Below are positions 1 through 64,000 of a DNA stretch of 64,000 bases, one piece after another. The position numbers were made by a program, and so were the translations under genes. The stretch lies in contig DATJPY010000014.1 of assembly GCA_035506135.1 (NCBI GenBank), positions 23,472 through 87,471 on the forward strand, read 5' to 3'. Numbering within the stretch: position 1 is the first letter of the stretch; each line of letters opens with the position of its first letter. The notes under the pieces were generated by a model. The model ran no database searches, was not told the DNA's origin, and was given only the letters and a program-made list of their open reading frames with translations. The stretch is from Myxococcota bacterium. Its GTDB lineage: Bacteria; Myxococcota_A; UBA9160; PR03.

Positions 1-2
1 CC

Positions 3-134
3 TACGTGATCGAGGACCTGCAGTCGACCAACGGCACCAAGGTCAACGGCAAGCGGGTGCGCAGCGTCACGCTCGCGGCCGGCGACGAGATCCAGATCGG
101 CCACACGCTCTTCGAGTTCGTCGCCGGCTGTTGA
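3..134 (+). CDS. FHA domain-containing protein, C-terminal fragment (5' end outside window)
   Basis: Frame 3 from the window edge reads YVIEDLQSTNGTKVNGKRVRSVTLAAGDEIQIGHTLFEFVAGC, then TGA at 132-134. This matches the conserved C-terminal half of an FHA domain (StNGT.vNg ... gD.i.iG...f.F). Confidence 0.7.
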   Translation, partial: YVIEDLQSTNGTKVNGKRVRSVTLAAGDEIQIGHTLFEFVAGC

Positions 135-228
135 CTTCGCTCGGCTTCGCCTCGCTGCGCGCGATCGCTTCGCGATCGCTGGCCGATGCTCCAGGCGATC
201 GCATGGCCCCAGACGCCGCAGAGCTGAC

Positions 229-900
229 CTAGCCTCCGGCGGGACCTTCGCGCCGGCCCGAGGCCTGGTGGCTGCGGAAGCCGCGCTCGATCCACTCGAC
301 CAGCTCCTCCTCCGAGTCCGTGACGCGGATCAGGGCGAGGTCTTCGTCCGAGATGGCTCCGTGTCGCAGCGGCTCGGCCGCCAGCCAGTCGAGCATCCCC
401 TGCCAGAACGCGCTGCCGAACAGCACGACGGGGAAGTCGGGCATCTTGCCGGTCTGCTTCAGCGTGATCGCCTCGAAGATCTCGTCGAGCGTGCCGAAGC
501 CGCCCGGCAGCCCGACGAAGCCGCACGAGTACTTCACGAACATCACCTTGCGCACGAAGAAGTAGTCGAAGGACAGGCCGGTCTCGACGTACTCGTTGGT
601 CTCCTGGTCGAAGGGCAGCTCGATGTTGAGCCCGATCGATCGCCCCCCGGCCTCGCGTGCGCCCTGGTTGGCGGCCTCCATCAGGCCGGGCCCCCCCCCG
701 GTGATGATCGAGAAGCCCGCCTTGGCGAGGCGGGCGGCCACGCGCCGGGCGTCCTCGTAGAACGGATGCCCCCGCGCGACCCGGGCACCGCCGAACAGGC
801 TCACCGCGGGCCAGACCGGACGCAGCGTCTCGAAGCCCTCGACGAACTCACCCATGATCTTGAAGACGATCCAGGTGTCCTTGGCGCGCGGGTCGTACAC
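229..900 (-). CDS. LOG family protein (TIGR00730; cytokinin riboside 5'-monophosphate phosphoribohydrolase-like)
   Basis: 223-aa ORF. The GGGPGLMEAANQGA and PGGFGTLDEIFE motifs are diagnostic of the LOG / 'lysine decarboxylase-like' family. Confidence 0.9.
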   Translation of the reverse strand: MYDPRAKDTWIVFKIMGEFVEGFETLRPVWPAVSLFGGARVARGHPFYEDARRVAARLAKAGFSIITGGGPGLMEAANQGAREAGGRSIGLNIELPFDQETNEYVETGLSFDYFFVRKVMFVKYSCGFVGLPGGFGTLDEIFEAITLKQTGKMPDFPVVLFGSAFWQGMLDWLAAEPLRHGAISDEDLALIRVTDSEEELVEWIERGFRSHQASGRREGPAGG

Positions 901-921
901 GCCGTCCGTATCGGGCGCCGC

Positions 922-1308
922 CTAGCGCTTCTTGAAGAGCCCCTCGAGCCGCGCGCGCGCGTCGTCCGCGGCGGCGAGGCCGCGCGCCGGTCCTTCGCGG
1001 GGGGAGAACCAGTCGCAGCGATTGGCCCGCGCGCGGTCGGAGACGCGCTCCGCACCCGGCTCGCGGCACTCGTTGTACGCGCCCAGGTCGTGGTGGGCGC
1101 AGTTGCGGCAGGCGTGGAGGTCGGCCCGACAAGTGGGGCACTCGTCGCGGAAGCCGACGCGCTCGCCGCTGGCGAGCGCGATCGCGGTGCCACACGCGGC
1201 GCAGTTCACGGCGAGTCCGCCGGAGGCCGGCGCACCGCGAGCCGGAGTCTTCGCGGCCGGACGAAGGTCACCCCGCGCACCGTGCGACAGCCAGGCGCGC
1301 GCTGTCAA
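922..1308 (-). CDS. Cys-rich (zinc-ribbon-like) hypothetical protein
   Basis: 128-aa ORF upstream of and co-directional with the LOG gene. Clustered Cys pairs (NCAACG, ECPTCRADLHACRNCAHH, NECRE, NRCDWF) suggest metal binding. The N-terminal 33 aa are low complexity, and an in-frame GTG at 1209 is an alternative start. No family recognised. Confidence 0.55.
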   Translation of the reverse strand: MTARAWLSHGARGDLRPAAKTPARGAPASGGLAVNCAACGTAIALASGERVGFRDECPTCRADLHACRNCAHHDLGAYNECREPGAERVSDRARANRCDWFSPREGPARGLAAADDARARLEGLFKKR

Positions 1309-1358
1309 GCCTCGTCCGGCGCTCGCGCGCCCGAGCCGAGGTGATAGGCTGCGGCGCC

Positions 1359-2003
1359 ATGAAGAGGCCGCTCTCCAGCCGGCTCTGGATCGCCGCCGCC
1401 CTGCTCGCCGCGCTCGCTGCCGGCTCCGCCCCGGCTGCGTCGCCGACCGGAGAGCACGACCTCGTCGACCTGGTGCTCGGCTGGGCGCGCGGCAGCTTCC
1501 GCTCTCCGCTCCTGTGCACGTTCGGCGGAGACACGCACCAGGGCCTGCGCCGCGTGGTGATCGCGCCAGGACCGCCGCAGTCGGAGCGGCGCGTGGATCG
1601 CCTGACCTTCTTCGACATCGACGCGCCGACCGCGACGCGCTGCACGACCGTGCTCGGCGGCGAGCAGCCGAACGCGATCGGCAGCGTGCTGCTCGGCTAC
1701 ACCTCGAAGCGACCCAACTCCGACACGCCGAAGCGCGATTTCGACGAGCTGATTCGCGCGGGCCACCTCGACTTCGAGATCGTCGAGGGAGCCCTGCGCG
1801 TCGGCCCGATCACGACGCCTCCGAAGCAGCTCCCGGAGCACGACTTCGCGCGCGGCACGGCGAGCATCGCAGTGATCAAGGCCAACACCGACGAGGCGCG
1901 CCTCCTGCAGGACTTCGGCCCCACGCGGCGCGTTCGACTCACGCTCCAGGCGCCCGACGGTACGCAGCTCGAGCTCCCGCTCGTCGAGTTCACCGGGCAC
2001 TGA
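1359..2003 (+). CDS. secreted hypothetical protein
   Basis: Track ORF 1341-2003. ATG 1359 gives MKRPLSSRLWIAAALLAALAAGSAPAAS, a classic signal peptide. The stop overlaps the next start (TGATG at 2001-2005). No family recognised. Confidence 0.6.
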   Translation: MKRPLSSRLWIAAALLAALAAGSAPAASPTGEHDLVDLVLGWARGSFRSPLLCTFGGDTHQGLRRVVIAPGPPQSERRVDRLTFFDIDAPTATRCTTVLGGEQPNAIGSVLLGYTSKRPNSDTPKRDFDELIRAGHLDFEIVEGALRVGPITTPPKQLPEHDFARGTASIAVIKANTDEARLLQDFGPTRRVRLTLQAPDGTQLELPLVEFTGH

Positions 2004-3319
2004 TGGCGGCGCCGCGCGCGGGCGACCTCGCCGCGGCGCGCTGGGTTCCGCGCGAAGGCGTCGACCCGGCGGCGCTCGCCGCGCTCCTCGAGCGGGCCGC
2101 GGCCGCGCTCGCCACCGAGGGCGCGGTGCGCAAGGCGAGCCGGCGCAAGACGCTCCACGCCATCGCCCTCGGCGACGGGGTCGACCACCTGCTCAAGGCG
2201 AACGACTACCGCGACGCCCCGCTGCTGCGGCGGCTGCGGCGGAGCAGGTCGGCCCGCGAGCTCGCGCGAGCCAGTGCAGCAGCGGCGCGCGGCGTCCCGA
2301 CGCCGGTTCCGGTCGCGGCGGGCGAGCTCCGGCGCCGCGGACTCCTCGAGCGGTGCTTCCTGCTGGTGCCGCTGGTGCCGGGCGCGGTCGATCTCGAGCG
2401 CCTCCGCGCCGAGAGGGCGCACGCGCCGCGCGAGCGCCGCGCCTGCGAGCGCGCCCTGGGCGCGCTCGCCCGACGGATGCACGACGCCGGCGTCTTCCAG
2501 GAGGACTTCGCGCCCAACAACTTCCTCTGGCGCGCGGATCCGCCACCGAGGCTCTGGGCGATCGACTTCGAGCGCGTGCGTCTGCGCGCCCCGCTCTCGC
2601 GCGCGGCGCGCACCTTGCTGCTCGCCCGGCTCGAGCGCCGGCTCGCGGACGCGTCGGGTGCCGCGCGCATGCGCTTCCTCCTCGCCTACGCGGACGAGGA
2701 CCGCGCCGCCGCGCGGCGCTGGTGGCTCGAGGTGGAGGCGCGGGCGCCGCGCCTCGCCCGACGGGACCGGAGGCGCTGGCAGCGGACCGCCACGCATCCA
2801 TCGCGCCGCTTCGCGCCGATGGAGCGCGCCGGATGGCGGGGCTGGGCGCGGCGCGACGCCGATCCGGCCGCGCTCGCCGGCGTCCTCGACGGGGAGCGCG
2901 TCGGCGAGGCCGCCTTCCTGGTGCGCTGGCTCGGGCGGCTCTCACGCCGCCGCGCCGCGCGCGCCTGGGGGCTCGCCCAGATGCTCTGGCAGCGCGGCGG
3001 CGCCTCACCCAAGCCTCTCGCCCTGCTGCGGTCGAGCCGCGGCGCCGCCCTCGTATTCGAGCGTCCGTCGGGCTGCCAGCGCCTCGACACCCTGGCGGAT
3101 CGGCGGCGCCTCGAGCCGCAGCTCGCGATCGCGCTCGACCGCCTGCTCCGGCTCGGTGCACGCCCCGAGGCGCTCACTGCGGACCGACTCGGCGCCGCGG
3201 CACAGGGCGGCCGCATCTGGCTCCTCGATCCGCTCGTGGTGTCGCCCGGGCGCCGCCCGCCGGTGGAGGTCCACCGCCGCGCACGCGAATGCGCGGCCCG
3301 GCTCGCAGGTACCGGCTAG
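2003..3319 (+). CDS. lipopolysaccharide kinase (Kdo/WaaP/InaA)-like family protein
   Basis: In-frame 438-aa distal part of the 795-aa track ORF, with ATG 2003 overlapping the upstream stop. KASRRKTLHAI, FLLVPLVPGAVDL and HDAGVFQEDFAPNNFLWR...LWAIDFERV resemble the Kdo/WaaP kinase family. The C-terminal ~200 aa look like a second, degenerate copy. Confidence 0.6.
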   Translation: MAAPRAGDLAAARWVPREGVDPAALAALLERAAAALATEGAVRKASRRKTLHAIALGDGVDHLLKANDYRDAPLLRRLRRSRSARELARASAAAARGVPTPVPVAAGELRRRGLLERCFLLVPLVPGAVDLERLRAERAHAPRERRACERALGALARRMHDAGVFQEDFAPNNFLWRADPPPRLWAIDFERVRLRAPLSRAARTLLLARLERRLADASGAARMRFLLAYADEDRAAARRWWLEVEARAPRLARRDRRRWQRTATHPSRRFAPMERAGWRGWARRDADPAALAGVLDGERVGEAAFLVRWLGRLSRRRAARAWGLAQMLWQRGGASPKPLALLRSSRGAALVFERPSGCQRLDTLADRRRLEPQLAIALDRLLRLGARPEALTADRLGAAAQGGRIWLLDPLVVSPGRRPPVEVHRRARECAARLAGTG

Positions 3320-3642
3320 GCCGCGCCCCGGTGCCCGAGTCGCACCCGCTTGACCACGTCCGTGAGCGCGACGATCGCCTGGCGCGCGCTCGCCGGCGGC
3401 TCGCGCCGACAGCTCGTCGCCGCGCGCTCGGCGGCCGCTGCGAGCGGAGGCAGGCCGAGCTCGCCGGCTTCGGCGGCGAGCTCGAGCGCGGCCTTCGCGG
3501 CCTCCTCGAGCTGACCCCGGGCCTCGGCGTCCTGGATCGAATCGATGCGCTCGCCGAGCGCGACGACGAAGCGGTCGAGCCGCTCGAGCGACGGATCGTC
3601 GCTGAGCAGGGAGCGGATGGGACCCTCGGCCGGCGGCTGCAC
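3316..3642 (-). CDS. hypothetical helical protein
   Basis: Strongly GC3-biased reading frame filling a 393-nt gap. GTG at 3642 is the first plausible in-frame start clear of the CPBP gene (108 aa). The protein is Ala/Glu/Leu-rich (DPSLERLDRFVVALGERIDSIQDAEARGQLEEAAKAALELAAEAGELG). No family recognised. Confidence 0.4.
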   Translation of the reverse strand: MQPPAEGPIRSLLSDDPSLERLDRFVVALGERIDSIQDAEARGQLEEAAKAALELAAEAGELGLPPLAAAAERAATSCRREPPASARQAIVALTDVVKRVRLGHRGAA

Positions 3643-3711
3643 GCCCTGCTGATCGGATGCTCGGAGTGGACGCTGTATCGGCGGCTTGCAGCGGTCGCGT
3701 ATGATCCGCAG

Positions 3712-4410
3712 ATGGCCGGTGCCCGAAAGCCGAGCAACTACTCGGTCCTGTTCACCTACGTGCTCCCGTACTTCCTCTACGTGGGCGTGCTCTCGGTCCC
3801 CGCGGAGACCCTCCCCCGCGCGTGGGCCTACGCGCTCGCGCTGGCGGCGAGCGGCGGCGCGCTCGTCTGGGGTTGGCGCTGGTACGTGCCGCTGCGGGGA
3901 CCGCGCAATCCGGTGGGCTCGGCGCTTGCCGGTGTCGGTGCCGGTGTGGCGGGGGTCGCGCTCTGGGTGGCGATCAAGCGGCCCTTCTTTCCGGTGGAGG
4001 GATCCCCCTGGCAGCCCCTGCCCTTCTGGCTCCGGCTCGTCGCATCGGGCACCGTGGTGGCGCTCTTCGAGGAGCTGCTCTTCCGCGGTCTCGTGCTGCG
4101 CACGGCCCTGCAGTGGGACGAGGCACGCCGCGCGGGCTCTCGCGAGGCCCTGGCGGAGGCCCTCCACGAGAGGAGCCCTTTCGGCGTGTCGCCCGGAGCC
4201 TGGAGCCCGGCTGCCCTGCTGGTCTCGAGCGTCGCATTCGCCGCCGGCCACCTGCCGGGCGAGTGGCCTGCGGCCTTCGTCTACGGCCTCCTGATGGCCG
4301 GGCTCTGGATCTGGCGAGGAGATCTGCTGTCCTGCGTCGTGGCGCACGGGACGACCAACGTCGTGCTCGCCGTCTGGGTCCGGGCGACCGGCCAGTGGGC
4401 GCTGTGGTAG
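3712..4410 (+). CDS. CPBP family intramembrane glutamic endopeptidase (CAAX protease/Abi-like)
   Basis: 232 aa from ATG 3712 within track ORF 2353-4410. Multi-TM, with EELLFRG, FAAGH and HGTTN motifs typical of the CPBP family. Confidence 0.85.
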   Translation: MAGARKPSNYSVLFTYVLPYFLYVGVLSVPAETLPRAWAYALALAASGGALVWGWRWYVPLRGPRNPVGSALAGVGAGVAGVALWVAIKRPFFPVEGSPWQPLPFWLRLVASGTVVALFEELLFRGLVLRTALQWDEARRAGSREALAEALHERSPFGVSPGAWSPAALLVSSVAFAAGHLPGEWPAAFVYGLLMAGLWIWRGDLLSCVVAHGTTNVVLAVWVRATGQWALW

Positions 4411-4416
4411 CTGGAT

Positions 4417-4445
4417 TTGTGCATTCGGATGGATTGATCTAAGAT
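4417..4445 (+). promoter_or_regulatory. putative sigma70-like promoter of metH
   Basis: An AT-rich patch that stands out in GC-rich DNA. It reads TTGTGC (4417-4422), a 17-nt spacer, then TAAGAT (4440-4445), ending 9 nt before the metH ATG. Pattern match by eye only. Confidence 0.3.
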
Positions 4446-4454
4446 GGGGCGACC

Positions 4455-8194
<3,740 letters not shown>

Positions 8195-8198
<4 letters not shown>

Positions 8199-8917
8199 GT
8201 GGAACCCTCTGCCTGGTCTCGGGCGGATCGAGCGGGATCGGACGCGCGCTGATCGAGACGCTGCCCTTCGCGCCGGCGCGGGTGGTGAGCCTGAGCCGAC
8301 GGCCGGCGCCGATCGGCGTCCACGTCGCCGTCGATCTCGCCGAGCCCGCCGGCTGGGCGCGCGCGAGCGAGGTCTTCGAGAAGGAGATCGCGGGCTTCGG
8401 CGGCGAGCGGGTGCTCTTCGTCCACGCCGCGGGGACGCTCACACCGATCGGTTTCGCCGGGGAGGTCGATCCGGCCGCCTATCGGCGGAACGTGCTGCTC
8501 AACGGCGCGGCGCCGCAGGTGCTCGGCGACGCCTTCCTGCGCGCACTCCGGACGACGTCCGCCGAGGCGCTGCTGCTCTTCATCGGCTCGGGTGCGGCGT
8601 CCTCGGTCTATCCGGGCTGGTCGAGCTACGGCGCCGGCAAGGCGGCCGTCGCGCAGTGGACGCGCACCGCGGGCGCCGAGCAGGCGCGCCGCGGCCGCCG
8701 CTGCCGGGTCGTCTGCGTCGCGCCGGGCGTGGTGGCGACGGCGATGCAGGAGGAGATCCGCGCTACCGACCGCGAGCGCTTTCCCGAGGTCGAGCGCTTC
8801 GTCGCGCTCGAGCGCGAGGGAGCGCTCCGAGACCCGCGCGAGGTCGCGCGCGAGCTCTGGTCGCTCGTCACCGGAGACCTGCCGAACGGCGCCGTGCTCG
8901 ACCTGCGGACCCGCTGA
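8195..8917 (+). CDS. SDR family oxidoreductase
   Basis: GTG 8195 overlaps the metH stop (GTGA). Carries the glycine-rich motif [12 protein letters not shown] and the catalytic YxxxK (YGAGKAA). Confidence 0.85.
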
Positions 8918-8920
8918 CCC

Positions 8921-9562
8921 GTGCTCCCGTACCGGGCGGTGATCTTCGATCTGGGCGGGGTGGTGATGGGCTCGCCGCTGCACGCGATCGCCGCCTACGA
9001 GCGGGACCTCGGGATCCCGGCCGGCTTCGTGAACCGTCTCGTGGTCGCCGGCGGCGCCGCGGGCGCGTGGTCGCGACTCGAGCGGGGTGAGCTCACGCTC
9101 GAAGCGTTCTTCCCGGCGTTCGACCGCGAGTGCGCCGAGGCCGGCCATACGATCTCGGCGCGCGCGATGATGGAGCGCATCGCCGCGGCGGCGGTCCCGC
9201 GTCCCGCGATGCTGGAGGCGATCCGCTGCATCCGGGGCCGCGGCCTCTCCACCGCGGCGCTCACCAACAACTGGGTGGGCGAGGACCGCGCCGCCGGCCC
9301 GGAGCGCGGCTGGCTGGGCGAGCACTTCGACGTCGTGGTGGAGTCGAGCGCCGTGGGCCTGCGCAAGCCCGATCCGCGCATCTACACGCTGGTGCTGCAG
9401 CGGCTGCGCGTCGACGCGGCCGAGGCGATCTTCCTGGACGACATCGGCGGCAACCTGAAGCCGGCACGCGGGCTCGGGCTCACCACGATCAAGGTCGACG
9501 ATCCGGGCTCCGCGCTCGCCGCGCTCTCCACCTGCCTCGGCTTTCCGCTCCAGGTCGCCTGA
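8921..9562 (+). CDS. HAD family hydrolase (subfamily IA, epoxide-hydrolase N-terminal phosphatase-like)
   Basis: 213-aa ORF with a GTG start. FDLGGVV motif I, ALTNN, GLRKPD and FLDDIGGNL motifs. Confidence 0.85.
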   Translation: MLPYRAVIFDLGGVVMGSPLHAIAAYERDLGIPAGFVNRLVVAGGAAGAWSRLERGELTLEAFFPAFDRECAEAGHTISARAMMERIAAAAVPRPAMLEAIRCIRGRGLSTAALTNNWVGEDRAAGPERGWLGEHFDVVVESSAVGLRKPDPRIYTLVLQRLRVDAAEAIFLDDIGGNLKPARGLGLTTIKVDDPGSALAALSTCLGFPLQVA

Positions 9563-9630
9563 CGTTGCACCGCTCGCAAAACCGCTGTGTCTTCCCTATG
9601 TTCCGGCGGTTCCCGCAGGCGGAGTCCGAG

Positions 9631-10644
9631 ATGTCCCGAGTGCACGTCGCGGTCGCCGGTGCGACCGGCGCGGTGGGCGCAGAGTTCCTGAGGCTGCTCG
9701 AGAAGCGCGCCTACCCGCTGCGCAGTCTCAGGCTGCTCGCCAGCAAGCGAAGCGTCGGCCGCACGCTCCCGTTCCGCGGCGAGGCGATCGCGGTCGAGGA
9801 GCTCACCGAGGAGAGCTTCCGGGGCGTCGACCACGCCTTCTTCAGCGCCGGCGCGGCGCAGGCCCGACGTTTCGCCCCGGCGGCCGCCGCCGCGGGCGCC
9901 GTCGTGATCGACAACTCGAGCGCCTACCGCTACGAGGACGAGGTCCCGCTCGTCGTGCCGGAGATCAACGGCGCCGACGCGTTCTCCCACAAGGGCATCA
10001 TCGCGAATCCCAACTGCACGACGATCGTGGCGCTGATGGCGATGGCGCCGCTGCACCGCGCCTTCGGGGTGCGGCGCGCGGTGATGTCGAGCTACCAGGC
10101 CATCAGCGGCGCGGGCGCGCAGGCGATGGCGGAGCTGGACCGCCAGGTGCACGACTGGGTCGCGGGCCGACCCCTCGAGGTCAAGCACCAGCCCAGGCAG
10201 ATCGCCTTCAACGTGATTCCCCGGATCGACGCGGTGCAGGACAACTTCTACACCAAGGAGGAGATGAAGTTCCTCTGGGAAGGGCGCAAGATCCTTCACC
10301 ACGCCGCCCTGCTCGCCACGGCCACCTGCGTGCGGGTGCCCGTGTTCCGCTCCCACGCGGTGTCGCTCAACCTCGAGCTCGAGAAGCCGGCGACGCGCGA
10401 CGCCGCCCTGACGGCCCTGCGCGCCGCGCCGGGGGTGCGCGTGCAGGACGATCCGGGCGCCGAGGTCTACCCGACCCCGCTCGAGACGAGCGGGCTCGAC
10501 GACGTCTTCGTCGGACGCGTGCGCTCCGACGTCTCGGTGCCCGATGGGCGAGGCCTCTGTCTCTGGGCGGTCGGCGACCAGCTCGGCAAGGGCGCGGCGC
10601 TCAACGCCGTGCAGATCGGCGAGCTCCTGCTGCGCGGCCAGTAG
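9631..10644 (+). CDS. asd: aspartate-semialdehyde dehydrogenase
   Basis: 337 aa from ATG 9631 within track ORF 9130-10644. VAVAGATGAVG dinucleotide motif and IIANPNCTTI active-site Cys, with typical Asd length. Confidence 0.95.
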   Translation: MSRVHVAVAGATGAVGAEFLRLLEKRAYPLRSLRLLASKRSVGRTLPFRGEAIAVEELTEESFRGVDHAFFSAGAAQARRFAPAAAAAGAVVIDNSSAYRYEDEVPLVVPEINGADAFSHKGIIANPNCTTIVALMAMAPLHRAFGVRRAVMSSYQAISGAGAQAMAELDRQVHDWVAGRPLEVKHQPRQIAFNVIPRIDAVQDNFYTKEEMKFLWEGRKILHHAALLATATCVRVPVFRSHAVSLNLELEKPATRDAALTALRAAPGVRVQDDPGAEVYPTPLETSGLDDVFVGRVRSDVSVPDGRGLCLWAVGDQLGKGAALNAVQIGELLLRGQ

Positions 10645-10647
10645 GCG

Positions 10648-11346
10648 CTAGCCGAGCACGAACTCGCTCATCGGGTGCGACTCGACGCGTTCGATGTCGA
10701 GGAAGCTCCGCACGCTCGCCAGCATGCGCCCCAGGTTCTCGCGCAGCTTCGCGGGGTCGCCGCCGGCCTTGTACCAGAGCATCGGGTCGACGACCGCCTC
10801 GCTGGGGAAGCCCTCCTCCACGATGCCGGCCCACGGCGGCGCGCCCTCGGTGAGCGCGCGCACGACGACGTTGCGCACGTAGAGATAGGTGCACTGGATC
10901 TCGAGCGCGAGCGGCGAGTGCCGCTCGTGCCACGTCGCGATCCAGTCGGCCTGGCTGAGTCGCTCGGGGCGCTCGATGCAGGTGAGCATCGTGATGCCTG
11001 GCGTGCGCTCGCCGGGAGGCGCGCGATGCGTCGTGTTGCGGAGCGGGACCGACTCGGTCACCAGGTAGCCCGCGATTCGCTCCGCGTGCGGCCGGAGCAC
11101 CGTCTCGACGGCGCCCCGCGTGTCGACGCAGTCGAGCCAGACGCCGACCATGCCGGCGATCGGGTTCTCCATGTGCGTGATGCGCGCCTTCTGCACGGCT
11201 TCGGCGTGTGCATCGGCCGCGAGCACCGTGAGCGGCGCGCGCGCCAGCGGCGCGAGGCGCGGCGCCACCTCGCCGAGCAGCGCACGCGCGAACGCCGCCT
11301 TGGGCTCGGCGGGCCGCCTCCACAGCACGTAGACGAGCTTCTCCAT
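10648..11346 (-). CDS. hypothetical protein (possibly EthD-like / dimeric alpha-beta barrel)
   Basis: 232-aa ORF with normal composition (MEKLVYVLWRRP... start reminiscent of EthD-type proteins). The family assignment is weak. Confidence 0.6.
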   Translation of the reverse strand: MEKLVYVLWRRPAEPKAAFARALLGEVAPRLAPLARAPLTVLAADAHAEAVQKARITHMENPIAGMVGVWLDCVDTRGAVETVLRPHAERIAGYLVTESVPLRNTTHRAPPGERTPGITMLTCIERPERLSQADWIATWHERHSPLALEIQCTYLYVRNVVVRALTEGAPPWAGIVEEGFPSEAVVDPMLWYKAGGDPAKLRENLGRMLASVRSFLDIERVESHPMSEFVLG

Positions 11347-11371
11347 CCGGGCCCTCCCGAGGCGGAGCAGT

Positions 11372-11842
11372 CTAGCCGCTGTGCGCGGCCTGCCGGTCGC
11401 AGCCCTCGAGCCGCTGCTTCAGGTTCGCGAGCAGCGCGCGCTGGGCGTCCCGCGCGCGCGCCACGACGAAGGCGCGGAGCGCCCGCGGGCACTCGATCGC
11501 CACGGACTCGCGCACCGCCGTCCGATCCGTCGCGAGCGCCTCCAGCGAGAAGCCGCCGCGGAGGCGGATCCCGAGCGCCGCCCGGGTCGCGAAGGCGACG
11601 CACCGAGCCTCCCGGTCGGGACGCAGCTCGACGTGGAGCCGGCTGCGGAGCGGCAGGCCGAGGAGCGGGACCCGCTCGACGGCGTCGAACGCGCGCGCGC
11701 GCGGCGGCGCTCTGACCTCGCGCACCTCGACGAGCAGCGGCTGGAGGCCGAGGAACCGCTCCGGCTCGGCCAGCTCGGCGAAGACGCGCGCGAGAGGTGC
11801 CTCGATCTCGACGGCGCACTCGAAGTGCGCGGCCGCGCTCAG
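11372..11842 (-). CDS. SRPBCC family protein (polyketide cyclase/dehydrase-like), start uncertain
   Basis: Distal part of track ORF 11372-12184. HFECAVEIEAPLARVFAELAEPERFLGLQP is a typical SRPBCC N-terminus. The only start-like codon next to it is CTG at 11842, which overlaps the upstream stop as CTGA. Confidence 0.6.
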   Translation of the reverse strand: MSAAAHFECAVEIEAPLARVFAELAEPERFLGLQPLLVEVREVRAPPRARAFDAVERVPLLGLPLRSRLHVELRPDREARCVAFATRAALGIRLRGGFSLEALATDRTAVRESVAIECPRALRAFVVARARDAQRALLANLKQRLEGCDRQAAHSG

Positions 11843-12681
11843 CCCGTGGCCTCGGCGGCGCTCCGGTAGCGCTCGAGCAGAGGCATCACCTCCTCGCGCG
11901 GGCTCGACGGGACCCCGAAGATCGCGCGGGTGACGCCCGCGTCGCGCAGGCGCCCGAGCAGGGCGGGATCGGGCGGGCAGTAGTAGATCGAGACCTCGAT
12001 CGAGGCGGGATCGCGGCCCGCCTCCTCGGCCATCTTGCGCAGCTCCGGCAGCCGGCGCAGCGCGCCGGCCGGATCGCCGACGGGGATCCATCCGTCGCCG
12101 TAGCGGATCGCGCGCTTCGCGGCGCCCGGGAAGGCGCCGCCGACGTGGATCGGCGGATGCGGCTTCTGCACCGGCTTCGGCCACTGGAAGATCGGATCGA
12201 AGTCGACGTGCTCGCCGTGGTACTCGGCGCGGCTCTGCGTCCAGATCGCCTTCATCGCCTCGATGCGCTCTCGCAGCACCTTCCAGCGATCGCCGAGGCG
12301 GGTGCCGTGGTTGTTCATCTCGTCCTCGTTCCAGCCGGCGCCGACCCCGAACAGGAAGCGACCGCCCGAGAGCTGGTCCAGCGACGCCACTTCCTTCGCC
12401 GTCTGGATCGGGTCGCGCTGGATCACCAGGCAGATCCCGGTGCCGAGCTTGAGCGTGCGCGTCACGCTCGCCGCGGCGGCGAGCACGACGAACGGATCCA
12501 TCGCGTCGTAGTACATCTTCGGGAGCTCGCCGCCTCCCGGGAACGGCGTCTTCCGACTGACGGGGATGTGCGAGTGCTCGGCCACCCAGATCGACTCGAA
12601 GCCGCGCTCCTCGGCGGCGACGGCCAGGTCGGGGAAGCGCATCGAGGAGTCGGTCGGGAAGGTGCAGAGGCCGTAGCGCAT
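11839..12681 (-). CDS. LLM class (luciferase-like) oxidoreductase, probably F420-dependent
   Basis: 280-aa ORF. MRYGLCTFPTD, GFESIWVAEH, LDQLSGGRFLFGVGAGW and KPHPPIHVGG motifs of the luciferase-like monooxygenase family. The F420 dependence is inferred from the subfamily look. Confidence 0.85.
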   Translation of the reverse strand: MRYGLCTFPTDSSMRFPDLAVAAEERGFESIWVAEHSHIPVSRKTPFPGGGELPKMYYDAMDPFVVLAAAASVTRTLKLGTGICLVIQRDPIQTAKEVASLDQLSGGRFLFGVGAGWNEDEMNNHGTRLGDRWKVLRERIEAMKAIWTQSRAEYHGEHVDFDPIFQWPKPVQKPHPPIHVGGAFPGAAKRAIRYGDGWIPVGDPAGALRRLPELRKMAEEAGRDPASIEVSIYYCPPDPALLGRLRDAGVTRAIFGVPSSPREEVMPLLERYRSAAEATG

Positions 12682-13091
12682 CAGACCCTCCTCTCGAGGA
12701 CCAGCCGGACGAAATCGCCCTCGGTGAGGATCCCGACCAGCTTGCCGCGCTCGACCACGGGGAGGCAGCCGATCTTGCGCTCGAGCATCACGCGCGCCGC
12801 GTCGGAGAGCGGGGTCTCGGGCGTCGTGGTGATCGGATCGGTGGTCATCACCTCCTCCACGGTCAGGTGCGTCAGCAGCTTCTGCTTCGCGTGCGCGCCG
12901 TAGCCGATGGCCCGGGCCAGCGCTCCGTGGAACAGGTCGCGCTGGCTCAAGATGCCGACCACCCGATCGCCGTCGCCGAGGACCGGGGTGTGGCGGATGC
13001 GCCCGAGGCTCATCAAGTCGTCGGCGATCACCAGCTTGTCGCCCCTTCGGACCGTGGCCACCTCGGGGCTCATGACGTCCCGGACCTGCAT
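12681..13091 (-). CDS. CBS domain-containing protein
   Basis: 136 aa comprising two CBS repeats (VRDVMSPEVATV ... HTPVL; VEEVMTTDPITT ... GCLPVVERGKLVGILTEGD). The stop overlaps the next start (TGATG on the minus strand). Confidence 0.9.
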   Translation of the reverse strand: MQVRDVMSPEVATVRRGDKLVIADDLMSLGRIRHTPVLGDGDRVVGILSQRDLFHGALARAIGYGAHAKQKLLTHLTVEEVMTTDPITTTPETPLSDAARVMLERKIGCLPVVERGKLVGILTEGDFVRLVLERRV

Positions 13092-13189
13092 CGCTCCTCC
13101 CGTCGCGCCCGGGAGAAGCTTCGCAGACGGCCGGCGCCCTGTCAGCGCGGACTTGTCCGCGCCGGCGGCGGGAGGGATACTCGCGTGCG

Positions 13190-14098
13190 ATGAGCCGCTT
13201 CCAGACCCTCCTCCTGCCGATCGACTTCTCCTCGCACGCCGCCTCCGCCCTCGAGATGGCGATCGCGCTCGCGCGAGACGCGCGCGCGACGGTCCATCTC
13301 TACCACGCCTACGAGATCCCGCTCGGCACGATCCCTCCCTACGGCGTGGCCATCCCGGAGCCGATGCTGGCGGAGGTGCGCGACGCGGCCTCGCGCCGGC
13401 TCGAGAAGGCCGCGCAGCAGCTGCGGCAGGCGGGCGTCGCGAGCGAGACGCACATCGAGCACGCGCCGCCCGTCGACGGGATCAGCGACGCGGCGCGCGA
13501 GCTGCGGGCCGACCTGATCGTGATGGGCACGCGCGGGCTCACCGGCCTGAAGCACGTGCTGCTCGGCAGCGTCGCCGAGCGCACGGTGCGGACGGCACCG
13601 TGTCCGGTGCTCACCGTGCGCGCCGCCGACGAGGGCGCCGCGGGCGCGGGGCCGGCGGGTCGCTTCCGGACGATCCTCGTGCCCCTCGACTTCTCGACGC
13701 ACGCGGACGCGGCGCTCGACCTGGCGATCGAGCTCGCGAAGGAGCACCACGGCGAGCTCCACCTGCTGCACGCCTACGAGCTGCCCGCGGCGGTGACGCT
13801 CGCCTATGGCGTCGCGATCCCGCAGTCGATGTGGGATGGCGTGCAGCAGGCGGCGCAGGCGCGGCTCGAGAAGGCCCTCGGGCGCGTCCGGTCGGCGAAG
13901 GTCGCCGGCGTCGCGCATCTCGTCACCGGCCCCGCGGCCGACGCGATCGTCGAAACGGCGGCCGAGCAGAAGGCCGATCTGATCGTGATGGCGACACGCG
14001 GTCTCACCGGCCTGAAGCACGTGCTGCTCGGGAGCGTCGCCGAGCGCACGCTCCGCACCGCCCCCTGCCCCGTCCTCACGCTCCGCGCCGACGGCTGA
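13190..14098 (+). CDS. universal stress protein, tandem UspA domains
   Basis: 302 aa with two Usp repeats, each ending LIVMGTRGLTGLKHVLLGSVAERT.RTAPCPVLT.RA. Confidence 0.92.
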   Translation: MSRFQTLLLPIDFSSHAASALEMAIALARDARATVHLYHAYEIPLGTIPPYGVAIPEPMLAEVRDAASRRLEKAAQQLRQAGVASETHIEHAPPVDGISDAARELRADLIVMGTRGLTGLKHVLLGSVAERTVRTAPCPVLTVRAADEGAAGAGPAGRFRTILVPLDFSTHADAALDLAIELAKEHHGELHLLHAYELPAAVTLAYGVAIPQSMWDGVQQAAQARLEKALGRVRSAKVAGVAHLVTGPAADAIVETAAEQKADLIVMATRGLTGLKHVLLGSVAERTLRTAPCPVLTLRADG

Positions 14099-14109
14099 CC
14101 CTCGACGCC

Positions 14110-14964
14110 TCAGCGCTGGATCAGCTTGCGGTACGCCTTCAGGTGTCGGATCGCCGCGCTCGGGTCGCCGAGGCGGTCGTGGACGCGCGCCAGGTTGTAG
14201 TGCGCGTCGGCGCAGTCGGGCGCGGCGCCGAGCGCCTGCTCGTACGCCTCGCGCGCCTCGCCGTAGCGGCCGAGGTCCTCGAGCGCGACGCCGAGATCGA
14301 AGGCGGCGGTCGCATCGTCCGGTCGCACCGCGAGGGCGGCGCGGTAGTGGCGCTCGGCCTCGCGCAGCCGGCCCGCCTCGTGCTCGAGACAGCCGAGATT
14401 GACGTGGGCGGCTGCGTGCTTCGGATCGATCTCGAGCGCGCGCTCGTAGGCCGCGCGCGCCTCGGCGGGGTCGCCCTCCTCGATCTCGCAGCCGAGCGCG
14501 TACCAGCCCTCGGCGCTGGGGGTCAGCTCGACGGCAGGCTCGCCCGCCTCACCGGCGCCCGCGGGCGAGAGCGGGACCGGCTCCGCACCGGGCCGCCAGG
14601 CCTCGAAGTCGAACCAGTACTGCCCCGACTCCGGGCTCCAGATGCGATCGCGCTCGCGCACCACGACCTGGCTCCCCTCGGCGGCGAGCCGGACGCCGGA
14701 GAGCGGGCTCCCGTCCGGGAGCTGCTGGCGGAGCCGGCGCAGCGCCTGCGTCACGCGCCGCGGCGGCACCCGGCTGGTCGCGAGCCCCTTCACGACGCGC
14801 AGGAAGACGAGGTCCTGGAACGAGAAGCGAAGGGCGCCGTCCGGGCCGCGCTCGGGCTCGATCACCCCGGCCCGGACGTAGCTGCGGAGCTGCGCGAGCG
14901 AGAGGCCGAGCAGACCCGCGACCTGCTCGGCGCCGTACGACGTCGCGTCGCCCGTGCCAGACAT
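14110..14964 (-). CDS. MerR-type HTH plus TPR repeat protein
   Basis: 284 aa. The N-terminal MerR-like HTH reads YGAEQVAGLLGLSLAQLRSYVRAGVIEP. The C-terminal TPR repeats include AYERALEIDPKHAAAHVNLG and AYEQALGAAPDCADAHYNLA. Confidence 0.8.
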   Translation of the reverse strand: MSGTGDATSYGAEQVAGLLGLSLAQLRSYVRAGVIEPERGPDGALRFSFQDLVFLRVVKGLATSRVPPRRVTQALRRLRQQLPDGSPLSGVRLAAEGSQVVVRERDRIWSPESGQYWFDFEAWRPGAEPVPLSPAGAGEAGEPAVELTPSAEGWYALGCEIEEGDPAEARAAYERALEIDPKHAAAHVNLGCLEHEAGRLREAERHYRAALAVRPDDATAAFDLGVALEDLGRYGEAREAYEQALGAAPDCADAHYNLARVHDRLGDPSAAIRHLKAYRKLIQR

Positions 14965-15009
14965 GGGATGCCGGGAGGTTGAGGCGCGGCAGGGCCCCCG
15001 CGCAAGGGG

Positions 15010-15861
15010 TCAGCGCTTGGCTCTGCCCCGTGCCTTGCCGGCCTCGCCCGACGCGGCGCGCTTCGGGCCCTTGCGCCCGGCACCGGCGGCCGGCGCGGCA
15101 AGGCTCGCGCGCAGCGCGTCCATCAGGTCGATGATCTTCGCCTCCGGCGCGGCGGCGGGCTCCACCGCGATCGACTCGGCCCCCTCCACCTTGCGGCGGA
15201 TGGCGTCCTCGACGCGCTGCTTCACGGCGTCGTCGTAGCGCTCCGGGTGGAAGTCGTCGCTCTCGATCTGCTGGACGAGCTGCACCGCGAGGTCGAGCTC
15301 GGCGGGCTTCACGGCGGCCTTCCCGCGCTCGACCTCGTCGAACGACTTGACCTCGTCTGCGTAGCGGAGCTGCTGCATCACCAGCCCGTCCTGGAACGGG
15401 CGGATCAGCACGAGGTACTGCTTCCCGCGCGCCGCCCAGCGTGCCAGGGCCGCGCGGCCGGTCTTCCGCATCGCCTCGGCGAGCAGGCGGTAGGGCTTGT
15501 CGCCGCCCTTGTCCGGGCCGAGGTAGTAGGCCTTCTCGTAGTAGAGCGGGTCGACGGACTCGAGCGGAAGGAACTCGCTGATCTCGATGGTCTCGGAGCC
15601 GGCCTCCTCGAGGGAGCGGAGCTCCTCGGGGCTGAAGGTGACGTACTGCCCCTTCTGGAACTCGTAGCCCTTGACCAGCTCCTCGCGCGGCGCCACGCGC
15701 TCGTCCCGCGGGCACCAGTACTGCTGCTTCACCCGGGAGCCGCAGCTGTGGAGCCAGTGGAAGGAGAGCGAGCCACCCGACTCCTGGGTCGTGAAGAGCT
15801 TCACCGGGATCGAGACGAGCCCGAAGGAGACGGCTGCGGTGCCGATCGCGCGCGCTGCCAT
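15010..15861 (-). CDS. ku: non-homologous end joining protein Ku
   Basis: 283 aa from ATG 15861 within track ORF 15010-16485. MAARAIGTAAVSFGLVSIPVKLFTT is the canonical bacterial Ku N-terminus, and the C-terminal tail is basic. Confidence 0.95.
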   Translation of the reverse strand: MAARAIGTAAVSFGLVSIPVKLFTTQESGGSLSFHWLHSCGSRVKQQYWCPRDERVAPREELVKGYEFQKGQYVTFSPEELRSLEEAGSETIEISEFLPLESVDPLYYEKAYYLGPDKGGDKPYRLLAEAMRKTGRAALARWAARGKQYLVLIRPFQDGLVMQQLRYADEVKSFDEVERGKAAVKPAELDLAVQLVQQIESDDFHPERYDDAVKQRVEDAIRRKVEGAESIAVEPAAAPEAKIIDLMDALRASLAAPAAGAGRKGPKRAASGEAGKARGRAKR

Positions 15862-15933
15862 GGATCTCTCTCCCCTGGGGATTGGAGCATGGGCGAGGTG
15901 CGAAGAGGCGTCAACCCGGACCACAATCGGCGC

Positions 15934-18525
15934 ATGGCAGACCGGGCTGGAGCGGGTCGAGGGGGCCTCGGGGCCTACCGGGCGAAGCGCTCCGCCGAGC
16001 GCACGCCCGAGCCGTTCGGTTCCGGCGGGCACGGCTCTGGCTCCGGCGGCGCTCGCCCCCGCCTCTTCGTCGTCCAGCAGCACGGGGCGCGGCGCCTCCA
16101 CTTCGACTTCCGGCTCGAGTGGAACGGCGTGCTGCTGTCGTGGGCGGTTCCGAAGGGGCCCTCGCTCGATCCGGCCGAGAAGCGCCTCGCGGTGCGCGTC
16201 GAGGACCACCCGGTCGACTACGCCGACTTCGAGGGCGTGATCCCCGAAGGCAACTACGGCGCCGGCGCGGTCATCGTCTGGGACACGGGCCGCTGGATCC
16301 CGGTGGAGGACCCCGAGCGCGGGCTCGAGAGCGGGAAGCTCCTCTTCGACCTCGCCGGCTACAAGCTTCGCGGCCGCTTCACGCTGGTGCGCACCGGCGG
16401 CCGCCGCGCCGCCAGGTCGGGCAAGGAGTGGCTGCTCATCAAGAAGGCCGATGGCTTCGCCGCTTCCGGCGCCCTCGACGCGCACTCGGTGCTCTCGGGG
16501 CTCACGCTGGACGAGCTCGCCGATGGCCCGCGGCGCGAGGCCGCGCTCGCGCGCGCCGCGGGACGCCTAGGGGCGACACGCCGGCGCGTCGACGTGGTAG
16601 CGGTGAAGCCCATGCTGGCGCAGGCCACCGAGAAGCCCTTCTCGGCGGACGGCTGGCTCTTCGAGGTGAAGTACGACGGCTACCGCGCGATCGCGGCGCG
16701 CGAGCCCGCTACGGACGGCGGGCGCGCCCGGGCGCAGCTCCGCTACCGGAGCGGACGCGATGCGACGGCGCTCTGGCCGGAGCTCGCGGGTGCCGTCGCG
16801 GCGCTGCCCTACTCGCGCATCGTGCTCGACGGAGAGCTGGTGGTGCTCGACGGCGAGGGCCGCCCGAGCTTCCAGCGGCTCCAGAAGCGCGCACAGGCCA
16901 GCACGCCGGCCGAGGCACGGCGCGCCGCGGTCGAGTCGCCCGCGACGTACTTCGCCTTCGACCTCCTTGCGCTCGGCGATCTCGACCTCCGCCCGCTCCC
17001 GCTCGTCGAGCGCAAGCGGCTCCTCGAACGCGCGCTTCCCGGCCGCGGGCCGCTGCGGGTGGCGCCCCACTTCGCCGCGCGCGGTGAGGTCGTCTTCGCC
17101 GAGATCGAGCGCCTCGGCCTCGAGGGGATGGTGGCCAAGCGCGCCGACGCGCCGTACCGGGCCGGCCGCTCGCCGGCCTGGCGCAAGATCCGCATCCGCC
17201 CGACGCACGACTTCGCGATCGTCGGCATGAGCGCGCCGCGCGGGTCGCGCGCCGGGTTCGGTGCGCTGCACCTGGCGGCGCGCAGCGGATCGACACTGCG
17301 CTATGTCGGCCGGGTCGGGAGCGGCTTCTCCGACGCGCAGCTCGCCGCGCTGCACCGCGCGCTCGAGCCGCTGCGCCGCGCCACGCCCGCCTGCGAGGGC
17401 GCGCCGAAGAGCGCGCGCGGCGACGTCTGGGTCGAGCCGCGCCTCGTGTGCGAGGTTCGCTATGCGGAGGTCACCGCCGACGGCAGCCTGCGCCAGCCCG
17501 TGTTCGTGCGCCTGCGCGAGGACAAGAAGCCCGAGGAGATCGATCCGCCGCCGGCCCTCGCCGGCGCCGCGGAGGAGCCGCCCATGGCACCTGCGGAGAA
17601 GAAGAATCCCGAGCCCGAACGGTCGGTTGCCTTCACGAACCTCGACAAGATCTTCTGGCCCGAGTCGGGCTACACGAAGGGCGACCTGATCGAGTACTAC
17701 CGCGGCATCGCGCCGTGGCTCCTGCCCTATCTGCGCGATCGCCCGCTGGTGATGACCCGCTATCCGGACGGGATCGCCGGCAAATCGTTCTTCCAGAAGG
17801 ACGCGCCGCGCTGGGCACCCTCGTGGCTCCGCACCGAGACGCTCTGGAGCGAGCACGGCGGGCGCGAGATCCACTACTTCGTGTGCGACGACGTCGAGTC
17901 GCTGCTCTACGTCGCGAACATGGGCACCATCCCGCTGCACGTCTGGTCGAGCCGCATCGCGAGCCTGCAGCGGCCGGACTGGTCGATCCTCGACCTCGAC
18001 CCGAAGGGGGCGCCGTTCGCGCACGTCGTCGAGATCGCGCGCGCGCTGCGGGCGATCGGCGAGGAGATCGGGCTGCCGACCTTCGTGAAGACCAGCGGCT
18101 CGGCCGGGCTCCACGTGCTCGTGCCGCTCGGCGGCCGGCTCACCTTCGAGCAGTCGCGCACGCTCGCCGAGCTGCTCGCGCACGCCGCCGTCGAGCGCCT
18201 GCCGGAGATCGCCACGATGGCGCGTCCGCTGCGCGCGCGCGGCGGCCGCGTCTACGTCGACACCGGACAGAACGGCCACGGGAAGCTCCTCGCCGCGCCC
18301 TTCTCCGCACGGCCCCTCCCCGGCGCGCCGGTCTCGATGCCGCTGCGCTGGAGCGAGGTCGGCGGGCGCCTCGATCCCGCTCGCTTCACGATCCGCAGCG
18401 CGGCAGGGCGCATGCGGCGGCTCGGCGCGGACCCGCTGCGCCCGGTGCTCGACGCGGCGCCCGACCTCGTCGCGGCGCTCGAGCGGCTCTCGGGGGCGGT
18501 GAAGCGCGATGCGAAGAAGCACTGA
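15934..18525 (+). CDS. ligD: ATP-dependent DNA ligase LigD (phosphoesterase-ligase-polymerase)
   Basis: Distal part of track ORF 15247-18525, divergent from ku. PE domain: YRAKRSAERTPEP and HFDFRLEWNGVLLSWAVPKGP. Ligase motif I: FEVKYDGYR. Pol domain: FTNLDKIFWPESGYTKGDLIEYY. ATG 15889 is an alternative start. Confidence 0.93.
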   Translation: MADRAGAGRGGLGAYRAKRSAERTPEPFGSGGHGSGSGGARPRLFVVQQHGARRLHFDFRLEWNGVLLSWAVPKGPSLDPAEKRLAVRVEDHPVDYADFEGVIPEGNYGAGAVIVWDTGRWIPVEDPERGLESGKLLFDLAGYKLRGRFTLVRTGGRRAARSGKEWLLIKKADGFAASGALDAHSVLSGLTLDELADGPRREAALARAAGRLGATRRRVDVVAVKPMLAQATEKPFSADGWLFEVKYDGYRAIAAREPATDGGRARAQLRYRSGRDATALWPELAGAVAALPYSRIVLDGELVVLDGEGRPSFQRLQKRAQASTPAEARRAAVESPATYFAFDLLALGDLDLRPLPLVERKRLLERALPGRGPLRVAPHFAARGEVVFAEIERLGLEGMVAKRADAPYRAGRSPAWRKIRIRPTHDFAIVGMSAPRGSRAGFGALHLAARSGSTLRYVGRVGSGFSDAQLAALHRALEPLRRATPACEGAPKSARGDVWVEPRLVCEVRYAEVTADGSLRQPVFVRLREDKKPEEIDPPPALAGAAEEPPMAPAEKKNPEPERSVAFTNLDKIFWPESGYTKGDLIEYYRGIAPWLLPYLRDRPLVMTRYPDGIAGKSFFQKDAPRWAPSWLRTETLWSEHGGREIHYFVCDDVESLLYVANMGTIPLHVWSSRIASLQRPDWSILDLDPKGAPFAHVVEIARALRAIGEEIGLPTFVKTSGSAGLHVLVPLGGRLTFEQSRTLAELLAHAAVERLPEIATMARPLRARGGRVYVDTGQNGHGKLLAAPFSARPLPGAPVSMPLRWSEVGGRLDPARFTIRSAAGRMRRLGADPLRPVLDAAPDLVAALERLSGAVKRDAKKH

Positions 18526-18748
18526 GCGCGCCTCCACCCGCCGCGCGACCCGAGTGGATGCTCGGCGCCCCAACGCAGGTGATCGACGCAGACACGCTGC
18601 CCTGGCGCTTCCTCTCCCGCTTCCAGCGCGGAGACGCGCCACCGCTTCCCGGCCTGGTGACGCTTCGATGACGACCGGCGTTGCCCCCCGTGCTCGGCGC
18701 CCGCAGCGAATTGCAAGATCCAGCTCCCATCCCTATCGTGACGCGCCA

Positions 18749-19198
18749 ATGCGACGGCTCGAGTCGAACGCACGCGTTCGTTCCGCCGGTTCTCTGCAAA
18801 GCGCGGTGGGGCTTCGCTCCCGCGCCTGGCTCGGCGTCGCCGCCCTCCTGCTCCAGCTCGCCCTTCCCTTCCTCCATTCTCTGGAGATCCGCCTCGCATC
18901 CGCCGAGGCGTCGCCCCTGGGCGCAGACGCGCACAGTCCGTCTCGCGCGCTCGACCCGACCCCTGGCGCGCGCGGGATCTCGGCCGTACCGGTCGCAGCG
19001 CACGACGAGCAGAACTGCCCGATCTGCGCCGCGCTCTCCCACGCTCACGCCGCGACCACGGATGCGGCTCGAGTCCCTGCGGCGTTCGAGTCTCGTCCGC
19101 TCGTCGTTTCGACCGAACGCAAGACCCCGCCGTTCCGGGACGTCGCGAGCCCTGACGCTCGCGCGCCTCCCTCCGCCTCGCGCATCGCCATCTCGTAG
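18749..19198 (+). CDS. small DUF2946-like Cys/His protein (paralog of 30994-31356)
   Basis: 149 aa from ATG 18749. It has an N-terminal hydrophobic segment (WLGVAALLLQLALPFL), a central AHDEQNCPICAALSHAH motif and a C-terminal ARAPP. It sits immediately upstream of a TonB-dependent receptor. Confidence 0.6.
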   Translation: MRRLESNARVRSAGSLQSAVGLRSRAWLGVAALLLQLALPFLHSLEIRLASAEASPLGADAHSPSRALDPTPGARGISAVPVAAHDEQNCPICAALSHAHAATTDAARVPAAFESRPLVVSTERKTPPFRDVASPDARAPPSASRIAIS

Positions 19199-19332
19199 TC
19201 GCGGTCCGCTCGAGACGCGTCGCGTGATGGCTGCCATGGGCCCGCGCCCATGAGCCTCCGCGATCCGCGCCTGAGGACCGCCTTCCAGGGACGATCTGAG
19301 GGGCGGCGCTTCGGCCGCCCGGAGTCGAGAAG

Positions 19333-21687
19333 ATGAGAGGCAGGAGGGGACTCTTCGCCCTGCTCTTCGCAGGGTGGTCGGCAGGCTTTGGCTTTTCGGG
19401 AATCGCGCTCGGCGACCCCGCGTCGCAGGGCTCCGTGGAGGGGCACGTCAAGGACGCCCTCGATCGGCCGCTCGCGGACGTGGCGCTGCGCCTCGAGGCG
19501 GCGGATGGGCACGTTGCCGGTCGCACCCAGACCGATGCGAACGGACGCTTCGCGTTCCACGGCGTCGACGCCGGGGTGTACTCCGTCGTCGGGGAGAAGA
19601 AGGACTTCGAGACCGCCACCGCCGTGGTAACCGTGAAGGCGGGCGAGGCGGCGCGATCGGAGCTGGTCCTCGCCTCGACGACGCCGCTCGACCTGAACGT
19701 CGTCGCTCAACGGCTCGACCAGCGCCGGGTGAACATCACGCCCGCGATCGGCGTGAGCCACTACGACATCACGCAGGACGCCATCCAGGACCAGGCCCAC
19801 GGCGACGATACGCCGTTCAATCAGGTCATCCTCCGTTCACCCGGGGTCGCCAACGACTCGTACGGTCAGCTGCACGTCCGCGGCGAGCACGCGAACCTCC
19901 AGTACCGCATCAACGGCATCCTGCTGCCGGGCGGCCTCACCGGCTTCGCCTCCACGCTCGACACCCGGATGGTGAGCAACGCGTCGCTTTTGACCGGCGC
20001 GCTTCCCGCGCAGTACGGCTACCGCACCGCAGGCGTCGTCGACATCCAGACGCAGGAGGGTACGCTCCAGCCCGAGGCGAGCCTCGGGATCTACGGCGGC
20101 AGCGACAGCTGGGTCCAGCCGCACTTCGAAGCGAGTGGCTCCTCGGGAATCTTCAACTACTTCGTCACCGGCGATTACATCCAGAACGATCGAGGTGTCG
20201 AGCCGCCGACTCCCAACGCCATCCACGACTACACACGGCAGGGAAAGGTCTTCGGACTCTTCTCCGCAGTACCCGACCCGTCGACGCGCGTGAGCCTCGC
20301 CGTGAGCGGCGCCATCGGCCACTTCGAGATTCCCAACAACCCGGGCCAGCCCACGGCCTTCTCCCTCGCCGGAGTCGACAGCTTCAACTCGAAGGACGTG
20401 AACGAGACCCAGCAGGAGATCAATCCGTGGGGGATCCTGGCGCTGCAGAAGTCACTGGGGCCGCTCGATTTCCAGATCGCCGCATTCAGCCAGTACAACG
20501 ACATCCGCTTCAACCCGGACAACACGCCAGACCTCCTCTTCAACGGCGTCGCGTCTCGCACCGAACGGAGCGTTTTCGAGAACGGGATCGAGGGCGACGG
20601 CAGCTACCACCTGAACGAGTCGCACACGCTGCGGGGCGGCTTCTTCTTCAGCGGCAGCCGCGCCGACACCAACAACACCTCGCGCGTCTTCCCCACCGAC
20701 GCGGCCGGGAACCAGAGCAGCGACGTCCCGATCGTGGTCACGGACGACACCAACAAGACGGCCTTTCTCTACGGCGTCTATCTGCAGGACGAGTGGAAGC
20801 TGCTCCCGCAGCTCACCATCAACGGCGGCCTCCGCTTCGACTACTACGACGGCTTCGTGAAGGAGTACCAGGCGAGTCCGCGCATCAACCTGGTCTACCG
20901 GCCGACCGAGACGACGACGCTGCACGCCGGCTACTCGCGCTACTTCACGCCGCCGCCGCTCGAGCTTCTCGCCAAGGACGGCTGCGACAAGTTCGCGAAC
21001 ACGACCAATGCCTGCGCGATCGACACCGGGATCAAGCCGGTCAACGTCGAGCGCGCCCACTACTTCGGTGTCGGGATCGTCCAACAGATCCTTCCCGAGT
21101 GGCGGGTGGGGCTCGACGGCTACTACAAGATTGCCCACAACCAGCTCGACGACGGCCAGTTCGGCGCGGCCCTGGTGTTCTCCCCCTTCAACTACGACAA
21201 GGGCTCGATCAAGGGCGTCGAGCTCACCTCCACCTACCAGCGCGGGAACTTCTCTGCCTACACCAACGCAGCCCTGTCGTACGCCCAGGGGCGGAAGATT
21301 ACGACCGCCCAGTTCCTGTTCGAGCCGGATGAATTCGAATACATCAGTCACCACTACGTCTGGCTGGACCACGACCAGCGCTGGAGCAGCACCGCGGGGG
21401 TCTCCTACGTCCTCTGGGGGACGCGGTTCTACGCCGAGAACATCTTCGGCAGCGGACTGCGCCAGGGCTTCGCGAACACGATGAAGATGCCCGTCTCCAA
21501 CCAGGTGAACCTCGGCGCCTCGCGCGATTTCGTGCTTCCGACGCTGGGTCGGTTCACGGCGCGCTTCGACATCGTGAATCTGTTCGACAAGCACAACCAG
21601 ATCCGCTCGGGCGAGGGGATCGGCGTCTTCGCCGCGCAGCGGGGGCCCGAGCGCGGCTTCTTCGGCGGGTTGACCAAACACTTCTGA
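19333..21687 (+). CDS. TonB-dependent receptor with N-terminal carboxypeptidase-regulatory-like domain
   Basis: 784 aa with a signal peptide. Regulatory-like domain: GRTQTDANGRFAFHGVDAGVYSV. Plug: FNQVILRSPGV...QLHVRGEHANLQYRINGILLP. A long Tyr/Gly/Asn-rich barrel ends ...LTKHF. Confidence 0.92.
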   Translation: MRGRRGLFALLFAGWSAGFGFSGIALGDPASQGSVEGHVKDALDRPLADVALRLEAADGHVAGRTQTDANGRFAFHGVDAGVYSVVGEKKDFETATAVVTVKAGEAARSELVLASTTPLDLNVVAQRLDQRRVNITPAIGVSHYDITQDAIQDQAHGDDTPFNQVILRSPGVANDSYGQLHVRGEHANLQYRINGILLPGGLTGFASTLDTRMVSNASLLTGALPAQYGYRTAGVVDIQTQEGTLQPEASLGIYGGSDSWVQPHFEASGSSGIFNYFVTGDYIQNDRGVEPPTPNAIHDYTRQGKVFGLFSAVPDPSTRVSLAVSGAIGHFEIPNNPGQPTAFSLAGVDSFNSKDVNETQQEINPWGILALQKSLGPLDFQIAAFSQYNDIRFNPDNTPDLLFNGVASRTERSVFENGIEGDGSYHLNESHTLRGGFFFSGSRADTNNTSRVFPTDAAGNQSSDVPIVVTDDTNKTAFLYGVYLQDEWKLLPQLTINGGLRFDYYDGFVKEYQASPRINLVYRPTETTTLHAGYSRYFTPPPLELLAKDGCDKFANTTNACAIDTGIKPVNVERAHYFGVGIVQQILPEWRVGLDGYYKIAHNQLDDGQFGAALVFSPFNYDKGSIKGVELTSTYQRGNFSAYTNAALSYAQGRKITTAQFLFEPDEFEYISHHYVWLDHDQRWSSTAGVSYVLWGTRFYAENIFGSGLRQGFANTMKMPVSNQVNLGASRDFVLPTLGRFTARFDIVNLFDKHNQIRSGEGIGVFAAQRGPERGFFGGLTKHF

Positions 21688-21722
21688 CCGCGGAGGACCG
21701 CGGACACGGGAGCGGGAGACGC

Positions 21723-22370
21723 GTGCACGACCTGACCAACCTCTGGACCGCCCTGCAGGCGGGCGGCGCAGCGATCTATCCACTGCTCGGATTGGCCGTC
21801 GTCGCGGCGGTCGTCATCGTCGAGAAGGGCTTCGTCTACGCGACGAGGACCCACCTCTCGCCGAAGCTGGTCCGGACGATCGAGAGCGGCGCCTTCAAGT
21901 GGAGCGAGCTCGAGCAGCAGCTCGCCGACGTGAACCCCAGGCTCTACGCAGGCCGGTTCCTTCGCGTGCTGGTCCAGAGCCGGCGGCAGCCCGGATGGTG
22001 GGTGGAGTCGCGCGCGGGAGACGAGGCGAGCGTCATCGAGAAGGCGCTCGGGCGTTGGACCTGGGTGCTCGAGACGATCGTGACGGCGGCGCCGCTGCTC
22101 GGGCTGCTCGGCACCATCACCGGCATGATCCGCTCCTTCCGGCTCTTTGGCGATCAGGGACTCGTCGACCCGGCGGGTGTCACCGGAGGGGTCGCGGAGG
22201 CGCTGATCGCGACCGCGGTGGGGCTCTTCATCGCCCTCGCGGCGCTCTTCGCGTTCAACTTCTTCTCGCAGCGCCGCGCCCAGTTGATGGACGAGCTCGA
22301 GCGGCTCGGCACGCGGCTGGTCGACCGCATCCGGCTCGATCAGGAGGGCTTCTTCGATGAAGCTCCGTAG
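21723..22370 (+). CDS. exbB: MotA/TolQ/ExbB proton channel family protein
   Basis: 215 aa. APLLGLLGTITGMIRSF and GVAEALIATAVGLFIA motifs. Confidence 0.9.
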   Translation: MHDLTNLWTALQAGGAAIYPLLGLAVVAAVVIVEKGFVYATRTHLSPKLVRTIESGAFKWSELEQQLADVNPRLYAGRFLRVLVQSRRQPGWWVESRAGDEASVIEKALGRWTWVLETIVTAAPLLGLLGTITGMIRSFRLFGDQGLVDPAGVTGGVAEALIATAVGLFIALAALFAFNFFSQRRAQLMDELERLGTRLVDRIRLDQEGFFDEAP

Positions 22371-22758
22371 ATCGCGGACCTCGCGGCGCGGGCGCATCGA
22401 GATCATCCCCATGATCGACGTGATGTTCTTCCTGCTCGCGACCTTCATGCTTGCGTCGCTCTCGATGCAGCACTTGCATTCGCTGGGGATCAACCTTCCG
22501 AAGGGCCGCGCTGCGGCGATGGACACGCGAAGCCCGATCACGCTCACCGTGACGCGCGACGGGCAGCTGCTGCTGAACGAGGTCGCGATCACCCTCGACA
22601 CGCTCGAGCCCGCGCTGCGACCGCTACTGGGCGACTCGGAGACGAGCGTCGTGGTTGCGGCGGACGGCGCTGCACCGCACGGCCTGGTGGTCCAGGCGAT
22701 GCTCAAGGCACGCGAGGCCGGTGCCGAGCATTTCTTGATCGCGGTGCAGCACGAGTAG
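22357..22758 (+). CDS. exbD: biopolymer transporter ExbD/TolR
   Basis: 133 aa. The start overlaps exbB. IEIIPMIDVMFFLLATFML TM segment plus a periplasmic domain. Confidence 0.9.
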   Translation: MKLRRSRTSRRGRIEIIPMIDVMFFLLATFMLASLSMQHLHSLGINLPKGRAAAMDTRSPITLTVTRDGQLLLNEVAITLDTLEPALRPLLGDSETSVVVAADGAAPHGLVVQAMLKAREAGAEHFLIAVQHE

Positions 22759-22761
22759 AGC

Positions 22762-23442
22762 GTGGCCGACTCGATCCGCCTCGACGACGGGCCCTGGAGA
22801 CGACTCCCGTGGTCGCTCCCTGGCGGAGCGCTGCTGACGCTGCTCGCCCTGATGGGGCTCGTCCGGATGCTCGCCGAGTCCCCGCCGCAGCGAGAGAAGC
22901 CGCCCGCCCTCAGCGCACAGCTCCTGGAGCTCCCAGCGCCCGGACCCGCCGCTTCCGCCGCGCCCGCGCCGCCCGAGCCAGCGGCCCCCGCACCGCCGCC
23001 CGACCTCGTCACCCCGAAGCCGCCCGAGCCGTTGCCACCGCGGCCTCGCGAGCGAAGGCCGCCGGCGCCGAAGCCGGCGGAATCTTCGGCGCCCGCCAGC
23101 GCCGCTCCTTCCGCGACCGCATCCCGTGAAGCCGCAGTCCCGTCGAGCGCCGGCGGTCCGTCCCTGCCCGGCGGGCGCATGAGCGCGCGCGCCCTCTATC
23201 AGCCGGTGCCCGAGATCCCGGAGGAGCTGCGGCGCGAGAACCTCCAGGCGGTCGCCCTCGCCCGCTTCCGCGTGGCCGCCGACGGCAGCGCGCAGGTCGA
23301 GCTGGTCCGGGCCACGAACGACACGCGGCTGAACCAGGCGCTGCTCGCCGCCCTCAGGCGCTGGCGATTCTTCCCCGCGATGGAGCAGGGCCGGCCGGTC
23401 GACTCGGAGCTCGAGATCCGGGTTCCGATCTCGGTCCGCTGA
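22762..23442 (+). CDS. tonB: energy transducer TonB
   Basis: 226 aa. TM anchor, Pro-rich spacer (PEPAAPAPPPDLVTPKPPEPLPPRP) and a TonB C-terminal domain (LNQALLAALRRWRFFPA). Confidence 0.9.
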   Translation: MADSIRLDDGPWRRLPWSLPGGALLTLLALMGLVRMLAESPPQREKPPALSAQLLELPAPGPAASAAPAPPEPAAPAPPPDLVTPKPPEPLPPRPRERRPPAPKPAESSAPASAAPSATASREAAVPSSAGGPSLPGGRMSARALYQPVPEIPEELRRENLQAVALARFRVAADGSAQVELVRATNDTRLNQALLAALRRWRFFPAMEQGRPVDSELEIRVPISVR

Positions 23443-23512
23443 GCCGGCGCGCCGCGCCCTCGGCTTTGCGGGACGCACGGCTATCTTCGCCGCCGCGCCG
23501 GGGTGCCCTTCG

Positions 23513-25633
23513 ATGATCGCGTTCCTGACCGCATGGCTGAGCGAGACGGCGAACGTCCTCTACGAGGGCTCCCTCTACGTCCTGCTCGGCTTCCTGGTCG
23601 CCGGGGTCCTCCACGAGTTCCTGCCGACCTCGATCATCACGCGCCACCTCGGCCAGGAGCGCCCGCGCTCGGTCGTGCTCGCGGCGCTGTTCGGCGCGCC
23701 CATCCCGCTCTGCTCGTGCGGCGTGCTGCCCGCCGCCGCGGCGCTGCGACGCAAAGGCGCGAGCCGCTCCGCCCTGATGGCGTTCCTGATCTCCACGCCC
23801 GAGACCGGCGTCGACTCCATCGCGCTGACCTGGGGCCTCCTCGGTCCGCTGATGGCCGTGGTGCGCCCGCTCGTCGCCATCGCGACCGGCATCGCCGCCG
23901 GTGTGGGCGGTCTCTTCGTGCGCGACGACGTCGAAGCGAACGCGACGGTGCCGCTCCCGGCGCTGGCACAGGATCACGAGCATGCGACGGGTGCAGACGC
24001 GGCCGACGAAGCTGGGAGGCCGTGGACCGATCGGCTGCGCGCGGGCGTGGCGTACGGCTTCGGCCCGCTGCTCGACGAGATCGCCTTCTGGCTCGCGGTC
24101 GGCTTCGCGCTGACGGGCCTGCTCGCGGCGCTGCTCCCGAACGATTTCTTCTCGGCCGTGCTCGGCTGGGACCGCGGCCTCCTGCCGATGCTTGCGATGG
24201 CGCTCGCGAGCGTGCCGCTCTACCTCTGCGCGAGCGCCTCGACGCCGGTCGCTGCGGCGCTGGTCGCGAAGGGCCTCTCGCCGGGCGCCGCGCTGGTCTT
24301 CCTGCTGGTGGGGCCCGCGACCAACGCCGCGACCCTGAGCGTCGCGCGCCAGCTCCTCGGCGCGCGGCGGCTGCGCATCTACGTCCTCACCGTGCTCGCG
24401 TTCTCGATCGCCGCCGGCCTCGCGCTCGATCCGCTCGCGGGCGACACCATTCGGGCGTCGACGCTGGGCGCGGCCCGGCTGCCCGAGCGCGGGCTCCCGG
24501 CGTTCGCGAAGCTCCTGGCGGCGATCGCCTTCGGCGCCCTGCTGGCTCGGAGCTTCGCGCGCACCCGCTTCCGCGAGGGGCGCCGCGATGCCGCCGACCA
24601 GATCCACCGCCTCCGCGCGGCGCTCGCGGGCTTCGACCCCCGCGCGCTGCTCCGGCCCCCGGTGCTGGCCGCGCTCGCGGCGCTGCTGCTCGCGCTCCTG
24701 CTACCGCGCATGGTGCTGGTCGTCGGGCCCGGCCAGCGTGGGGTCGTGCAGCGCTTCGGGCGCCTGGTGGCGGGCGACCTCCCGCCCGGGCTCCACCTGC
24801 ACTGGCCGGCGCCGCTCGGGCGCGGCGTGGCCGTCGACGTCGACTGGGTGCGGCAGCTCACCGTCGGCTTCCGCGGGAACCCCGCGGACGTGCGCGTCAG
24901 CATGGGCGACGAGGCGTTCTACCTCACCGCCGACGAGAACCTGATCGACATCCGCTCCGTCGTCAGCTACCGCGTTCGCGACCCCGCGCGCTTCGCGCTC
25001 GGCGTGGAGAACCCCGACGCGGTGATCGGCGCCCTGGCCCGGGACGTGCTGGTGCGCATCGCCACCGCGCAGACCATCGACGCCATCTACGCGACGGGGC
25101 GCCTCGACGTCGAGCGCGCCTGGCGCGAGGCGCTCGGCCGCGAGGTCGAGGCGCTCGGAATCGGGGCCGAGCTGGTCGACGCGCGGCTGCTCGACGTGCA
25201 CGCGCCGGAGGGCGTGCACGACGCCTTCCGGGACGTGGCGAGCGCCGTCGAGGATCGCGAGCGCGAGATCCACGACGCGAACGGATACGGCGCCGAGCGG
25301 CGCAACCAAGGCGCGGGCGAGTCCGCGACGCTGGTCGAAGCCGCGCGCGCCGAGGCCACGCGCGTCGCGAAGCAGGCGGCGGGCGACGCCGCCGCCTTCG
25401 CCGGCCTCGCCGCCGTCGACGCCGAACACCCCGCCGTGACCGAGGAGCGCCTGTGGCTCGAGTCGCTCGAGCGCACGCTCCCCGCGCCGCGCAAGTTCAT
25501 CCGCGCCGCGGGCAACGCCGGCGACGTCGACCTCTGGGTGGGCAATCCGCCGCCCGGCGGGCTGCCCGCCCTCTCCCTGCCCGCGGCCCCGCCGATCGGA
25601 CCGCCCGCCGCGAAGGAGCCCGCCACGCCATGA
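23513..25633 (+). CDS. fusion protein: COG0701/ArsP_1-type (SO_0444-like Cu/Zn) permease plus HflK-like SPFH (band 7) domain
   Basis: 706-aa uninterrupted ORF. The N-terminal half is a multi-TM permease with APIPLCSCGVLP and a His/Asp loop AQDHEHATGADAADE. The C-terminal half carries VVGPGQRGVVQRFGR, YLTADENLIDIRSVVSYRVRDP, APEGVHDAFRDVASAVEDRER and ERLWLESLERTL, typical of HflK. Confidence 0.8.
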   Translation: MIAFLTAWLSETANVLYEGSLYVLLGFLVAGVLHEFLPTSIITRHLGQERPRSVVLAALFGAPIPLCSCGVLPAAAALRRKGASRSALMAFLISTPETGVDSIALTWGLLGPLMAVVRPLVAIATGIAAGVGGLFVRDDVEANATVPLPALAQDHEHATGADAADEAGRPWTDRLRAGVAYGFGPLLDEIAFWLAVGFALTGLLAALLPNDFFSAVLGWDRGLLPMLAMALASVPLYLCASASTPVAAALVAKGLSPGAALVFLLVGPATNAATLSVARQLLGARRLRIYVLTVLAFSIAAGLALDPLAGDTIRASTLGAARLPERGLPAFAKLLAAIAFGALLARSFARTRFREGRRDAADQIHRLRAALAGFDPRALLRPPVLAALAALLLALLLPRMVLVVGPGQRGVVQRFGRLVAGDLPPGLHLHWPAPLGRGVAVDVDWVRQLTVGFRGNPADVRVSMGDEAFYLTADENLIDIRSVVSYRVRDPARFALGVENPDAVIGALARDVLVRIATAQTIDAIYATGRLDVERAWREALGREVEALGIGAELVDARLLDVHAPEGVHDAFRDVASAVEDREREIHDANGYGAERRNQGAGESATLVEAARAEATRVAKQAAGDAAAFAGLAAVDAEHPAVTEERLWLESLERTLPAPRKFIRAAGNAGDVDLWVGNPPPGGLPALSLPAAPPIGPPAAKEPATP

Positions 25634-26532
25634 GAATGCTGCTCGCCCTGGTCGCCGTCGCTCTCGCGGCGGCCGCGCTCGTCTCGTCGATCGTGGTGGT
25701 GGACGAGACCGAGCATGCCGTGATCACGCAGTTCGGCCGCCCGGTCGCCGTGATCAGCGAGGCGGGAGCGCACATCAAGCTCCCCGCGCCCATCCAGCGC
25801 GCCACCTTCCTCGACAAGCGGATCCTCCTGAGCCAGCTCCCGCAGACGGAGCTGCTGACCGCGGACAAGAAGAACATCGTCGTGTCGACCTATGTCGCGT
25901 GGCGCATCGCCGACCCGCTGAAGTTCCTCTCCGCGCTGCGCTCGCGCGACTTCGCCGAGGCGCGGCTCGCCGCGCTCGTGCAGTCGGAGCTCGGCTCGAC
26001 GCTGGGGAGCCAGCCCTTCTCGAGCATCGTCCCGGCGGCGGCCGGAGGCACGAACTTGAAGCAGGTCGAGGAGCGCGTCGCGAGCGCCGCTCGCGAGGTG
26101 GCCGCGCGCGACTTCGGGATCGAGGTGACGAGCGTCGGCGTGACCCGCCTCGGCTACCCGGCGCAGAACCTCCAGAGCGTCTTCGCGCGCATGCGCGCCG
26201 AGCGCGAGCGCATCGCGCGTGGCTATCGCTCCGAGGGCAAGGCCGAGGCCCAGAAAATCCGCGCCGAAGCGGATCGCGAGCGCACGACGCTGCTCGCCAA
26301 CGCCGAGGCGGAGGCGGCCCGGCTCCAGGGCGAGGGCGAGGCGGAGGCCGCGCGCGTCTACGCCGACGCCTATCGCGGGCACGAGGACTTCTATCGCTTC
26401 CTCCGCACGCTGCAGGCGTACGAGAAGACGCTGAAGGACAACACCACGCTGGTGCTGCCGGCCGACTCGCCCTTCCTCGACCTCCTGCTCTCGCGGACGC
26501 CGGGCGGCCACGCTGCGGGCGCGGGTCGCTAG
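25630..26532 (+). CDS. HflC-like SPFH domain protein
   Basis: 300 aa. ATG 25630 overlaps the upstream stop (ATGA). HflC-type motifs: VVVDETEHAVITQFGRP, LLTADKKNIVVSTYVAWRIADP, QSVFARMRAERERIARGYRSEGKAEAQKIRAEADRE and FYRFLRTLQAYEKTL. Confidence 0.85.
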   Translation: MRMLLALVAVALAAAALVSSIVVVDETEHAVITQFGRPVAVISEAGAHIKLPAPIQRATFLDKRILLSQLPQTELLTADKKNIVVSTYVAWRIADPLKFLSALRSRDFAEARLAALVQSELGSTLGSQPFSSIVPAAAGGTNLKQVEERVASAAREVAARDFGIEVTSVGVTRLGYPAQNLQSVFARMRAERERIARGYRSEGKAEAQKIRAEADRERTTLLANAEAEAARLQGEGEAEAARVYADAYRGHEDFYRFLRTLQAYEKTLKDNTTLVLPADSPFLDLLLSRTPGGHAAGAGR

Positions 26533-26535
26533 CGG

Positions 26536-27468
26536 ATGGAAGGCCGCCGCCGTTGGGGCTCCGGCCGACTCGGCCGACTGCTGCGCTGGGGCGTGGCGCC
26601 GCTCGCCGCTGCCGCGTACCTCGGCTCCGGCTTCTACAGCGTCCAGACCGACGAGAGCGCCGTCGCCTTCGTGCTCGGCCGGGCGGTCGGGCGCGACGAG
26701 CTCCCGGGCATGCACTGGAACCCGCCCTGGCCGTTCGGGCGCGTCCTCGTCGAGAAGACGGCCACCAACTTCACGATGCCGATCGGCTATCGCCTGGTCG
26801 ATCGCCCGGGCGAGCCGCCCATCTCGGACCTGTGGCTCACGGGCGACACCAACGAGATCACGGCCCGGCTCGACGTCCAGTACAGCGTGCGAAGCCTGAC
26901 CGATCTCGCGCTGGCCCACGAGGAGCCGCGGGAGCTCCTGCGGCGCGGCGGCGAGCGCGTGCTGTCGCGCTTCCTGGTCAGCGAGAACGTCGACGCCGCG
27001 ATCACCACGAAGCGGGCCGAGCTCCAGGACTTCGTGCGCCGCGAGCTGCAGGCGCTGCTCGACGCGGACGGCGTCGGGATCCAGGTGCAGGCGGTGAGCA
27101 TCAAGGAGCTCGCACCTCCGATCGAGGGCCAGGTCCGCAGCGCCTTCCAGGAGGTGCAGAACGCGAGCGCGGACCGCGAGCGCAGCATCTCGGAGGCGCG
27201 CGCCTACGAGGCGCAGGTGCTCGCCGAGGCGCAGGGCGACGCCCAGCGCCGCCTCTCCGACGCGACCGCGACCCGCTACCGCCGCATCGAGGTGGCCTCC
27301 GGCGAGGCCGATCGCTTCCAGGCGCTGGCGCGCGAGCACGACCGCGCGCCCGCGCTGACCGAGCAGCGCCTCTACCTCGAGACGCTCGAGCGCCTGCTGC
27401 CGGGGCTCCAGACCTACGTGGTCGAGCCCGCGAAGGACGGCAAGGTGAACCTGCGGATCGTCCGGTGA
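26536..27468 (+). CDS. HflK-like SPFH domain protein
   Basis: 310 aa, starting 3 nt after the previous stop. YSVQTDESAVAFVLGR, WLTGDTNEITARLDVQYSV, PPIEGQVRSAFQEVQNASADRER and EQRLYLETLERLL motifs. Confidence 0.85.
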   Translation: MEGRRRWGSGRLGRLLRWGVAPLAAAAYLGSGFYSVQTDESAVAFVLGRAVGRDELPGMHWNPPWPFGRVLVEKTATNFTMPIGYRLVDRPGEPPISDLWLTGDTNEITARLDVQYSVRSLTDLALAHEEPRELLRRGGERVLSRFLVSENVDAAITTKRAELQDFVRRELQALLDADGVGIQVQAVSIKELAPPIEGQVRSAFQEVQNASADRERSISEARAYEAQVLAEAQGDAQRRLSDATATRYRRIEVASGEADRFQALAREHDRAPALTEQRLYLETLERLLPGLQTYVVEPAKDGKVNLRIVR

Positions 27469-28385
27469 GGCGCCCGCTCCTGGCGATGGGGGCCGCGCTG
27501 GCCGGACTCGCAGCGGTGGCGAGCGCCGCCACCGCGCCGACACCGATTCGCGTGGTCGCGACGATCCAGCCGATCGCGATGCTCGTGCGCGAGCTGGGCG
27601 CCGGTCGCGTCGCCGTGACGAGCCTGGTGCCGCCCGGCGCCAGCCTCCACACCTTCGCGCCGAGGCCCGGTGACGTCGCGGCGGTCGAGGAGACCGGACT
27701 GTTCGTCGAGGTGGGAGCCGGGCTCGACACCTGGGCCGCGAAGCTCGAGAACGCCGCCGCGAGCCGGCCCGAGCGGCTGGTGCTGATCGAGCTCCCGAGC
27801 CTCGATCCCCTGCCGGCCGATCCTCGCGAGCACGGCCACGACGCCGCCGGCGCGCGAGCCCGCTTCGATCCACATGTCTGGCTGGACCCCATCCGGGTCC
27901 GCGACGTGGTCGCGCCCGCTCTGGTCGCTGCGCTCGTCCGCATCGATCCAGGCGGACGCGCCGAGTACGACACGGCGCTCGCGGCGCTGCGTGCGCGCAT
28001 CGACGAGCTCGACGCGGAGATCCGGCGCACGCTCGAGGGACACGGGACGAAGTTCGTGGCCTTCCACGGCGCCTGGCGCTACTTCGCCGCCCGCTACGGC
28101 CTCGAGGAGATCGGCGTGGTCGAGGAGGCGCCGGGCGAGGAGCCGGCACCCCGCGAGATCGCGAGGCTCGTCGAGGCGGCGCGCGCGGCGCACGTCCCCG
28201 CGATCCTGACCGAGCCGCAGCTCAATCCGCGCATCGCCGCGACCATCGCCGCCGAGCTCGGCGCCGGAACCGTGACGGTCGACGAGCAGGGCGACCCGCG
28301 CGACCCCGAGCGCGCCGACTACGTCGCCCTGATGCGCTTCGACGCGCGCGCGTTCGCTCGCGCGTTGGGGAACGGCGCGCCGTGA
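27465..28385 (+). CDS. znuA: metal (probably zinc) ABC transporter substrate-binding protein, ZnuA/TroA family
   Basis: 306 aa. GTG 27465 overlaps the upstream stop (GTGA). Signal peptide, predicted metal-ligand His positions (SLHTFAP, DPHVWLDP, FHGAWRYF) and a short His/acidic loop (PREHGHDA). Confidence 0.85.
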   Translation: MRRPLLAMGAALAGLAAVASAATAPTPIRVVATIQPIAMLVRELGAGRVAVTSLVPPGASLHTFAPRPGDVAAVEETGLFVEVGAGLDTWAAKLENAAASRPERLVLIELPSLDPLPADPREHGHDAAGARARFDPHVWLDPIRVRDVVAPALVAALVRIDPGGRAEYDTALAALRARIDELDAEIRRTLEGHGTKFVAFHGAWRYFAARYGLEEIGVVEEAPGEEPAPREIARLVEAARAAHVPAILTEPQLNPRIAATIAAELGAGTVTVDEQGDPRDPERADYVALMRFDARAFARALGNGAP

Positions 28386-29155
28386 GCGGTGACCCCGTCG
28401 TGCGCCTCGCGGGCGTGTCGGTCGAACGGCAGGGGCGCCGCGTGCTCGAGGACATCAGCTTCTCGCTCGACGCGGGTCACTTCCTCGGTGTCGTCGGCCC
28501 GAACGGCGCGGGCAAGACGACCCTCCTGCGCGCGATGCTCGGACTGGTGCCGATCGCGGCGGGTCGCATCGAGGTGTTCGGGCGCCCGCCCGGCGGCGCC
28601 TCGCCCGAGGTCGGCTATGTCCCGCAGCGCCACGCGGTCGCGGCGTCGTTTCCCGCCACGGTGCGCGACGTGGTGATGATGGGCCGGCTGCGGCGGCTCG
28701 GCTGGCTCGAGCGCCCGCGCGCTGCGGATCGCGAATCGGTCGCGCGCAGCCTCGCGCGGGTCGGCATGCAGGACCGCGCCGAGCGGCCGATCGGACGCCT
28801 CTCGGGCGGCGAGCAGCGCCGGGTGATGCTGGCGCAGGCGCTGTGCTCGAGCCAGCGCCTGCTGGTGCTCGACGAGCCGACGATCGGGCTCGACCTGCCG
28901 GCCGAGCAGGCCTTCTACGCGCTCCTGCGCTCGCTCAAGGAGGAGCTCGGGCTCACCGTGATCGCGGTCTCGCACGACCTCGTCGCCCTCGCGGCCGAGG
29001 CCGACGAGCTCGTCTGCATCAACCGCAGCATGCACGTCCACGGGAACCCGGAGGACGTCGTGCACAGCCACGCCCTGCGCGAGGCCTACAGCTGCGAGTT
29101 CAACTTCCTGGCCGGCGAGATCGCGCATCACGAGCGCATCGGGCGCGAGCGCTGA
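28382..29155 (+). CDS. znuC: metal ABC transporter ATP-binding protein
   Basis: 257 aa. Walker A GPNGAGKTT, signature LSGGEQRRV and Walker B LLVLDEPT. The start overlaps the znuA stop (GTGA). Confidence 0.88.
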   Translation: MSGDPVVRLAGVSVERQGRRVLEDISFSLDAGHFLGVVGPNGAGKTTLLRAMLGLVPIAAGRIEVFGRPPGGASPEVGYVPQRHAVAASFPATVRDVVMMGRLRRLGWLERPRAADRESVARSLARVGMQDRAERPIGRLSGGEQRRVMLAQALCSSQRLLVLDEPTIGLDLPAEQAFYALLRSLKEELGLTVIAVSHDLVALAAEADELVCINRSMHVHGNPEDVVHSHALREAYSCEFNFLAGEIAHHERIGRER

Positions 29156-29160
29156 TGCTC

Positions 29161-29204
29161 GCCGCGGAGCCCTCCGGTGATTGCCGCGGAGCCCTCCGGT
29201 GATT
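29161..29204. repeat. perfect 22-bp tandem duplication (GCCGCGGAGCCCTCCGGTGATT x2) covering the znuB RBS and start codon
   Basis: Read directly from the sequence: 29161-29182 and 29183-29204 are identical. Each copy contains GGAG followed by GTG. Confidence 0.95.
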
Positions 29205-29996
29205 GAGTTCGCCTTCATGCAGCGCGCGCTCGCCGCCGCGGTGCTGGTCGGGGTGGTGTGCGGCGCCCTCGGCTTCTTCGTGGTGCTCCGGAGGCTCGCG
29301 TTCATCGGCGTCGGCATCTCGCACTCCGCCATCGGCGGCGTGGCGATCGGCGTGGTGGCGGGCGTCTCGCCGCTGCTCACCGCCGCGGTCTTCGCCGTTG
29401 CGGTGGCGCTCGGCATCGCCGCGGTGGGACGCCGCAGCGCGCTCTCCGAGGACGCCGTGATCGGCGTCTTCTTCTCCGGTTCGATGGCGCTCGGCGTGGT
29501 GCTCTTCAGCCTGCAGCGCGGCTACCAGCAGGACCTGTTCGGCTACCTGTTCGGCGACGTGCTGGCGATCTCGGGGCGCGAGCTCGCGACGCTCGCGGCG
29601 GCGACCGCGCTAGTCCTGATCGCCCTGGCCTTCGCGTTCCGACGGCTCTTCTTCATCGCCTTCGACGAGGAGATCGCACAGGCCTACGGACAGCCGGTGG
29701 GGCTGCTCAACACCGCCCTCCTCGTCCTGCTCGCCCTCACCATCGTGATCGGCGTCCGGCTGGTGGGTGCCATCCTGGTCGAGGCGCTCCTGGTGATCCC
29801 GGCCGCCTGCGCCGCGCTCTGGGCGAGCGGCTGGCGGGCCCAGCTCGTGCTGGCGACCGGCCTCGGCGCCGCCAGCGGGGTGCTCGGGCTCGCGCTCGCC
29901 TACTGGCTCAATCTCGCCGCAGGGGCCAGCATCGTGCTGGTCTCGGCCGGCCTCTTCTTCGCCTCCCTGGCGCTCCGGCGCGGCGGACCGGCGTGA
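29199..29996 (+). CDS. znuB: metal ABC transporter permease (ABC-3, ZnuB-like)
   Basis: Track ORF 29181-29996 begins at TTG. GTG 29199 ([18 protein letters not shown]...) sits 7 nt after GGAG and matches the usual ZnuB N-terminus. Multi-TM. Confidence 0.88.
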
Positions 29997-30115
29997 ACGC
30001 GCAGCCCGGATGCATCCCGCGTGCCGTGTGCTACCTACTGGCGCGCCGCGGACCGGGCCGGGCGCCGAAGACCGCGAGCCGAACCCCGAGACCCGACCCG
30101 AGCAGGACGGAGCCG

Positions 30116-30421
30116 ATGGCGAAGACGTCGCAGGTCCACCGCGAGCTCAAGCGCAAGGCGCTGATCGCGAAGCATGCCGCGAAGCGCGCGGAGCTCCGCA
30201 AGCGGCTCAAGGATCCCGAGGCCTCGATCGACGACAAGTTCGCCGCTCAGCTCGAGTTCTCCAAGCTCCCGCGCAACTCCTGCCCGACCCGCAAGAAGAA
30301 CCGCTGCGGCGTGACCGGCCGGCCGCGCGGCTATCACCGCAAGTTCGGAATCTCGCGCATCGCCCTGCGCGAGCTGGCGCTCGCGGGCCAGCTCCCGGGC
30401 GTGCGGAAGTCGAGCTGGTAG
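30116..30421 (+). CDS. rpsN: 30S ribosomal protein S14, long non-zinc-ribbon (C-) form, likely alternative paralog
   Basis: 101 aa. [28 protein letters not shown] ... [34 protein letters not shown]. It lies outside any ribosomal operon and next to zinc transporters. Confidence 0.9.
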
Positions 30422-30423
30422 CC

Positions 30424-30669
30424 GTGAAGGAAGGCGTCCACCCCGACTACCACAAGGTGATCTTCGTCGACAGCGCGACCGGGACGGAGTGGATCACGCG
30501 ATCGACGCTCACGTCCTCGGAGACGCGCGACGTCGACGGCGAGGCGGTGCCGCTGGTGCGGCTCGAGATCTCGTCGGTGAGCCATCCCTTCTGGACCGGT
30601 CACCTGCGCGAGGCCGCGCGCGGCGGCAAGGTCGACGACTTCCGCCGCCGCTACGGCAAGAAGAAGTAG
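30424..30669 (+). CDS. rpmE2: 50S ribosomal protein L31 type B (no Cys, zinc-independent)
   Basis: 81 aa. VKEGVHPDYHKVIFVDSATG...LEISSVSHPFWTG...GKVDDFRRRYG. There are no cysteines at all, as in type B L31. Confidence 0.9.
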   Translation: MKEGVHPDYHKVIFVDSATGTEWITRSTLTSSETRDVDGEAVPLVRLEISSVSHPFWTGHLREAARGGKVDDFRRRYGKKK

Positions 30670-30680
30670 CGAGGACGACG

Positions 30681-30986
30681 ATGCCCCGGCACTGCGCGCT
30701 CACCGGAGCCACCGTGCGCTACGGAAACAACGTCTCGCACTCCAACCGCCGGACGAGTCGAACCTTCGCGCCGAACCTGCAGCGCGCCTCGCTGATCTCG
30801 GACGCGCTGCGCCGCACGGTGCGCCTGCGCGTGACGACGCGCGCGCTGCGCAGCGTGCAGAAGCACGGCGGCCTCGACGCCTTCCTGCTCGACACGCCCG
30901 ACGCGCGACTCGGTGCGGAGGGGCTCGAGCTGAAGCGCCGCGTGCTCCGCGTGCTCGCCGGCCGGCGGAAGGCGAAGGCAGGCTGA
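30681..30986 (+). CDS. rpmB: 50S ribosomal protein L28
   Basis: 101 aa. MPRHCALTGATVRYGNNVSHSNRRTSRTFAPNLQ...VRLRVTTRALRSVQKHGGLDAFLL. Confidence 0.88.
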   Translation: MPRHCALTGATVRYGNNVSHSNRRTSRTFAPNLQRASLISDALRRTVRLRVTTRALRSVQKHGGLDAFLLDTPDARLGAEGLELKRRVLRVLAGRRKAKAG

Positions 30987-30993
30987 GGCGCCG

Positions 30994-31356
30994 GTGCGGC
31001 GGATCGCGAGCGCAGCCCTCGTCTCCGCCGCGCTCCTCGCGAGCCCCTCGCTCCACCACCCCGCCGACGAGCCCCTCGCGGCGCCGGCGATCTCGGCCCA
31101 CGCATTCGCCCCGGAGCTCTGCTCGGACCGCGAGCGCTCGGCGCCGCACGACCACGAGCTCTGCCGGATCTGCCGGGCCACCGCCCAGGCGCGCCTCGCG
31201 CTGCGCGTGCCCGCACGCCTCTCGACGCCCTTCCTCGAGGGAGCAGGACGGCTCCCGCTCCAGGCTTCCGCCTCCACGGCGCCGACCGCGGAGCCCGTCC
31301 TCTCGGGCTGCGCTCCGCGCGCTCCGCCCGGCGTCCTCTCCGCGCTCGAAGCCTAG
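30994..31356 (+). CDS. small DUF2946-like Cys/His protein (paralog of 18749-19198)
   Basis: 120 aa with a GTG start 7 nt after rpmB. N-terminal hydrophobic segment, central PHDHELCRICRATAQA motif and C-terminal PRAPP. Confidence 0.6.
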   Translation: MRRIASAALVSAALLASPSLHHPADEPLAAPAISAHAFAPELCSDRERSAPHDHELCRICRATAQARLALRVPARLSTPFLEGAGRLPLQASASTAPTAEPVLSGCAPRAPPGVLSALEA

Positions 31357-31454
31357 ACGCACTTCGAACCGCAGCGAGCGGCCATCTCGCGCCCGGGCGC
31401 GCGGGGCTGCGCGCCTGTCCCGCCCGGGCGCACGGCCGGAGGGAGGAGGGGAAC

Positions 31455-32744
31455 GTGGACGTCCATCGAACGGGGACCCTGTCGGTCCTCGCGCTGCTGC
31501 TCGCGGCCGCACCGCGCCTCGCGCTCGCGGCCCAGACCGACGCGGAGCTCGCCGCGGTCAAGGCCGAGCTCACGCAGACCCAGAACGAGCTCGCCGCGAC
31601 GCGAGCGCAGCTCGCCGTCACCCAGAGCGCGCTCTCGAAGCTCTCGACCAAGGTCGAGGCGCTCGAAGCCGCCGGACCGCAGGCGGCCGCCGCGCCCGAG
31701 CCGAGCGGCCCGCGCATCCCGCCCGTGAACGCCGACAACCCGGCCATCAGCTTCGTGGTCGACACCACGCTCTCCGCCGACACGGAGGACCAGGGCTGGA
31801 ACTTCGCCCTGCGCAGCGGAGAGCTCTTCATGTCGGCGCCGGTGGATCCCTTCGTGCGCGCCTTCGCCACGATCAACGGATCGAGCACCGACGGCTTCGA
31901 CATCGAGGAGGCGGCGATCGTCACGACGTCGCTGCCCTGGAACCTGACCCTCAAGGGCGGCCGCTTCTTCGCCGACGTCGGGCGCATGCCGCACTGGCAC
32001 GACGAGGCGCTGCCCTTCGTGAACCGCCCGCCGTCGATCGACCGCATGTTCGGAGGCGAGACCCAGGCGGAGGGTGCCGAGGTCACCTGGCTGGCGCCGA
32101 CCGAGCACTTCATCCAGGTGAACGCTGGCATCTACAACACGATCGGGGCCGACAACAACGAGCAGCTCCGCGAGGAGGGGTTCCACGGCTACCGCGCCTT
32201 CGACGAGCTCACCTGGCTGGTGCACCCGAACACCTACTTCGACCTCACCGACACGGTGAACCTGGAGGTCGGCGGCACCTACTTCACGGTGGCGCAGAAC
32301 AACCAACGCGACCTCTACGGAGTGGACGTCACGCTGCGCCACCAGCCGGGCACGAGCGGCGCCTACCAGGGCCTGGTCCTCGGCACCGAGTGGTACTGGA
32401 ACAACGAGCGGTTCGCGGACGTGCCGCTGGGCTTCGATCCCGCGACCGGCGAGCAGCGGACCGGCAACCACCGCTACGACCGGAACGGCGGCTACGCCTA
32501 TCTCGAGACCTTCTGGAACCGCCGCTACTCGTTCGGCGTGCGCGCCGACTTCGCCGAGGACATCCAGGGCGGCGCGCGCAGCCAGCGCACCTACTCGGCC
32601 TTCGCGACCTGGATGCCGTCCGAGTTCCAGCGGATCCGCCTCCAGTTCGACGAGATCACCGGGAACGTCAACGAGAATCAGCAGGTCACGCTCCAGTGGA
32701 CCGCCTTCATGGGGAGTCATTCGCATGGCTTCGCGATGCGCTGA
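31455..32744 (+). CDS. putative outer-membrane beta-barrel (porin-like) protein with N-terminal coiled coil
   Basis: 429 aa. Signal peptide (LALLLAAAPRLALAAQ), then a heptad-like segment (AELAAVKAELTQTQNELAATRAQLAVTQSALSKLSTKVEALEAA). The rest has alternating aromatic/Gly/Asn/Asp beta-strand-like composition and a His-rich end, GSHSHGFAMR. Confidence 0.65.
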   Translation: MDVHRTGTLSVLALLLAAAPRLALAAQTDAELAAVKAELTQTQNELAATRAQLAVTQSALSKLSTKVEALEAAGPQAAAAPEPSGPRIPPVNADNPAISFVVDTTLSADTEDQGWNFALRSGELFMSAPVDPFVRAFATINGSSTDGFDIEEAAIVTTSLPWNLTLKGGRFFADVGRMPHWHDEALPFVNRPPSIDRMFGGETQAEGAEVTWLAPTEHFIQVNAGIYNTIGADNNEQLREEGFHGYRAFDELTWLVHPNTYFDLTDTVNLEVGGTYFTVAQNNQRDLYGVDVTLRHQPGTSGAYQGLVLGTEWYWNNERFADVPLGFDPATGEQRTGNHRYDRNGGYAYLETFWNRRYSFGVRADFAEDIQGGARSQRTYSAFATWMPSEFQRIRLQFDEITGNVNENQQVTLQWTAFMGSHSHGFAMR

Positions 32745-33672
32745 GCTCGTCCTGGCCGGCCTCGTCTGGCTGGCCCTCGCGCTTCCCGCGCAGGCCGCGA
32801 TCAGGGTGGTGGCGTCGACGCCCGAGGTGGCCGACATGGCGCGCCAGATCGGGGGCGACCGCGTCGAGGTGGTGACGATCGCCGAGGGAAGCCAGGACCC
32901 CCACAAGGTCCCGGTGAAGCCGAGCTTCGTCACCAAGCTCAACCGCGCGGACGCACTGATCGTGAACGGGCTCGGCCTCGAGCATGCCTACATCCCGGCG
33001 CTGCTCGAGGTGGCGAGCAATCCCAAGATCCTGCCGACGGGACCCGCCTACATCGACGCGTCGATCTACATCCAGCCGCTCGAGGTGCCGACCAGCCAGA
33101 ATCGAGCGCAGGGCGAGCTGCACCCGCTCGGCAACCCGCACTTCAGCATGGATCCGGTGCGCGGCAAGCTGATGGCGAAGGCGATCGCGGAGGGGCTGGC
33201 CCGCGTCGATCCGGGCGGCGCCGCGGCGTATCAGGACGGGCTCGCGCGCTTCACCGCCCTGCTCGACCGCAAGATCGCGGAGTGGCAGCAGCTCGCGGCG
33301 CCGCTGCGCGGTGTGAAGGCGGTCTCGTACCATCAGGACCTGATCTACCTGGCGGACCGCTTCGGCCTCGACATGGTCGGGACGATCGAGACCAAGCCCG
33401 GGGTGCCGGCGACGCCGGCGCATCTCGAGGAGCTGATCGACACCATGCGGCGCGAGCAGGTCAAGCTGGTGATCCGCGAGATCGCCTACGAGCTCCCGCT
33501 CGCGCAGAAGGTGGCCGACGAGACCGGCGCGCGGGTGGTCACCATCTCGAGCCTGGCCGGAGGCCTCGGCACGACGACCTACGTCGACTTCGTCGAGGCC
33601 AACCTGCGGGCGCTCGTGGCCGGCGTGCAGGGAGCGCCGGCCGCGCCCGCACACGCCGGCGCGCCGGGCTGA
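32725..33672 (+). CDS. metal ABC transporter substrate-binding protein, ZnuA/TroA family (second copy)
   Basis: 315 aa. The start overlaps the barrel gene by 20 nt. Signal peptide LALALPAQAA and conserved His positions (QDPHKVP, NPHFSMDP, SYHQDLIYL). Confidence 0.85.
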   Translation: MASRCAELVLAGLVWLALALPAQAAIRVVASTPEVADMARQIGGDRVEVVTIAEGSQDPHKVPVKPSFVTKLNRADALIVNGLGLEHAYIPALLEVASNPKILPTGPAYIDASIYIQPLEVPTSQNRAQGELHPLGNPHFSMDPVRGKLMAKAIAEGLARVDPGGAAAYQDGLARFTALLDRKIAEWQQLAAPLRGVKAVSYHQDLIYLADRFGLDMVGTIETKPGVPATPAHLEELIDTMRREQVKLVIREIAYELPLAQKVADETGARVVTISSLAGGLGTTTYVDFVEANLRALVAGVQGAPAAPAHAGAPG

Positions 33673-33675
33673 CGC

Positions 33676-34329
33676 ATGGACCAGCCGCTGCTGCGCGTCG
33701 AGGGCGCGGCCTTCGGCTACGCGGGGCGCCCGGTGGTGCAGGGCGCGTCGCTCGAGGTGCGGCCGCGCGAGTTCGCAATCCTGGTCGGCTCCAACGGCAG
33801 CGGGAAGACGACGCTCCTGCGCGGGCTGCTCGGCTTCCTGCCGCCGCTGGCCGGCCGGGTCGAGCGCCGGCCCGGCCTCCGCATCGGCTACGTGCCGCAG
33901 CGCGAGACACTCGATCCGCTGTATCCGCTCTCGGCCGCCGACGTGGTGCTCCTCGGCGCCTGGCGCGACCTCCCCTTCTGGCGCTTCTCGGGGGCGCGCG
34001 AGCGGACCCGCGCGCGGGAGGCGCTCGACGCCTGCCGCGCGAGCGGCTTCGCGCGCCAGCGCTACGCCGAGCTCTCGGGCGGCCAGCGCCAGCGCGTGCT
34101 GCTCGCGCGTGCGCTCGCCACCCAGCCGGAGCTCCTGCTGCTCGACGAGCCGACCGCGGGCGTCGATGCCGAGACCGAGCGCGGCCTGCTCGATCTCCTC
34201 CACGATCTCTGCCACGAGCGTGGGCTCGCGATCTGGATGGTCACGCACCACGTCCAGGCCGTCGGAACGCGGAGCGATCGCATCGTGTCCGTCTCCCACG
34301 GACGCGTCCACCTGGGCCGCGCCGCATGA
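33676..34329 (+). CDS. metal ABC transporter ATP-binding protein (second copy)
   Basis: 217 aa. Walker A GSNGSGKTT, signature LSGGQRQRV and Walker B LLLLDEPT. Confidence 0.88.
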   Translation: MDQPLLRVEGAAFGYAGRPVVQGASLEVRPREFAILVGSNGSGKTTLLRGLLGFLPPLAGRVERRPGLRIGYVPQRETLDPLYPLSAADVVLLGAWRDLPFWRFSGARERTRAREALDACRASGFARQRYAELSGGQRQRVLLARALATQPELLLLDEPTAGVDAETERGLLDLLHDLCHERGLAIWMVTHHVQAVGTRSDRIVSVSHGRVHLGRAA

Positions 34330-35762
34330 GCGAGATCTTCTCGCCCGACTTCCTGTTCCGGAACGCCATCCTCGGCGGGCTCGGCGTCGCGCTGCTGTGC
34401 TCGGTCGTCGGCGTCTACCTGGTGCTGCGGCGGCTCGTGCTGATCGGCGTGGCGCTGCCGCAGGCGAGCGCCGCCGGCGTCGCCGCGGTGTTCCTCGCGA
34501 CCGGACACGGCCAGGGCGAAGGGCACGGCACCCATGGCCTGGCGCTGCTCGGGTCGCTGCTCACCACCTTCGCCGCGCTGGCCGGGCTCGTGGCGGCGCA
34601 GCGGCGCGCGCGCGCACCCGCCGAGTGGGGGATCGGCGCGCTCTTCGCGATCGCCTCCGCCGCGACCATCCTCTTCATCGCGCTCAATCCCAAGGGCGAC
34701 ATCGAGATGTCCGGCCTCCTGCGCGGCGAGCTGCTCGCGATCACGCCGAGCGACCTCCACGTGCTCGGCGCGGCGCTGCTCGCCGCAGGCATCCCGTTCT
34801 TCCTGTTCCGGCGCGACCTCCTGCTCTGCTCCTTCGACCCCGAGTTCGCGCGCACGATCGACCGCAATCCGGTGCGCTACGACGCGCTCTTGTACGCGCT
34901 GATCGGCGGCAGCATCGCGCTCGGCGTGATGGAGGCGGGACCGCTCGTCGTCTTCGGGTTCCTGGTGCTGCCGGCGCTGGCGGCGCTCCATCTGGCCGGC
35001 GGCCTCGGGGCGGCCTTCGCGATCTCGGCGGCGATCGCGGCCTCGTCGTTCCTCGGCGGATTCGCGCTCGCCTACCGCGCCGACCTGCCGGCTGGGCCGG
35101 TGTGCGTCGGGGTGGCGGCGGTGGCGTGGCTCGCCGCGGCGTTGGCCGCGCGCCTGCGCGGCCGGCGCCGCGCGCTGGCGACGCTGCTCGTGCTCGGGGC
35201 CGCCGGCGCGGCGTCGCTACCCGGCTGCGCGACACGCGGCGGGCGCGCCGAGCTCCCGGCTCCCGAGCCTGGCCGCGCGATCGCGGTGCTCCCCTTCGAC
35301 AACCAGACCGGCGATCCGCTGCGGATTCCCTCGGACCTGTTCTGGAAGGACGTCCCGCGCGCGCTCGGCGATCCCTTCGCACCGCCGAGCCCCACGGTTC
35401 CCGACCTGCTCGCCCAGCGCGCGGGCATCGAGCTCGCGCGCCGCGGCTTCGAGATCGTCCCTCCCGACCGGGTGCGCTCGGCGATCTCGCACGCCCCCGC
35501 GGACCCGGCCACCGCTGCGCGGCTCGCGCTGCAGGCCGGATTCGGCGGGCCGTTGCTGCTCGGCACGCTGCGCCGCTTCACCGTGACCGACACGGTCCTG
35601 CTCGTGCGCCTCGAGCTCTCGCTGGTCGACCCGAAGACGCGGCAGGTGCTGTGGACCGGCGAGGCGCGCCAGCCCGTGCCGATCCCCGCCGCGCAGACCC
35701 TGCCCGAGATCGTGCTCGACGCCGGCGGCCCGATCTTCGCAGACGCCTTCGACAAGCACTGA
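34326..35762 (+). CDS. metal ABC transporter permease (ABC-3, ZnuB-like) continuing in frame into a lipoprotein-like C-terminal module
   Basis: 478-aa ORF, with ATG 34326 overlapping the upstream stop (ATGA). The first ~270 aa are an ABC-3 permease (FLFRNAILGGLGVALLCSVVGVYLVLRR; SFDPEFARTIDRNP) with a His/Gly loop TGHGQGEGHGTHG. The last ~205 aa are a distinct soluble module. Confidence 0.8.
   Translation: MSEIFSPDFLFRNAILGGLGVALLCSVVGVYLVLRRLVLIGVALPQASAAGVAAVFLATGHGQGEGHGTHGLALLGSLLTTFAALAGLVAAQRRARAPAEWGIGALFAIASAATILFIALNPKGDIEMSGLLRGELLAITPSDLHVLGAALLAAGIPFFLFRRDLLLCSFDPEFARTIDRNPVRYDALLYALIGGSIALGVMEAGPLVVFGFLVLPALAALHLAGGLGAAFAISAAIAASSFLGGFALAYRADLPAGPVCVGVAAVAWLAAALAARLRGRRRALATLLVLGAAGAASLPGCATRGGRAELPAPEPGRAIAVLPFDNQTGDPLRIPSDLFWKDVPRALGDPFAPPSPTVPDLLAQRAGIELARRGFEIVPPDRVRSAISHAPADPATAARLALQAGFGGPLLLGTLRRFTVTDTVLLVRLELSLVDPKTRQVLWTGEARQPVPIPAAQTLPEIVLDAGGPIFADAFDKH
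35142..35762 (+). CDS. possible nested in-frame lipoprotein (TolB-N/LpoB/DUF799-like)
   Basis: In-frame TTG 35142 would give MAARLRGRRRALATLLVLGAAGAASLPGC, which has a basic n-region, an h-region and an L-P-G-C lipobox. The mature part contains AIAVLPFDNQTGDP, a hallmark of small TolB-N/LpoB-type lipoproteins. Confidence 0.35.
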   Translation: MAARLRGRRRALATLLVLGAAGAASLPGCATRGGRAELPAPEPGRAIAVLPFDNQTGDPLRIPSDLFWKDVPRALGDPFAPPSPTVPDLLAQRAGIELARRGFEIVPPDRVRSAISHAPADPATAARLALQAGFGGPLLLGTLRRFTVTDTVLLVRLELSLVDPKTRQVLWTGEARQPVPIPAAQTLPEIVLDAGGPIFADAFDKH

Positions 35763-35771
35763 GATTCGTCG

Positions 35772-37313
35772 TCACCGAAGCGTGTCGAGCCAGGCGCGCG
35801 CCACCTCGGCCGGCGTGCGCCCCTCCTGGTCGACGTCGCGGTTGAGCTCCCGCATCGTCTCCGCGTCGATCCGGCCTTCCAGACCCCCGAGCTTGCGCAC
35901 CACGTCCGGGCGCTCGCGGGCCAGGCGCGGGCCCACCAGCACCACGGCGTCGTAGGGCGGGATCACCCCGCGGTCGTCGCGCAACGCGGTGAGGCCGAGC
36001 GCGGCGAGGCGGCCGTCGGTCGAGAACGCGCTGATCACGTCGACCTGGCCGTCCGCCACGGCCTGGTACATCAACGAGGGATCCATCGAGCTCGCCCGCC
36101 GGAACGCGAAGCCGTAGGTCCCGACCAGCGCCTGCCACTCGGGCCTCGCGAGGAACTCGTAGTCGGCGCCGATCTCGAGCTCGGGCGCGTGCGCCGCGAG
36201 ATCGCTGAGCGTGGCGATGCCGAGTGAGCGCGCGCGGTCGGCCCGCATCGCGAGCGCGTAGGTGTTCTCGAAGCCGAGCGCCGCCGCCACCGTCACTCCC
36301 TGCTCGGCCTGCAGCCGGCGCCGCACCTCGTCGAGCAGCGCGGCGCGCGTCCCGGGTGCGCCGCGGCCCTTGAGCACGTTGGCCCAGAGCGTTCCGGTGT
36401 AGTCGACGTAGACGTCGACCTCGCCGCTGCGAAGGGCGTCGAAGAGAACCGTCGAGCCGAGCGACTGGAGCGGCCGCGTCGGAAGGCCGGCATCCCGCTC
36501 GAGGAAGTCGGCCAGCAGGTCCGAGAGGATGTACTGCTCGGTGAAGGTCTTGGCGCCGATCACGATCGGGCGCGCCGCCTCGGCGCTCCGCACGTTGGCG
36601 AGCGCCGCCGTCACCCCGAGCGCGACGAGCAGGCCGGCGGCGGTCGCCGTGAGCGCCCGCCGCCGCTCGCGCACCCCGCGCTCCACCAGACCGATCGCAC
36701 GGTCGAGCACGAACGCGAGGCCCGCGGCCGAGACGCACCCGAGCGACACCGCGGCATAGTTGCGGGTCTGGAGCCCGCTGAAGATGTAGTTGCCGAGGCT
36801 CGCGGCGCCCACCGGCGTCGAGAGCGTGGCCGTGCCGACCACCCAGACCGCGGCCGTCCGCAGGCCCGCGACCATCACGGGCAGCGCGAGGGGGATCTCG
36901 ACCCGCCAGAGCTGCTGGCGTGGCGTCATGCCGACGCCCCGCGCCGCCTCGCGGCACGCGGGGTCGACGCCGCGCAGGCCGGCGACGGTGTTCTGGAGGA
37001 TCGGGAGGACACCGTAGAGCGTCAGCGCGGCGAGCGCCGGTCCGTAGCCGATCGCTCGCACCTCGAAGCCGAAGAGCCGCGACGTCACGAGGCCCAGCGC
37101 CGCGAGCGCCGGCACCATGAAGGCGAGCAGCGCGAGGCTCGGGATCGTCTGGAGCGCGCCGGCGAGCGCGAGCAGCGCCGGCGCCGCGCGCGGCCGGCGC
37201 CCGAGCCAGACGCCCAGCGGGACGGCGACCGCGGCCGCGATCGCCAGCGCGGCGAGCGAGAGCTCGAGGTGAGCGCTGAGGTACTCGGGAAAGCGCGCCC
37301 AGAGCTCCTTCAA
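35772..37313 (-). CDS. osmoprotectant (glycine betaine/choline-type) ABC transporter permease fused to substrate-binding domain
   Basis: 513 aa. The N-terminal half is a multi-TM permease. The C-terminal half is an OpuBC/OsmX-type binding domain (IVIGAKTFTEQYILSDLLA, VDVYVDYTGTLWANVLK). Confidence 0.85.
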   Translation of the reverse strand: MKELWARFPEYLSAHLELSLAALAIAAAVAVPLGVWLGRRPRAAPALLALAGALQTIPSLALLAFMVPALAALGLVTSRLFGFEVRAIGYGPALAALTLYGVLPILQNTVAGLRGVDPACREAARGVGMTPRQQLWRVEIPLALPVMVAGLRTAAVWVVGTATLSTPVGAASLGNYIFSGLQTRNYAAVSLGCVSAAGLAFVLDRAIGLVERGVRERRRALTATAAGLLVALGVTAALANVRSAEAARPIVIGAKTFTEQYILSDLLADFLERDAGLPTRPLQSLGSTVLFDALRSGEVDVYVDYTGTLWANVLKGRGAPGTRAALLDEVRRRLQAEQGVTVAAALGFENTYALAMRADRARSLGIATLSDLAAHAPELEIGADYEFLARPEWQALVGTYGFAFRRASSMDPSLMYQAVADGQVDVISAFSTDGRLAALGLTALRDDRGVIPPYDAVVLVGPRLARERPDVVRKLGGLEGRIDAETMRELNRDVDQEGRTPAEVARAWLDTLR

Positions 37314-38086
37314 TCCGCCTCCGCGGCCGGCGCGCGCAGGAGCGCCTCGAGCTGCTCGGCCTGGCGCCGCGGCGTGTCCATGAGCCGAGCGACCGCCTCG
37401 CTGGCCGGCGCGAGAAGGAGCTCGCGCGGGGTCCCGAGCTGGACCAGGCGCCCGACGTCGAGGACGGCGATGCGATCGCCCAGGCGCAGCGCCTCCGCCA
37501 CGTCGTGCGTCACGAAGAGCGTGGTGATGCCGAGCCGGTGGCGGATCTCCTGGAAGCGCTCCTGCAGCAGATCGCGGGTGAGGGGATCGAGCGCCCCGAA
37601 CGGCTCGTCCATCAGCAGGACCTCGGGGTTCGCGGCCAGCGCGCGCGCCAGCCCCACGCGCTGCTGCTGTCCGCCCGACAGCGCCGCGGGCACGCGGTCG
37701 CGGTAGCGGTCCGGCGGCAGATCCACCAGCTCGAGCAGCTCGTCGACGCGCGCGCGCACCCGCGCCGCGTCCCAGCCGAGGAGCTGCGGCGTCACGCCCA
37801 CGTTGTCGGCCACCGAGAGGTGCGGGAAGAGCCCCACCTGCTGGAAGCAGTAGCCGATACGCCGGCGCAGCTCGGGTCCCGGCACACCGCTCGTGTCGCG
37901 GCCGCCGATCGCGATGCGCCCGCCGCTCGGCTCGATCAGCCGGTTCACCATCTTGAGCGTCGTGGTCTTGCCGCAGCCCGAGCCGCCGAGCAGCACGAGC
38001 AGCTCGCCGTCGGCGACGCGCAGCGAGAGGTCGTCCACCGCGACCACGTCGCCGTAGCGCTTGCTCACGCGCTCGAGCTCGATCAC
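37310..38086 (-). CDS. ABC transporter ATP-binding protein (osmoprotectant type)
   Basis: 258 aa. Walker A GGSGCGKTT, signature LSGGQQQRV and Walker B LLMDEPFGALD. The stop overlaps the downstream permease start. Confidence 0.9.
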   Translation of the reverse strand: MIELERVSKRYGDVVAVDDLSLRVADGELLVLLGGSGCGKTTTLKMVNRLIEPSGGRIAIGGRDTSGVPGPELRRRIGYCFQQVGLFPHLSVADNVGVTPQLLGWDAARVRARVDELLELVDLPPDRYRDRVPAALSGGQQQRVGLARALAANPEVLLMDEPFGALDPLTRDLLQERFQEIRHRLGITTLFVTHDVAEALRLGDRIAVLDVGRLVQLGTPRELLLAPASEAVARLMDTPRRQAEQLEALLRAPAAEAD

Positions 38087-38151
38087 GGCGCCATCCTATG
38101 TCGTCTCCCCGCAGCGCGCGAACCGCGCCGCGCGGACGCTATGCTGCGCCG

Positions 38152-38904
38152 ATGCCGTTGCGCGCCGTCCTGTTCGATCTCTTCGACACGCTCGTCGACC
38201 TTCCGCCGCAGCGGCTCCCGCCCGCGGAGGTGGGCGCCCTGGCCGCCCGCTCGAGCGCGGGCGCGCTCCACGCCGCCATCGCCGAGCGAGCTCCGGTCGA
38301 GTTCGAGCGCTTCGCCGCGGCGCTGCGCGCGGTCGACCGCGACTGGAGGGACACCGCCGACGGGCGCGAGCTTCCGAGCGTCGAGCGCTTCCGGCGCGTG
38401 TGCACGAGGCTCGACGTGCCGGATTCCGATCTCCCGGAACGCCTGACGGCGCTACACATGGGCATGATCGAGGGGCTGGCCGAGACGCCTCCGCATCACG
38501 CCGGCGTCCTCGACGCGCTGCGCGCGCACGCGCGGATCGGACTCTGCTCGAACTTCAGCCATGCGCCGACGGCGCTCGCCATCCTCGAGAAGGCCGGGCT
38601 GCGCGGGCGCCTCGACGCCATCGCGATCTCGCACGAGGTCGGGCTGCGCAAGCCCCGCCGAGAGATCTTCGAGGCCGCGCTCGCGCAACTGGGCGTCGCC
38701 GCCGGCGACGCGGTGCACGTCGGCGACAGCCTCGACGCCGACGTCGGCGGAGCGGCCGCGTGCGGGCTGCGGACGGTCTGGGTCACCCGCCAGGTGGCGG
38801 ATCCGGACGCGGCCCTGGCGCGCCACCGCGGCTCGAGGCCCGACTGGATCGTCCGCGATCTCGCGGAGATCCCTCCGCTTCTCTCGAAGGTCCCGGAGCT
38901 CTAG
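38152..38904 (+). CDS. HAD family hydrolase
   Basis: Track ORF 38098-38904. ATG 38152 gives MPLRAVLFDLFDTLVD (motif I DxxDT). Also GLCSNFS, GLRKPRREIF and VHVGDSLDADVGGA. Confidence 0.85.
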   Translation: MPLRAVLFDLFDTLVDLPPQRLPPAEVGALAARSSAGALHAAIAERAPVEFERFAAALRAVDRDWRDTADGRELPSVERFRRVCTRLDVPDSDLPERLTALHMGMIEGLAETPPHHAGVLDALRAHARIGLCSNFSHAPTALAILEKAGLRGRLDAIAISHEVGLRKPRREIFEAALAQLGVAAGDAVHVGDSLDADVGGAAACGLRTVWVTRQVADPDAALARHRGSRPDWIVRDLAEIPPLLSKVPEL

Positions 38905-40025
38905 GCCGAACGACCCGGCAGCGCCAGCGCGGGATCGAACCAGGCCAGGATGTGGTCGTTCTCCTCGCTCGGATAGGTGTGCGAGAGATCCTCGATCTCG
39001 CGATAGACGAGCGCTGCGCCGGCGCCCTCGAGCTCGTCGCGCGCGAGCCGCGCGAGCGCCACCGGGAAGAGCCAGTCGAGCGCGCCGTGCACCAGGTGGA
39101 TCCGGCGGCCAGATGCCCGCTCCCGTCCCCCGCGCCCGAGCGCCGCCGGATGCAGCACGCCCGACACCGGCGCCAGCGCCGAGTACGGCGCCTCCGGGAG
39201 GAGCCCGGCCAGCAGCGTGAAGGTGGCGCCATCGGAGAGGCCCGTGAGCAGCACGCGCGCCCGGTCGACGGGCCAGCGCTCGGACACCCAATCGACCATC
39301 GAGGCGAGCCGCCGTGCGTCCACCTCCGGCGCGTCGAGCGACCACGTCGCGCCTCGGGACGTCGGCGCCAGCAGCAGGAAGCCGCGGCCGCGCGCCTCTC
39401 GCAGCCACGTCCACAAAAAGTCGCGGCCGTGCCCCGAGCCGCCGTGCAGCGCCACCACGAGCGGCCGCGGCGTGGCGGCGTCGAGCCACTCGGGCACGTA
39501 CAGCGAGAAGCCCCCGCGCGCGTCCGGCTGGTCGGCGTCGCCCGCGACGTGCAGGCCGACGCGATCGGGTGTCGGATCCGGATCGAGACGCGCAAGCCGG
39601 TCGTGGAACGCGGGCTCGACGAAGTGGCGGCCGAGAGGGGGCAACGCGACCCGAAGCGGATAGAGCGACTCCAGCGCGCGGCAATGGTGTCGGAAGCTCG
39701 CGAGCACGCGCGCGACTGCCTCGCCCGGGGGACCGGACGCGGAGAAGCCGCGCAGCGCATCGAGCGTCGAGCCCGCACCCACGGTGAGCTGCTCGGAGAA
39801 CGGCACGAGAGCCCCCGGCGCGGCCAGCGCCCGGAACGCGTCGAGCGCCTCGTCGAGGCGCTCCGAGGCGACTCCGAGCACCTGCCGCAGACGCGGGATC
39901 GCGGGGGGGTGCAGGTGGCGCCGCGCGGTGTCGAGCCCCTCGAGGCCCGCCAACGTGGCGGCGCCGAGACGCGTGAGCGCGCGTCCCCACTCCTCCGAGA
40001 TCTCGGGAGGCGTCGCGGCATCCAT
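38901..40025 (-). CDS. alpha/beta hydrolase (phospholipase/carboxylesterase-like) with helical N-terminal extension
   Basis: 374 aa from ATG 40025 within track ORF 38901-41426. VVALHGGSGHGRDFLWTW, the LTGLSDGAT nucleophile elbow and VHGALDWLFP. Confidence 0.75.
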   Translation of the reverse strand: MDAATPPEISEEWGRALTRLGAATLAGLEGLDTARRHLHPPAIPRLRQVLGVASERLDEALDAFRALAAPGALVPFSEQLTVGAGSTLDALRGFSASGPPGEAVARVLASFRHHCRALESLYPLRVALPPLGRHFVEPAFHDRLARLDPDPTPDRVGLHVAGDADQPDARGGFSLYVPEWLDAATPRPLVVALHGGSGHGRDFLWTWLREARGRGFLLLAPTSRGATWSLDAPEVDARRLASMVDWVSERWPVDRARVLLTGLSDGATFTLLAGLLPEAPYSALAPVSGVLHPAALGRGGRERASGRRIHLVHGALDWLFPVALARLARDELEGAGAALVYREIEDLSHTYPSEENDHILAWFDPALALPGRSA

Positions 40026-40036
40026 CGCGGAGCCCG

Positions 40037-41356
40037 TCAGCTCTCGGCCGGGAGCACGGGGAGCTCGTGCTTGCCGCCGTGCAGCGCGTCGCGCATCGCG
40101 GGATGCGCAATCGCGGCGAGCGCCTCGGCGCGCTCCTGACAGGTGAGCCCGGCGAGCTCCGCCGCGCCGTACTCCGTCACCACGACGTCGATCTGGTGTC
40201 GCGGGGTGGTGACGCAGGCGCCGGCCGGGAACGCGCTCACGATGCGCGAGATGCGGCCGGCCGCGGTCCGGGCCGTCGACGGCAGGCAGACCAGCGAGCG
40301 CCCGCCGTCGGAGAGGGCCGCCCCCGCGACGAAGTCCTCGTGCCCGCCGATGCCGGAGTGCTGGCGGTCGCCGATGCGGTCCGCGATCACCTGCCCCAGC
40401 AGGTCGATCGAGAGCGCGCCGTTGATCGACACCATGCGGCGGTTGCGGGCGATGCGCGACGGGTCGTTCACGAGATCCACCGGCAGGAAGCGGACGGCCT
40501 CGTTGCCGTCGAGCCACTCGTTGAGCGCGTGGCTCCCGAACGCGAAGGTCGCCACCGAGAAGCCGTCGAACAGGCCCTTGCGGTTGGTGACCTTGCCCGC
40601 GCGGTGCAGCGCCATGAGCCCATCCGTGAACATCTCGCTGTGGACGCCGTAGTCGCCTCCCGGCCCGTCCGCGAGCAGCCGCGCGATCTGGCTGGGGACG
40701 CCGCCAATCCCGGTCTGCAGCGTGCAGCCGTCCGAGATGAACCGGCGCGCGTGCTCGGCGATGCGGATCTCGACCGCGCTCGGCACGGCCTCGGGGAGCG
40801 CCGGGAGCGGGCGGTCGCTCTCGACGATCACGTCGATCTCCGAGAGGTGGAGCGCGTGGCGGTGCGCGGGGAGAAGGCCGAGCGTGCGCGGCAGCGCCGG
40901 GTTCACCTCGACGACGAGCAGCCGCTCGGGGTCGCGGCCGCAGCGATGCAGCTCGTCGACCGTGGCGCCCGCGTGCAGAGAGAGAGAGAGCCAGCCGTCG
41001 GCGGAGGACGGCGCGGCGAGGGTCGTCATCACCCGCGGCGAGAGCGCGCGGGCGAAGGAGGCGAAGCGACGGAAGTCGGCCGCCACGAAGCAGACGTCGT
41101 GGCCGGCCGCGGCCAGCGCCCGTTCGACGGGCCCGTAGAAGCCCGAGAGCAGCCGCACCCCGGGCCGCGTGAAGAGTGGGTAGGCGTCGAGCAGGAGGGC
41201 GGAGAACACGGTGAGCGCGCGCCAGTCGTCGCGCGCTCCGAGGGCATGCAGGAAGGCCCCGGGCTGGCCGGGACCGAGCGGGACGCCGAGCGTGTCGTCC
41301 GGCCGCACGCACGCCGCGGCCTCCGCCAGCGTGAGCACCCTCGCGCTCTTCCCCAT
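40037..41356 (-). CDS. acetyl-CoA hydrolase/transferase family protein (4-hydroxybutyrate CoA-transferase-like)
   Basis: 439 aa from ATG 41356 within track ORF 40037-42109. LQTGIGGVPSQIA, VHSEMFTDG, SINGALSIDLLGQV and HSGIGGHEDF motifs. Confidence 0.85.
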   Translation of the reverse strand: MGKSARVLTLAEAAACVRPDDTLGVPLGPGQPGAFLHALGARDDWRALTVFSALLLDAYPLFTRPGVRLLSGFYGPVERALAAAGHDVCFVAADFRRFASFARALSPRVMTTLAAPSSADGWLSLSLHAGATVDELHRCGRDPERLLVVEVNPALPRTLGLLPAHRHALHLSEIDVIVESDRPLPALPEAVPSAVEIRIAEHARRFISDGCTLQTGIGGVPSQIARLLADGPGGDYGVHSEMFTDGLMALHRAGKVTNRKGLFDGFSVATFAFGSHALNEWLDGNEAVRFLPVDLVNDPSRIARNRRMVSINGALSIDLLGQVIADRIGDRQHSGIGGHEDFVAGAALSDGGRSLVCLPSTARTAAGRISRIVSAFPAGACVTTPRHQIDVVVTEYGAAELAGLTCQERAEALAAIAHPAMRDALHGGKHELPVLPAES

Positions 41357-42447
41357 CAGTCGACGCGCACGCGGCGCCCGCCGCCCGAGAGCGAGAGGTC
41401 GGCGACCTCCGCCACTGCGTTGCCATGTTGGAACAGGCTGACCGCGATCAGCCATACCGCGGTGATCCGCGCGGGCGGCTCGGAGCGGGCTACGGCATGC
41501 CGCCAGTCCGAGAGCACGTTCCGCCGCTCCGCGCACCAGGCGCCGAGTCCTTCCTTCCCCGAACGCACCACCAGATGCGTCTCGCGAGCGTTCCAGTGCG
41601 GCAGCGGACACGCATACGCGTTGCCGACCGGGAGCGCGGCGCTCCAGTACCAGGTGAGGTCGGTCCCGTCGTCGAACTCGAGCGCGACGCTCAGGTAGTC
41701 GTGCGTCGGGAGCGTGTCCTCGGCGCGCGCGGAGGGAAGCTCGAGGACCCGCCAGCTCCAGCTCAGCTCGGTGTCGAAGGACAGAGGGAAGTCCACCGGG
41801 CGCCGCAGGATCCCGACGTCGTTCTCCGCGCGAAGGGCGATCGCGTCCCGCCCGCCGGAGCGCGCGCGGGTAAAGACGTCGGCGCGGCCGAGGAACCAGA
41901 GGTAGTCCCAGCCCTTGGGCGGCTCGACGGGCGCTGCGCGCCGCGCCGCCTCGGCAGCGAGCCACGGGTCGCCCGATCGCTCCGTGCCGAGCGCCGCCAT
42001 CCCGGCCTCCGCGCCGTCGCGCCATCGGATCGCGACGACGTCGATCCCGCCGCGCAGCGCCGCGTAGCCGTCGATCGGAGTGGCCAGATCGCCCTGCCGA
42101 TTGGCCCACTCGCCCGAGTAGATCGCGAGGTGGAGGCGGCCGCTCTCGGCGGCGCGAACCGTCGTGGTGTCCCGGGTCGGGTTGAAGATCGTCCCACGCT
42201 CGCCGATGCGGCCCCAGAGATAGAGGCGCGGGCCGCCCCAGAGATCCAGATCCTCCGAGAGGACGACGCGACCGCTCGCCAGCAGCGTGACGTCGTCACC
42301 CGCCGCGATCTCCATCCCGGTGTCGGTCCAGGGCGGCACGTGCGCAGGCAGATGGAGCGCGCGCAGATCTGCCACCGCGCGGAGCGCGCCCGCGCCGGCG
42401 CGATCCAGGATCGCCTGGTAGTGCGCTTGCAACGCCTCGGCCGACAC
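41356..42447 (-). CDS. DUF3047-like domain protein with unknown N-terminal domain
   Basis: Track ORF 41356-42492 begins at TTG. GTG 42447 is preceded by GAGGAG at 5-nt spacing. The C-terminal half (LSWSWRVLELP...THDYLSVALEFDDGTDLTWYWSAALPVGNAYACP...VVRSG) resembles DUF3047. The stop overlaps the next start. Confidence 0.6.
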   Translation of the reverse strand: MSAEALQAHYQAILDRAGAGALRAVADLRALHLPAHVPPWTDTGMEIAAGDDVTLLASGRVVLSEDLDLWGGPRLYLWGRIGERGTIFNPTRDTTTVRAAESGRLHLAIYSGEWANRQGDLATPIDGYAALRGGIDVVAIRWRDGAEAGMAALGTERSGDPWLAAEAARRAAPVEPPKGWDYLWFLGRADVFTRARSGGRDAIALRAENDVGILRRPVDFPLSFDTELSWSWRVLELPSARAEDTLPTHDYLSVALEFDDGTDLTWYWSAALPVGNAYACPLPHWNARETHLVVRSGKEGLGAWCAERRNVLSDWRHAVARSEPPARITAVWLIAVSLFQHGNAVAEVADLSLSGGGRRVRVD

Positions 42448-42561
42448 GCGCTCTCCTCGGTCAAGTCTCGACGATCTCGGGCGCGTGGGCAAACGCGGCG
42501 CGCGCCCTCCTTTCGGCCCGCGACAGGGCGGCTACCCTGCGCGCCTGGAGGTTCCCCATCG

Positions 42562-43305
42562 ATGCGCGTCCGCACTCTCTGGCTGGCTGCCGTACCCGTC
42601 CTGGCGGTCGGCGTGGCGATCCCCGTCCTCGTCTCGCGCGCCGAGACCAAGCTGGGCACCGAGGACGAGAAGACCATCTACGTGCTCGGCTACACGCTCG
42701 CGGGGAAGCTCGGGCCCTTCCAGGGACTCAGTGGCAGCGACCTCGACGCGCTGGTCGCGGGTCTGCGCGACGGGATCAGCAGCGCCAAGCCGCAGATCGA
42801 TCCGATGGTCTACGGGCCGAAGATCTCCGCGCTCGCGCAGGCGCGCGGGGCAAAGCTGGCGGAGCAGGACAAGCAGCAGGCCGAGCAGGAGAAGGCGGCG
42901 AGCGCCGACTTCCTCTCCAAGGCGGCCGCCGAGAAGGGAGCGACGAAGACGCCCTCCGGCCTGATCATCCGCGTGATCAAGGAAGGCAGCGGCCCGTCGC
43001 CGACGGAGAATGATACGGTCAAGGTCAACTACCACGGCACGCTGCGCGACGGCTCGGTGTTCGACAGCTCGATCGAGCGCGGCGAGCCGGCGACCTTCCC
43101 GACCAACCGCGTGATTCCTTGCTGGACCGAGGCGCTCAAGACGATGAAGGTCGGCGAGAAGGCGCACATCACGTGCCCGGCGGACATCGCCTACGGCGAC
43201 CACGGAATGCCGCCGCGCATCAAGCCCGGCGCGGCGCTCGCGTTCGACGTCGAGCTGCTCGACATCGTGAAGACGCCCGCGGGAGCGAAGTCGACCACCC
43301 AGTAG
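42562..43305 (+). CDS. FKBP-type peptidyl-prolyl cis-trans isomerase (FkpA/Mip-like, secreted)
   Basis: 247 aa from ATG 42562, with GGAGG upstream. Signal peptide and helical region, then an FKBP domain (VKVNYHGTLRDGSVFDSS, IPCWTEALKTMKVGEK, GAALAFDVELLDI). Confidence 0.9.
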   Translation: MRVRTLWLAAVPVLAVGVAIPVLVSRAETKLGTEDEKTIYVLGYTLAGKLGPFQGLSGSDLDALVAGLRDGISSAKPQIDPMVYGPKISALAQARGAKLAEQDKQQAEQEKAASADFLSKAAAEKGATKTPSGLIIRVIKEGSGPSPTENDTVKVNYHGTLRDGSVFDSSIERGEPATFPTNRVIPCWTEALKTMKVGEKAHITCPADIAYGDHGMPPRIKPGAALAFDVELLDIVKTPAGAKSTTQ

Positions 43306-43489
43306 CGAGGGCGGCGCGTCCGGCGCGCAGCCGGGGCGCGGAGACCGCAACCGCGCGGAAGCCGGCACGTCCGGTCTCTACGATCGCTGCCGGATTCACG
43401 AAAACGTCATCCAGCGCGATCGACCGCGGGCAAAGTTTTCTTCCCTGAACCCGCGGAAGAAGATAGACTCCGCTCGCTCGAGTAGTCGG

Positions 43490-44440
43490 ATGAGTGCGCA
43501 GAATCCCGTCACCAAAACGTCGTTTGAAAACGAGTTCGGCAGCCGCGACGAGACGCGGCCGAGCGAGCTCACGCGCCTGGAGGCGCTGCTCGCCGAGGCG
43601 CGCATGGCGCGCATGCCGGTGCTGCGCCGACTGCGCCTGGTCGCGACGATCGGCCACCGACTCGACGGCTTCTTCCAGCTCCAGGTCCCGGGGCTGCGGA
43701 CGCGCGGCCGCCTCGCGCCGGTGCGCGCGCGCGTCGACGCGCTGGCCACCTCGGCCCGGGCACTGCTCGAGTCCGAGCTTCTGCCGGCCCTGGCGCAGCG
43801 CGGGATCCTGCTCGCGACGTGGGACGCGATCGCGTCGGAGCAGCGAGCCGCCCTGAGCCGGCTCTTCGCTGCGGAGATCTCCCCCCTGCTGACGCCTCTC
43901 ATCGTCGACGCCGGTCATCCCTTCCCGTGCGTCGCCAGCCTGGCGTTGAACCTCGCGGTGATGGCGCGGCCTCCGCGCCAGGCCGAAGCCCGCTACGTCG
44001 GGATCGAGGTACCGCCTACCCTGCCGCGCTTCGTCGCGCTCCCCGCGACGGGGATCGTTCTCCGCACCGAAGACGTGATCGGCGCCAATCTCGGCGTCCT
44101 CCTCCCCGGCCTCGACGTCGTCTGCCACCACGTCTTCCGCGTCACCCGCGACGGGCGCCCGCGACGCGCGGCGGGTCCGGGGTCGGCGGATACCTCCGGC
44201 CCGAGCCCCCGGACGCGGGCCGCGGTGCGCCTCGAGCTCGATGCGGCGACGCCTCCCGCGCTGCGCAGCCTGCTGGTCCAGGCGCTCGCGCTGCACGCGG
44301 ATGACGCGTACGACGTGGAGGGCGCGCTCGATCTCTGCGGGCTCGCGTCGCTCCCCATCGCTCGCGCGTTGCACGGGTCGCCGGCCGGGCTCGCCTTCGC
44401 CACGACGAGGGCTCCCGATTCCGGCCGCGAGTGGGCGTAG
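43490..44440 (+). CDS. polyphosphate kinase 1 N-terminal half only (N and head domains; catalytic C1/C2 domains absent)
   Basis: 316 aa. PVLRRLRLVATIGHRLDGFF corresponds to PLLERLkFlaI.sNLDEFF. ISPLLTPLIVDAGHPFPCVASLALNLAV, LPRFVALP...LRTEDVIGANL and FRVTRDG are PPK1 N/H-domain motifs. The ORF stops where the C1 domain (HHPY.SF) should begin. Confidence 0.7.
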   Translation: MSAQNPVTKTSFENEFGSRDETRPSELTRLEALLAEARMARMPVLRRLRLVATIGHRLDGFFQLQVPGLRTRGRLAPVRARVDALATSARALLESELLPALAQRGILLATWDAIASEQRAALSRLFAAEISPLLTPLIVDAGHPFPCVASLALNLAVMARPPRQAEARYVGIEVPPTLPRFVALPATGIVLRTEDVIGANLGVLLPGLDVVCHHVFRVTRDGRPRRAAGPGSADTSGPSPRTRAAVRLELDAATPPALRSLLVQALALHADDAYDVEGALDLCGLASLPIARALHGSPAGLAFATTRAPDSGREWA

Positions 44441-44981
44441 CGCGGGCGGGCGCCCGGAGGCCTCGTCCAAGGCGCTCTGGCTGCTGCGGCACGCCAAGTC
44501 GAGCTGGGACGACGCCGCGCTCGACGACCACGATCGGCCGCTGAACCGGCGCGGCGAGCACGCGGCCGCGGAGGTGGCAGCCGCCCTGGCACGGCATCCC
44601 GACCCGCCCTCGCTGGCGCTCTGCTCGCCGGCGAAGCGGACGCTCGCGACGCTCGAGCCGATCCAGGACGCGCTCGGGGCGCGCCTGCGCACCGAGATCG
44701 AGCCGGAGCTCTATCTGGCAGGCGCTGAAGCACTCCTCGCGCGCGTCGCTCGCCTCCCCGAGCGCGAGCGCAGCGTGATGCTGATCGGCCACAACCCAGG
44801 CCTGCACGAGCTCGCCGTGCAGCTCGCCGCGCGCGGCGCTCGCGGGGAGCTGGCGAGGCTGCGCGCCAAGCTGCCTACCGCGGCGCTCGCAATCCTCGAG
44901 CTCGACGTCGCGCGCTGGCGCGACGTCGGCCCGGGATGCGCGACGCTGGTGGAGATCCGGACCCCGCGCGGGCGGGACTGA
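44301..44981 (+). CDS. SixA-like histidine phosphatase family protein, start codon unresolved
   Basis: The conserved region begins at about 44469 (KALWLLRHAKSSW...DRPLNRRGEHAA...LIGHNPGLHELA). The only in-frame ATG/GTG/TTG codons upstream are ATG 44301 and ATG 44241. Both overlap the PPK-like ORF by 140-200 nt. Confidence 0.55.
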   Translation: MTRTTWRARSISAGSRRSPSLARCTGRRPGSPSPRRGLPIPAASGRSAGGRPEASSKALWLLRHAKSSWDDAALDDHDRPLNRRGEHAAAEVAAALARHPDPPSLALCSPAKRTLATLEPIQDALGARLRTEIEPELYLAGAEALLARVARLPERERSVMLIGHNPGLHELAVQLAARGARGELARLRAKLPTAALAILELDVARWRDVGPGCATLVEIRTPRGRD

Positions 44982-44995
44982 TCCTCGCTAGCAAC

Positions 44996-47992
44996 TCACG
45001 AGTTGCAGTTCGACTTCGTCCCGACGCAGATCGGCATCTCCTCGCTGAGCGGCCCCGCCGGATTCTGGATCTGGAGCAGGTGCAGTCCGACGCTCAGACT
45101 CTGCGTGATGTCGATCGAGACGTTGCCGTTCACGCAGAAGCCGTTCGCCTGCCCCGCCAGACAGGTCAGCGTCGCCGTGGCGGGCTGGCCGTCGATGAAG
45201 AACTGCACCGCCGTGCGGACGTCGGTGCCAACGAACGTGATCGGCGGCGGGTTGGACGCATTCGCCGACGAGATCACCGGGATCGGCGGATCGCCCGTGA
45301 CGCCGGTCCCCGTCGCTGTGAGCGCGAGCAGCGGCTGCGGAGAGCTGTCGGTGCCCCAGCCCGAGCGCAGCTCCGCCGTCATGGTGACGATCGTCGTGCC
45401 CGCCTGTGCCTCGGAGATGAGCTGCGACCGCGTCAACGAGACCGTCCCATAGTCGTCCGTGTAGGTCCCGTTCCCGAACGAGAGCCCCACCGTCGTCCCG
45501 CTGCGCTCCCCGTCTGCCCGCAGGTTGACCAGTCCCCGCGTGTCGGCGGCCTCGAGCGTGTTCAGCCAGGTGTTCGTGCTGGTGAGCGCTGCTCCCGACG
45601 TGGTGCGAACGTTCAGCTCCACCTGGCGGCCCTGCGCGCCCGAGAAGCCCATCGTGGCTGCTTCCTCGAACATCTGGAAGATGTTCAGCGGCCGCACATT
45701 GTAGACGGGCTGGAAGATCGCGAAGGCCGCGCCGAACGTCGTGATCTCGCGCATGCCCTGCGTCGGGCTCCACTTGATCGGCGTCTCGAGCGGGCTGATC
45801 CCCGCTGCCGAGAAGCCGCCGTTGGCGAAGCCGAGCACGCCCTCCGCCGCCGTCGGTCCGATCGAGAACTGAACGAAGCGATCGGTCATGCCGCGCATGG
45901 TCGGCACGTCGAAGCCGTTGAGCGTCTTCGAGTTCGTGCCGGCCATGAGCGGGAGCTGATGGCACCCGGCGTCCGAGTCGGCGCAGGTGTCGGGGTCGCT
46001 CACGTTGCCGCCCTGGTCGATGAAGAAGTCCTTGAAGCCCCGCAGCGCACCCGCCATCGTGGTGCTCGCCGTGCCGTCCCCGTTCGGCACCGGCACCGAG
46101 GCGGCCGGCGAGAGCACGTCGGTCATGCGGCGCGAGCGCGCCGGCGGATACGAGACGCCCGCCAGGTAGGTCGCCTCGTCGTCCTTCTGCTGCTCGGTGA
46201 GCAGGAGCCCGCCCGACGGACACGGGCCGCCGGACTGATCGCACATCACGCCCGAATTGGCTGCGTTGATGAGGTCGCGGAAGCAGGTGTGGTCGCCGCC
46301 GGCACCCTGCGTGAGCGTGCAGTCGGTCCCGCCGCTCCCGCTGAACCCGACGGCGCCGTTCCCGCCGCCGAACGGATCGCCGAGCGTGCCGTCCCAATGG
46401 AGCGGCAGGGTGTTCTTGAGTCCGCGCACCGGCATGGTCGTGCGCGGCTCGTCGCCCGGCGTGCAGCCGATCGAGGCCGAGCAGGCGCCGCCGATCCGCC
46501 ACAGGAGCTGGTCGGTGTTGCCGTCCGGATGGCAGCTCGCACACGAGAAGCTGCCGGAGGTGGCGGCGAAGCCGTCGTTGAAGACGATGCGCCCACGCCG
46601 GATCGGGTCGGGCGTCTTGTCGCCGAAGAGCTTGATCGTGGTCGGCGTCACGACCGGCGCTGCGGTCTTGGACACCGCGACCACCGACACGGAGTTGTCG
46701 AGCGTGTTGAGGACGTACGCGGTCTGCGGAGCGCCCGTGACGTCCGACAGCAGCGCGACGCCGCGCGGGATCTGTACGCCGAACGACGCGCCCGACCCGA
46801 GATCCGCCATCCCGAGCTGTGCGAGCGTCGCGGCGTTCAAGCTCGCGACGCGGCTCGTGCCCGCGGCCGTGATGACGAGGGTCGAGCCGTCGTTCGACAC
46901 GGCGACCCCGTAGGGCGTGGCGAGCGCGTTGGCCTGGGTCGGGCTCCCGCCCTCGAGATCCTGCTGCGCGGCCGTCGTGTCGCAGGTGGTGGTGCCGCTC
47001 GAGGTGTTGCAGTTCACCGCGGCGACCCGGTTCAGGAACATGCGGTTGCCGAGCCCCGCGAGCGTCTGGCCGTCGGCCCCGTTCACGACGTTGCGCGCGT
47101 CGGTCTCGGTGATGAAGACGCGCTCGCTGTTGGCGCTCGTCGGGGTCACCGCGACGCCGTAGAGCAGCGTCCCGATCCCGTTCACCACCGTCTTCTCCGC
47201 GAGCGTGCTGACGTCGTACACGAACAGGTCGCGGTCGGGGTTCACGGTGTCGAAGATGATGTTCTTGACCTTGCCCGGGAGGTTCGGGTTCTGGGCGAAG
47301 GTGGCGAGGTCGGTAATGCCGACGGTGCAGCCGGCCGGCAGCGGGGTCGTGATGCTGCCGCACGCCGAGAGCTGCGACTGGTTGCCCGACTCGAAGGCGA
47401 CCACGAAGAGCCGGCCGTTCGCGACCGCCATCGCGCGCGGCTCCTGCGCCCGCACGTTGATGCTGCCGGTCACCGTGCGCGCGTTGGCGTCGATCACGGC
47501 GATCTGGTTGCGCGAGGAGAGCGCCACGAAGGCGCGCGACCCGTCCGCGCTGAATGCGATGCCGACCGGCTCGTCGAACTGGGTGACCTGGTTGCTGTCG
47601 ATCGCCTGGATCGTGTCGATCACCCGGTAGCGGGTGGGGCTCGCGGGATCGACGTCGATCACGCTCACCGTGTCGGAGACGTGGTTCGAGACCCAGAGCT
47701 CGTTCGCGGTCGGACGCACGGCGACGCTCACCGGATCCACGCCGACGGGGATGCTCACGACCTCGTAGTTCAGGCTCGTGTCGATCACGCCCACCACGTT
47801 CGCGGTGGTGTGGGCGACGTAGAGCTCGCTGCCGTCGGGCGAGAGCGCGATCGGGTTCGACTGCGGGCTCTCGAAGAGCTGGAAGCCGACGGTCTCCGAG
47901 ACGCGCGGCCGCCCCGCGGAGGCGACTCCCGCCAACGCGACCCCCGCGATGACCACCACGGCCGAACGTGCGATCCGAGGTCCGATCCCCAC
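44996..47992 (-). CDS. large secreted YVTN-type beta-propeller repeat protein with cytochrome c (CxxCH) motif and C-terminal Ig-like region
   Basis: Track ORF 44996-48241. GTG 47992 is preceded by GGGGGAAG and gives a signal peptide (IARSAVVVIAGVALAGVASA). Repeats include SPDGSELYVAHTTANVVGVIDT, ANELWVSNHVSDTVSVIDVD and DGSRAFVALSSRNQIAVIDA. SCASCHPDGNTD is encoded at 46529-46543. Confidence 0.8.
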   Translation of the reverse strand: MGIGPRIARSAVVVIAGVALAGVASAGRPRVSETVGFQLFESPQSNPIALSPDGSELYVAHTTANVVGVIDTSLNYEVVSIPVGVDPVSVAVRPTANELWVSNHVSDTVSVIDVDPASPTRYRVIDTIQAIDSNQVTQFDEPVGIAFSADGSRAFVALSSRNQIAVIDANARTVTGSINVRAQEPRAMAVANGRLFVVAFESGNQSQLSACGSITTPLPAGCTVGITDLATFAQNPNLPGKVKNIIFDTVNPDRDLFVYDVSTLAEKTVVNGIGTLLYGVAVTPTSANSERVFITETDARNVVNGADGQTLAGLGNRMFLNRVAAVNCNTSSGTTTCDTTAAQQDLEGGSPTQANALATPYGVAVSNDGSTLVITAAGTSRVASLNAATLAQLGMADLGSGASFGVQIPRGVALLSDVTGAPQTAYVLNTLDNSVSVVAVSKTAAPVVTPTTIKLFGDKTPDPIRRGRIVFNDGFAATSGSFSCASCHPDGNTDQLLWRIGGACSASIGCTPGDEPRTTMPVRGLKNTLPLHWDGTLGDPFGGGNGAVGFSGSGGTDCTLTQGAGGDHTCFRDLINAANSGVMCDQSGGPCPSGGLLLTEQQKDDEATYLAGVSYPPARSRRMTDVLSPAASVPVPNGDGTASTTMAGALRGFKDFFIDQGGNVSDPDTCADSDAGCHQLPLMAGTNSKTLNGFDVPTMRGMTDRFVQFSIGPTAAEGVLGFANGGFSAAGISPLETPIKWSPTQGMREITTFGAAFAIFQPVYNVRPLNIFQMFEEAATMGFSGAQGRQVELNVRTTSGAALTSTNTWLNTLEAADTRGLVNLRADGERSGTTVGLSFGNGTYTDDYGTVSLTRSQLISEAQAGTTIVTMTAELRSGWGTDSSPQPLLALTATGTGVTGDPPIPVISSANASNPPPITFVGTDVRTAVQFFIDGQPATATLTCLAGQANGFCVNGNVSIDITQSLSVGLHLLQIQNPAGPLSEEMPICVGTKSNCNS

Positions 47993-48233
47993 GATGCTTC
48001 CCCCAAAATCCGCGCTCCGGCGCGACGCCGGCCGGGCGCGACTCGACACCCTCGAGGCTGCTTCCTGGGTACACAGCAGCGTGCCGACCGACCGCCTGGG
48101 AACGGAGGCACGGCACGAAACACACCCGGCGCCGATTCTCGCACATGGACCGGCGGCGCGAAGGGGTTTTGTTGGACGCCCGGTAGAATTCGCTGAGATT
48201 CTCCCCCGCGGGGCTCCCATTTCTTCCAGTCGC

Positions 48234-49676
48234 CTAGTCACCCAGGCGGTACAGCTCGTTCAGGTACTCGACCAGGAGGCGCTCGCGCAGCGGGGCCGGG
48301 AGCGCATTCAGCACCTCGTTGATCTCGGCCATCCGGTCGGGCAGCGCGGTTCCCTGGACTCCCGCCGCCCCGAGCATCCCGGCGAGCGCCTGCGGCGTGA
48401 GCGCCTCGGGCGCGAGCGATCCGAACGCCTCGCGGATCCTGCCGCCGATCTCGCCCGCCGGCAGCCCGCGCGCCTTCGCCACGCACTCGTCGAGGTCGGC
48501 GAGCAGCGCGTCGACCCAGCGCACGCTGGCCGGATTCACCGACAGGTGGATGTTCTCCTTCGAGTCCTGGAAGGCGAGCTGCGGCTGGACGTACCAGTGG
48601 CGCTGCTTCATCTCGTCGATCACGTGGAAGACGCTCACCGTGTCGGACGTGAACGCGATCAGGTTCATCTCGGGCCGGCCGAGCAGGCGCAGGTCGGGAT
48701 GCGCGTCGATCCACTCGGCGATGCGACGCGTCGCCCCGAGCACGCGGCGCGCGATCTCGAGGTACCCCTCGTCGCCGATGTAGTGCAGCGCGGCCCAGGC
48801 GGCCGCGAGCGGCCCCGCAGACTTACTGCTCTGCACCGTGGGGTTGATGACCGTGTAGCCGGTCCAGCTCGCGCAGGCGTAGATCTGGTATCGCCGCAGC
48901 TCCTTGTCGCGGTACAGGATCACCGAGGCGCCCTTGGCCGCGAACGCGTACTTGTGCAGATCCATCGAGATCGACGTCACCCCCGGCACGTCGAGCTCGA
49001 AGGGCGGGACCGGCGCCCCGAGCCGTCGGAAATATGGGAGCAGGAACCCGCCCATGCAGGCGTCGACGTGGAACAGGAGCCCCTTCTTCCGCGCGAGCGC
49101 CCCGATCTCCTCGATCGGGTCGATCACCCCGTGCGCATACGAGATCGCCGAGCCCACCAGCAGGATCGTGTTCGGGGTGATGGCGTCCCGCATGGCGCCG
49201 ACGTCGGCCTTGAAGCTGCGCGGGTCGACGGGGACCAGCACCGGCTTCACATCCAGATAGTGGGCGGCCTTGTGGAACGCGGCGTGCGCGGTCGCCGGCA
49301 GCACCATCTCGGGCTCGCGGATCGCGGGCGAGAGCTCGCGGGCCCGATCGCGCGCCGTCTTCACGGCCAGCAGGATGCTCTCGGTCCCTCCGCTGGTGAA
49401 GTTGCCGCAGACCTCGGCGCCGCCGCGGAGATGGCTCGCCGCCATCGCGACCAGCTCGTTCTCGAGCCGGAGCGCGCTCGGGAAGGCGGTGGGGTCGAGC
49501 GCGTTCTCGGTCAGGTACGAGGCGAAGGCGTCCTTGATCACCGCCTCGGCCTCGGCGCCCGGGTCGTAGATGTAGGCCCAGGTGCGCCCCTCGCGCCACG
49601 GCGTGTCGCCGGCCCGATACGACTCGAGGGTGCGGAAGAGCTGATCGCGCGACAGTCCCTTCGCGGGGATGCGCAT
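48234..49676 (-). CDS. PLP-dependent decarboxylase-fold enzyme, sphingosine-1-phosphate lyase-like
   Basis: Track ORF 48234-49730. ATG 49676 is preceded by GAGGAGG. GNFTSGGTESILLAV and ISMDLHKYAFAAKGASVILYR (PLP lysine) closely resemble the S1P-lyase type of the group II decarboxylase family. Confidence 0.8.
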   Translation of the reverse strand: MRIPAKGLSRDQLFRTLESYRAGDTPWREGRTWAYIYDPGAEAEAVIKDAFASYLTENALDPTAFPSALRLENELVAMAASHLRGGAEVCGNFTSGGTESILLAVKTARDRARELSPAIREPEMVLPATAHAAFHKAAHYLDVKPVLVPVDPRSFKADVGAMRDAITPNTILLVGSAISYAHGVIDPIEEIGALARKKGLLFHVDACMGGFLLPYFRRLGAPVPPFELDVPGVTSISMDLHKYAFAAKGASVILYRDKELRRYQIYACASWTGYTVINPTVQSSKSAGPLAAAWAALHYIGDEGYLEIARRVLGATRRIAEWIDAHPDLRLLGRPEMNLIAFTSDTVSVFHVIDEMKQRHWYVQPQLAFQDSKENIHLSVNPASVRWVDALLADLDECVAKARGLPAGEIGGRIREAFGSLAPEALTPQALAGMLGAAGVQGTALPDRMAEINEVLNALPAPLRERLLVEYLNELYRLGD

Positions 49677-49810
49677 CGCGGCCTCCTCGTCGATGCGCTT
49701 TAGATAGCAGCGGCACGGGAGCCCGGGCACCGGCTCGCGGCGACAGACTGCGGCGAGGGCGATCTGCTATCCCCCTCGCGGCCGGCCGCCTGGGGGGGAG
49801 CCGCGAGCCC

Positions 49811-52477
49811 GTGGCACAGGACTTCGACGCACGAATCGGCGGCTGGGTGGCGCGCTGGATGGTCGCCGTCGACCGCCACGCGCTCGCCGTCACCGTCGCG
49901 ACGGCCGTCGCCACGCTGGCGCTCGGCGTCTATGCCGCCTTCAACCTGGGCGTGAACTCGGACCCCGAGGCGATGATCTCGCCGGACGTGCCGTTCCTGG
50001 TGCGGCTGCAGCAGTTCCGCAAGACCTTCCGCAACACCGACGACGCCATCTTCGTGGTAATCGACGCGCAGAGCGCGGTCTCCGCCGCGCACGCTGCGCG
50101 CGCGCTCGCGGAGCGGCTCGCGCAAAAGCCCGACCTGTTCCTGCAGATCGACATCCCGGACGGGGGCCCGTTCTTCGAGCGCAACGAGCTCTTGTTCCTC
50201 GATCTGCCGCAGCTCGAGGAGCTCTCCGACCGGCTCGCCGAGGTGCAGCCCTTCCTCGGCGAGCTGTCGCGCGATCCGAGCGTGGTCGGCGTCTCCGACC
50301 TGCTGCGACGCGCGCTCGAGGTCGAGCGCGGCGGGACCGACGTCGGGATGGACCTCGCGACTGCGCTCGACCGCGTGAGCACCGCGCTCGAGGCCGCCGC
50401 GCAGGGCCGCGCCTCGCCCGATCCGTGGGGCGACGCGCTGATCGGCGGCAGCGTCTCCGAGGAGGGGCGCCACCGCCTGGTGGCGGTCAAGCCGAACCTC
50501 GACTTCAGCGACCTGCTGGCCGCGGGCCCGGCCGTGCAGGCGATCCGGGACGCCGCGCGCGACCTCGGCCTCGACGCCGATCGCGGCATCCGCGTCCGGA
50601 TCACGGGCGACCCGGTGCTCAACTACGAGGAGCAGGTCTCCGTCGCCTGGCAGGGCAAGCTGGTGGCCGCCGCGTCGCTCGTGCTGTTCACCGTCGTCTC
50701 CTTCTTCGCCCTGCCCTCCCTGCGCATCCTGGTCGCGCTGGTCGGCAGCTTGCTGGCCTCGGTCTTCCTGAGCAACGCCTTCGCCGCCGCCGCGGTCGGC
50801 CACCTGAACCAGATCTCCGCCGCCTTCAACGTGCTGGTCGTGGCGCTCGGTGGGGAGTTCGGAATCCACCTCTGCATGCACTATGCGGAGCTGGTGGCGA
50901 ACGGGCGCACCCGGCGCGAGGCGATCGCGGAGACGGGCCGGTCGATCGGCGGCTCGCTCGTCTCGAGCGCGGGCACCACCTCGATCGGCTTCCTGGTCTT
51001 CCTGCCGACCGACTACCGCGGCGTGGCCGAGCTCGGACTGATCTCGGCGGCCGGCATCTTCGCGAGCCTCTTCTGCACGCTCACCGTGTTGCCGGCGCTG
51101 CTCGCGCTCGGCGCACCGGAGCGCCCGCCCCTGCGCGCGGCGCGGCCGCTCCCCTGGGCGCGTCGGCTCGAGCACCTCCCGCTGCGCTACGCGCGACCGA
51201 TCCGCTGGGGCGCGTTCGCGCTCGCGATCGGGGCGCTCTGGCTGCTGCCGCACGCTCACTTCGACCACAACCCGGTGAACCTGCGCGATCCCAACACCGA
51301 GTCGGTGCAGGCGTTCGAGGACCTGCTCTCGCGCGGCCACACCTCGCCCTGGACGATCGACGTGGTGGCACCGGATCAGCCCGCGGCGGAGGCGCTGGCG
51401 CGACGCCTCGACGGGCTCGCCAGCGTCGGGCACACCGTCACGATCGCGGACTACGTGCCGCAGGATCAGGAGCGCAAGCGGGCGATCCTCGCCGACACGG
51501 CCCTCTTCCTGCCCGCCGTCGCGGAGCCCGCGGCAGCGTCCCCGCCCCAGGCGCAGCGGGCCGCGCTCGAGCGCCTCGACGCCGCGCTCGGCGCCGGAGC
51601 GGACGGGGAGCCACGGCTGACCGCCGCGCGCGCGCGCCTGCGCCAGGCGATCGCGAGCTTCCTCGCCTCCGCGCACGCGGGCGACGAGGCTCCGCGCTTC
51701 GCGCTGCTCACGCAGAACATGGTGGGCTCGCTGCCCGAGCAGCTGCGCGACCTGTCCCGCGCGCTCGCGCCCGACATCGTCACGCTCGACAACCTCCCGC
51801 CGACGCTCCGGGACCGCATGCTCGCGCCGGACGGGTCGGCACGCGTCGAGGTGTTTCCGAAGGGCGACGTCGGCGAGAGCCGAGCCCTCGTGCACTTCGT
51901 CGACAGCGTGCAGGCGATGGCGCCGGACGCCACCGGTGCCGCCGTGAGCCTGGTCGGCTGGGGCCGGGTCACGATCGACGCGCTCCGCCACGCCATGATC
52001 GGCGCCTTCCTGCTCGGCGCGCTCTTCCTGCTGGTGCTCTGGCGCAACCCCTGGGACACGCTCCTCGCGTTCTTTCCGCTGGCGCTGGCGGCGCTCTTCA
52101 TCTGCGCGCTGCTCGTGCTGTTCGGGCAGCCGTTCAACTTCGCGAACGTGATCGTGTTGCCGATGCTGCTCGGGATGGGCGTCGACAGCGGCGTTCACCT
52201 GGTTCACCAGCACCGCACCAATCCGGAGGAGGTCGACGTGCTGGCCACCAGCACGGCGCGCGCGGTGTTCTTCAGCGCAGTCACCACGATCGCGAGCTTC
52301 GCGAGCCTCGGCTTCGCGTCGCACCGAGGCATGGCCGCGCTCGGCCAGCTCCTGACGCTCGGCGTCTTCTTGACCCTGGTCTGCTACGTGGTCGTGCTGC
52401 CGGCCGTGCTGGAGTGGGACGACCGGCGCCGCGCGCGCGCTCAGGCCGGCGCGCTGCCCTCGGCCTCGCCCAGGTAG
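49811..52477 (+). CDS. MMPL/RND superfamily transporter (HpnN-like lipid exporter)
   Basis: 888 aa. Two blocks of ~6 TM helices each follow a large periplasmic domain. The size and layout fit MMPL/HpnN-type RND proteins. The HpnN assignment is by resemblance only. Confidence 0.75.
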   Translation: MAQDFDARIGGWVARWMVAVDRHALAVTVATAVATLALGVYAAFNLGVNSDPEAMISPDVPFLVRLQQFRKTFRNTDDAIFVVIDAQSAVSAAHAARALAERLAQKPDLFLQIDIPDGGPFFERNELLFLDLPQLEELSDRLAEVQPFLGELSRDPSVVGVSDLLRRALEVERGGTDVGMDLATALDRVSTALEAAAQGRASPDPWGDALIGGSVSEEGRHRLVAVKPNLDFSDLLAAGPAVQAIRDAARDLGLDADRGIRVRITGDPVLNYEEQVSVAWQGKLVAAASLVLFTVVSFFALPSLRILVALVGSLLASVFLSNAFAAAAVGHLNQISAAFNVLVVALGGEFGIHLCMHYAELVANGRTRREAIAETGRSIGGSLVSSAGTTSIGFLVFLPTDYRGVAELGLISAAGIFASLFCTLTVLPALLALGAPERPPLRAARPLPWARRLEHLPLRYARPIRWGAFALAIGALWLLPHAHFDHNPVNLRDPNTESVQAFEDLLSRGHTSPWTIDVVAPDQPAAEALARRLDGLASVGHTVTIADYVPQDQERKRAILADTALFLPAVAEPAAASPPQAQRAALERLDAALGAGADGEPRLTAARARLRQAIASFLASAHAGDEAPRFALLTQNMVGSLPEQLRDLSRALAPDIVTLDNLPPTLRDRMLAPDGSARVEVFPKGDVGESRALVHFVDSVQAMAPDATGAAVSLVGWGRVTIDALRHAMIGAFLLGALFLLVLWRNPWDTLLAFFPLALAALFICALLVLFGQPFNFANVIVLPMLLGMGVDSGVHLVHQHRTNPEEVDVLATSTARAVFFSAVTTIASFASLGFASHRGMAALGQLLTLGVFLTLVCYVVVLPAVLEWDDRRRARAQAGALPSASPR

Positions 52478-53169
52478 GCGCTCCGCACGCGCGCGTCGAG
52501 GGCCAGCTCGGCCGCCGGTCCCGCCAGCGCGACGCTGCCGGTCTCGAGCACGTAGGCGCGGTGCGCCACGCGCAGCGCCTGGCGGGCGTTCTGCTCGACC
52601 AGCACCACCGTCGTGCCCTGCTCGTTCACGGTCTGGACGATCTCGAAGATCTGCGCGACCAGACGGGGCGCGAGGCCGAGCGACGGCTCGTCGAGCAGCA
52701 CCAGGATCGGCTCGGCCATGAGCGCGCGCCCGATCGCGAGCATCTGCTGCTCGCCGCCCGAGAGCGTCCCGGCGGGCTGGCGCAGCCGCTCGCGCAGGCG
52801 CGGGAACAGGCCGAAGACCCGCGCCAGGCCCTGCGACTCGACGCGGCGCCGCGGGTAGGCGCCCATCTGGAGATTCTCGAGGACGGTCAGGTTCGCGAAG
52901 ATCCGGCGGCCCTCGGGCACGTGCGAGCAGCCCATGCCGACGATCCGGTGCGCACTCGCCGCCGTCACGTCGACGCCCTCCAGCACGATGCGCCCGCGGC
53001 TCGCGCGCACCAGGCCGGAGATCGCGCGCAGCAGCGTCGACTTGCCGGCGCCGTTCGAGCCGATCAGCGTGACGATCTCGCCACCGCGCACCTCGAGGCT
53101 GACGCCGCGCAGCGCCTGGATCGCGCCGTAGCGCACCTCCAGGTCCTCGATGCGCAGGAGCGCCGTCAT
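52441..53169 (-). CDS. livF: branched-chain amino acid ABC transporter ATP-binding protein LivF
   Basis: 242 aa. LLRIEDLEVRYGAIQALRGVSLEV, GSNGAGKST and LSGGEQQML. Confidence 0.9.
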   Translation of the reverse strand: MTALLRIEDLEVRYGAIQALRGVSLEVRGGEIVTLIGSNGAGKSTLLRAISGLVRASRGRIVLEGVDVTAASAHRIVGMGCSHVPEGRRIFANLTVLENLQMGAYPRRRVESQGLARVFGLFPRLRERLRQPAGTLSGGEQQMLAIGRALMAEPILVLLDEPSLGLAPRLVAQIFEIVQTVNEQGTTVVLVEQNARQALRVAHRAYVLETGSVALAGPAAELALDARVRSAYLGEAEGSAPA

Positions 53170-53942
53170 GCAGCCGCTGGATCGGCCGGCGAGCCCAGGT
53201 ACGCCTCGATCACGCGCGGATCGCTGCGCACCTGCTCGGGACCGCCCTCGGCGATCTTCTCACCGTGGTCGAGCACCGTGATGCGCTCGCAGAGCCCCAT
53301 CACGAAGCGCACGTCGTGGTCGATCAGCACGATCGTGAGGCTGAACTCGCGCCGCAGCCGCGCGACCAGCTCGCGCAGCGCGTCCTTCTCCGCCGGGTTC
53401 ATGCCCGCCGCGGGCTCGTCGAGCAGCAGCAGCCGGGGCCCGGTCGCCAGCGCGCGCGCGATCTCGAGGCGGCGCTGCTCGCCGTAGGGCAGCGCGTCGG
53501 CCCGCGCGTCGGCGTAGCGCTCGAGCCCGAGCCGCGCGAGCAGCTCGCGCCCGCGGGCGGCGAGCTCGCGTTCGCGTGCGCGCCAGCGCGGCGCGCGCAC
53601 CACGTCGGCGAAGCCCGGCCGCTCGGCCGCGACCAGCGCGGCGACCACGTTCTCGAGCGCGGAGAGCGCGCGGAACAGGCGGATGTTCTGGAAGGTTCGC
53701 GCGATCCCGAGCGCGGCGATCCGGTGCGGCGGCTCGCCGCCGATCTCGCGGCCGTCGAATCGGATCTGACCGAGGGTCGGCGGGTAGACGCCGGTCACCA
53801 CGTTGAAGGCCGTCGTCTTGCCGGCGCCGTTCGGGCCGATCAGCGCGGCGACCGCACCCGCCTCGACGCCCCAGTCGAGCCCGCCGAGCGCCGCCAGCCC
53901 GCCGAACCGCAGCGTCACGCCCGCAAGCTCAAGCAGCGGCAC
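53166..53942 (-). CDS. livG: branched-chain amino acid ABC transporter ATP-binding protein LivG
   Basis: 258 aa. LRFGGLAALGGLDW, GPNGAGKTTAFNVVTG, LPYGEQRRLEIARAL. Confidence 0.9.
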   Translation of the reverse strand: MPLLELAGVTLRFGGLAALGGLDWGVEAGAVAALIGPNGAGKTTAFNVVTGVYPPTLGQIRFDGREIGGEPPHRIAALGIARTFQNIRLFRALSALENVVAALVAAERPGFADVVRAPRWRARERELAARGRELLARLGLERYADARADALPYGEQRRLEIARALATGPRLLLLDEPAAGMNPAEKDALRELVARLRREFSLTIVLIDHDVRFVMGLCERITVLDHGEKIAEGGPEQVRSDPRVIEAYLGSPADPAAA

Positions 53943-54939
53943 GCCGGCCTCGCAGCCAACCCCGCAGCGCGCCGAGCGAGAGCTCGCGCGAGCCCATGAG
54001 CCCCTGCGGCCGCAGGATCATCACGGCGATCAGGAGCAGCGCGTACAGGATCATGCGGAACTCGCCGAAGCCGCGGAGCCCTTCGGGCGCGGCGGTCAGC
54101 ACGGTGGCGGCGATCACCGCGCCGGTGATCGAGCCGAGCCCGCCGAGCACGACGAACACCATGATCTCGAACGAGCGCACGAACGAGAAGCTGTTGGTGT
54201 GGATGTACCCCTCGCTGTGCGCGAAGAGGGCGCCCGCGACGCCCGCGAAGAAGCTCGACACCACGAAGGCGAGGACCTTGACCCGCGTGGTTGCCACGCC
54301 GATCGCCGCCGCCGCGGTCTCGTCCTCGCGCACGGCCCGGAAGGCGAGGCCCGCGCTCGAGTAGGCGAGCCGCGCGATCACCGCGACCGAGATCGCGACG
54401 ACGGCGTAGATGGCCCCGAGGTCCTCGTAGCGCAGATCGGCGCCGTTCTGGCCGGTGAGCGCGAAGCCGCGCGCGCCGCCCACGGCGTCCACGTTCAGGA
54501 TCACGATGCGGATGATCTCGCCGAAGCCGAGCGTGGCGATGGCGAGGTAGTCTCCGCGCAGGCGCAGCGTCGGGATGCCGACCAGCAGGCCCGCCACCCC
54601 CGCCAGGGCACCGCCGGCGAGCAGCGGGAGCGGGAAGTACAGGGCGCGCGCCAGCGGCACCGGCAGCACGCTCGCGAGCGCCGCCAGCCAGTCGGAGCCC
54701 AGGTACACGCTGAGCGCGGCCGAGGCGTACGCGCCCACCGCCATGAAGCCGGCGTGCCCGATCGAGAACTGCCCGGTGAAGCCGTTCACGAGCTGCAGGC
54801 TGACGGCCGCCACGATCGCGACGCCGATCCGCGTCAGGATGGTCAGGTAGTAGGGGTTGAGCGCGCGCGGCAGCACCCACTCGAGGATCGCGAAGGCGAA
54901 GGCGGACGCTCCGACCGCCGCGAGCGTCCGTGCGCGCAC
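53929..54939 (-). CDS. livM: branched-chain amino acid ABC transporter permease LivM
   Basis: 336 aa with a GTG start adjacent to the livH stop. Multi-TM, with GQFSIGHAGFMAVGAY typical of LivM. Confidence 0.88.
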   Translation of the reverse strand: MRARTLAAVGASAFAFAILEWVLPRALNPYYLTILTRIGVAIVAAVSLQLVNGFTGQFSIGHAGFMAVGAYASAALSVYLGSDWLAALASVLPVPLARALYFPLPLLAGGALAGVAGLLVGIPTLRLRGDYLAIATLGFGEIIRIVILNVDAVGGARGFALTGQNGADLRYEDLGAIYAVVAISVAVIARLAYSSAGLAFRAVREDETAAAAIGVATTRVKVLAFVVSSFFAGVAGALFAHSEGYIHTNSFSFVRSFEIMVFVVLGGLGSITGAVIAATVLTAAPEGLRGFGEFRMILYALLLIAVMILRPQGLMGSRELSLGALRGWLRGRRAAA

Positions 54940-55842
54940 TCAGACCTTCTCCGGCTGCGCGGAGCCGAAGAGCCCCGTCGGCCGGTAGAGCAGGATCGCG
55001 ATCAGCACCACGAAGGCGATCGCGTCGCGGTACGTGCTCGACAGATAGCCCGCCACCAACGTCTCCACGATCCCGAGCAGCAGGCCGCCGAGCATCGCGC
55101 CCGGGATGCTGCCGATGCCGCCGAGCACCGCCGCCACGAAGGCCTTGAGCCCCGGCAACAGGCCCATCAGCGGGTCGATCTTGGGATTCGAGAGTCCCAC
55201 CAGGATGCCGGCCGCGCCCGCCAGCGCGGAGCCGAGCACGAAGGTGAGCTGGATGATGCGATCGACGGGGACGCCCATCAGGGCCGCGGCATCCGCGTCC
55301 TGTGCGACCGCGCGCATGGCGCGCCCGACCCGCGTGCGCATCACGACGAGCTCGAGCCCCGCCATCAGCAGGAGCGCCGTCGCCAGCACCGTCACCTGGA
55401 TGTTCGAGACCGCGAGCGAGCCCACCCGCCACGCCTCGCGCGAGGCCACGAGCGGCGGGAAGAATTTCGGGTCCGCGCCGAACACGAGCTGGCCGGCGTT
55501 CTGGAGCAAGAGCGAGACGCCGATCGCGGTGATCAGCGGCGCGAGCCGCGGCGCGTGGCGCAGCGGCCGATACGCCACGCGCTCGATCGTCGCGCCGAGC
55601 ACCGCGCACGCCGCCATCGACGCGACGAGCGTCGCGGCGAGGCCGAGCGCCGAGGGCTGGTCGGCCACGCCGAAGGCGTGCGCCGCGTAGAAGCCGGTCA
55701 TCGCACCGACCATGTAGACCTCGCCGTGGGCGAAGTTGATCAGCCGGAGCACGCCGTAGACCATGGTGTAGCCGAGCGCGACCAGCGCGTAGATGGAGCC
55801 CCAGGCGATCCCGTTCACGAGCTGCTGGAGGAGGTTCTCCAC
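54940..55842 (-). CDS. livH: branched-chain amino acid ABC transporter permease LivH
   Basis: 300 aa from GTG 55842 within track ORF 54940-56229. LLQQLVNGIAWGSIYALVALGYTMVYGVLRLINFAHGE is the canonical LivH N-terminus. Confidence 0.88.
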   Translation of the reverse strand: MENLLQQLVNGIAWGSIYALVALGYTMVYGVLRLINFAHGEVYMVGAMTGFYAAHAFGVADQPSALGLAATLVASMAACAVLGATIERVAYRPLRHAPRLAPLITAIGVSLLLQNAGQLVFGADPKFFPPLVASREAWRVGSLAVSNIQVTVLATALLLMAGLELVVMRTRVGRAMRAVAQDADAAALMGVPVDRIIQLTFVLGSALAGAAGILVGLSNPKIDPLMGLLPGLKAFVAAVLGGIGSIPGAMLGGLLLGIVETLVAGYLSSTYRDAIAFVVLIAILLYRPTGLFGSAQPEKV

Positions 55843-55846
55843 CCGG

Positions 55847-57004
55847 CTACTGGGCCGAGACGGTGCGGTGGTAGCGGAAGCGTCCGCCGTCGATCTTGAG
55901 GACCACCGCGTCCTTGAGCGCGTTGCGCTGCGGGTCGATCGTGATGCGGCCCGTGATGCCGGGGAAGTCCTTCGTCGCGGCGATGGCGTCGCGCAGCGCC
56001 GGGCCCTCGGTCTTCCCGGCGCGCGCCATGGAGTCGACCAGGATGCGGGCCGCGTCGTAGCCGAGCGCGGCCATCGCGTCGGGCACCTGTCCGTTCTTCG
56101 CCTGGTAGCGCCGCACGAAGTCGCGCACGTGGGGGTCGTCGGAGTCGGCGGCGTAGTGGGTGGAGAAGTAGTCGCCCTCGACGGCGGAGCCGCCGATCTC
56201 GATCGTCTTCTCGGAGTCCCAGCCGTCACCGCCGAGCAGCGGCACGTTCAGCCCGAGCTCGCGCGCCTGCTTCGCGATCAGACCCACCTCGGTGTAGTAG
56301 CCGGGTACGAAGATCGCGTCGGGCGAGGCGCCGCGGATCGTCGTGAGCTGCGCGCGGAACTCGATGTCGCCGCTGGTGTAGCGCTCGTCGGCGACGATCT
56401 CGCCGCCGAGCTGCTGGAACGTCTTGCGGAAGAACTCGGCGAGGCCGACGGAGTAGTCCTGCTTGAAGTCGAAGAGCACGGCGACGCGTCGCGCCTTCAG
56501 GTCGTCGAAGGCGAAGCGCGCCATCACCGCGCCCTGGAAGGGATCGATGAAGCAGGTGCGGAAGATGTCGTCGCCGACCTCGGTGACGCGCGGGTTGGTC
56601 GACGCCGGGCTGATCATCGGGACGCCGGCGCGCTGCGCCTCGGGCGCCGCGGCGAGGGAGCGCGAGGAGGCGACCTCGCCGAGCAGGGCCACCACCTCGT
56701 CGCGCTGGATCAGCTTCTGCGCTGCGCTGCGCGCCTCCTCGGTGACCGAGCGGTCGTCCTCGGTGATCAGCTCGATCGGGCGCCCGAGCACGCCGCCCTT
56801 CGCGTTCACCTCCTCGAAGGCCATCCGGATGCCGCGGTCGGTGCTCTGGCCGAAGGTCGCGGTGTCGCCGGTCAGCGACGCGAAGTGGCCGACCCGGATC
56901 GGGTCCTTGGCCGCGCCCGCGCCCCCGCTCTGCCCCGGGCCGCACGCCCACAGCGCGGAAGCAACGAGAGCGATTCCGCCGGCACGACGTGCCGCGCGCA
57001 ACAT
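55847..57004 (-). CDS. ABC transporter substrate-binding protein (branched-chain amino acid/LivK type)
   Basis: 385 aa. Signal peptide/lipobox-like N-terminus (ALVASALWACG), then IRVGHFASLTGDTATFG and PGYYTEVGLIAKQARELG of the periplasmic binding protein type I fold. Confidence 0.88.
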   Translation of the reverse strand: MLRAARRAGGIALVASALWACGPGQSGGAGAAKDPIRVGHFASLTGDTATFGQSTDRGIRMAFEEVNAKGGVLGRPIELITEDDRSVTEEARSAAQKLIQRDEVVALLGEVASSRSLAAAPEAQRAGVPMISPASTNPRVTEVGDDIFRTCFIDPFQGAVMARFAFDDLKARRVAVLFDFKQDYSVGLAEFFRKTFQQLGGEIVADERYTSGDIEFRAQLTTIRGASPDAIFVPGYYTEVGLIAKQARELGLNVPLLGGDGWDSEKTIEIGGSAVEGDYFSTHYAADSDDPHVRDFVRRYQAKNGQVPDAMAALGYDAARILVDSMARAGKTEGPALRDAIAATKDFPGITGRITIDPQRNALKDAVVLKIDGGRFRYHRTVSAQ

Positions 57005-57092
57005 GCCACCCCCCTGGCGAGCCGACGATTCGCTCGCTCCCGCGCCTGTTTACAGGCTGGCGGCGGCGCTGGCAAGGCGCGGGCCACGGCGC

Positions 57093-58268
57093 TCACGGGA
57101 GCCGCTCGGAGGACACCGCGAAGTACTCCTGGTAGCCGCGGGCGCGCTCGCGCAGCCCGCCCGCGTCGAGCCCCGTGTCGGCGAAGCGGTAGCGGTGCCC
57201 CCCGTGCCCGTCGGCGGGGTGGGCGGCGTGGAAGGCGCGCATCCGCGCCTCGGCCTGCGGCAGGAGCTCGAGGCCGAGGCGCTCGTAGATCCCGCGGATC
57301 GTCACGAAGGGGTCGGCCATGAACGCGTCGAAGTGCACGTCGACCACGCGCGCCGCGGGAATGCGACCGCCGCGGCGCGCGGCGACCGAGCGATCGAGGC
57401 CCTCGAGGATGTAGTCGGCCCACTCGGCGGCCGCCTCGGGCACGCTGGTCTCCTCGCTCCCGAGGCGTCGCAGGAGCGCGACGAGCGAGGCCAGCGACGC
57501 GATGATTCGCAGCGGATCGCGGTGCGTCTGCACCAGCAGTGCGTCCGGGTACTCGGCGAGCAGCGCGTCGAGGCACCAGAGATGTCCCGGCGACTTCAGC
57601 ACCCAGCGCTTCGCCGGGTGTCGCGACTGCAGGTGCTCGAGCATGCGGCGATGCCAGCGGTACGCGGGCGCCATGTCGGCCTCGTCGAACAGCCACTTCG
57701 CGTACGAGGGGACGCGGTACTGGGTCGGGAAGATCGCGCTGCGGAACTCGGCGCCGGTGATGCGGACGCACTCCTGCGCGAGCCGCGCGCCCATCGGATG
57801 CATGCGCTGGAAGCCCGGGATCACGAGCTCGACGGCCTCGAGGCGTGCCTGCACCTCCGCGATCCGCGGATCGCTCTCGTAGCTCGCCGTCTCGGGGGGC
57901 GGGACGGGCTGGTCGACCTCCCAGGTGAGCGGCACGCGATTGGCGGGATCCTGCGCGAGCAGGTCGTGGAGGATCGTGGTGCCGGTGCGCCCCTGCCCGA
58001 TGATCACGATCGGCGGCACGACGTCGACGCCGGCGATCTCCGGATGGCGGCGCCGCCACGCCGTGAGCGCGAGCCGGCTCGCGAGATACCCCCCGATCTC
58101 GCCCGAGACGATCTGCGTGCCGAGCGCGCTGAGGCGCGCCTCCTCGCGGAGGCTGCCGACGAGCCGCTCGAGGCCCTCGCGCCAGCTCTCTCCACCTGGG
58201 TCCTCGAGCCCTGTCGCCTGTCGGGCCTGCGCGAAGAGCGTGTCGACGTCGAGCCCGCTGTCGCTCAT
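57093..58268 (-). CDS. sulfotransferase family protein
   Basis: 391 aa from ATG 58268 within track ORF 57093-58628. IIGQGRTGTTILHDLLA (PAPS 5'-phosphosulfate-binding loop) and WVLKSPGHL motifs. Confidence 0.8.
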   Translation of the reverse strand: MSDSGLDVDTLFAQARQATGLEDPGGESWREGLERLVGSLREEARLSALGTQIVSGEIGGYLASRLALTAWRRRHPEIAGVDVVPPIVIIGQGRTGTTILHDLLAQDPANRVPLTWEVDQPVPPPETASYESDPRIAEVQARLEAVELVIPGFQRMHPMGARLAQECVRITGAEFRSAIFPTQYRVPSYAKWLFDEADMAPAYRWHRRMLEHLQSRHPAKRWVLKSPGHLWCLDALLAEYPDALLVQTHRDPLRIIASLASLVALLRRLGSEETSVPEAAAEWADYILEGLDRSVAARRGGRIPAARVVDVHFDAFMADPFVTIRGIYERLGLELLPQAEARMRAFHAAHPADGHGGHRYRFADTGLDAGGLRERARGYQEYFAVSSERLP

Positions 58269-58334
58269 GGCCGCACATGCTGGCGGGCGCGCCGCGAAGC
58301 GCAAGCCGGTCGGGAATCGGTAGGATCGGGGCCG

Positions 58335-59177
58335 ATGGCCGAGGTCGCTCGCGCGCGCCTGCGCGGAATCGAGATGGCGTACGAGGAGCGCGGCGCCGGC
58401 GAGCGACCGCTCGTCCTGGTGCACGGCTTCACCGGCTCGCGCGACGACTGGCGCGAGATGCTCCCGCGCCTCGCCCCGCGCGGTCGCACGCTGGCCCCGG
58501 ACCTGCGCGGCCACGGCGAGACCAGCAACCCGGGCGATCCCGCGGGCTACACGTTCGAGCGTCTCGCGCAGGACCTCGGCGCCTTCCTGACGGCCGCCGG
58601 CGTCCCGCGCTGCGACCTGCTCGGGCACTCGATGGGCGGCATGGTGGCGCTGCGGCTGGCCCTTGCCGAGCCGGAGAGGATCGCCTCGCTGCTGCTGATG
58701 GACACGTCTGCCGATCCGATCCCGCGCGGTGCGCGCGCGATGATCGAGGCCGCGGCGAAGATCGCGCGCGAGGCGGGCATGCAGGCGCTCTTCGAGACGG
58801 GCCGCGCCGCCAGCGAGCGCCAGCCCGACCGGCCGGCGTCATTCGTGCGCTCGATCGAGCGCATGGGCCCCGAGGTCTTCTGGGATCGAATCCGCACCAA
58901 GATGCTCGCCATGGACCCGGTCGCGTACGCGACGCTCGGACTGGCGCTCGTCGACGACCGGGGCGTGGCGGATCGGCTGGGCGAGATCCGCTGCCCCACG
59001 ACGGTGCTGGTCGGCGCCGAGGATGCCGCCTTCCGCCGACCCTCGGAGCGCCTCGCGTGCGACATTCCCGGCGCGCACCTGGTCGTGATCGAGGCGGCCG
59101 CCCACTCGCCGCAGCTCGAGAACCCGGAGGCATGGCTCGCCGCAGTGCTGGGGCACCTCGACCGCGCGCGCGGCTGA
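58335..59177 (+). CDS. alpha/beta fold hydrolase
   Basis: 280 aa from ATG 58335. LVLVHGFTGS, the LLGHSMGG nucleophile elbow and a C-terminal AAHSPQLENPE. Confidence 0.88.
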   Translation: MAEVARARLRGIEMAYEERGAGERPLVLVHGFTGSRDDWREMLPRLAPRGRTLAPDLRGHGETSNPGDPAGYTFERLAQDLGAFLTAAGVPRCDLLGHSMGGMVALRLALAEPERIASLLLMDTSADPIPRGARAMIEAAAKIAREAGMQALFETGRAASERQPDRPASFVRSIERMGPEVFWDRIRTKMLAMDPVAYATLGLALVDDRGVADRLGEIRCPTTVLVGAEDAAFRRPSERLACDIPGAHLVVIEAAAHSPQLENPEAWLAAVLGHLDRARG

Positions 59178-59180
59178 GAA

Positions 59181-60422
59181 TCAGCCGAGCGCGCGGCCCC
59201 TCGTCTCCGGGAAGGTCCAGATCCATGCGGCGGCGAGCAGTGCGAAGAGCGCGGCGAGCGAGATGCCACCCGCGAGCCCGTAGCGGCCGGCGATCACCGC
59301 GATCGCGATCGGCGTCACGAACTGCACGCCGCGCGCCAGGTTGAACGCCGAGCCCATCGCCGCGTTGCGAATCGCCGTCGGGAAGAGCTCGGCGAAGAGC
59401 GGCCCGAAGCCCGCGAACATCCCCGTCCCGAATCCGACCAGGAACATGAAGGCCAGCACGAGCGCGGGACGACCAGCCACGGCGTCCCAGAAGAGCGTCG
59501 TCATCGCGAGCCCGACCGCCATCAGCACGGCGTAGATCGAGTACGCCGGGCGGCGGCCCCACCCGTCCGCAGCGAAGCCGAAGCTCGCGTAGCCGGCGAG
59601 ACCCCCGCCCTGCGTGACCAGGATCCACCACGCCGACTTCGCCAGCGAGAAGTGCCGCTCCTCCTGGAGATAGCCCGGCAGCCACGAGTAGGTGAACCAG
59701 TACGCCGACATGGTGAAGATCGCGAGCACGAGCGACCTCGCGAAGAGCCCGCGGTGCTCGAGCGAGAGCAGCGCGCGGAGCGGAGACTCGCCGCCGCGAC
59801 CCTCGAGCGCGCGGCTACGGTCCGCGAGCCAGAGGTCGGACTCCGGGAGCGTGCGGCGGATCGCTACGACGAGCAGCGCTGGCAGCACCGAGACGAAGAA
59901 GCAGGCGCGCCAGCCGATGCGCGGCTCCAGGAAGCCGCCGACTGCGGAGGCCAGCGCGATCCCGACCGGCGCGCCCGTCTGCATGAAGGCAGAGTGCCGC
60001 GCGCGCTGTCCGGGCGGGAAGCTCTCGCACACGTAGGTCTGCCCGGCCGCCCACTCGCCGCCGACGCCGAGGCCCGTGAGCACGCGGAACACGAGCAGGC
60101 TGCCGACGCCCTGTGCGAAGCCGCAAGCGAACGTGCCCGCGCTGTAGGTGAGGATCGTCCACTGCAGGACGGTCCGGCGGCCGTGGCGGTCGGACACGAA
60201 GCCGAAGAGCACGCCGCCGGCGGCGGTCGCGGCGAGCGACGTGCCGAGCACGAGCGAGAGCTCGAGGCGCGAGAGCGCCAGCTCTTGTCCGATCGGGATC
60301 AGGAGGAAGGAGTAGAGGATGAGGTCGTAGAAATCGAAGACCCAGCCCGCCCACGAGAGGAGCAGGATCCGGTAGTGGACGGCCGACGGGCGCTCGTGCT
60401 CGCTGAGGAGCCTGGACGCCAC
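59181..60422 (-). CDS. MFS transporter
   Basis: Track ORF 59181-60617. GTG 60422 avoids overlap with the upstream yjbQ-like gene. About 12 TM segments, with GFVSDRHGRR (MFS motif A-like). The start is uncertain (ATG 60503 is the alternative). Confidence 0.8.
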   Translation of the reverse strand: MASRLLSEHERPSAVHYRILLLSWAGWVFDFYDLILYSFLLIPIGQELALSRLELSLVLGTSLAATAAGGVLFGFVSDRHGRRTVLQWTILTYSAGTFACGFAQGVGSLLVFRVLTGLGVGGEWAAGQTYVCESFPPGQRARHSAFMQTGAPVGIALASAVGGFLEPRIGWRACFFVSVLPALLVVAIRRTLPESDLWLADRSRALEGRGGESPLRALLSLEHRGLFARSLVLAIFTMSAYWFTYSWLPGYLQEERHFSLAKSAWWILVTQGGGLAGYASFGFAADGWGRRPAYSIYAVLMAVGLAMTTLFWDAVAGRPALVLAFMFLVGFGTGMFAGFGPLFAELFPTAIRNAAMGSAFNLARGVQFVTPIAIAVIAGRYGLAGGISLAALFALLAAAWIWTFPETRGRALG

Positions 60423-60489
60423 GGAGGGATTCGCGCTTCGCGCGAGGCCTCGGCCAAGCGCCGAACGCCTTGCTGCGTGCGCCCGCGGC

Positions 60490-60912
60490 TCACGGCGCCA
60501 CATGCACCACCACCTCGCGCACGCTCCCGCGCCTCCGGTGCTCCCAGAGGTAGATCCCCTGCCAGGCGCCGAGCACGAGCCGGCCTTCGGCGATCGGGAT
60601 CGAGAGCGAGACGGCACCGAGCGCCGCCTTGATGTGCGAGGGGATGTCGTCGGGGCCTTCGGTGGTGTGCGTATAGAGCGGATCGCCTTCGGGTACGAGG
60701 CGGTCGAGCCACGCCTCGAGGTCGCGCTTCGCGGAGGGGTCGGCGTTCTCCTGGATCACGAGGCTCGCCGAGGTGTGGCGCACGAAGACCGTGCAGAGGC
60801 CCTCGTCGATGCCGGCGTCGGCCACGACCGCCTGCACCTCCGAGGTGATCTCTCGCAGTCCCTGGCCGTGCGTACGGATCTCGAGCCATCCGATGCGCCG
60901 CCGCTCGCCCAC
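60490..60912 (-). CDS. secondary thiamine-phosphate synthase enzyme YjbQ (UPF0047)
   Basis: 140 aa. GLCTVFVRHTSASLVIQENADP, HTTEGPDDIPSHIKAAL and LVLGAWQGIYLWEHR motifs. Confidence 0.88.
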   Translation of the reverse strand: MGERRRIGWLEIRTHGQGLREITSEVQAVVADAGIDEGLCTVFVRHTSASLVIQENADPSAKRDLEAWLDRLVPEGDPLYTHTTEGPDDIPSHIKAALGAVSLSIPIAEGRLVLGAWQGIYLWEHRRRGSVREVVVHVAP

Positions 60913-61076
60913 GGGAGCAGCCTACAAGACAGCGTCCGTGCGCGTCGAGTGGGCCGTCCGCTCCTCCCTGCGGCGCCGCGGCATCCACCGCCGCCGTACT
61001 CCGTATCGTGTATTCTGGATGGGCTCTCCGGGGCGTCTGTTCGGGACGCGCGTGTCTCGAGACGCGGAGGTCGCCG

Positions 61077-61978
61077 ATGCGCCGCGCTCCCGCCCGCCTC
61101 CTGGTCGCCCTGCTCGCAACCATCGCGCTCGAGCCCAAGGCCGCGCGGGCGGCTACACCAACGCGCTCTCCACCGATCCGAACCTCATCTCGATCGATCC
61201 GGACGGCAATCAGTTCATCGTCGGGATGAACTCATCCTCCCCCGGCCTGCTCGTCGACGGCGCGCGCGGAATCGCCGTGAGCCCCATTGCGGGCCACAAG
61301 TTCGTGGTCCGCGCCTTCTACGTCGCGGCCTTCCATGGATTGTGGCGCGTGGATCAGACGATCTCGGTGATCTTCCACGACTTCGAGATCAGCGCGAGCG
61401 CGACGTCGCTCGGCGCGCAGCCCGCGCCGTACGACACCGGAAGCGAGGTCGGCAACTTCGCCACGATCCGCGACGAAGGCGACGGGACGCTCGACCTCCT
61501 GGTCGCCCCGGAGAACGCGGTCCTGTACTACAACGGCGGGCTCGGCACGTTCGTCGACACACCGCTGATCTCGGGCTTCGGCGTGACCAGATGTGCCTAC
61601 TCCCAGGACGCAGGCCTCGTGGTGCTCTCGGGATCCCCCTCTCAGGGCCAGGCCGGCGTGTTCTATTCGGGAACCGAGATCGACTCGACGCCGGTGCCGA
61701 TCGCCGTCGGCGGCGACGTCGCCGCTCCGGGCCCTCCCGTCGTGGCGCTTCCTGGAGAGGGGAGCCCCGCGCCGTTCCCGGTCTACCTGGTCGCCGGCTC
61801 GAAGGTGGTGCGCGTCGACTCCGACGGCACGACGTCGGTCGCGGCCACCTTGCCGTTCTCGCTGACTGCGTACTTCGGGATCACCGCCTACGCGCCCGAG
61901 CCGGACGCGACTCCGGTTGCCGCAGCGGTGACGCTCGGCTGGATTGCGATCCGATCGCGCCTTCGGCGCCGTCGCTAG
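61077..61978 (+). CDS. PEP-CTERM sorting domain-containing protein, apparent frameshift near 61150
   Basis: The signal peptide MRRAPARLLVALLATIALEPKAARA is in the frame of ATG 61077. The ~275-aa body is in the frame of track ORF 60773-61978 and ends APEPDATPVAAAVTLGWIAIRSRLRRRR (PEP motif, TM helix, Arg cluster). The only ATG in the body frame (61019) gives no signal peptide. Confidence 0.6.
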
Positions 61979-62229
61979 TTGGCCTGCGGATGGCGCCCGC
62001 GGCGGGCCGCACCGGCGATCGTCAGCAGACCGATGCCGAAGACCAGCGCGCCGCCCGGCTCCGGGATCGCGGGATCGAGCCCACTCCAGGGCTTCGGGTC
62101 GATCTTGCCGGGACCGTTTCTCCAGTAGCCGAACGCGTTCCCGTTCGGCGCGGCCAGGGCCGCGGACGAGGCTGTCAGGGTCATCACGGTGAACACGAGC
62201 GCAGTGAGCGCGAGAGCTGCGAGCCTCAC
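61975..62229 (-). CDS. small PEP-CTERM sorting domain-containing protein
   Basis: 84 aa. Signal peptide MRLAALALTALVFTVMTLTASSAALA, and a C-terminal IPEPGGALVFGIGLLTIAGAARRGR (PEP, TM helix, basic tail). Confidence 0.8.
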   Translation of the reverse strand: MRLAALALTALVFTVMTLTASSAALAAPNGNAFGYWRNGPGKIDPKPWSGLDPAIPEPGGALVFGIGLLTIAGAARRGRHPQAN

Positions 62230-62305
62230 GATGCGGTTCTCCTCGACCAGGGCCCCGAGCTTAGCCCATTCGCATGCGCCGACCAGCGTGCAGCGCGTCT
62301 CCGAC

Positions 62306-63361
62306 TCAAGATGGAGCCGTCTCGCCGACGCGTACGATCGTCCTGCCGGTGGTCTGCCGGTTGGCCATGGCTTCGACGGCGGCCGGCACGTCTTCGAAGG
62401 CGACGACGCGGCCGATCACGGGACGCACCTGCTTGCGCTGAACCAGCTCGACGATCTCGCGCATGATCGCCCTGCCCCGCTCGTCGGAAACGAAGTTCCA
62501 GCCCATTCCCTTCTTCATCATCTTCGCCACCGGCTCCGGGGCGTAGGCGAGGAGCACGCCGCACAGATGGAGGTTCCCCATCATTACTGTCCGCGGCACG
62601 ATCCACTTCTCGTCCGCCACGCTCTTGTCGGACGCGAAGCCCATCATCAGGTAGCGGCCGTCGTAGGCGGTGCAGCGCATGGACTTCTCCATCACGGCTG
62701 CGCCCACGTTGTCGAAGACGACGTCCACACCGGAGCCTCCGGTCGCCTGCATCACGATCTCGGCGAAGTCGCTGCGCGCGTAGTCGATCGCGATCTCCGC
62801 GCCGAGCTCGCGGCAGAGCGCGAGCTTCTCCTCCGAGCTGGCGGTCGCGAAGACGCGGGCGCCGCGATGCACCGCGAGCTGCACCGCGGCCGAGCCGGAG
62901 CCCCCCGCGGCGGCGTGGATCAGCACGCTCTCGCCGGCGCGGAGCCTGGCGCGATCGAAGAGGCCGAGCCATGCGAGGTGGAACGGGAAGTAGAGAGCTG
63001 CCGCGTCGGGGAGCGGAATGGCCTCGGGCATCTCGAAGGCGGAGACGGCGGGGCAGAGCGCGTACTCGGCGTAGCCGCCGTGCGCGCCCTTGGTCATCGC
63101 GACGACGCGCCGCCCCTGGCACGCCTCCGCGCCCGGCCCGCAGGCGTCGACCACGCCCATCACCTCCATCCCGGGGCTGTAGGGCAGCTCGGGCCGCACC
63201 ATCATGTTGCCGCCGGTGATCCGCTCGAGGTCGTTCAGGTTGAGGGGAATCGCCTGCACGCGGACGCGGAGCTCGCCCGGCCCCGGCGTCGGGATCGGGA
63301 CGTCGTCGAGCCGGAGCACCTCGCGCGGCTGGCCATAGCGATGCGTTCGCCACGCTCTCAT
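62306..63361 (-). CDS. NADPH:quinone oxidoreductase-like MDR (zinc-type alcohol dehydrogenase superfamily) protein
   Basis: 351 aa. GELRVRVQAIPLNLND, the HAAAGGSGSAAVQLA dinucleotide motif and a TGRTIV tail. Confidence 0.88.
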   Translation of the reverse strand: MRAWRTHRYGQPREVLRLDDVPIPTPGPGELRVRVQAIPLNLNDLERITGGNMMVRPELPYSPGMEVMGVVDACGPGAEACQGRRVVAMTKGAHGGYAEYALCPAVSAFEMPEAIPLPDAAALYFPFHLAWLGLFDRARLRAGESVLIHAAAGGSGSAAVQLAVHRGARVFATASSEEKLALCRELGAEIAIDYARSDFAEIVMQATGGSGVDVVFDNVGAAVMEKSMRCTAYDGRYLMMGFASDKSVADEKWIVPRTVMMGNLHLCGVLLAYAPEPVAKMMKKGMGWNFVSDERGRAIMREIVELVQRKQVRPVIGRVVAFEDVPAAVEAMANRQTTGRTIVRVGETAPS

Positions 63362-63383
63362 CGTTCCTCGCGCGCCCAGTCGA

Positions 63384-64000
63384 CTAGCTGTCGGCCTTCC
63401 GAGGGATGAACCCGGGGACTCCCGTCTCGACGACCTGGTTGAATCGATAGCGCGTCGCGATCCCCGCGATCTCTTTCATCGCGCTCTCCGGAAGGGGCGA
63501 CACGTCGAAGCTCTCGCGGATGTGGTCCGCACTCTTCGAGGTCGTGAGGATGGCGGTGCCTCGCTGGATTCCCCAGGCGATACAGACCTGCGCGGCGGTC
63601 TTGCCGACTCCGGCGGCGACCTTCTTGATGACCTCGTCCTCGAGCAATCTCGGCTCGGAGGAGTGACCGAGCGCCGCGAACGCAAGCAGCACGGTCCCGG
63701 CTTCTCGGCAGGCCTCGAGCAGCTCCCATTGCGGGAGATAGGGGTGCGCCTCGACCTGTACGACCGCAGGACGGATTCTTGCAGAGCGATTGATTTCCTC
63801 GAGATGCACGAGACCCACATCCGACAAGCCGATTGCACGACACCTGCCCTCGTCCACGAGGCGCTCCATGGCACCCCAGGTCTCGATCAAGGTCACGCCG
63901 TCGTCGTAGAGCGTCTTGCCATTCTCGTCTCTCGGATCCTGATCGTCGCCCGGTCGAAAGGCGAAGGGCGTATGGATCAGGTAGAGGTCGGCGTAGTCGA
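63384..64000 (-). CDS. aldo/keto reductase, C-terminal part (5' end outside window)
   Basis: The reading frame stays open to the window edge. The reverse-strand translation continues upstream of the track ORF as DYADLYLIHTPF..., then TWGAMERLVDEGRCRAIGLSD, VQVEAHPYLPQ and a C-terminal AKR motif, ILTTSKSADHIRESF. Confidence 0.88.
   Translation of the reverse strand, partial: DYADLYLIHTPFAFRPGDDQDPRDENGKTLYDDGVTLIETWGAMERLVDEGRCRAIGLSDVGLVHLEEINRSARIRPAVVQVEAHPYLPQWELLEACREAGTVLLAFAALGHSSEPRLLEDEVIKKVAAGVGKTAAQVCIAWGIQRGTAILTTSKSADHIRESFDVSPLPESAMKEIAGIATRYRFNQVVETGVPGFIPRKADS

Follow-up and report, generated by a model that had tools for sequence, protein, structure and literature searches.

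An ArsP_1-type metal permease fused to an HflK-like SPFH subunit in a conserved three-gene module upstream of znuACB in a Myxococcota bacterium

A single 706-aa open reading frame in the 64,000-nt stretch of Myxococcota DNA analysed here (the window) joins a permease of the SO_0444/ArsP_1 Cu/Zn family to an HflK-type SPFH domain. This frame (K1) and the two SPFH genes that follow it make up the module K1-C-K2 (23513-27468), a self-contained set of three widely conserved genes that encode one HflC-type and two HflK-type proteins. Sequence profiles and structure models make it highly probable that the module is an HflK/HflC-like set with a built-in permease, and a link to zinc limitation is reasonably likely. 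We tentatively favour the reading, to which we give a probability of about 0.45, that the fused permease would export Zn (or Cu) into an SPFH enclosure. The module has the following parts:

23513-25633, plus strand: K1, 706 aa, uninterrupted frame
23513-24565, plus strand: K1 N-terminal permease module, SO_0444/ArsP_1-type, aa 1-351 (Pfam, NF033936, AF2)
24566-24712, plus strand: K1 junction, linker and anchor (hydropathy, charge count, AF2 helices)
24713-25633, plus strand: K1 C-terminal module, HflK-like SPFH domain and long coiled coil, aa 401-706, predicted periplasmic
25630-26532, plus strand: C, HflC-like SPFH subunit, 300 aa (TIGR01932 hflC, 200.3 bits)
26536-27468, plus strand: K2, second, unfused HflK-like SPFH subunit, 310 aa (Band_7, 43.2 bits)

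The first-pass annotation had proposed this fusion and expected ArsP_1 and Band_7 in its two halves. Both profiles matched, ArsP_1 at residues 18-304 (130.8 bits) and Band_7 at residues 403-589 (64 bits). Residues 14-345 also scored 333.9 bits against NF033936 (SO_0444 family Cu/Zn efflux transporter), above its curated equivalog cut-off of 300 bits, and residues 402-665 scored 147.2 bits against TIGR01933 hflK, slightly below the cut-off of 159.4. The AF2 model of K1 had a mean pLDDT of 85.8, and the top Foldseek matches for its C-terminal half were E. coli HflK chains (7vhq_E, 9cz2, 9paw and 7wi3_B).

The K1 translation contains both APIPLCSCGVLP and AQDHEHATGADAADE. Topology prediction gave nine TM helices in the permease module and an HflK-type membrane anchor at aa 382-400. 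Two of the permease helices are broken, TM2 at PLCSC (aa 65-69) and TM6 at PLYLC (aa 235-239). Cys67, Cys69 and Cys239, which are invariant across a 102-sequence alignment, mark the predicted thiolate site of a complete SO_0444/ArsP_1 Cu/Zn permease, and aa 135-170 form an acidic central loop with His. Between permease and anchor lies a basic linker, aa 352-381, which is predicted to be cytoplasmic and to include an amphipathic helix; AF2 placed helices at 354-373 and 382-400. The loop preceding the anchor carries 10 K/R within 40 residues (aa 346-385); by this count the SPFH domain and the His/Asp loop lie in the periplasm, as does the permease N-terminus. Alignments of 21 and 102 proteins show an invariant R350 and a conserved RTRFREG-like motif.

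The C protein carries a TM helix near its N-terminus (aa 6-24). It scored above the TIGR01932 cut-off of 134.4, and its nearest solved structure is E. coli HflC (E 2.7e-40, against only 2e-7 for HflK). K2 reached 143.5 bits with TIGR01933, under the 159.4 cut-off. The junctions are exactly as they had been described at the outset: the K1 stop overlaps the C start as ATGA (25630-25633), C and K2 are separated by 3 nt (TAG-CGG-ATG, gap at 26533-26535), and the K2 stop overlaps the znuA start as GTGA (27465-27468). On these overlaps the K1-C-K2 block reads as translationally coupled to znuACB. The C subunits of SO_0444-type cassettes and of the CDF-type cassettes described below cluster apart from canonical HflC (bootstrap 94/100) and are sister to it, the joint clade being recovered at 99/100. 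Bootstrap values for the relationships among K1, K2 and canonical HflK were 19-26/100. In the alignment, the position at which HflK reportedly contacts FtsH through an Arg was not clearly conserved.

The fusion is real and ancient, and the same gene evidently recurs on two other ENA assemblies, which carry a 99%-identical 706-aa protein with gene order unchanged. Both Pfam domains were found in 120/120 of the best database relatives (48-99% identity). The two-domain length of K1 is shared by more than 120 clusters at 90% identity and by about 100 at 50%, the latter from at least 8 phyla, and the junction region flagged for an artefact check (about 24.5-24.7 kb) is conserved in both alignments. 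C lies directly after K1 in 39/39 loci, and every one of the 36 loci with enough DNA to show K2 has the permease-SPFH-SPFH-SPFH order K1-C-K2, again across at least 8 phyla. The gap between C and K2 is at most 10 nt in 35/35 loci, and that between K1 and C in 27/35. C and K2 are thus obligate partners of K1.

The genes on either side of the module are the following:

19333-21687, plus strand: TonB-dependent receptor (TBDR), upstream of K1 (Pfam)
21723-22370, plus strand: ExbB (Pfam)
22357-22758, plus strand: ExbD (Pfam)
22762-23442, plus strand: TonB (Pfam)
27465-28385, plus strand: ZnuA-type periplasmic metal-binding protein, GTG start (Pfam ZnuA, 225.5 bits)
28382-29155, plus strand: ZnuC-type ABC ATPase (ABC_tran, 100 bits)
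29181-29996, plus strand: ZnuB-type ABC-3 permease (ABC-3, 230.6 bits)
30116-30421, plus strand: ribosomal protein S14, extra copy (Pfam Ribosomal_S14)
30424-30669, plus strand: ribosomal protein L31, extra copy, no Cys (Pfam Ribosomal_L31)
30681-30986, plus strand: ribosomal protein L28, extra copy (Pfam Ribosomal_L28)
31455-35762, plus strand: second uptake set, overall (ORF list, Pfam)
31455-32744, plus strand: 429-aa protein of this set, no Pfam match
32725-33672, plus strand: ZnuA2 of this set
33676-34329, plus strand: ZnuC2 of this set
34326-35762, plus strand: ZnuB2 of this set, with a C-terminal extension

TonB ends 70 nt before K1, and the TBDR-ExbB-ExbD-TonB order is repeated on the twin contig L091. 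No NCBIfam equivalog matched the ZnuA-type protein at its cut-off, and its substrate may be Zn or Mn; the ZnuC-type ATPase matched AztA, ZnuC and MntA-like models, each below its own cut-off. The S14, L31 and L28 copies sit away from any ribosomal operon, and locus L004 has the same block after znuACB. Extra ribosomal protein copies outside ribosomal operons are a hallmark of zinc-starvation regulons. Searches for a Zur box, a shared palindrome and a zur gene found none, and it is the gene content that suggests zinc-responsive regulation of K1-C-K2 in this genome. The probable zinc link draws on znuACB downstream, ZIP genes upstream, the TBDR and exbBD-tonB, the S14/L31/L28 paralogues, and the near absence from fused loci of the ArsR/MerR neighbours of unfused homologues.

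The claim that the module is wired into a znuABC operon held for the closest clade only, where znuACB is coupled downstream (the window, L091, L001, L003-L006, L081 and L093). Outside this clade the cassette is either free-standing or preceded by a ZIP gene, and a ZIP zinc transporter lies directly upstream in 11 other fused loci. Thioredoxin-fold or SCO1-like periplasmic proteins are also recurrent upstream. Unfused permease homologues had no SPFH neighbours in the loci surveyed; among 40 such loci an ArsR neighbour was found in 16 and a MerR neighbour in 5, whereas the fused loci (41 plus the window) had a single ArsR-like neighbour gene. The permease domains of fused proteins do not form a clade separate from the unfused homologues.

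Two further cassette types share the K1-C-K2 layout. In the CDF type (CDF(TMD)-HflK / HflC / HflK / PPIase) the fused module is a 6-TM Cation_efflux domain with the cytoplasmic domain missing, and a fourth conserved gene, always next, encodes a large periplasmic-type PPIase. Its neighbours are copper/metal-stress genes (MerR, CopCD), and its K1 carries only the database annotation 'FtsH protease activity modulator HflK'. In the ATPase type a long HflK K1 is followed by C-K2 and a P1B-type ATPase. In its relatives, about 300 aa at the K1 N-terminus form a polytopic region in which neither a Pfam match nor similarity to ArsP_1 could be detected, and its Metapseudomonas otitidis relatives adjoin a TBDR and znuABC. 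From gene order and the Pseudomonas/Metapseudomonas relatives, these cassettes look like the P. aeruginosa PA2439-PA2435 type.

By homology to E. coli HflK/C and topology counting, K1, C and K2 may assemble as a ring or vault with their SPFH domains facing the periplasm. Since K1 is fused, the permease would form part of the assembly as its client, lying either inside the enclosed membrane patch or at its wall, and the unfused K2 may space the bulky K1 subunits apart. Gene context suggests that the module is co-expressed here with znuACB in a zinc-starvation response. If the permease moves metal out of the cytoplasm into the periplasm, as its family does, Zn (or Cu) would be set free within the space bounded by the vault, which could serve as a protected metal supply to envelope metalloproteins at a time when ZnuA and ZnuBC clear metal from the bulk of the periplasm. 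Such an enclosure would give the bacterial SPFH "cage" a concrete client. The initial suggestion of a metal permease as SPFH client is the most economical reading, but the uptake microdomain attached to it is not established, given the efflux-family annotation and a permease that is not a separate clade.

Export is in keeping with the role of SO_0444 in Zn/Cu excess and with fused permease domains that have not diverged from unfused ones. Likewise, the sister-cassette K1 carries a membrane domain of an exporter family, CDF, with a C subunit that clusters with the present one and a PPIase gene always next. The third cassette type combines K1-C-K2 with a P1B-type ATPase and resembles the Zur-regulated PA2439-PA2435 operon, and the recurrent thioredoxin-fold or SCO1-like proteins upstream are also counted in favour of an export enclosure. 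Against it, an exporter co-transcribed with a high-affinity importer would be unusual, and the ATPase of the Pseudomonas cassette (HmtA) has been reported as an importer. Furthermore, the CDF-type cassettes lie in a copper/metal-stress context rather than one of zinc starvation, so a single function may not fit all types. K1 and K2 both score under the curated HflK cut-off.

That the fused permease instead imports periplasmic Zn(II) alongside ZnuABC or ZIP, with the SPFH ring clustering the uptake machinery or keeping metal near the entry site, we consider unlikely. An uptake role is favoured by the conserved neighbours here, all importers (znuACB, ZIP, TBDR, exbBD-tonB), by the coupling of znuA to K2, by the loss in fused loci of the ArsR/MerR association of unfused efflux homologues, and by the importer reported in the analogous Pseudomonas operon. 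His or Cys is also abundant in the acidic loop predicted to be periplasmic, with at least three of either in 75/102 sequences. However, K1 scores above the curated threshold for an efflux-family equivalog, its permease domain does not branch apart from unfused homologues, and the other transporter modules found in K1-C-K2 cassettes, CDF and P1B ATPase, belong to exporter families; import would also leave the periplasmic vault, and the PPIase of the sister cassette, without a reason.

Still less probable is a role in proteolysis, in which K1-C-K2 would be a specialised HflK/C that brings in FtsH and the cage would set the lifetime of the tethered permease as a substrate, for example by fast removal once zinc returns. 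Enclosing and modulating FtsH is the only established biochemical role of HflK/C (PDB 7wi3, 9cz2; PMC12048511), the C subunits have canonical HflC as their sister group, and conservation extends to the cytoplasmic linker and its invariant Arg. However, as first reported, the window has no ftsH (no HExGH[A/T] or GPPGTGKT signature in any frame), Peptidase_M41 is absent from the recurrent neighbour families, and the PPIase and thioredoxin-fold neighbours are not explained. Proteolytic control is compatible with the other models. Finally, a frameshift, an assembly error or a housekeeping hflKC pair beside a permease has a negligible probability: although the window comes from one assembled sequence of an uncultured organism with very high GC, where long spurious ORFs are common, GC3 is 0.94-0.96, the other assemblies, cluster counts and conserved junction refute an artefact, and there are three SPFH genes, not two, with C subunits apart from canonical HflC.

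Among known systems, SO_0444 of Shewanella oneidensis is required under Zn and Cu excess and its operon includes a ZntR-like regulator (PMC3219624); the efflux annotation of the permease family derives from these genetics. The N-terminal 345 residues of K1 resemble it (NF033936; ArsP_1 PF03773) in score and in the Cys-bearing broken helices, but SO_0444 stands alone (about 350 aa), whereas K1 is fused to an SPFH subunit and lies amid zinc-uptake genes with no ArsR/MerR neighbour. E. coli HflK/HflC-FtsH (7vhp/7vhq, 7wi3, 9cz2, 9paw) is the best structural match of K1 and the best sequence match of C, and shares the adjoining HflK- and HflC-type genes, N-terminal anchor, periplasmic SPFH domain, long coiled coil and C-terminal cap region. 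It differs in having two subunits rather than three, no 9-TM metal permease and an hfq-hflX context; K1 and K2 fall below the HflK cut-off, C is in a separate clade and ftsH is not nearby. The CDF cassette shares the gene order, the transporter module at the K1 N-terminus and the C clade (window C is 43% identical to the Aquibium plasmid C and 30-38% to canonical HflC), and differs in its Cation_efflux module, its PPIase gene and neighbours other than znuABC.

No description of such a permease-SPFH fusion was found in the literature searched, in line with the initial view that the system is undescribed, but there are partial precedents. In P. aeruginosa, the three HflK/HflC-like genes PA2439-PA2437 (also named PaFlo5-7) share an operon with the gene for the P-type ATPase HmtA (PA2439-PA2438-PA2437(-PA2436)-PA2435); zinc depletion induces it and Zur binds the PA2439 promoter, a link not drawn in a 2026 study of the PaFlo5-7 genes. 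It matches the module in its HflK/HflC/HflK-like order and in having a Cu/Zn transporter in the same operon, but the transporter is separate and a P-type ATPase, and its subunits (17-31% identity to those of the window) fall outside the SO/CDF clade. Bacterial SPFH-NfeD pairs (QmcA-YbbJ, 8z5g) and eukaryotic stomatin, which binds channels such as AQP1 (PDB 9zd2), are homo-oligomers rather than K/C hetero-oligomers, with a non-covalent partner and no metal transport. Each nevertheless combines an SPFH oligomer with a specific membrane partner, and stomatin-channel binding may be taken as a partial precedent for an SPFH assembly with a client.

A copper/zinc permease and an HflK-like SPFH protein are joined in one 706-aa product, K1, which heads a tight block of genes in the Myxococcota window:

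23513-25633 (+), K1, N-terminal SO_0444/ArsP_1 permease with a C-terminal HflK-like SPFH module
25630-26532 (+), C, HflC-like gene
26536-27468 (+), K2, second, unfused HflK-like gene
27465-29996, znuACB
31455-35762 region, second uptake set (ZnuA2, ZnuC2, ZnuB2)

GC content here is 0.63-0.78, at which long spurious ORFs are abundant; GC3 of the K1 ORF is 0.94-0.96. The first-pass annotation had proposed domain models as a check on each half of the ORF, and both expected Pfam domains were recovered: ArsP_1 (PF03773) at aa 18-304 (130.8 bits, cut-off 32.3) and Band_7 at aa 403-589 (64 bits). With NCBIfam, aa 14-345 matched the SO_0444 Cu/Zn efflux family (NF033936, 333.9 bits, equivalog cut-off 300), and aa 402-665 matched hflK (TIGR01933) at 147.2 bits, just under the cut-off of 159.4. 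C is HflC-like (TIGR01932, 200.3 bits against a cut-off of 134.4), and HflC is its closest solved relative in the PDB (E 2.7e-40, compared with 2e-7 for HflK). K2, assigned as HflK-like by sequence similarity alone, reached 143.5 bits with TIGR01933, under the same cut-off; by NCBI's rule K1 and K2 are classed as HflK-like and not as equivalogs. Pfam identified ZnuA, an ABC ATPase and an ABC-3 permease downstream of K2. An ATGA overlap joins K1 and C, a 3-nt gap separates C from K2, and a GTGA overlap joins K2 and znuA; the ORF, the gene identities and the junctions are all as the first-pass annotation had them.

The permease-SPFH fusion is genuine and is not an indel or assembly artefact. A 706-aa protein 99% identical to K1 was found with the same neighbours on two other ENA assemblies, and both Pfam domains, in about 700 aa, are present in all of the best 120 relatives (48-99% identity). 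A library of 50%-identity representatives gave 1494 matches to K1 at E <= 1e-30; among the best 150 of these representatives 112 are at least 600 aa long, and the majority of the 112 match both halves. Conservation extends to the junction, where the ninth TM helix leads through a basic linker, in which Arg350 is invariant, to an anchor of HflK type. No SO_0444-HflK fusion was found in the plasmid collection searched. We considered a single origin for the fusion, and monophyly of the fused permease domains was rejected (0/100 bootstrap); hence neither one fusion event nor functional divergence of these domains can be claimed.

The AlphaFold2 model of K1, built from 102 sequences, had a mean pLDDT of 85.8 and a pTM of 0.66. 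In the model the permease module consists of two four-helix repeats, each with one helix that breaks at an invariant Cys motif (PLCSC, aa 65-69, and PLYLC, aa 235-239); P65-L-C67-S-C69 and P235-L-Y-x-C239 are 100% conserved in the 102 fused proteins. A disordered acidic loop (aa 135-170) lies between the repeats and has at least three His or at least three Cys in 75/102 relatives. The permease is followed by TM9, an amphipathic helix, the anchor (aa 382-400), the SPFH domain and a 70-residue coiled coil. The features of HflK, namely an N-in anchor, a periplasmic SPFH domain, a coiled coil and a cap fold, are present in the model, and the charges around the anchor are consistent with them. The best Foldseek matches of K1 were the E. 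coli HflK chains of the HflK/C and HflK/C-FtsH cryo-EM structures (E 3e-13 to 4e-10), and no solved structural relative of the permease module was found. Ten Lys or Arg residues occur in aa 346-385, ahead of the anchor; by helix counting from this basic stretch the SPFH domain, the permease N-terminus and the His/Asp loop are all predicted to be periplasmic.

In a survey that scanned one genome per species the fused gene was recovered in 40 loci, from "Deltaproteobacteria", Myxococcota, Binatia, Eiseniibacteriota, Acidobacteriota/Holophagales, Gemmatimonadota, Rokuibacteriota, Planctomycetota and Tectimicrobiota MAGs and from MAGs labelled Spirochaetales; no carrier of the SO_0444 type seen was a cultured organism. 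When the window proteins were compared with these loci by tblastn, an HflC-like gene directly followed the fused gene in 39/39 loci, with order and strand invariant. A second HflK-like gene came next in 36/36 loci where the contig extends far enough; the permease-SPFH-SPFH-SPFH part of the gene order for which a neighbourhood survey had been suggested is kept in relatives. With the start codon taken as the one nearest to the upstream stop, the C-K2 gap is at most 10 nt in 35/35 loci and the K1-C gap in 27/35. None of the loci with unfused SO_0444-type homologues has an SPFH neighbour. There are solid grounds for regarding K1-C-K2 as an autonomous module with a built-in metal permease and conserved links to zinc transporters.

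A few loci carry additional features. One gene tallied as unfused (L049, 8001-9347), probably a fused gene cut short, matches query residues 4-457 and stops where the contig does. Four loci recovered with Rokuibacteriota MAGs (L018, L022, L027 and L031, of which L027 is labelled Acetobacteraceae) have, immediately upstream of the cassette, an extra HflC-like gene and a gene for an acetamidase/formamidase (FmdA_AmdA). Two Mrp/NBP35-type (ParA/NUBPL) ATPase genes occur among the neighbours of fused loci; P-loop ATPase genes of this type lie near the cassette in L093 (4594-6826), and another lies beside the canonical hflKC of Tistrella (L082, 5187-6377).

The cassette had been described as wired into znuABC. 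This holds for the window and its closest clade (the near-identical twin contig L091, and L001, L003-L006, L081 and L093), to which the znuACB linkage is confined, and does not hold in other loci. One member of the clade, L004, reproduces the window order in full, with S14-L31-L28, the 429-aa protein and ZnuA2 also in place. Eleven further loci (Planctomycetota, Gemmatimonadota and unclassified MAGs) have a His-rich ZIP gene immediately before K1 on the same strand, frequently overlapping the start of K1. A thioredoxin-fold or SCO1-like gene is recurrent upstream of the cassette; other neighbours vary. Beside the unfused SO_0444-type permeases we found 16 ArsR-family and 5 MerR-family regulators (21/40 loci), whereas a single ArsR-like gene was present among 41 fused loci and the window. 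That gene (L024, 6803-7081) stands in the order ArsR-like, ZIP, K1, C, K2, and would argue for metal-excess control in that Gemmatimonadota MAG.

Upstream of the cassette in the window are genes for a DUF2946 protein, a TonB-dependent receptor, ExbB, ExbD and TonB. Downstream are extra S14, L31 (without Cys) and L28 genes next to znuB, and the second znu set. Zinc-starvation (Zur) regulons typically contain znuABC, a TonB-dependent receptor and paralogues of ribosomal proteins that are free of zinc. The gene content of the window block matches such a regulon, and control by zinc starvation is predicted from that content. No Zur box was recognised in the 200 nt upstream of K1 read in nine loci, and no inverted repeat was common to the candidate promoter regions; for this reason the regulation stays at the level of prediction. 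Neither zur nor a gene for an ArsR or MerR regulator was found in the window, and a scan for sigma-70 promoters and terminators from 18.3 to 36 kb gave nothing above shuffled expectation. Scanning the whole 64-kb window for AT-rich palindromes returned a single near-perfect match, GAACATCTGGAAGATGTTC (45668-45686), which lies inside a long ORF at 44996-48049 (-) and is unrelated.

Three other products of this region are of note:

18749-19198 (+), small secreted-looking protein, DUF2946 (28.9 bits, cut-off 23.7), just upstream of the TonB-dependent receptor gene at 19333
30994-31356 (+), small secreted-looking protein with no Pfam match, just upstream of the gene at 31455 for the 429-aa protein, also with no Pfam match
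34326-35762 (+), ZnuB2, 478 aa, with the ABC-3 domain at aa 11-273 only and a fused C-terminal extension of about 200 aa

The two small proteins have a common H-D-x-x-x-C-x-I-C motif, over which they align (E 0.004), and the gene downstream of each is of outer-membrane type.

Related SPFH triplets are associated with other metal transporters. A plasmid gene of Aquibium oceanicum annotated 'hflK' encodes a fusion of a Cation_efflux (CDF) membrane domain with Band_7, and is followed by HflC, HflK, PPIase and heavy-metal ATPase genes. This CDF-HflK fusion has a wide distribution, being carried by at least 120 clusters (Rhizobium sp. AN80A and Kouleothrix among them), and the order K1-C-K2-PPIase, with a large PPIase, recurs in every CDF-type locus inspected. 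A second sister type (ATPase type) has a long K1 with a polytopic N-terminus (about 250-300 aa, no Pfam match), then C, K2 and a short P-type ATPase; comparison of this N-terminus with the permease profile by hhalign revealed no similarity. The loci of each type are:

CDF type: L083, 6212-12039; L084; L086; L096-L098 (Alphaproteobacteria and Chloroflexi; labelled only 'HflK')
ATPase type: L088, 4835-10847; L089, 5085-10811; L094, 6048-12021; L095, 6022-12082

Neighbours of the CDF type are copper or metal-stress genes (CopCD, DUF305, PCuAC-like, SCO1, MerR and ArsR); DsbA, YkuD and Peptidase_M23 genes were also seen there. Hosts of the ATPase type are Burkholderia and Klebsiella plasmids, Pseudomonas abieticivorans and Metapseudomonas otitidis, and database names place it also in Enterobacter hormaechei, Salmonella enterica, Citrobacter and Kosakonia. 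In M. otitidis (L095) the cassette adjoins a TonB-dependent receptor and znuABC.

An NJ tree united the SO_0444-type and CDF-type C subunits, the latter nested among the former, in a single clade apart from canonical HflC (94/100); the ATPase type was more distant than either. The window C is 43% identical to the Aquibium C, compared with 30-38% to canonical HflC. The idea of one K1 lineage whose transporter domains had been exchanged received 19/100 bootstrap and was dropped, solid support being limited to the C-subunit clade.

The proposal that the SPFH assembly has a metal permease as its client is partly supported, a built-in permease being the simplest account of the fusion. We favor export of metal by the K1-C-K2 permease into the SPFH enclosure, at a probability of about 0.45. 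The efflux polarity of the SO_0444 family supports this, as do the lack of divergence between fused and unfused permease domains, the origin of every transporter module recruited to such cassettes in an exporter family, and the periplasmic foldase and thioredoxin-fold partners; a vault would in addition give a reason to enclose periplasmic volume. Import by K1 is less likely; in its favor, the neighbours are exclusively of uptake type, ArsR/MerR control is lost in the fused loci, the His/Asp loop is predicted to be periplasmic and HmtA of Pseudomonas is reported as an importer. FtsH-coupled turnover of K1, which would be compatible with the other readings, is improbable. The window has no FtsH signature motif in any frame, as first noted; FtsH may be encoded elsewhere in the genome. 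The column of the reported HflK Arg contact to FtsH is variable and not clearly conserved, with the residue numbering ambiguous. The remaining probability falls to other explanations.

Export into an enclosure could be one case of something broader. We suggest, tentatively and with the odds against it, that K1-C-K2 is a general, unrecognised bacterial device in which a built-in or adjacent exporter of thiophilic metals feeds a vault of HflK/C type that faces the periplasm. On this view exporter modules were recruited on at least three occasions (the SO_0444 permease, the CDF membrane domain and the P1B ATPase), and the vault would make a private compartment for metallation or folding of envelope proteins. 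In zinc starvation the compartment would supply Zn to envelope proteins; in the CDF/PPIase version it might serve Cu metallation or folding. If true, the vault would explain the so far unexplained Zur-regulated PA2437-PA2439 and the odd 'importer' phenotype of HmtA, and partition of scarce zinc or copper for the envelope by an enclosure would be a new principle of metal allocation. It would then be relevant to nutritional immunity, given that Pseudomonas, Enterobacter, Salmonella and Klebsiella carry the ATPase-type cassette.

To our knowledge, bacterial SPFH proteins are widespread and their clients mostly unknown apart from HflK/C-FtsH. A covalent fusion names the client directly, a Cu/Zn permease here and a CDF domain in the sister family, and what the SPFH cage does for it thereby becomes directly testable. 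Literature searches found no publication on a permease-SPFH or CDF-SPFH fusion, in agreement with the first-pass annotation, which knew of no such system; an SPFH assembly of HflK/C type to which a transporter is covalently joined would be new, and the broader cassette family is likewise undescribed in the literature searched. The database names 'SO_0444 family Cu/Zn efflux transporter' and 'FtsH protease activity modulator HflK' each cover half of the protein and need correction. Three separate observations are joined by the finding: the SO_0444 efflux family, the Zur-induced SPFH triplet by HmtA, and HflK-annotated proteins with transporter domains.

The designation of SO_0444 as a Cu/Zn efflux protein goes back to fitness defects in ZnSO4 and CuCl2 and to the ZntR-like gene beside it (PMC3219624). 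Stand-alone proteins of this type are about 350 aa long and under a metal-excess sensor (ZntR/MerR or ArsR), unlike the 706-aa K1. A znuA mutant of P. aeruginosa shows 9- to 14-fold induction of the HflK/HflC-like PA2439-PA2437 and of hmtA (PMC4542158), the PA2437-PA2439 proteins are raised in zinc-depleted proteomes (PMC11761036), and the PA2439 promoter is shifted by Zur in a gel-shift assay (10.1101/2021.05.28.446167). Induction by zinc depletion is known only for this analogous system. A zinc-homeostasis review makes no mention of PA2439-PA2437; a 2026 SPFH study, a nine-gene knockout study in P. aeruginosa that names them PaFlo5-7, found almost no phenotypes, reports no clear one for these genes and draws no zinc link. 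The fusion offers a way into a part of the Pseudomonas Zur regulon that lacks an explanation. Our comparison with the PA2439-PA2435 type used relatives from Pseudomonas abieticivorans and Metapseudomonas otitidis. The likeness consists of three SPFH genes in the order K-C-K within one operon. The window locus differs in having no P-type ATPase, and the ATPase-type subunits are 17-31% identical to those of the window and branch outside. The window cassette is analogous and distantly related to the PA2439-PA2435 type, and is not a member of it.
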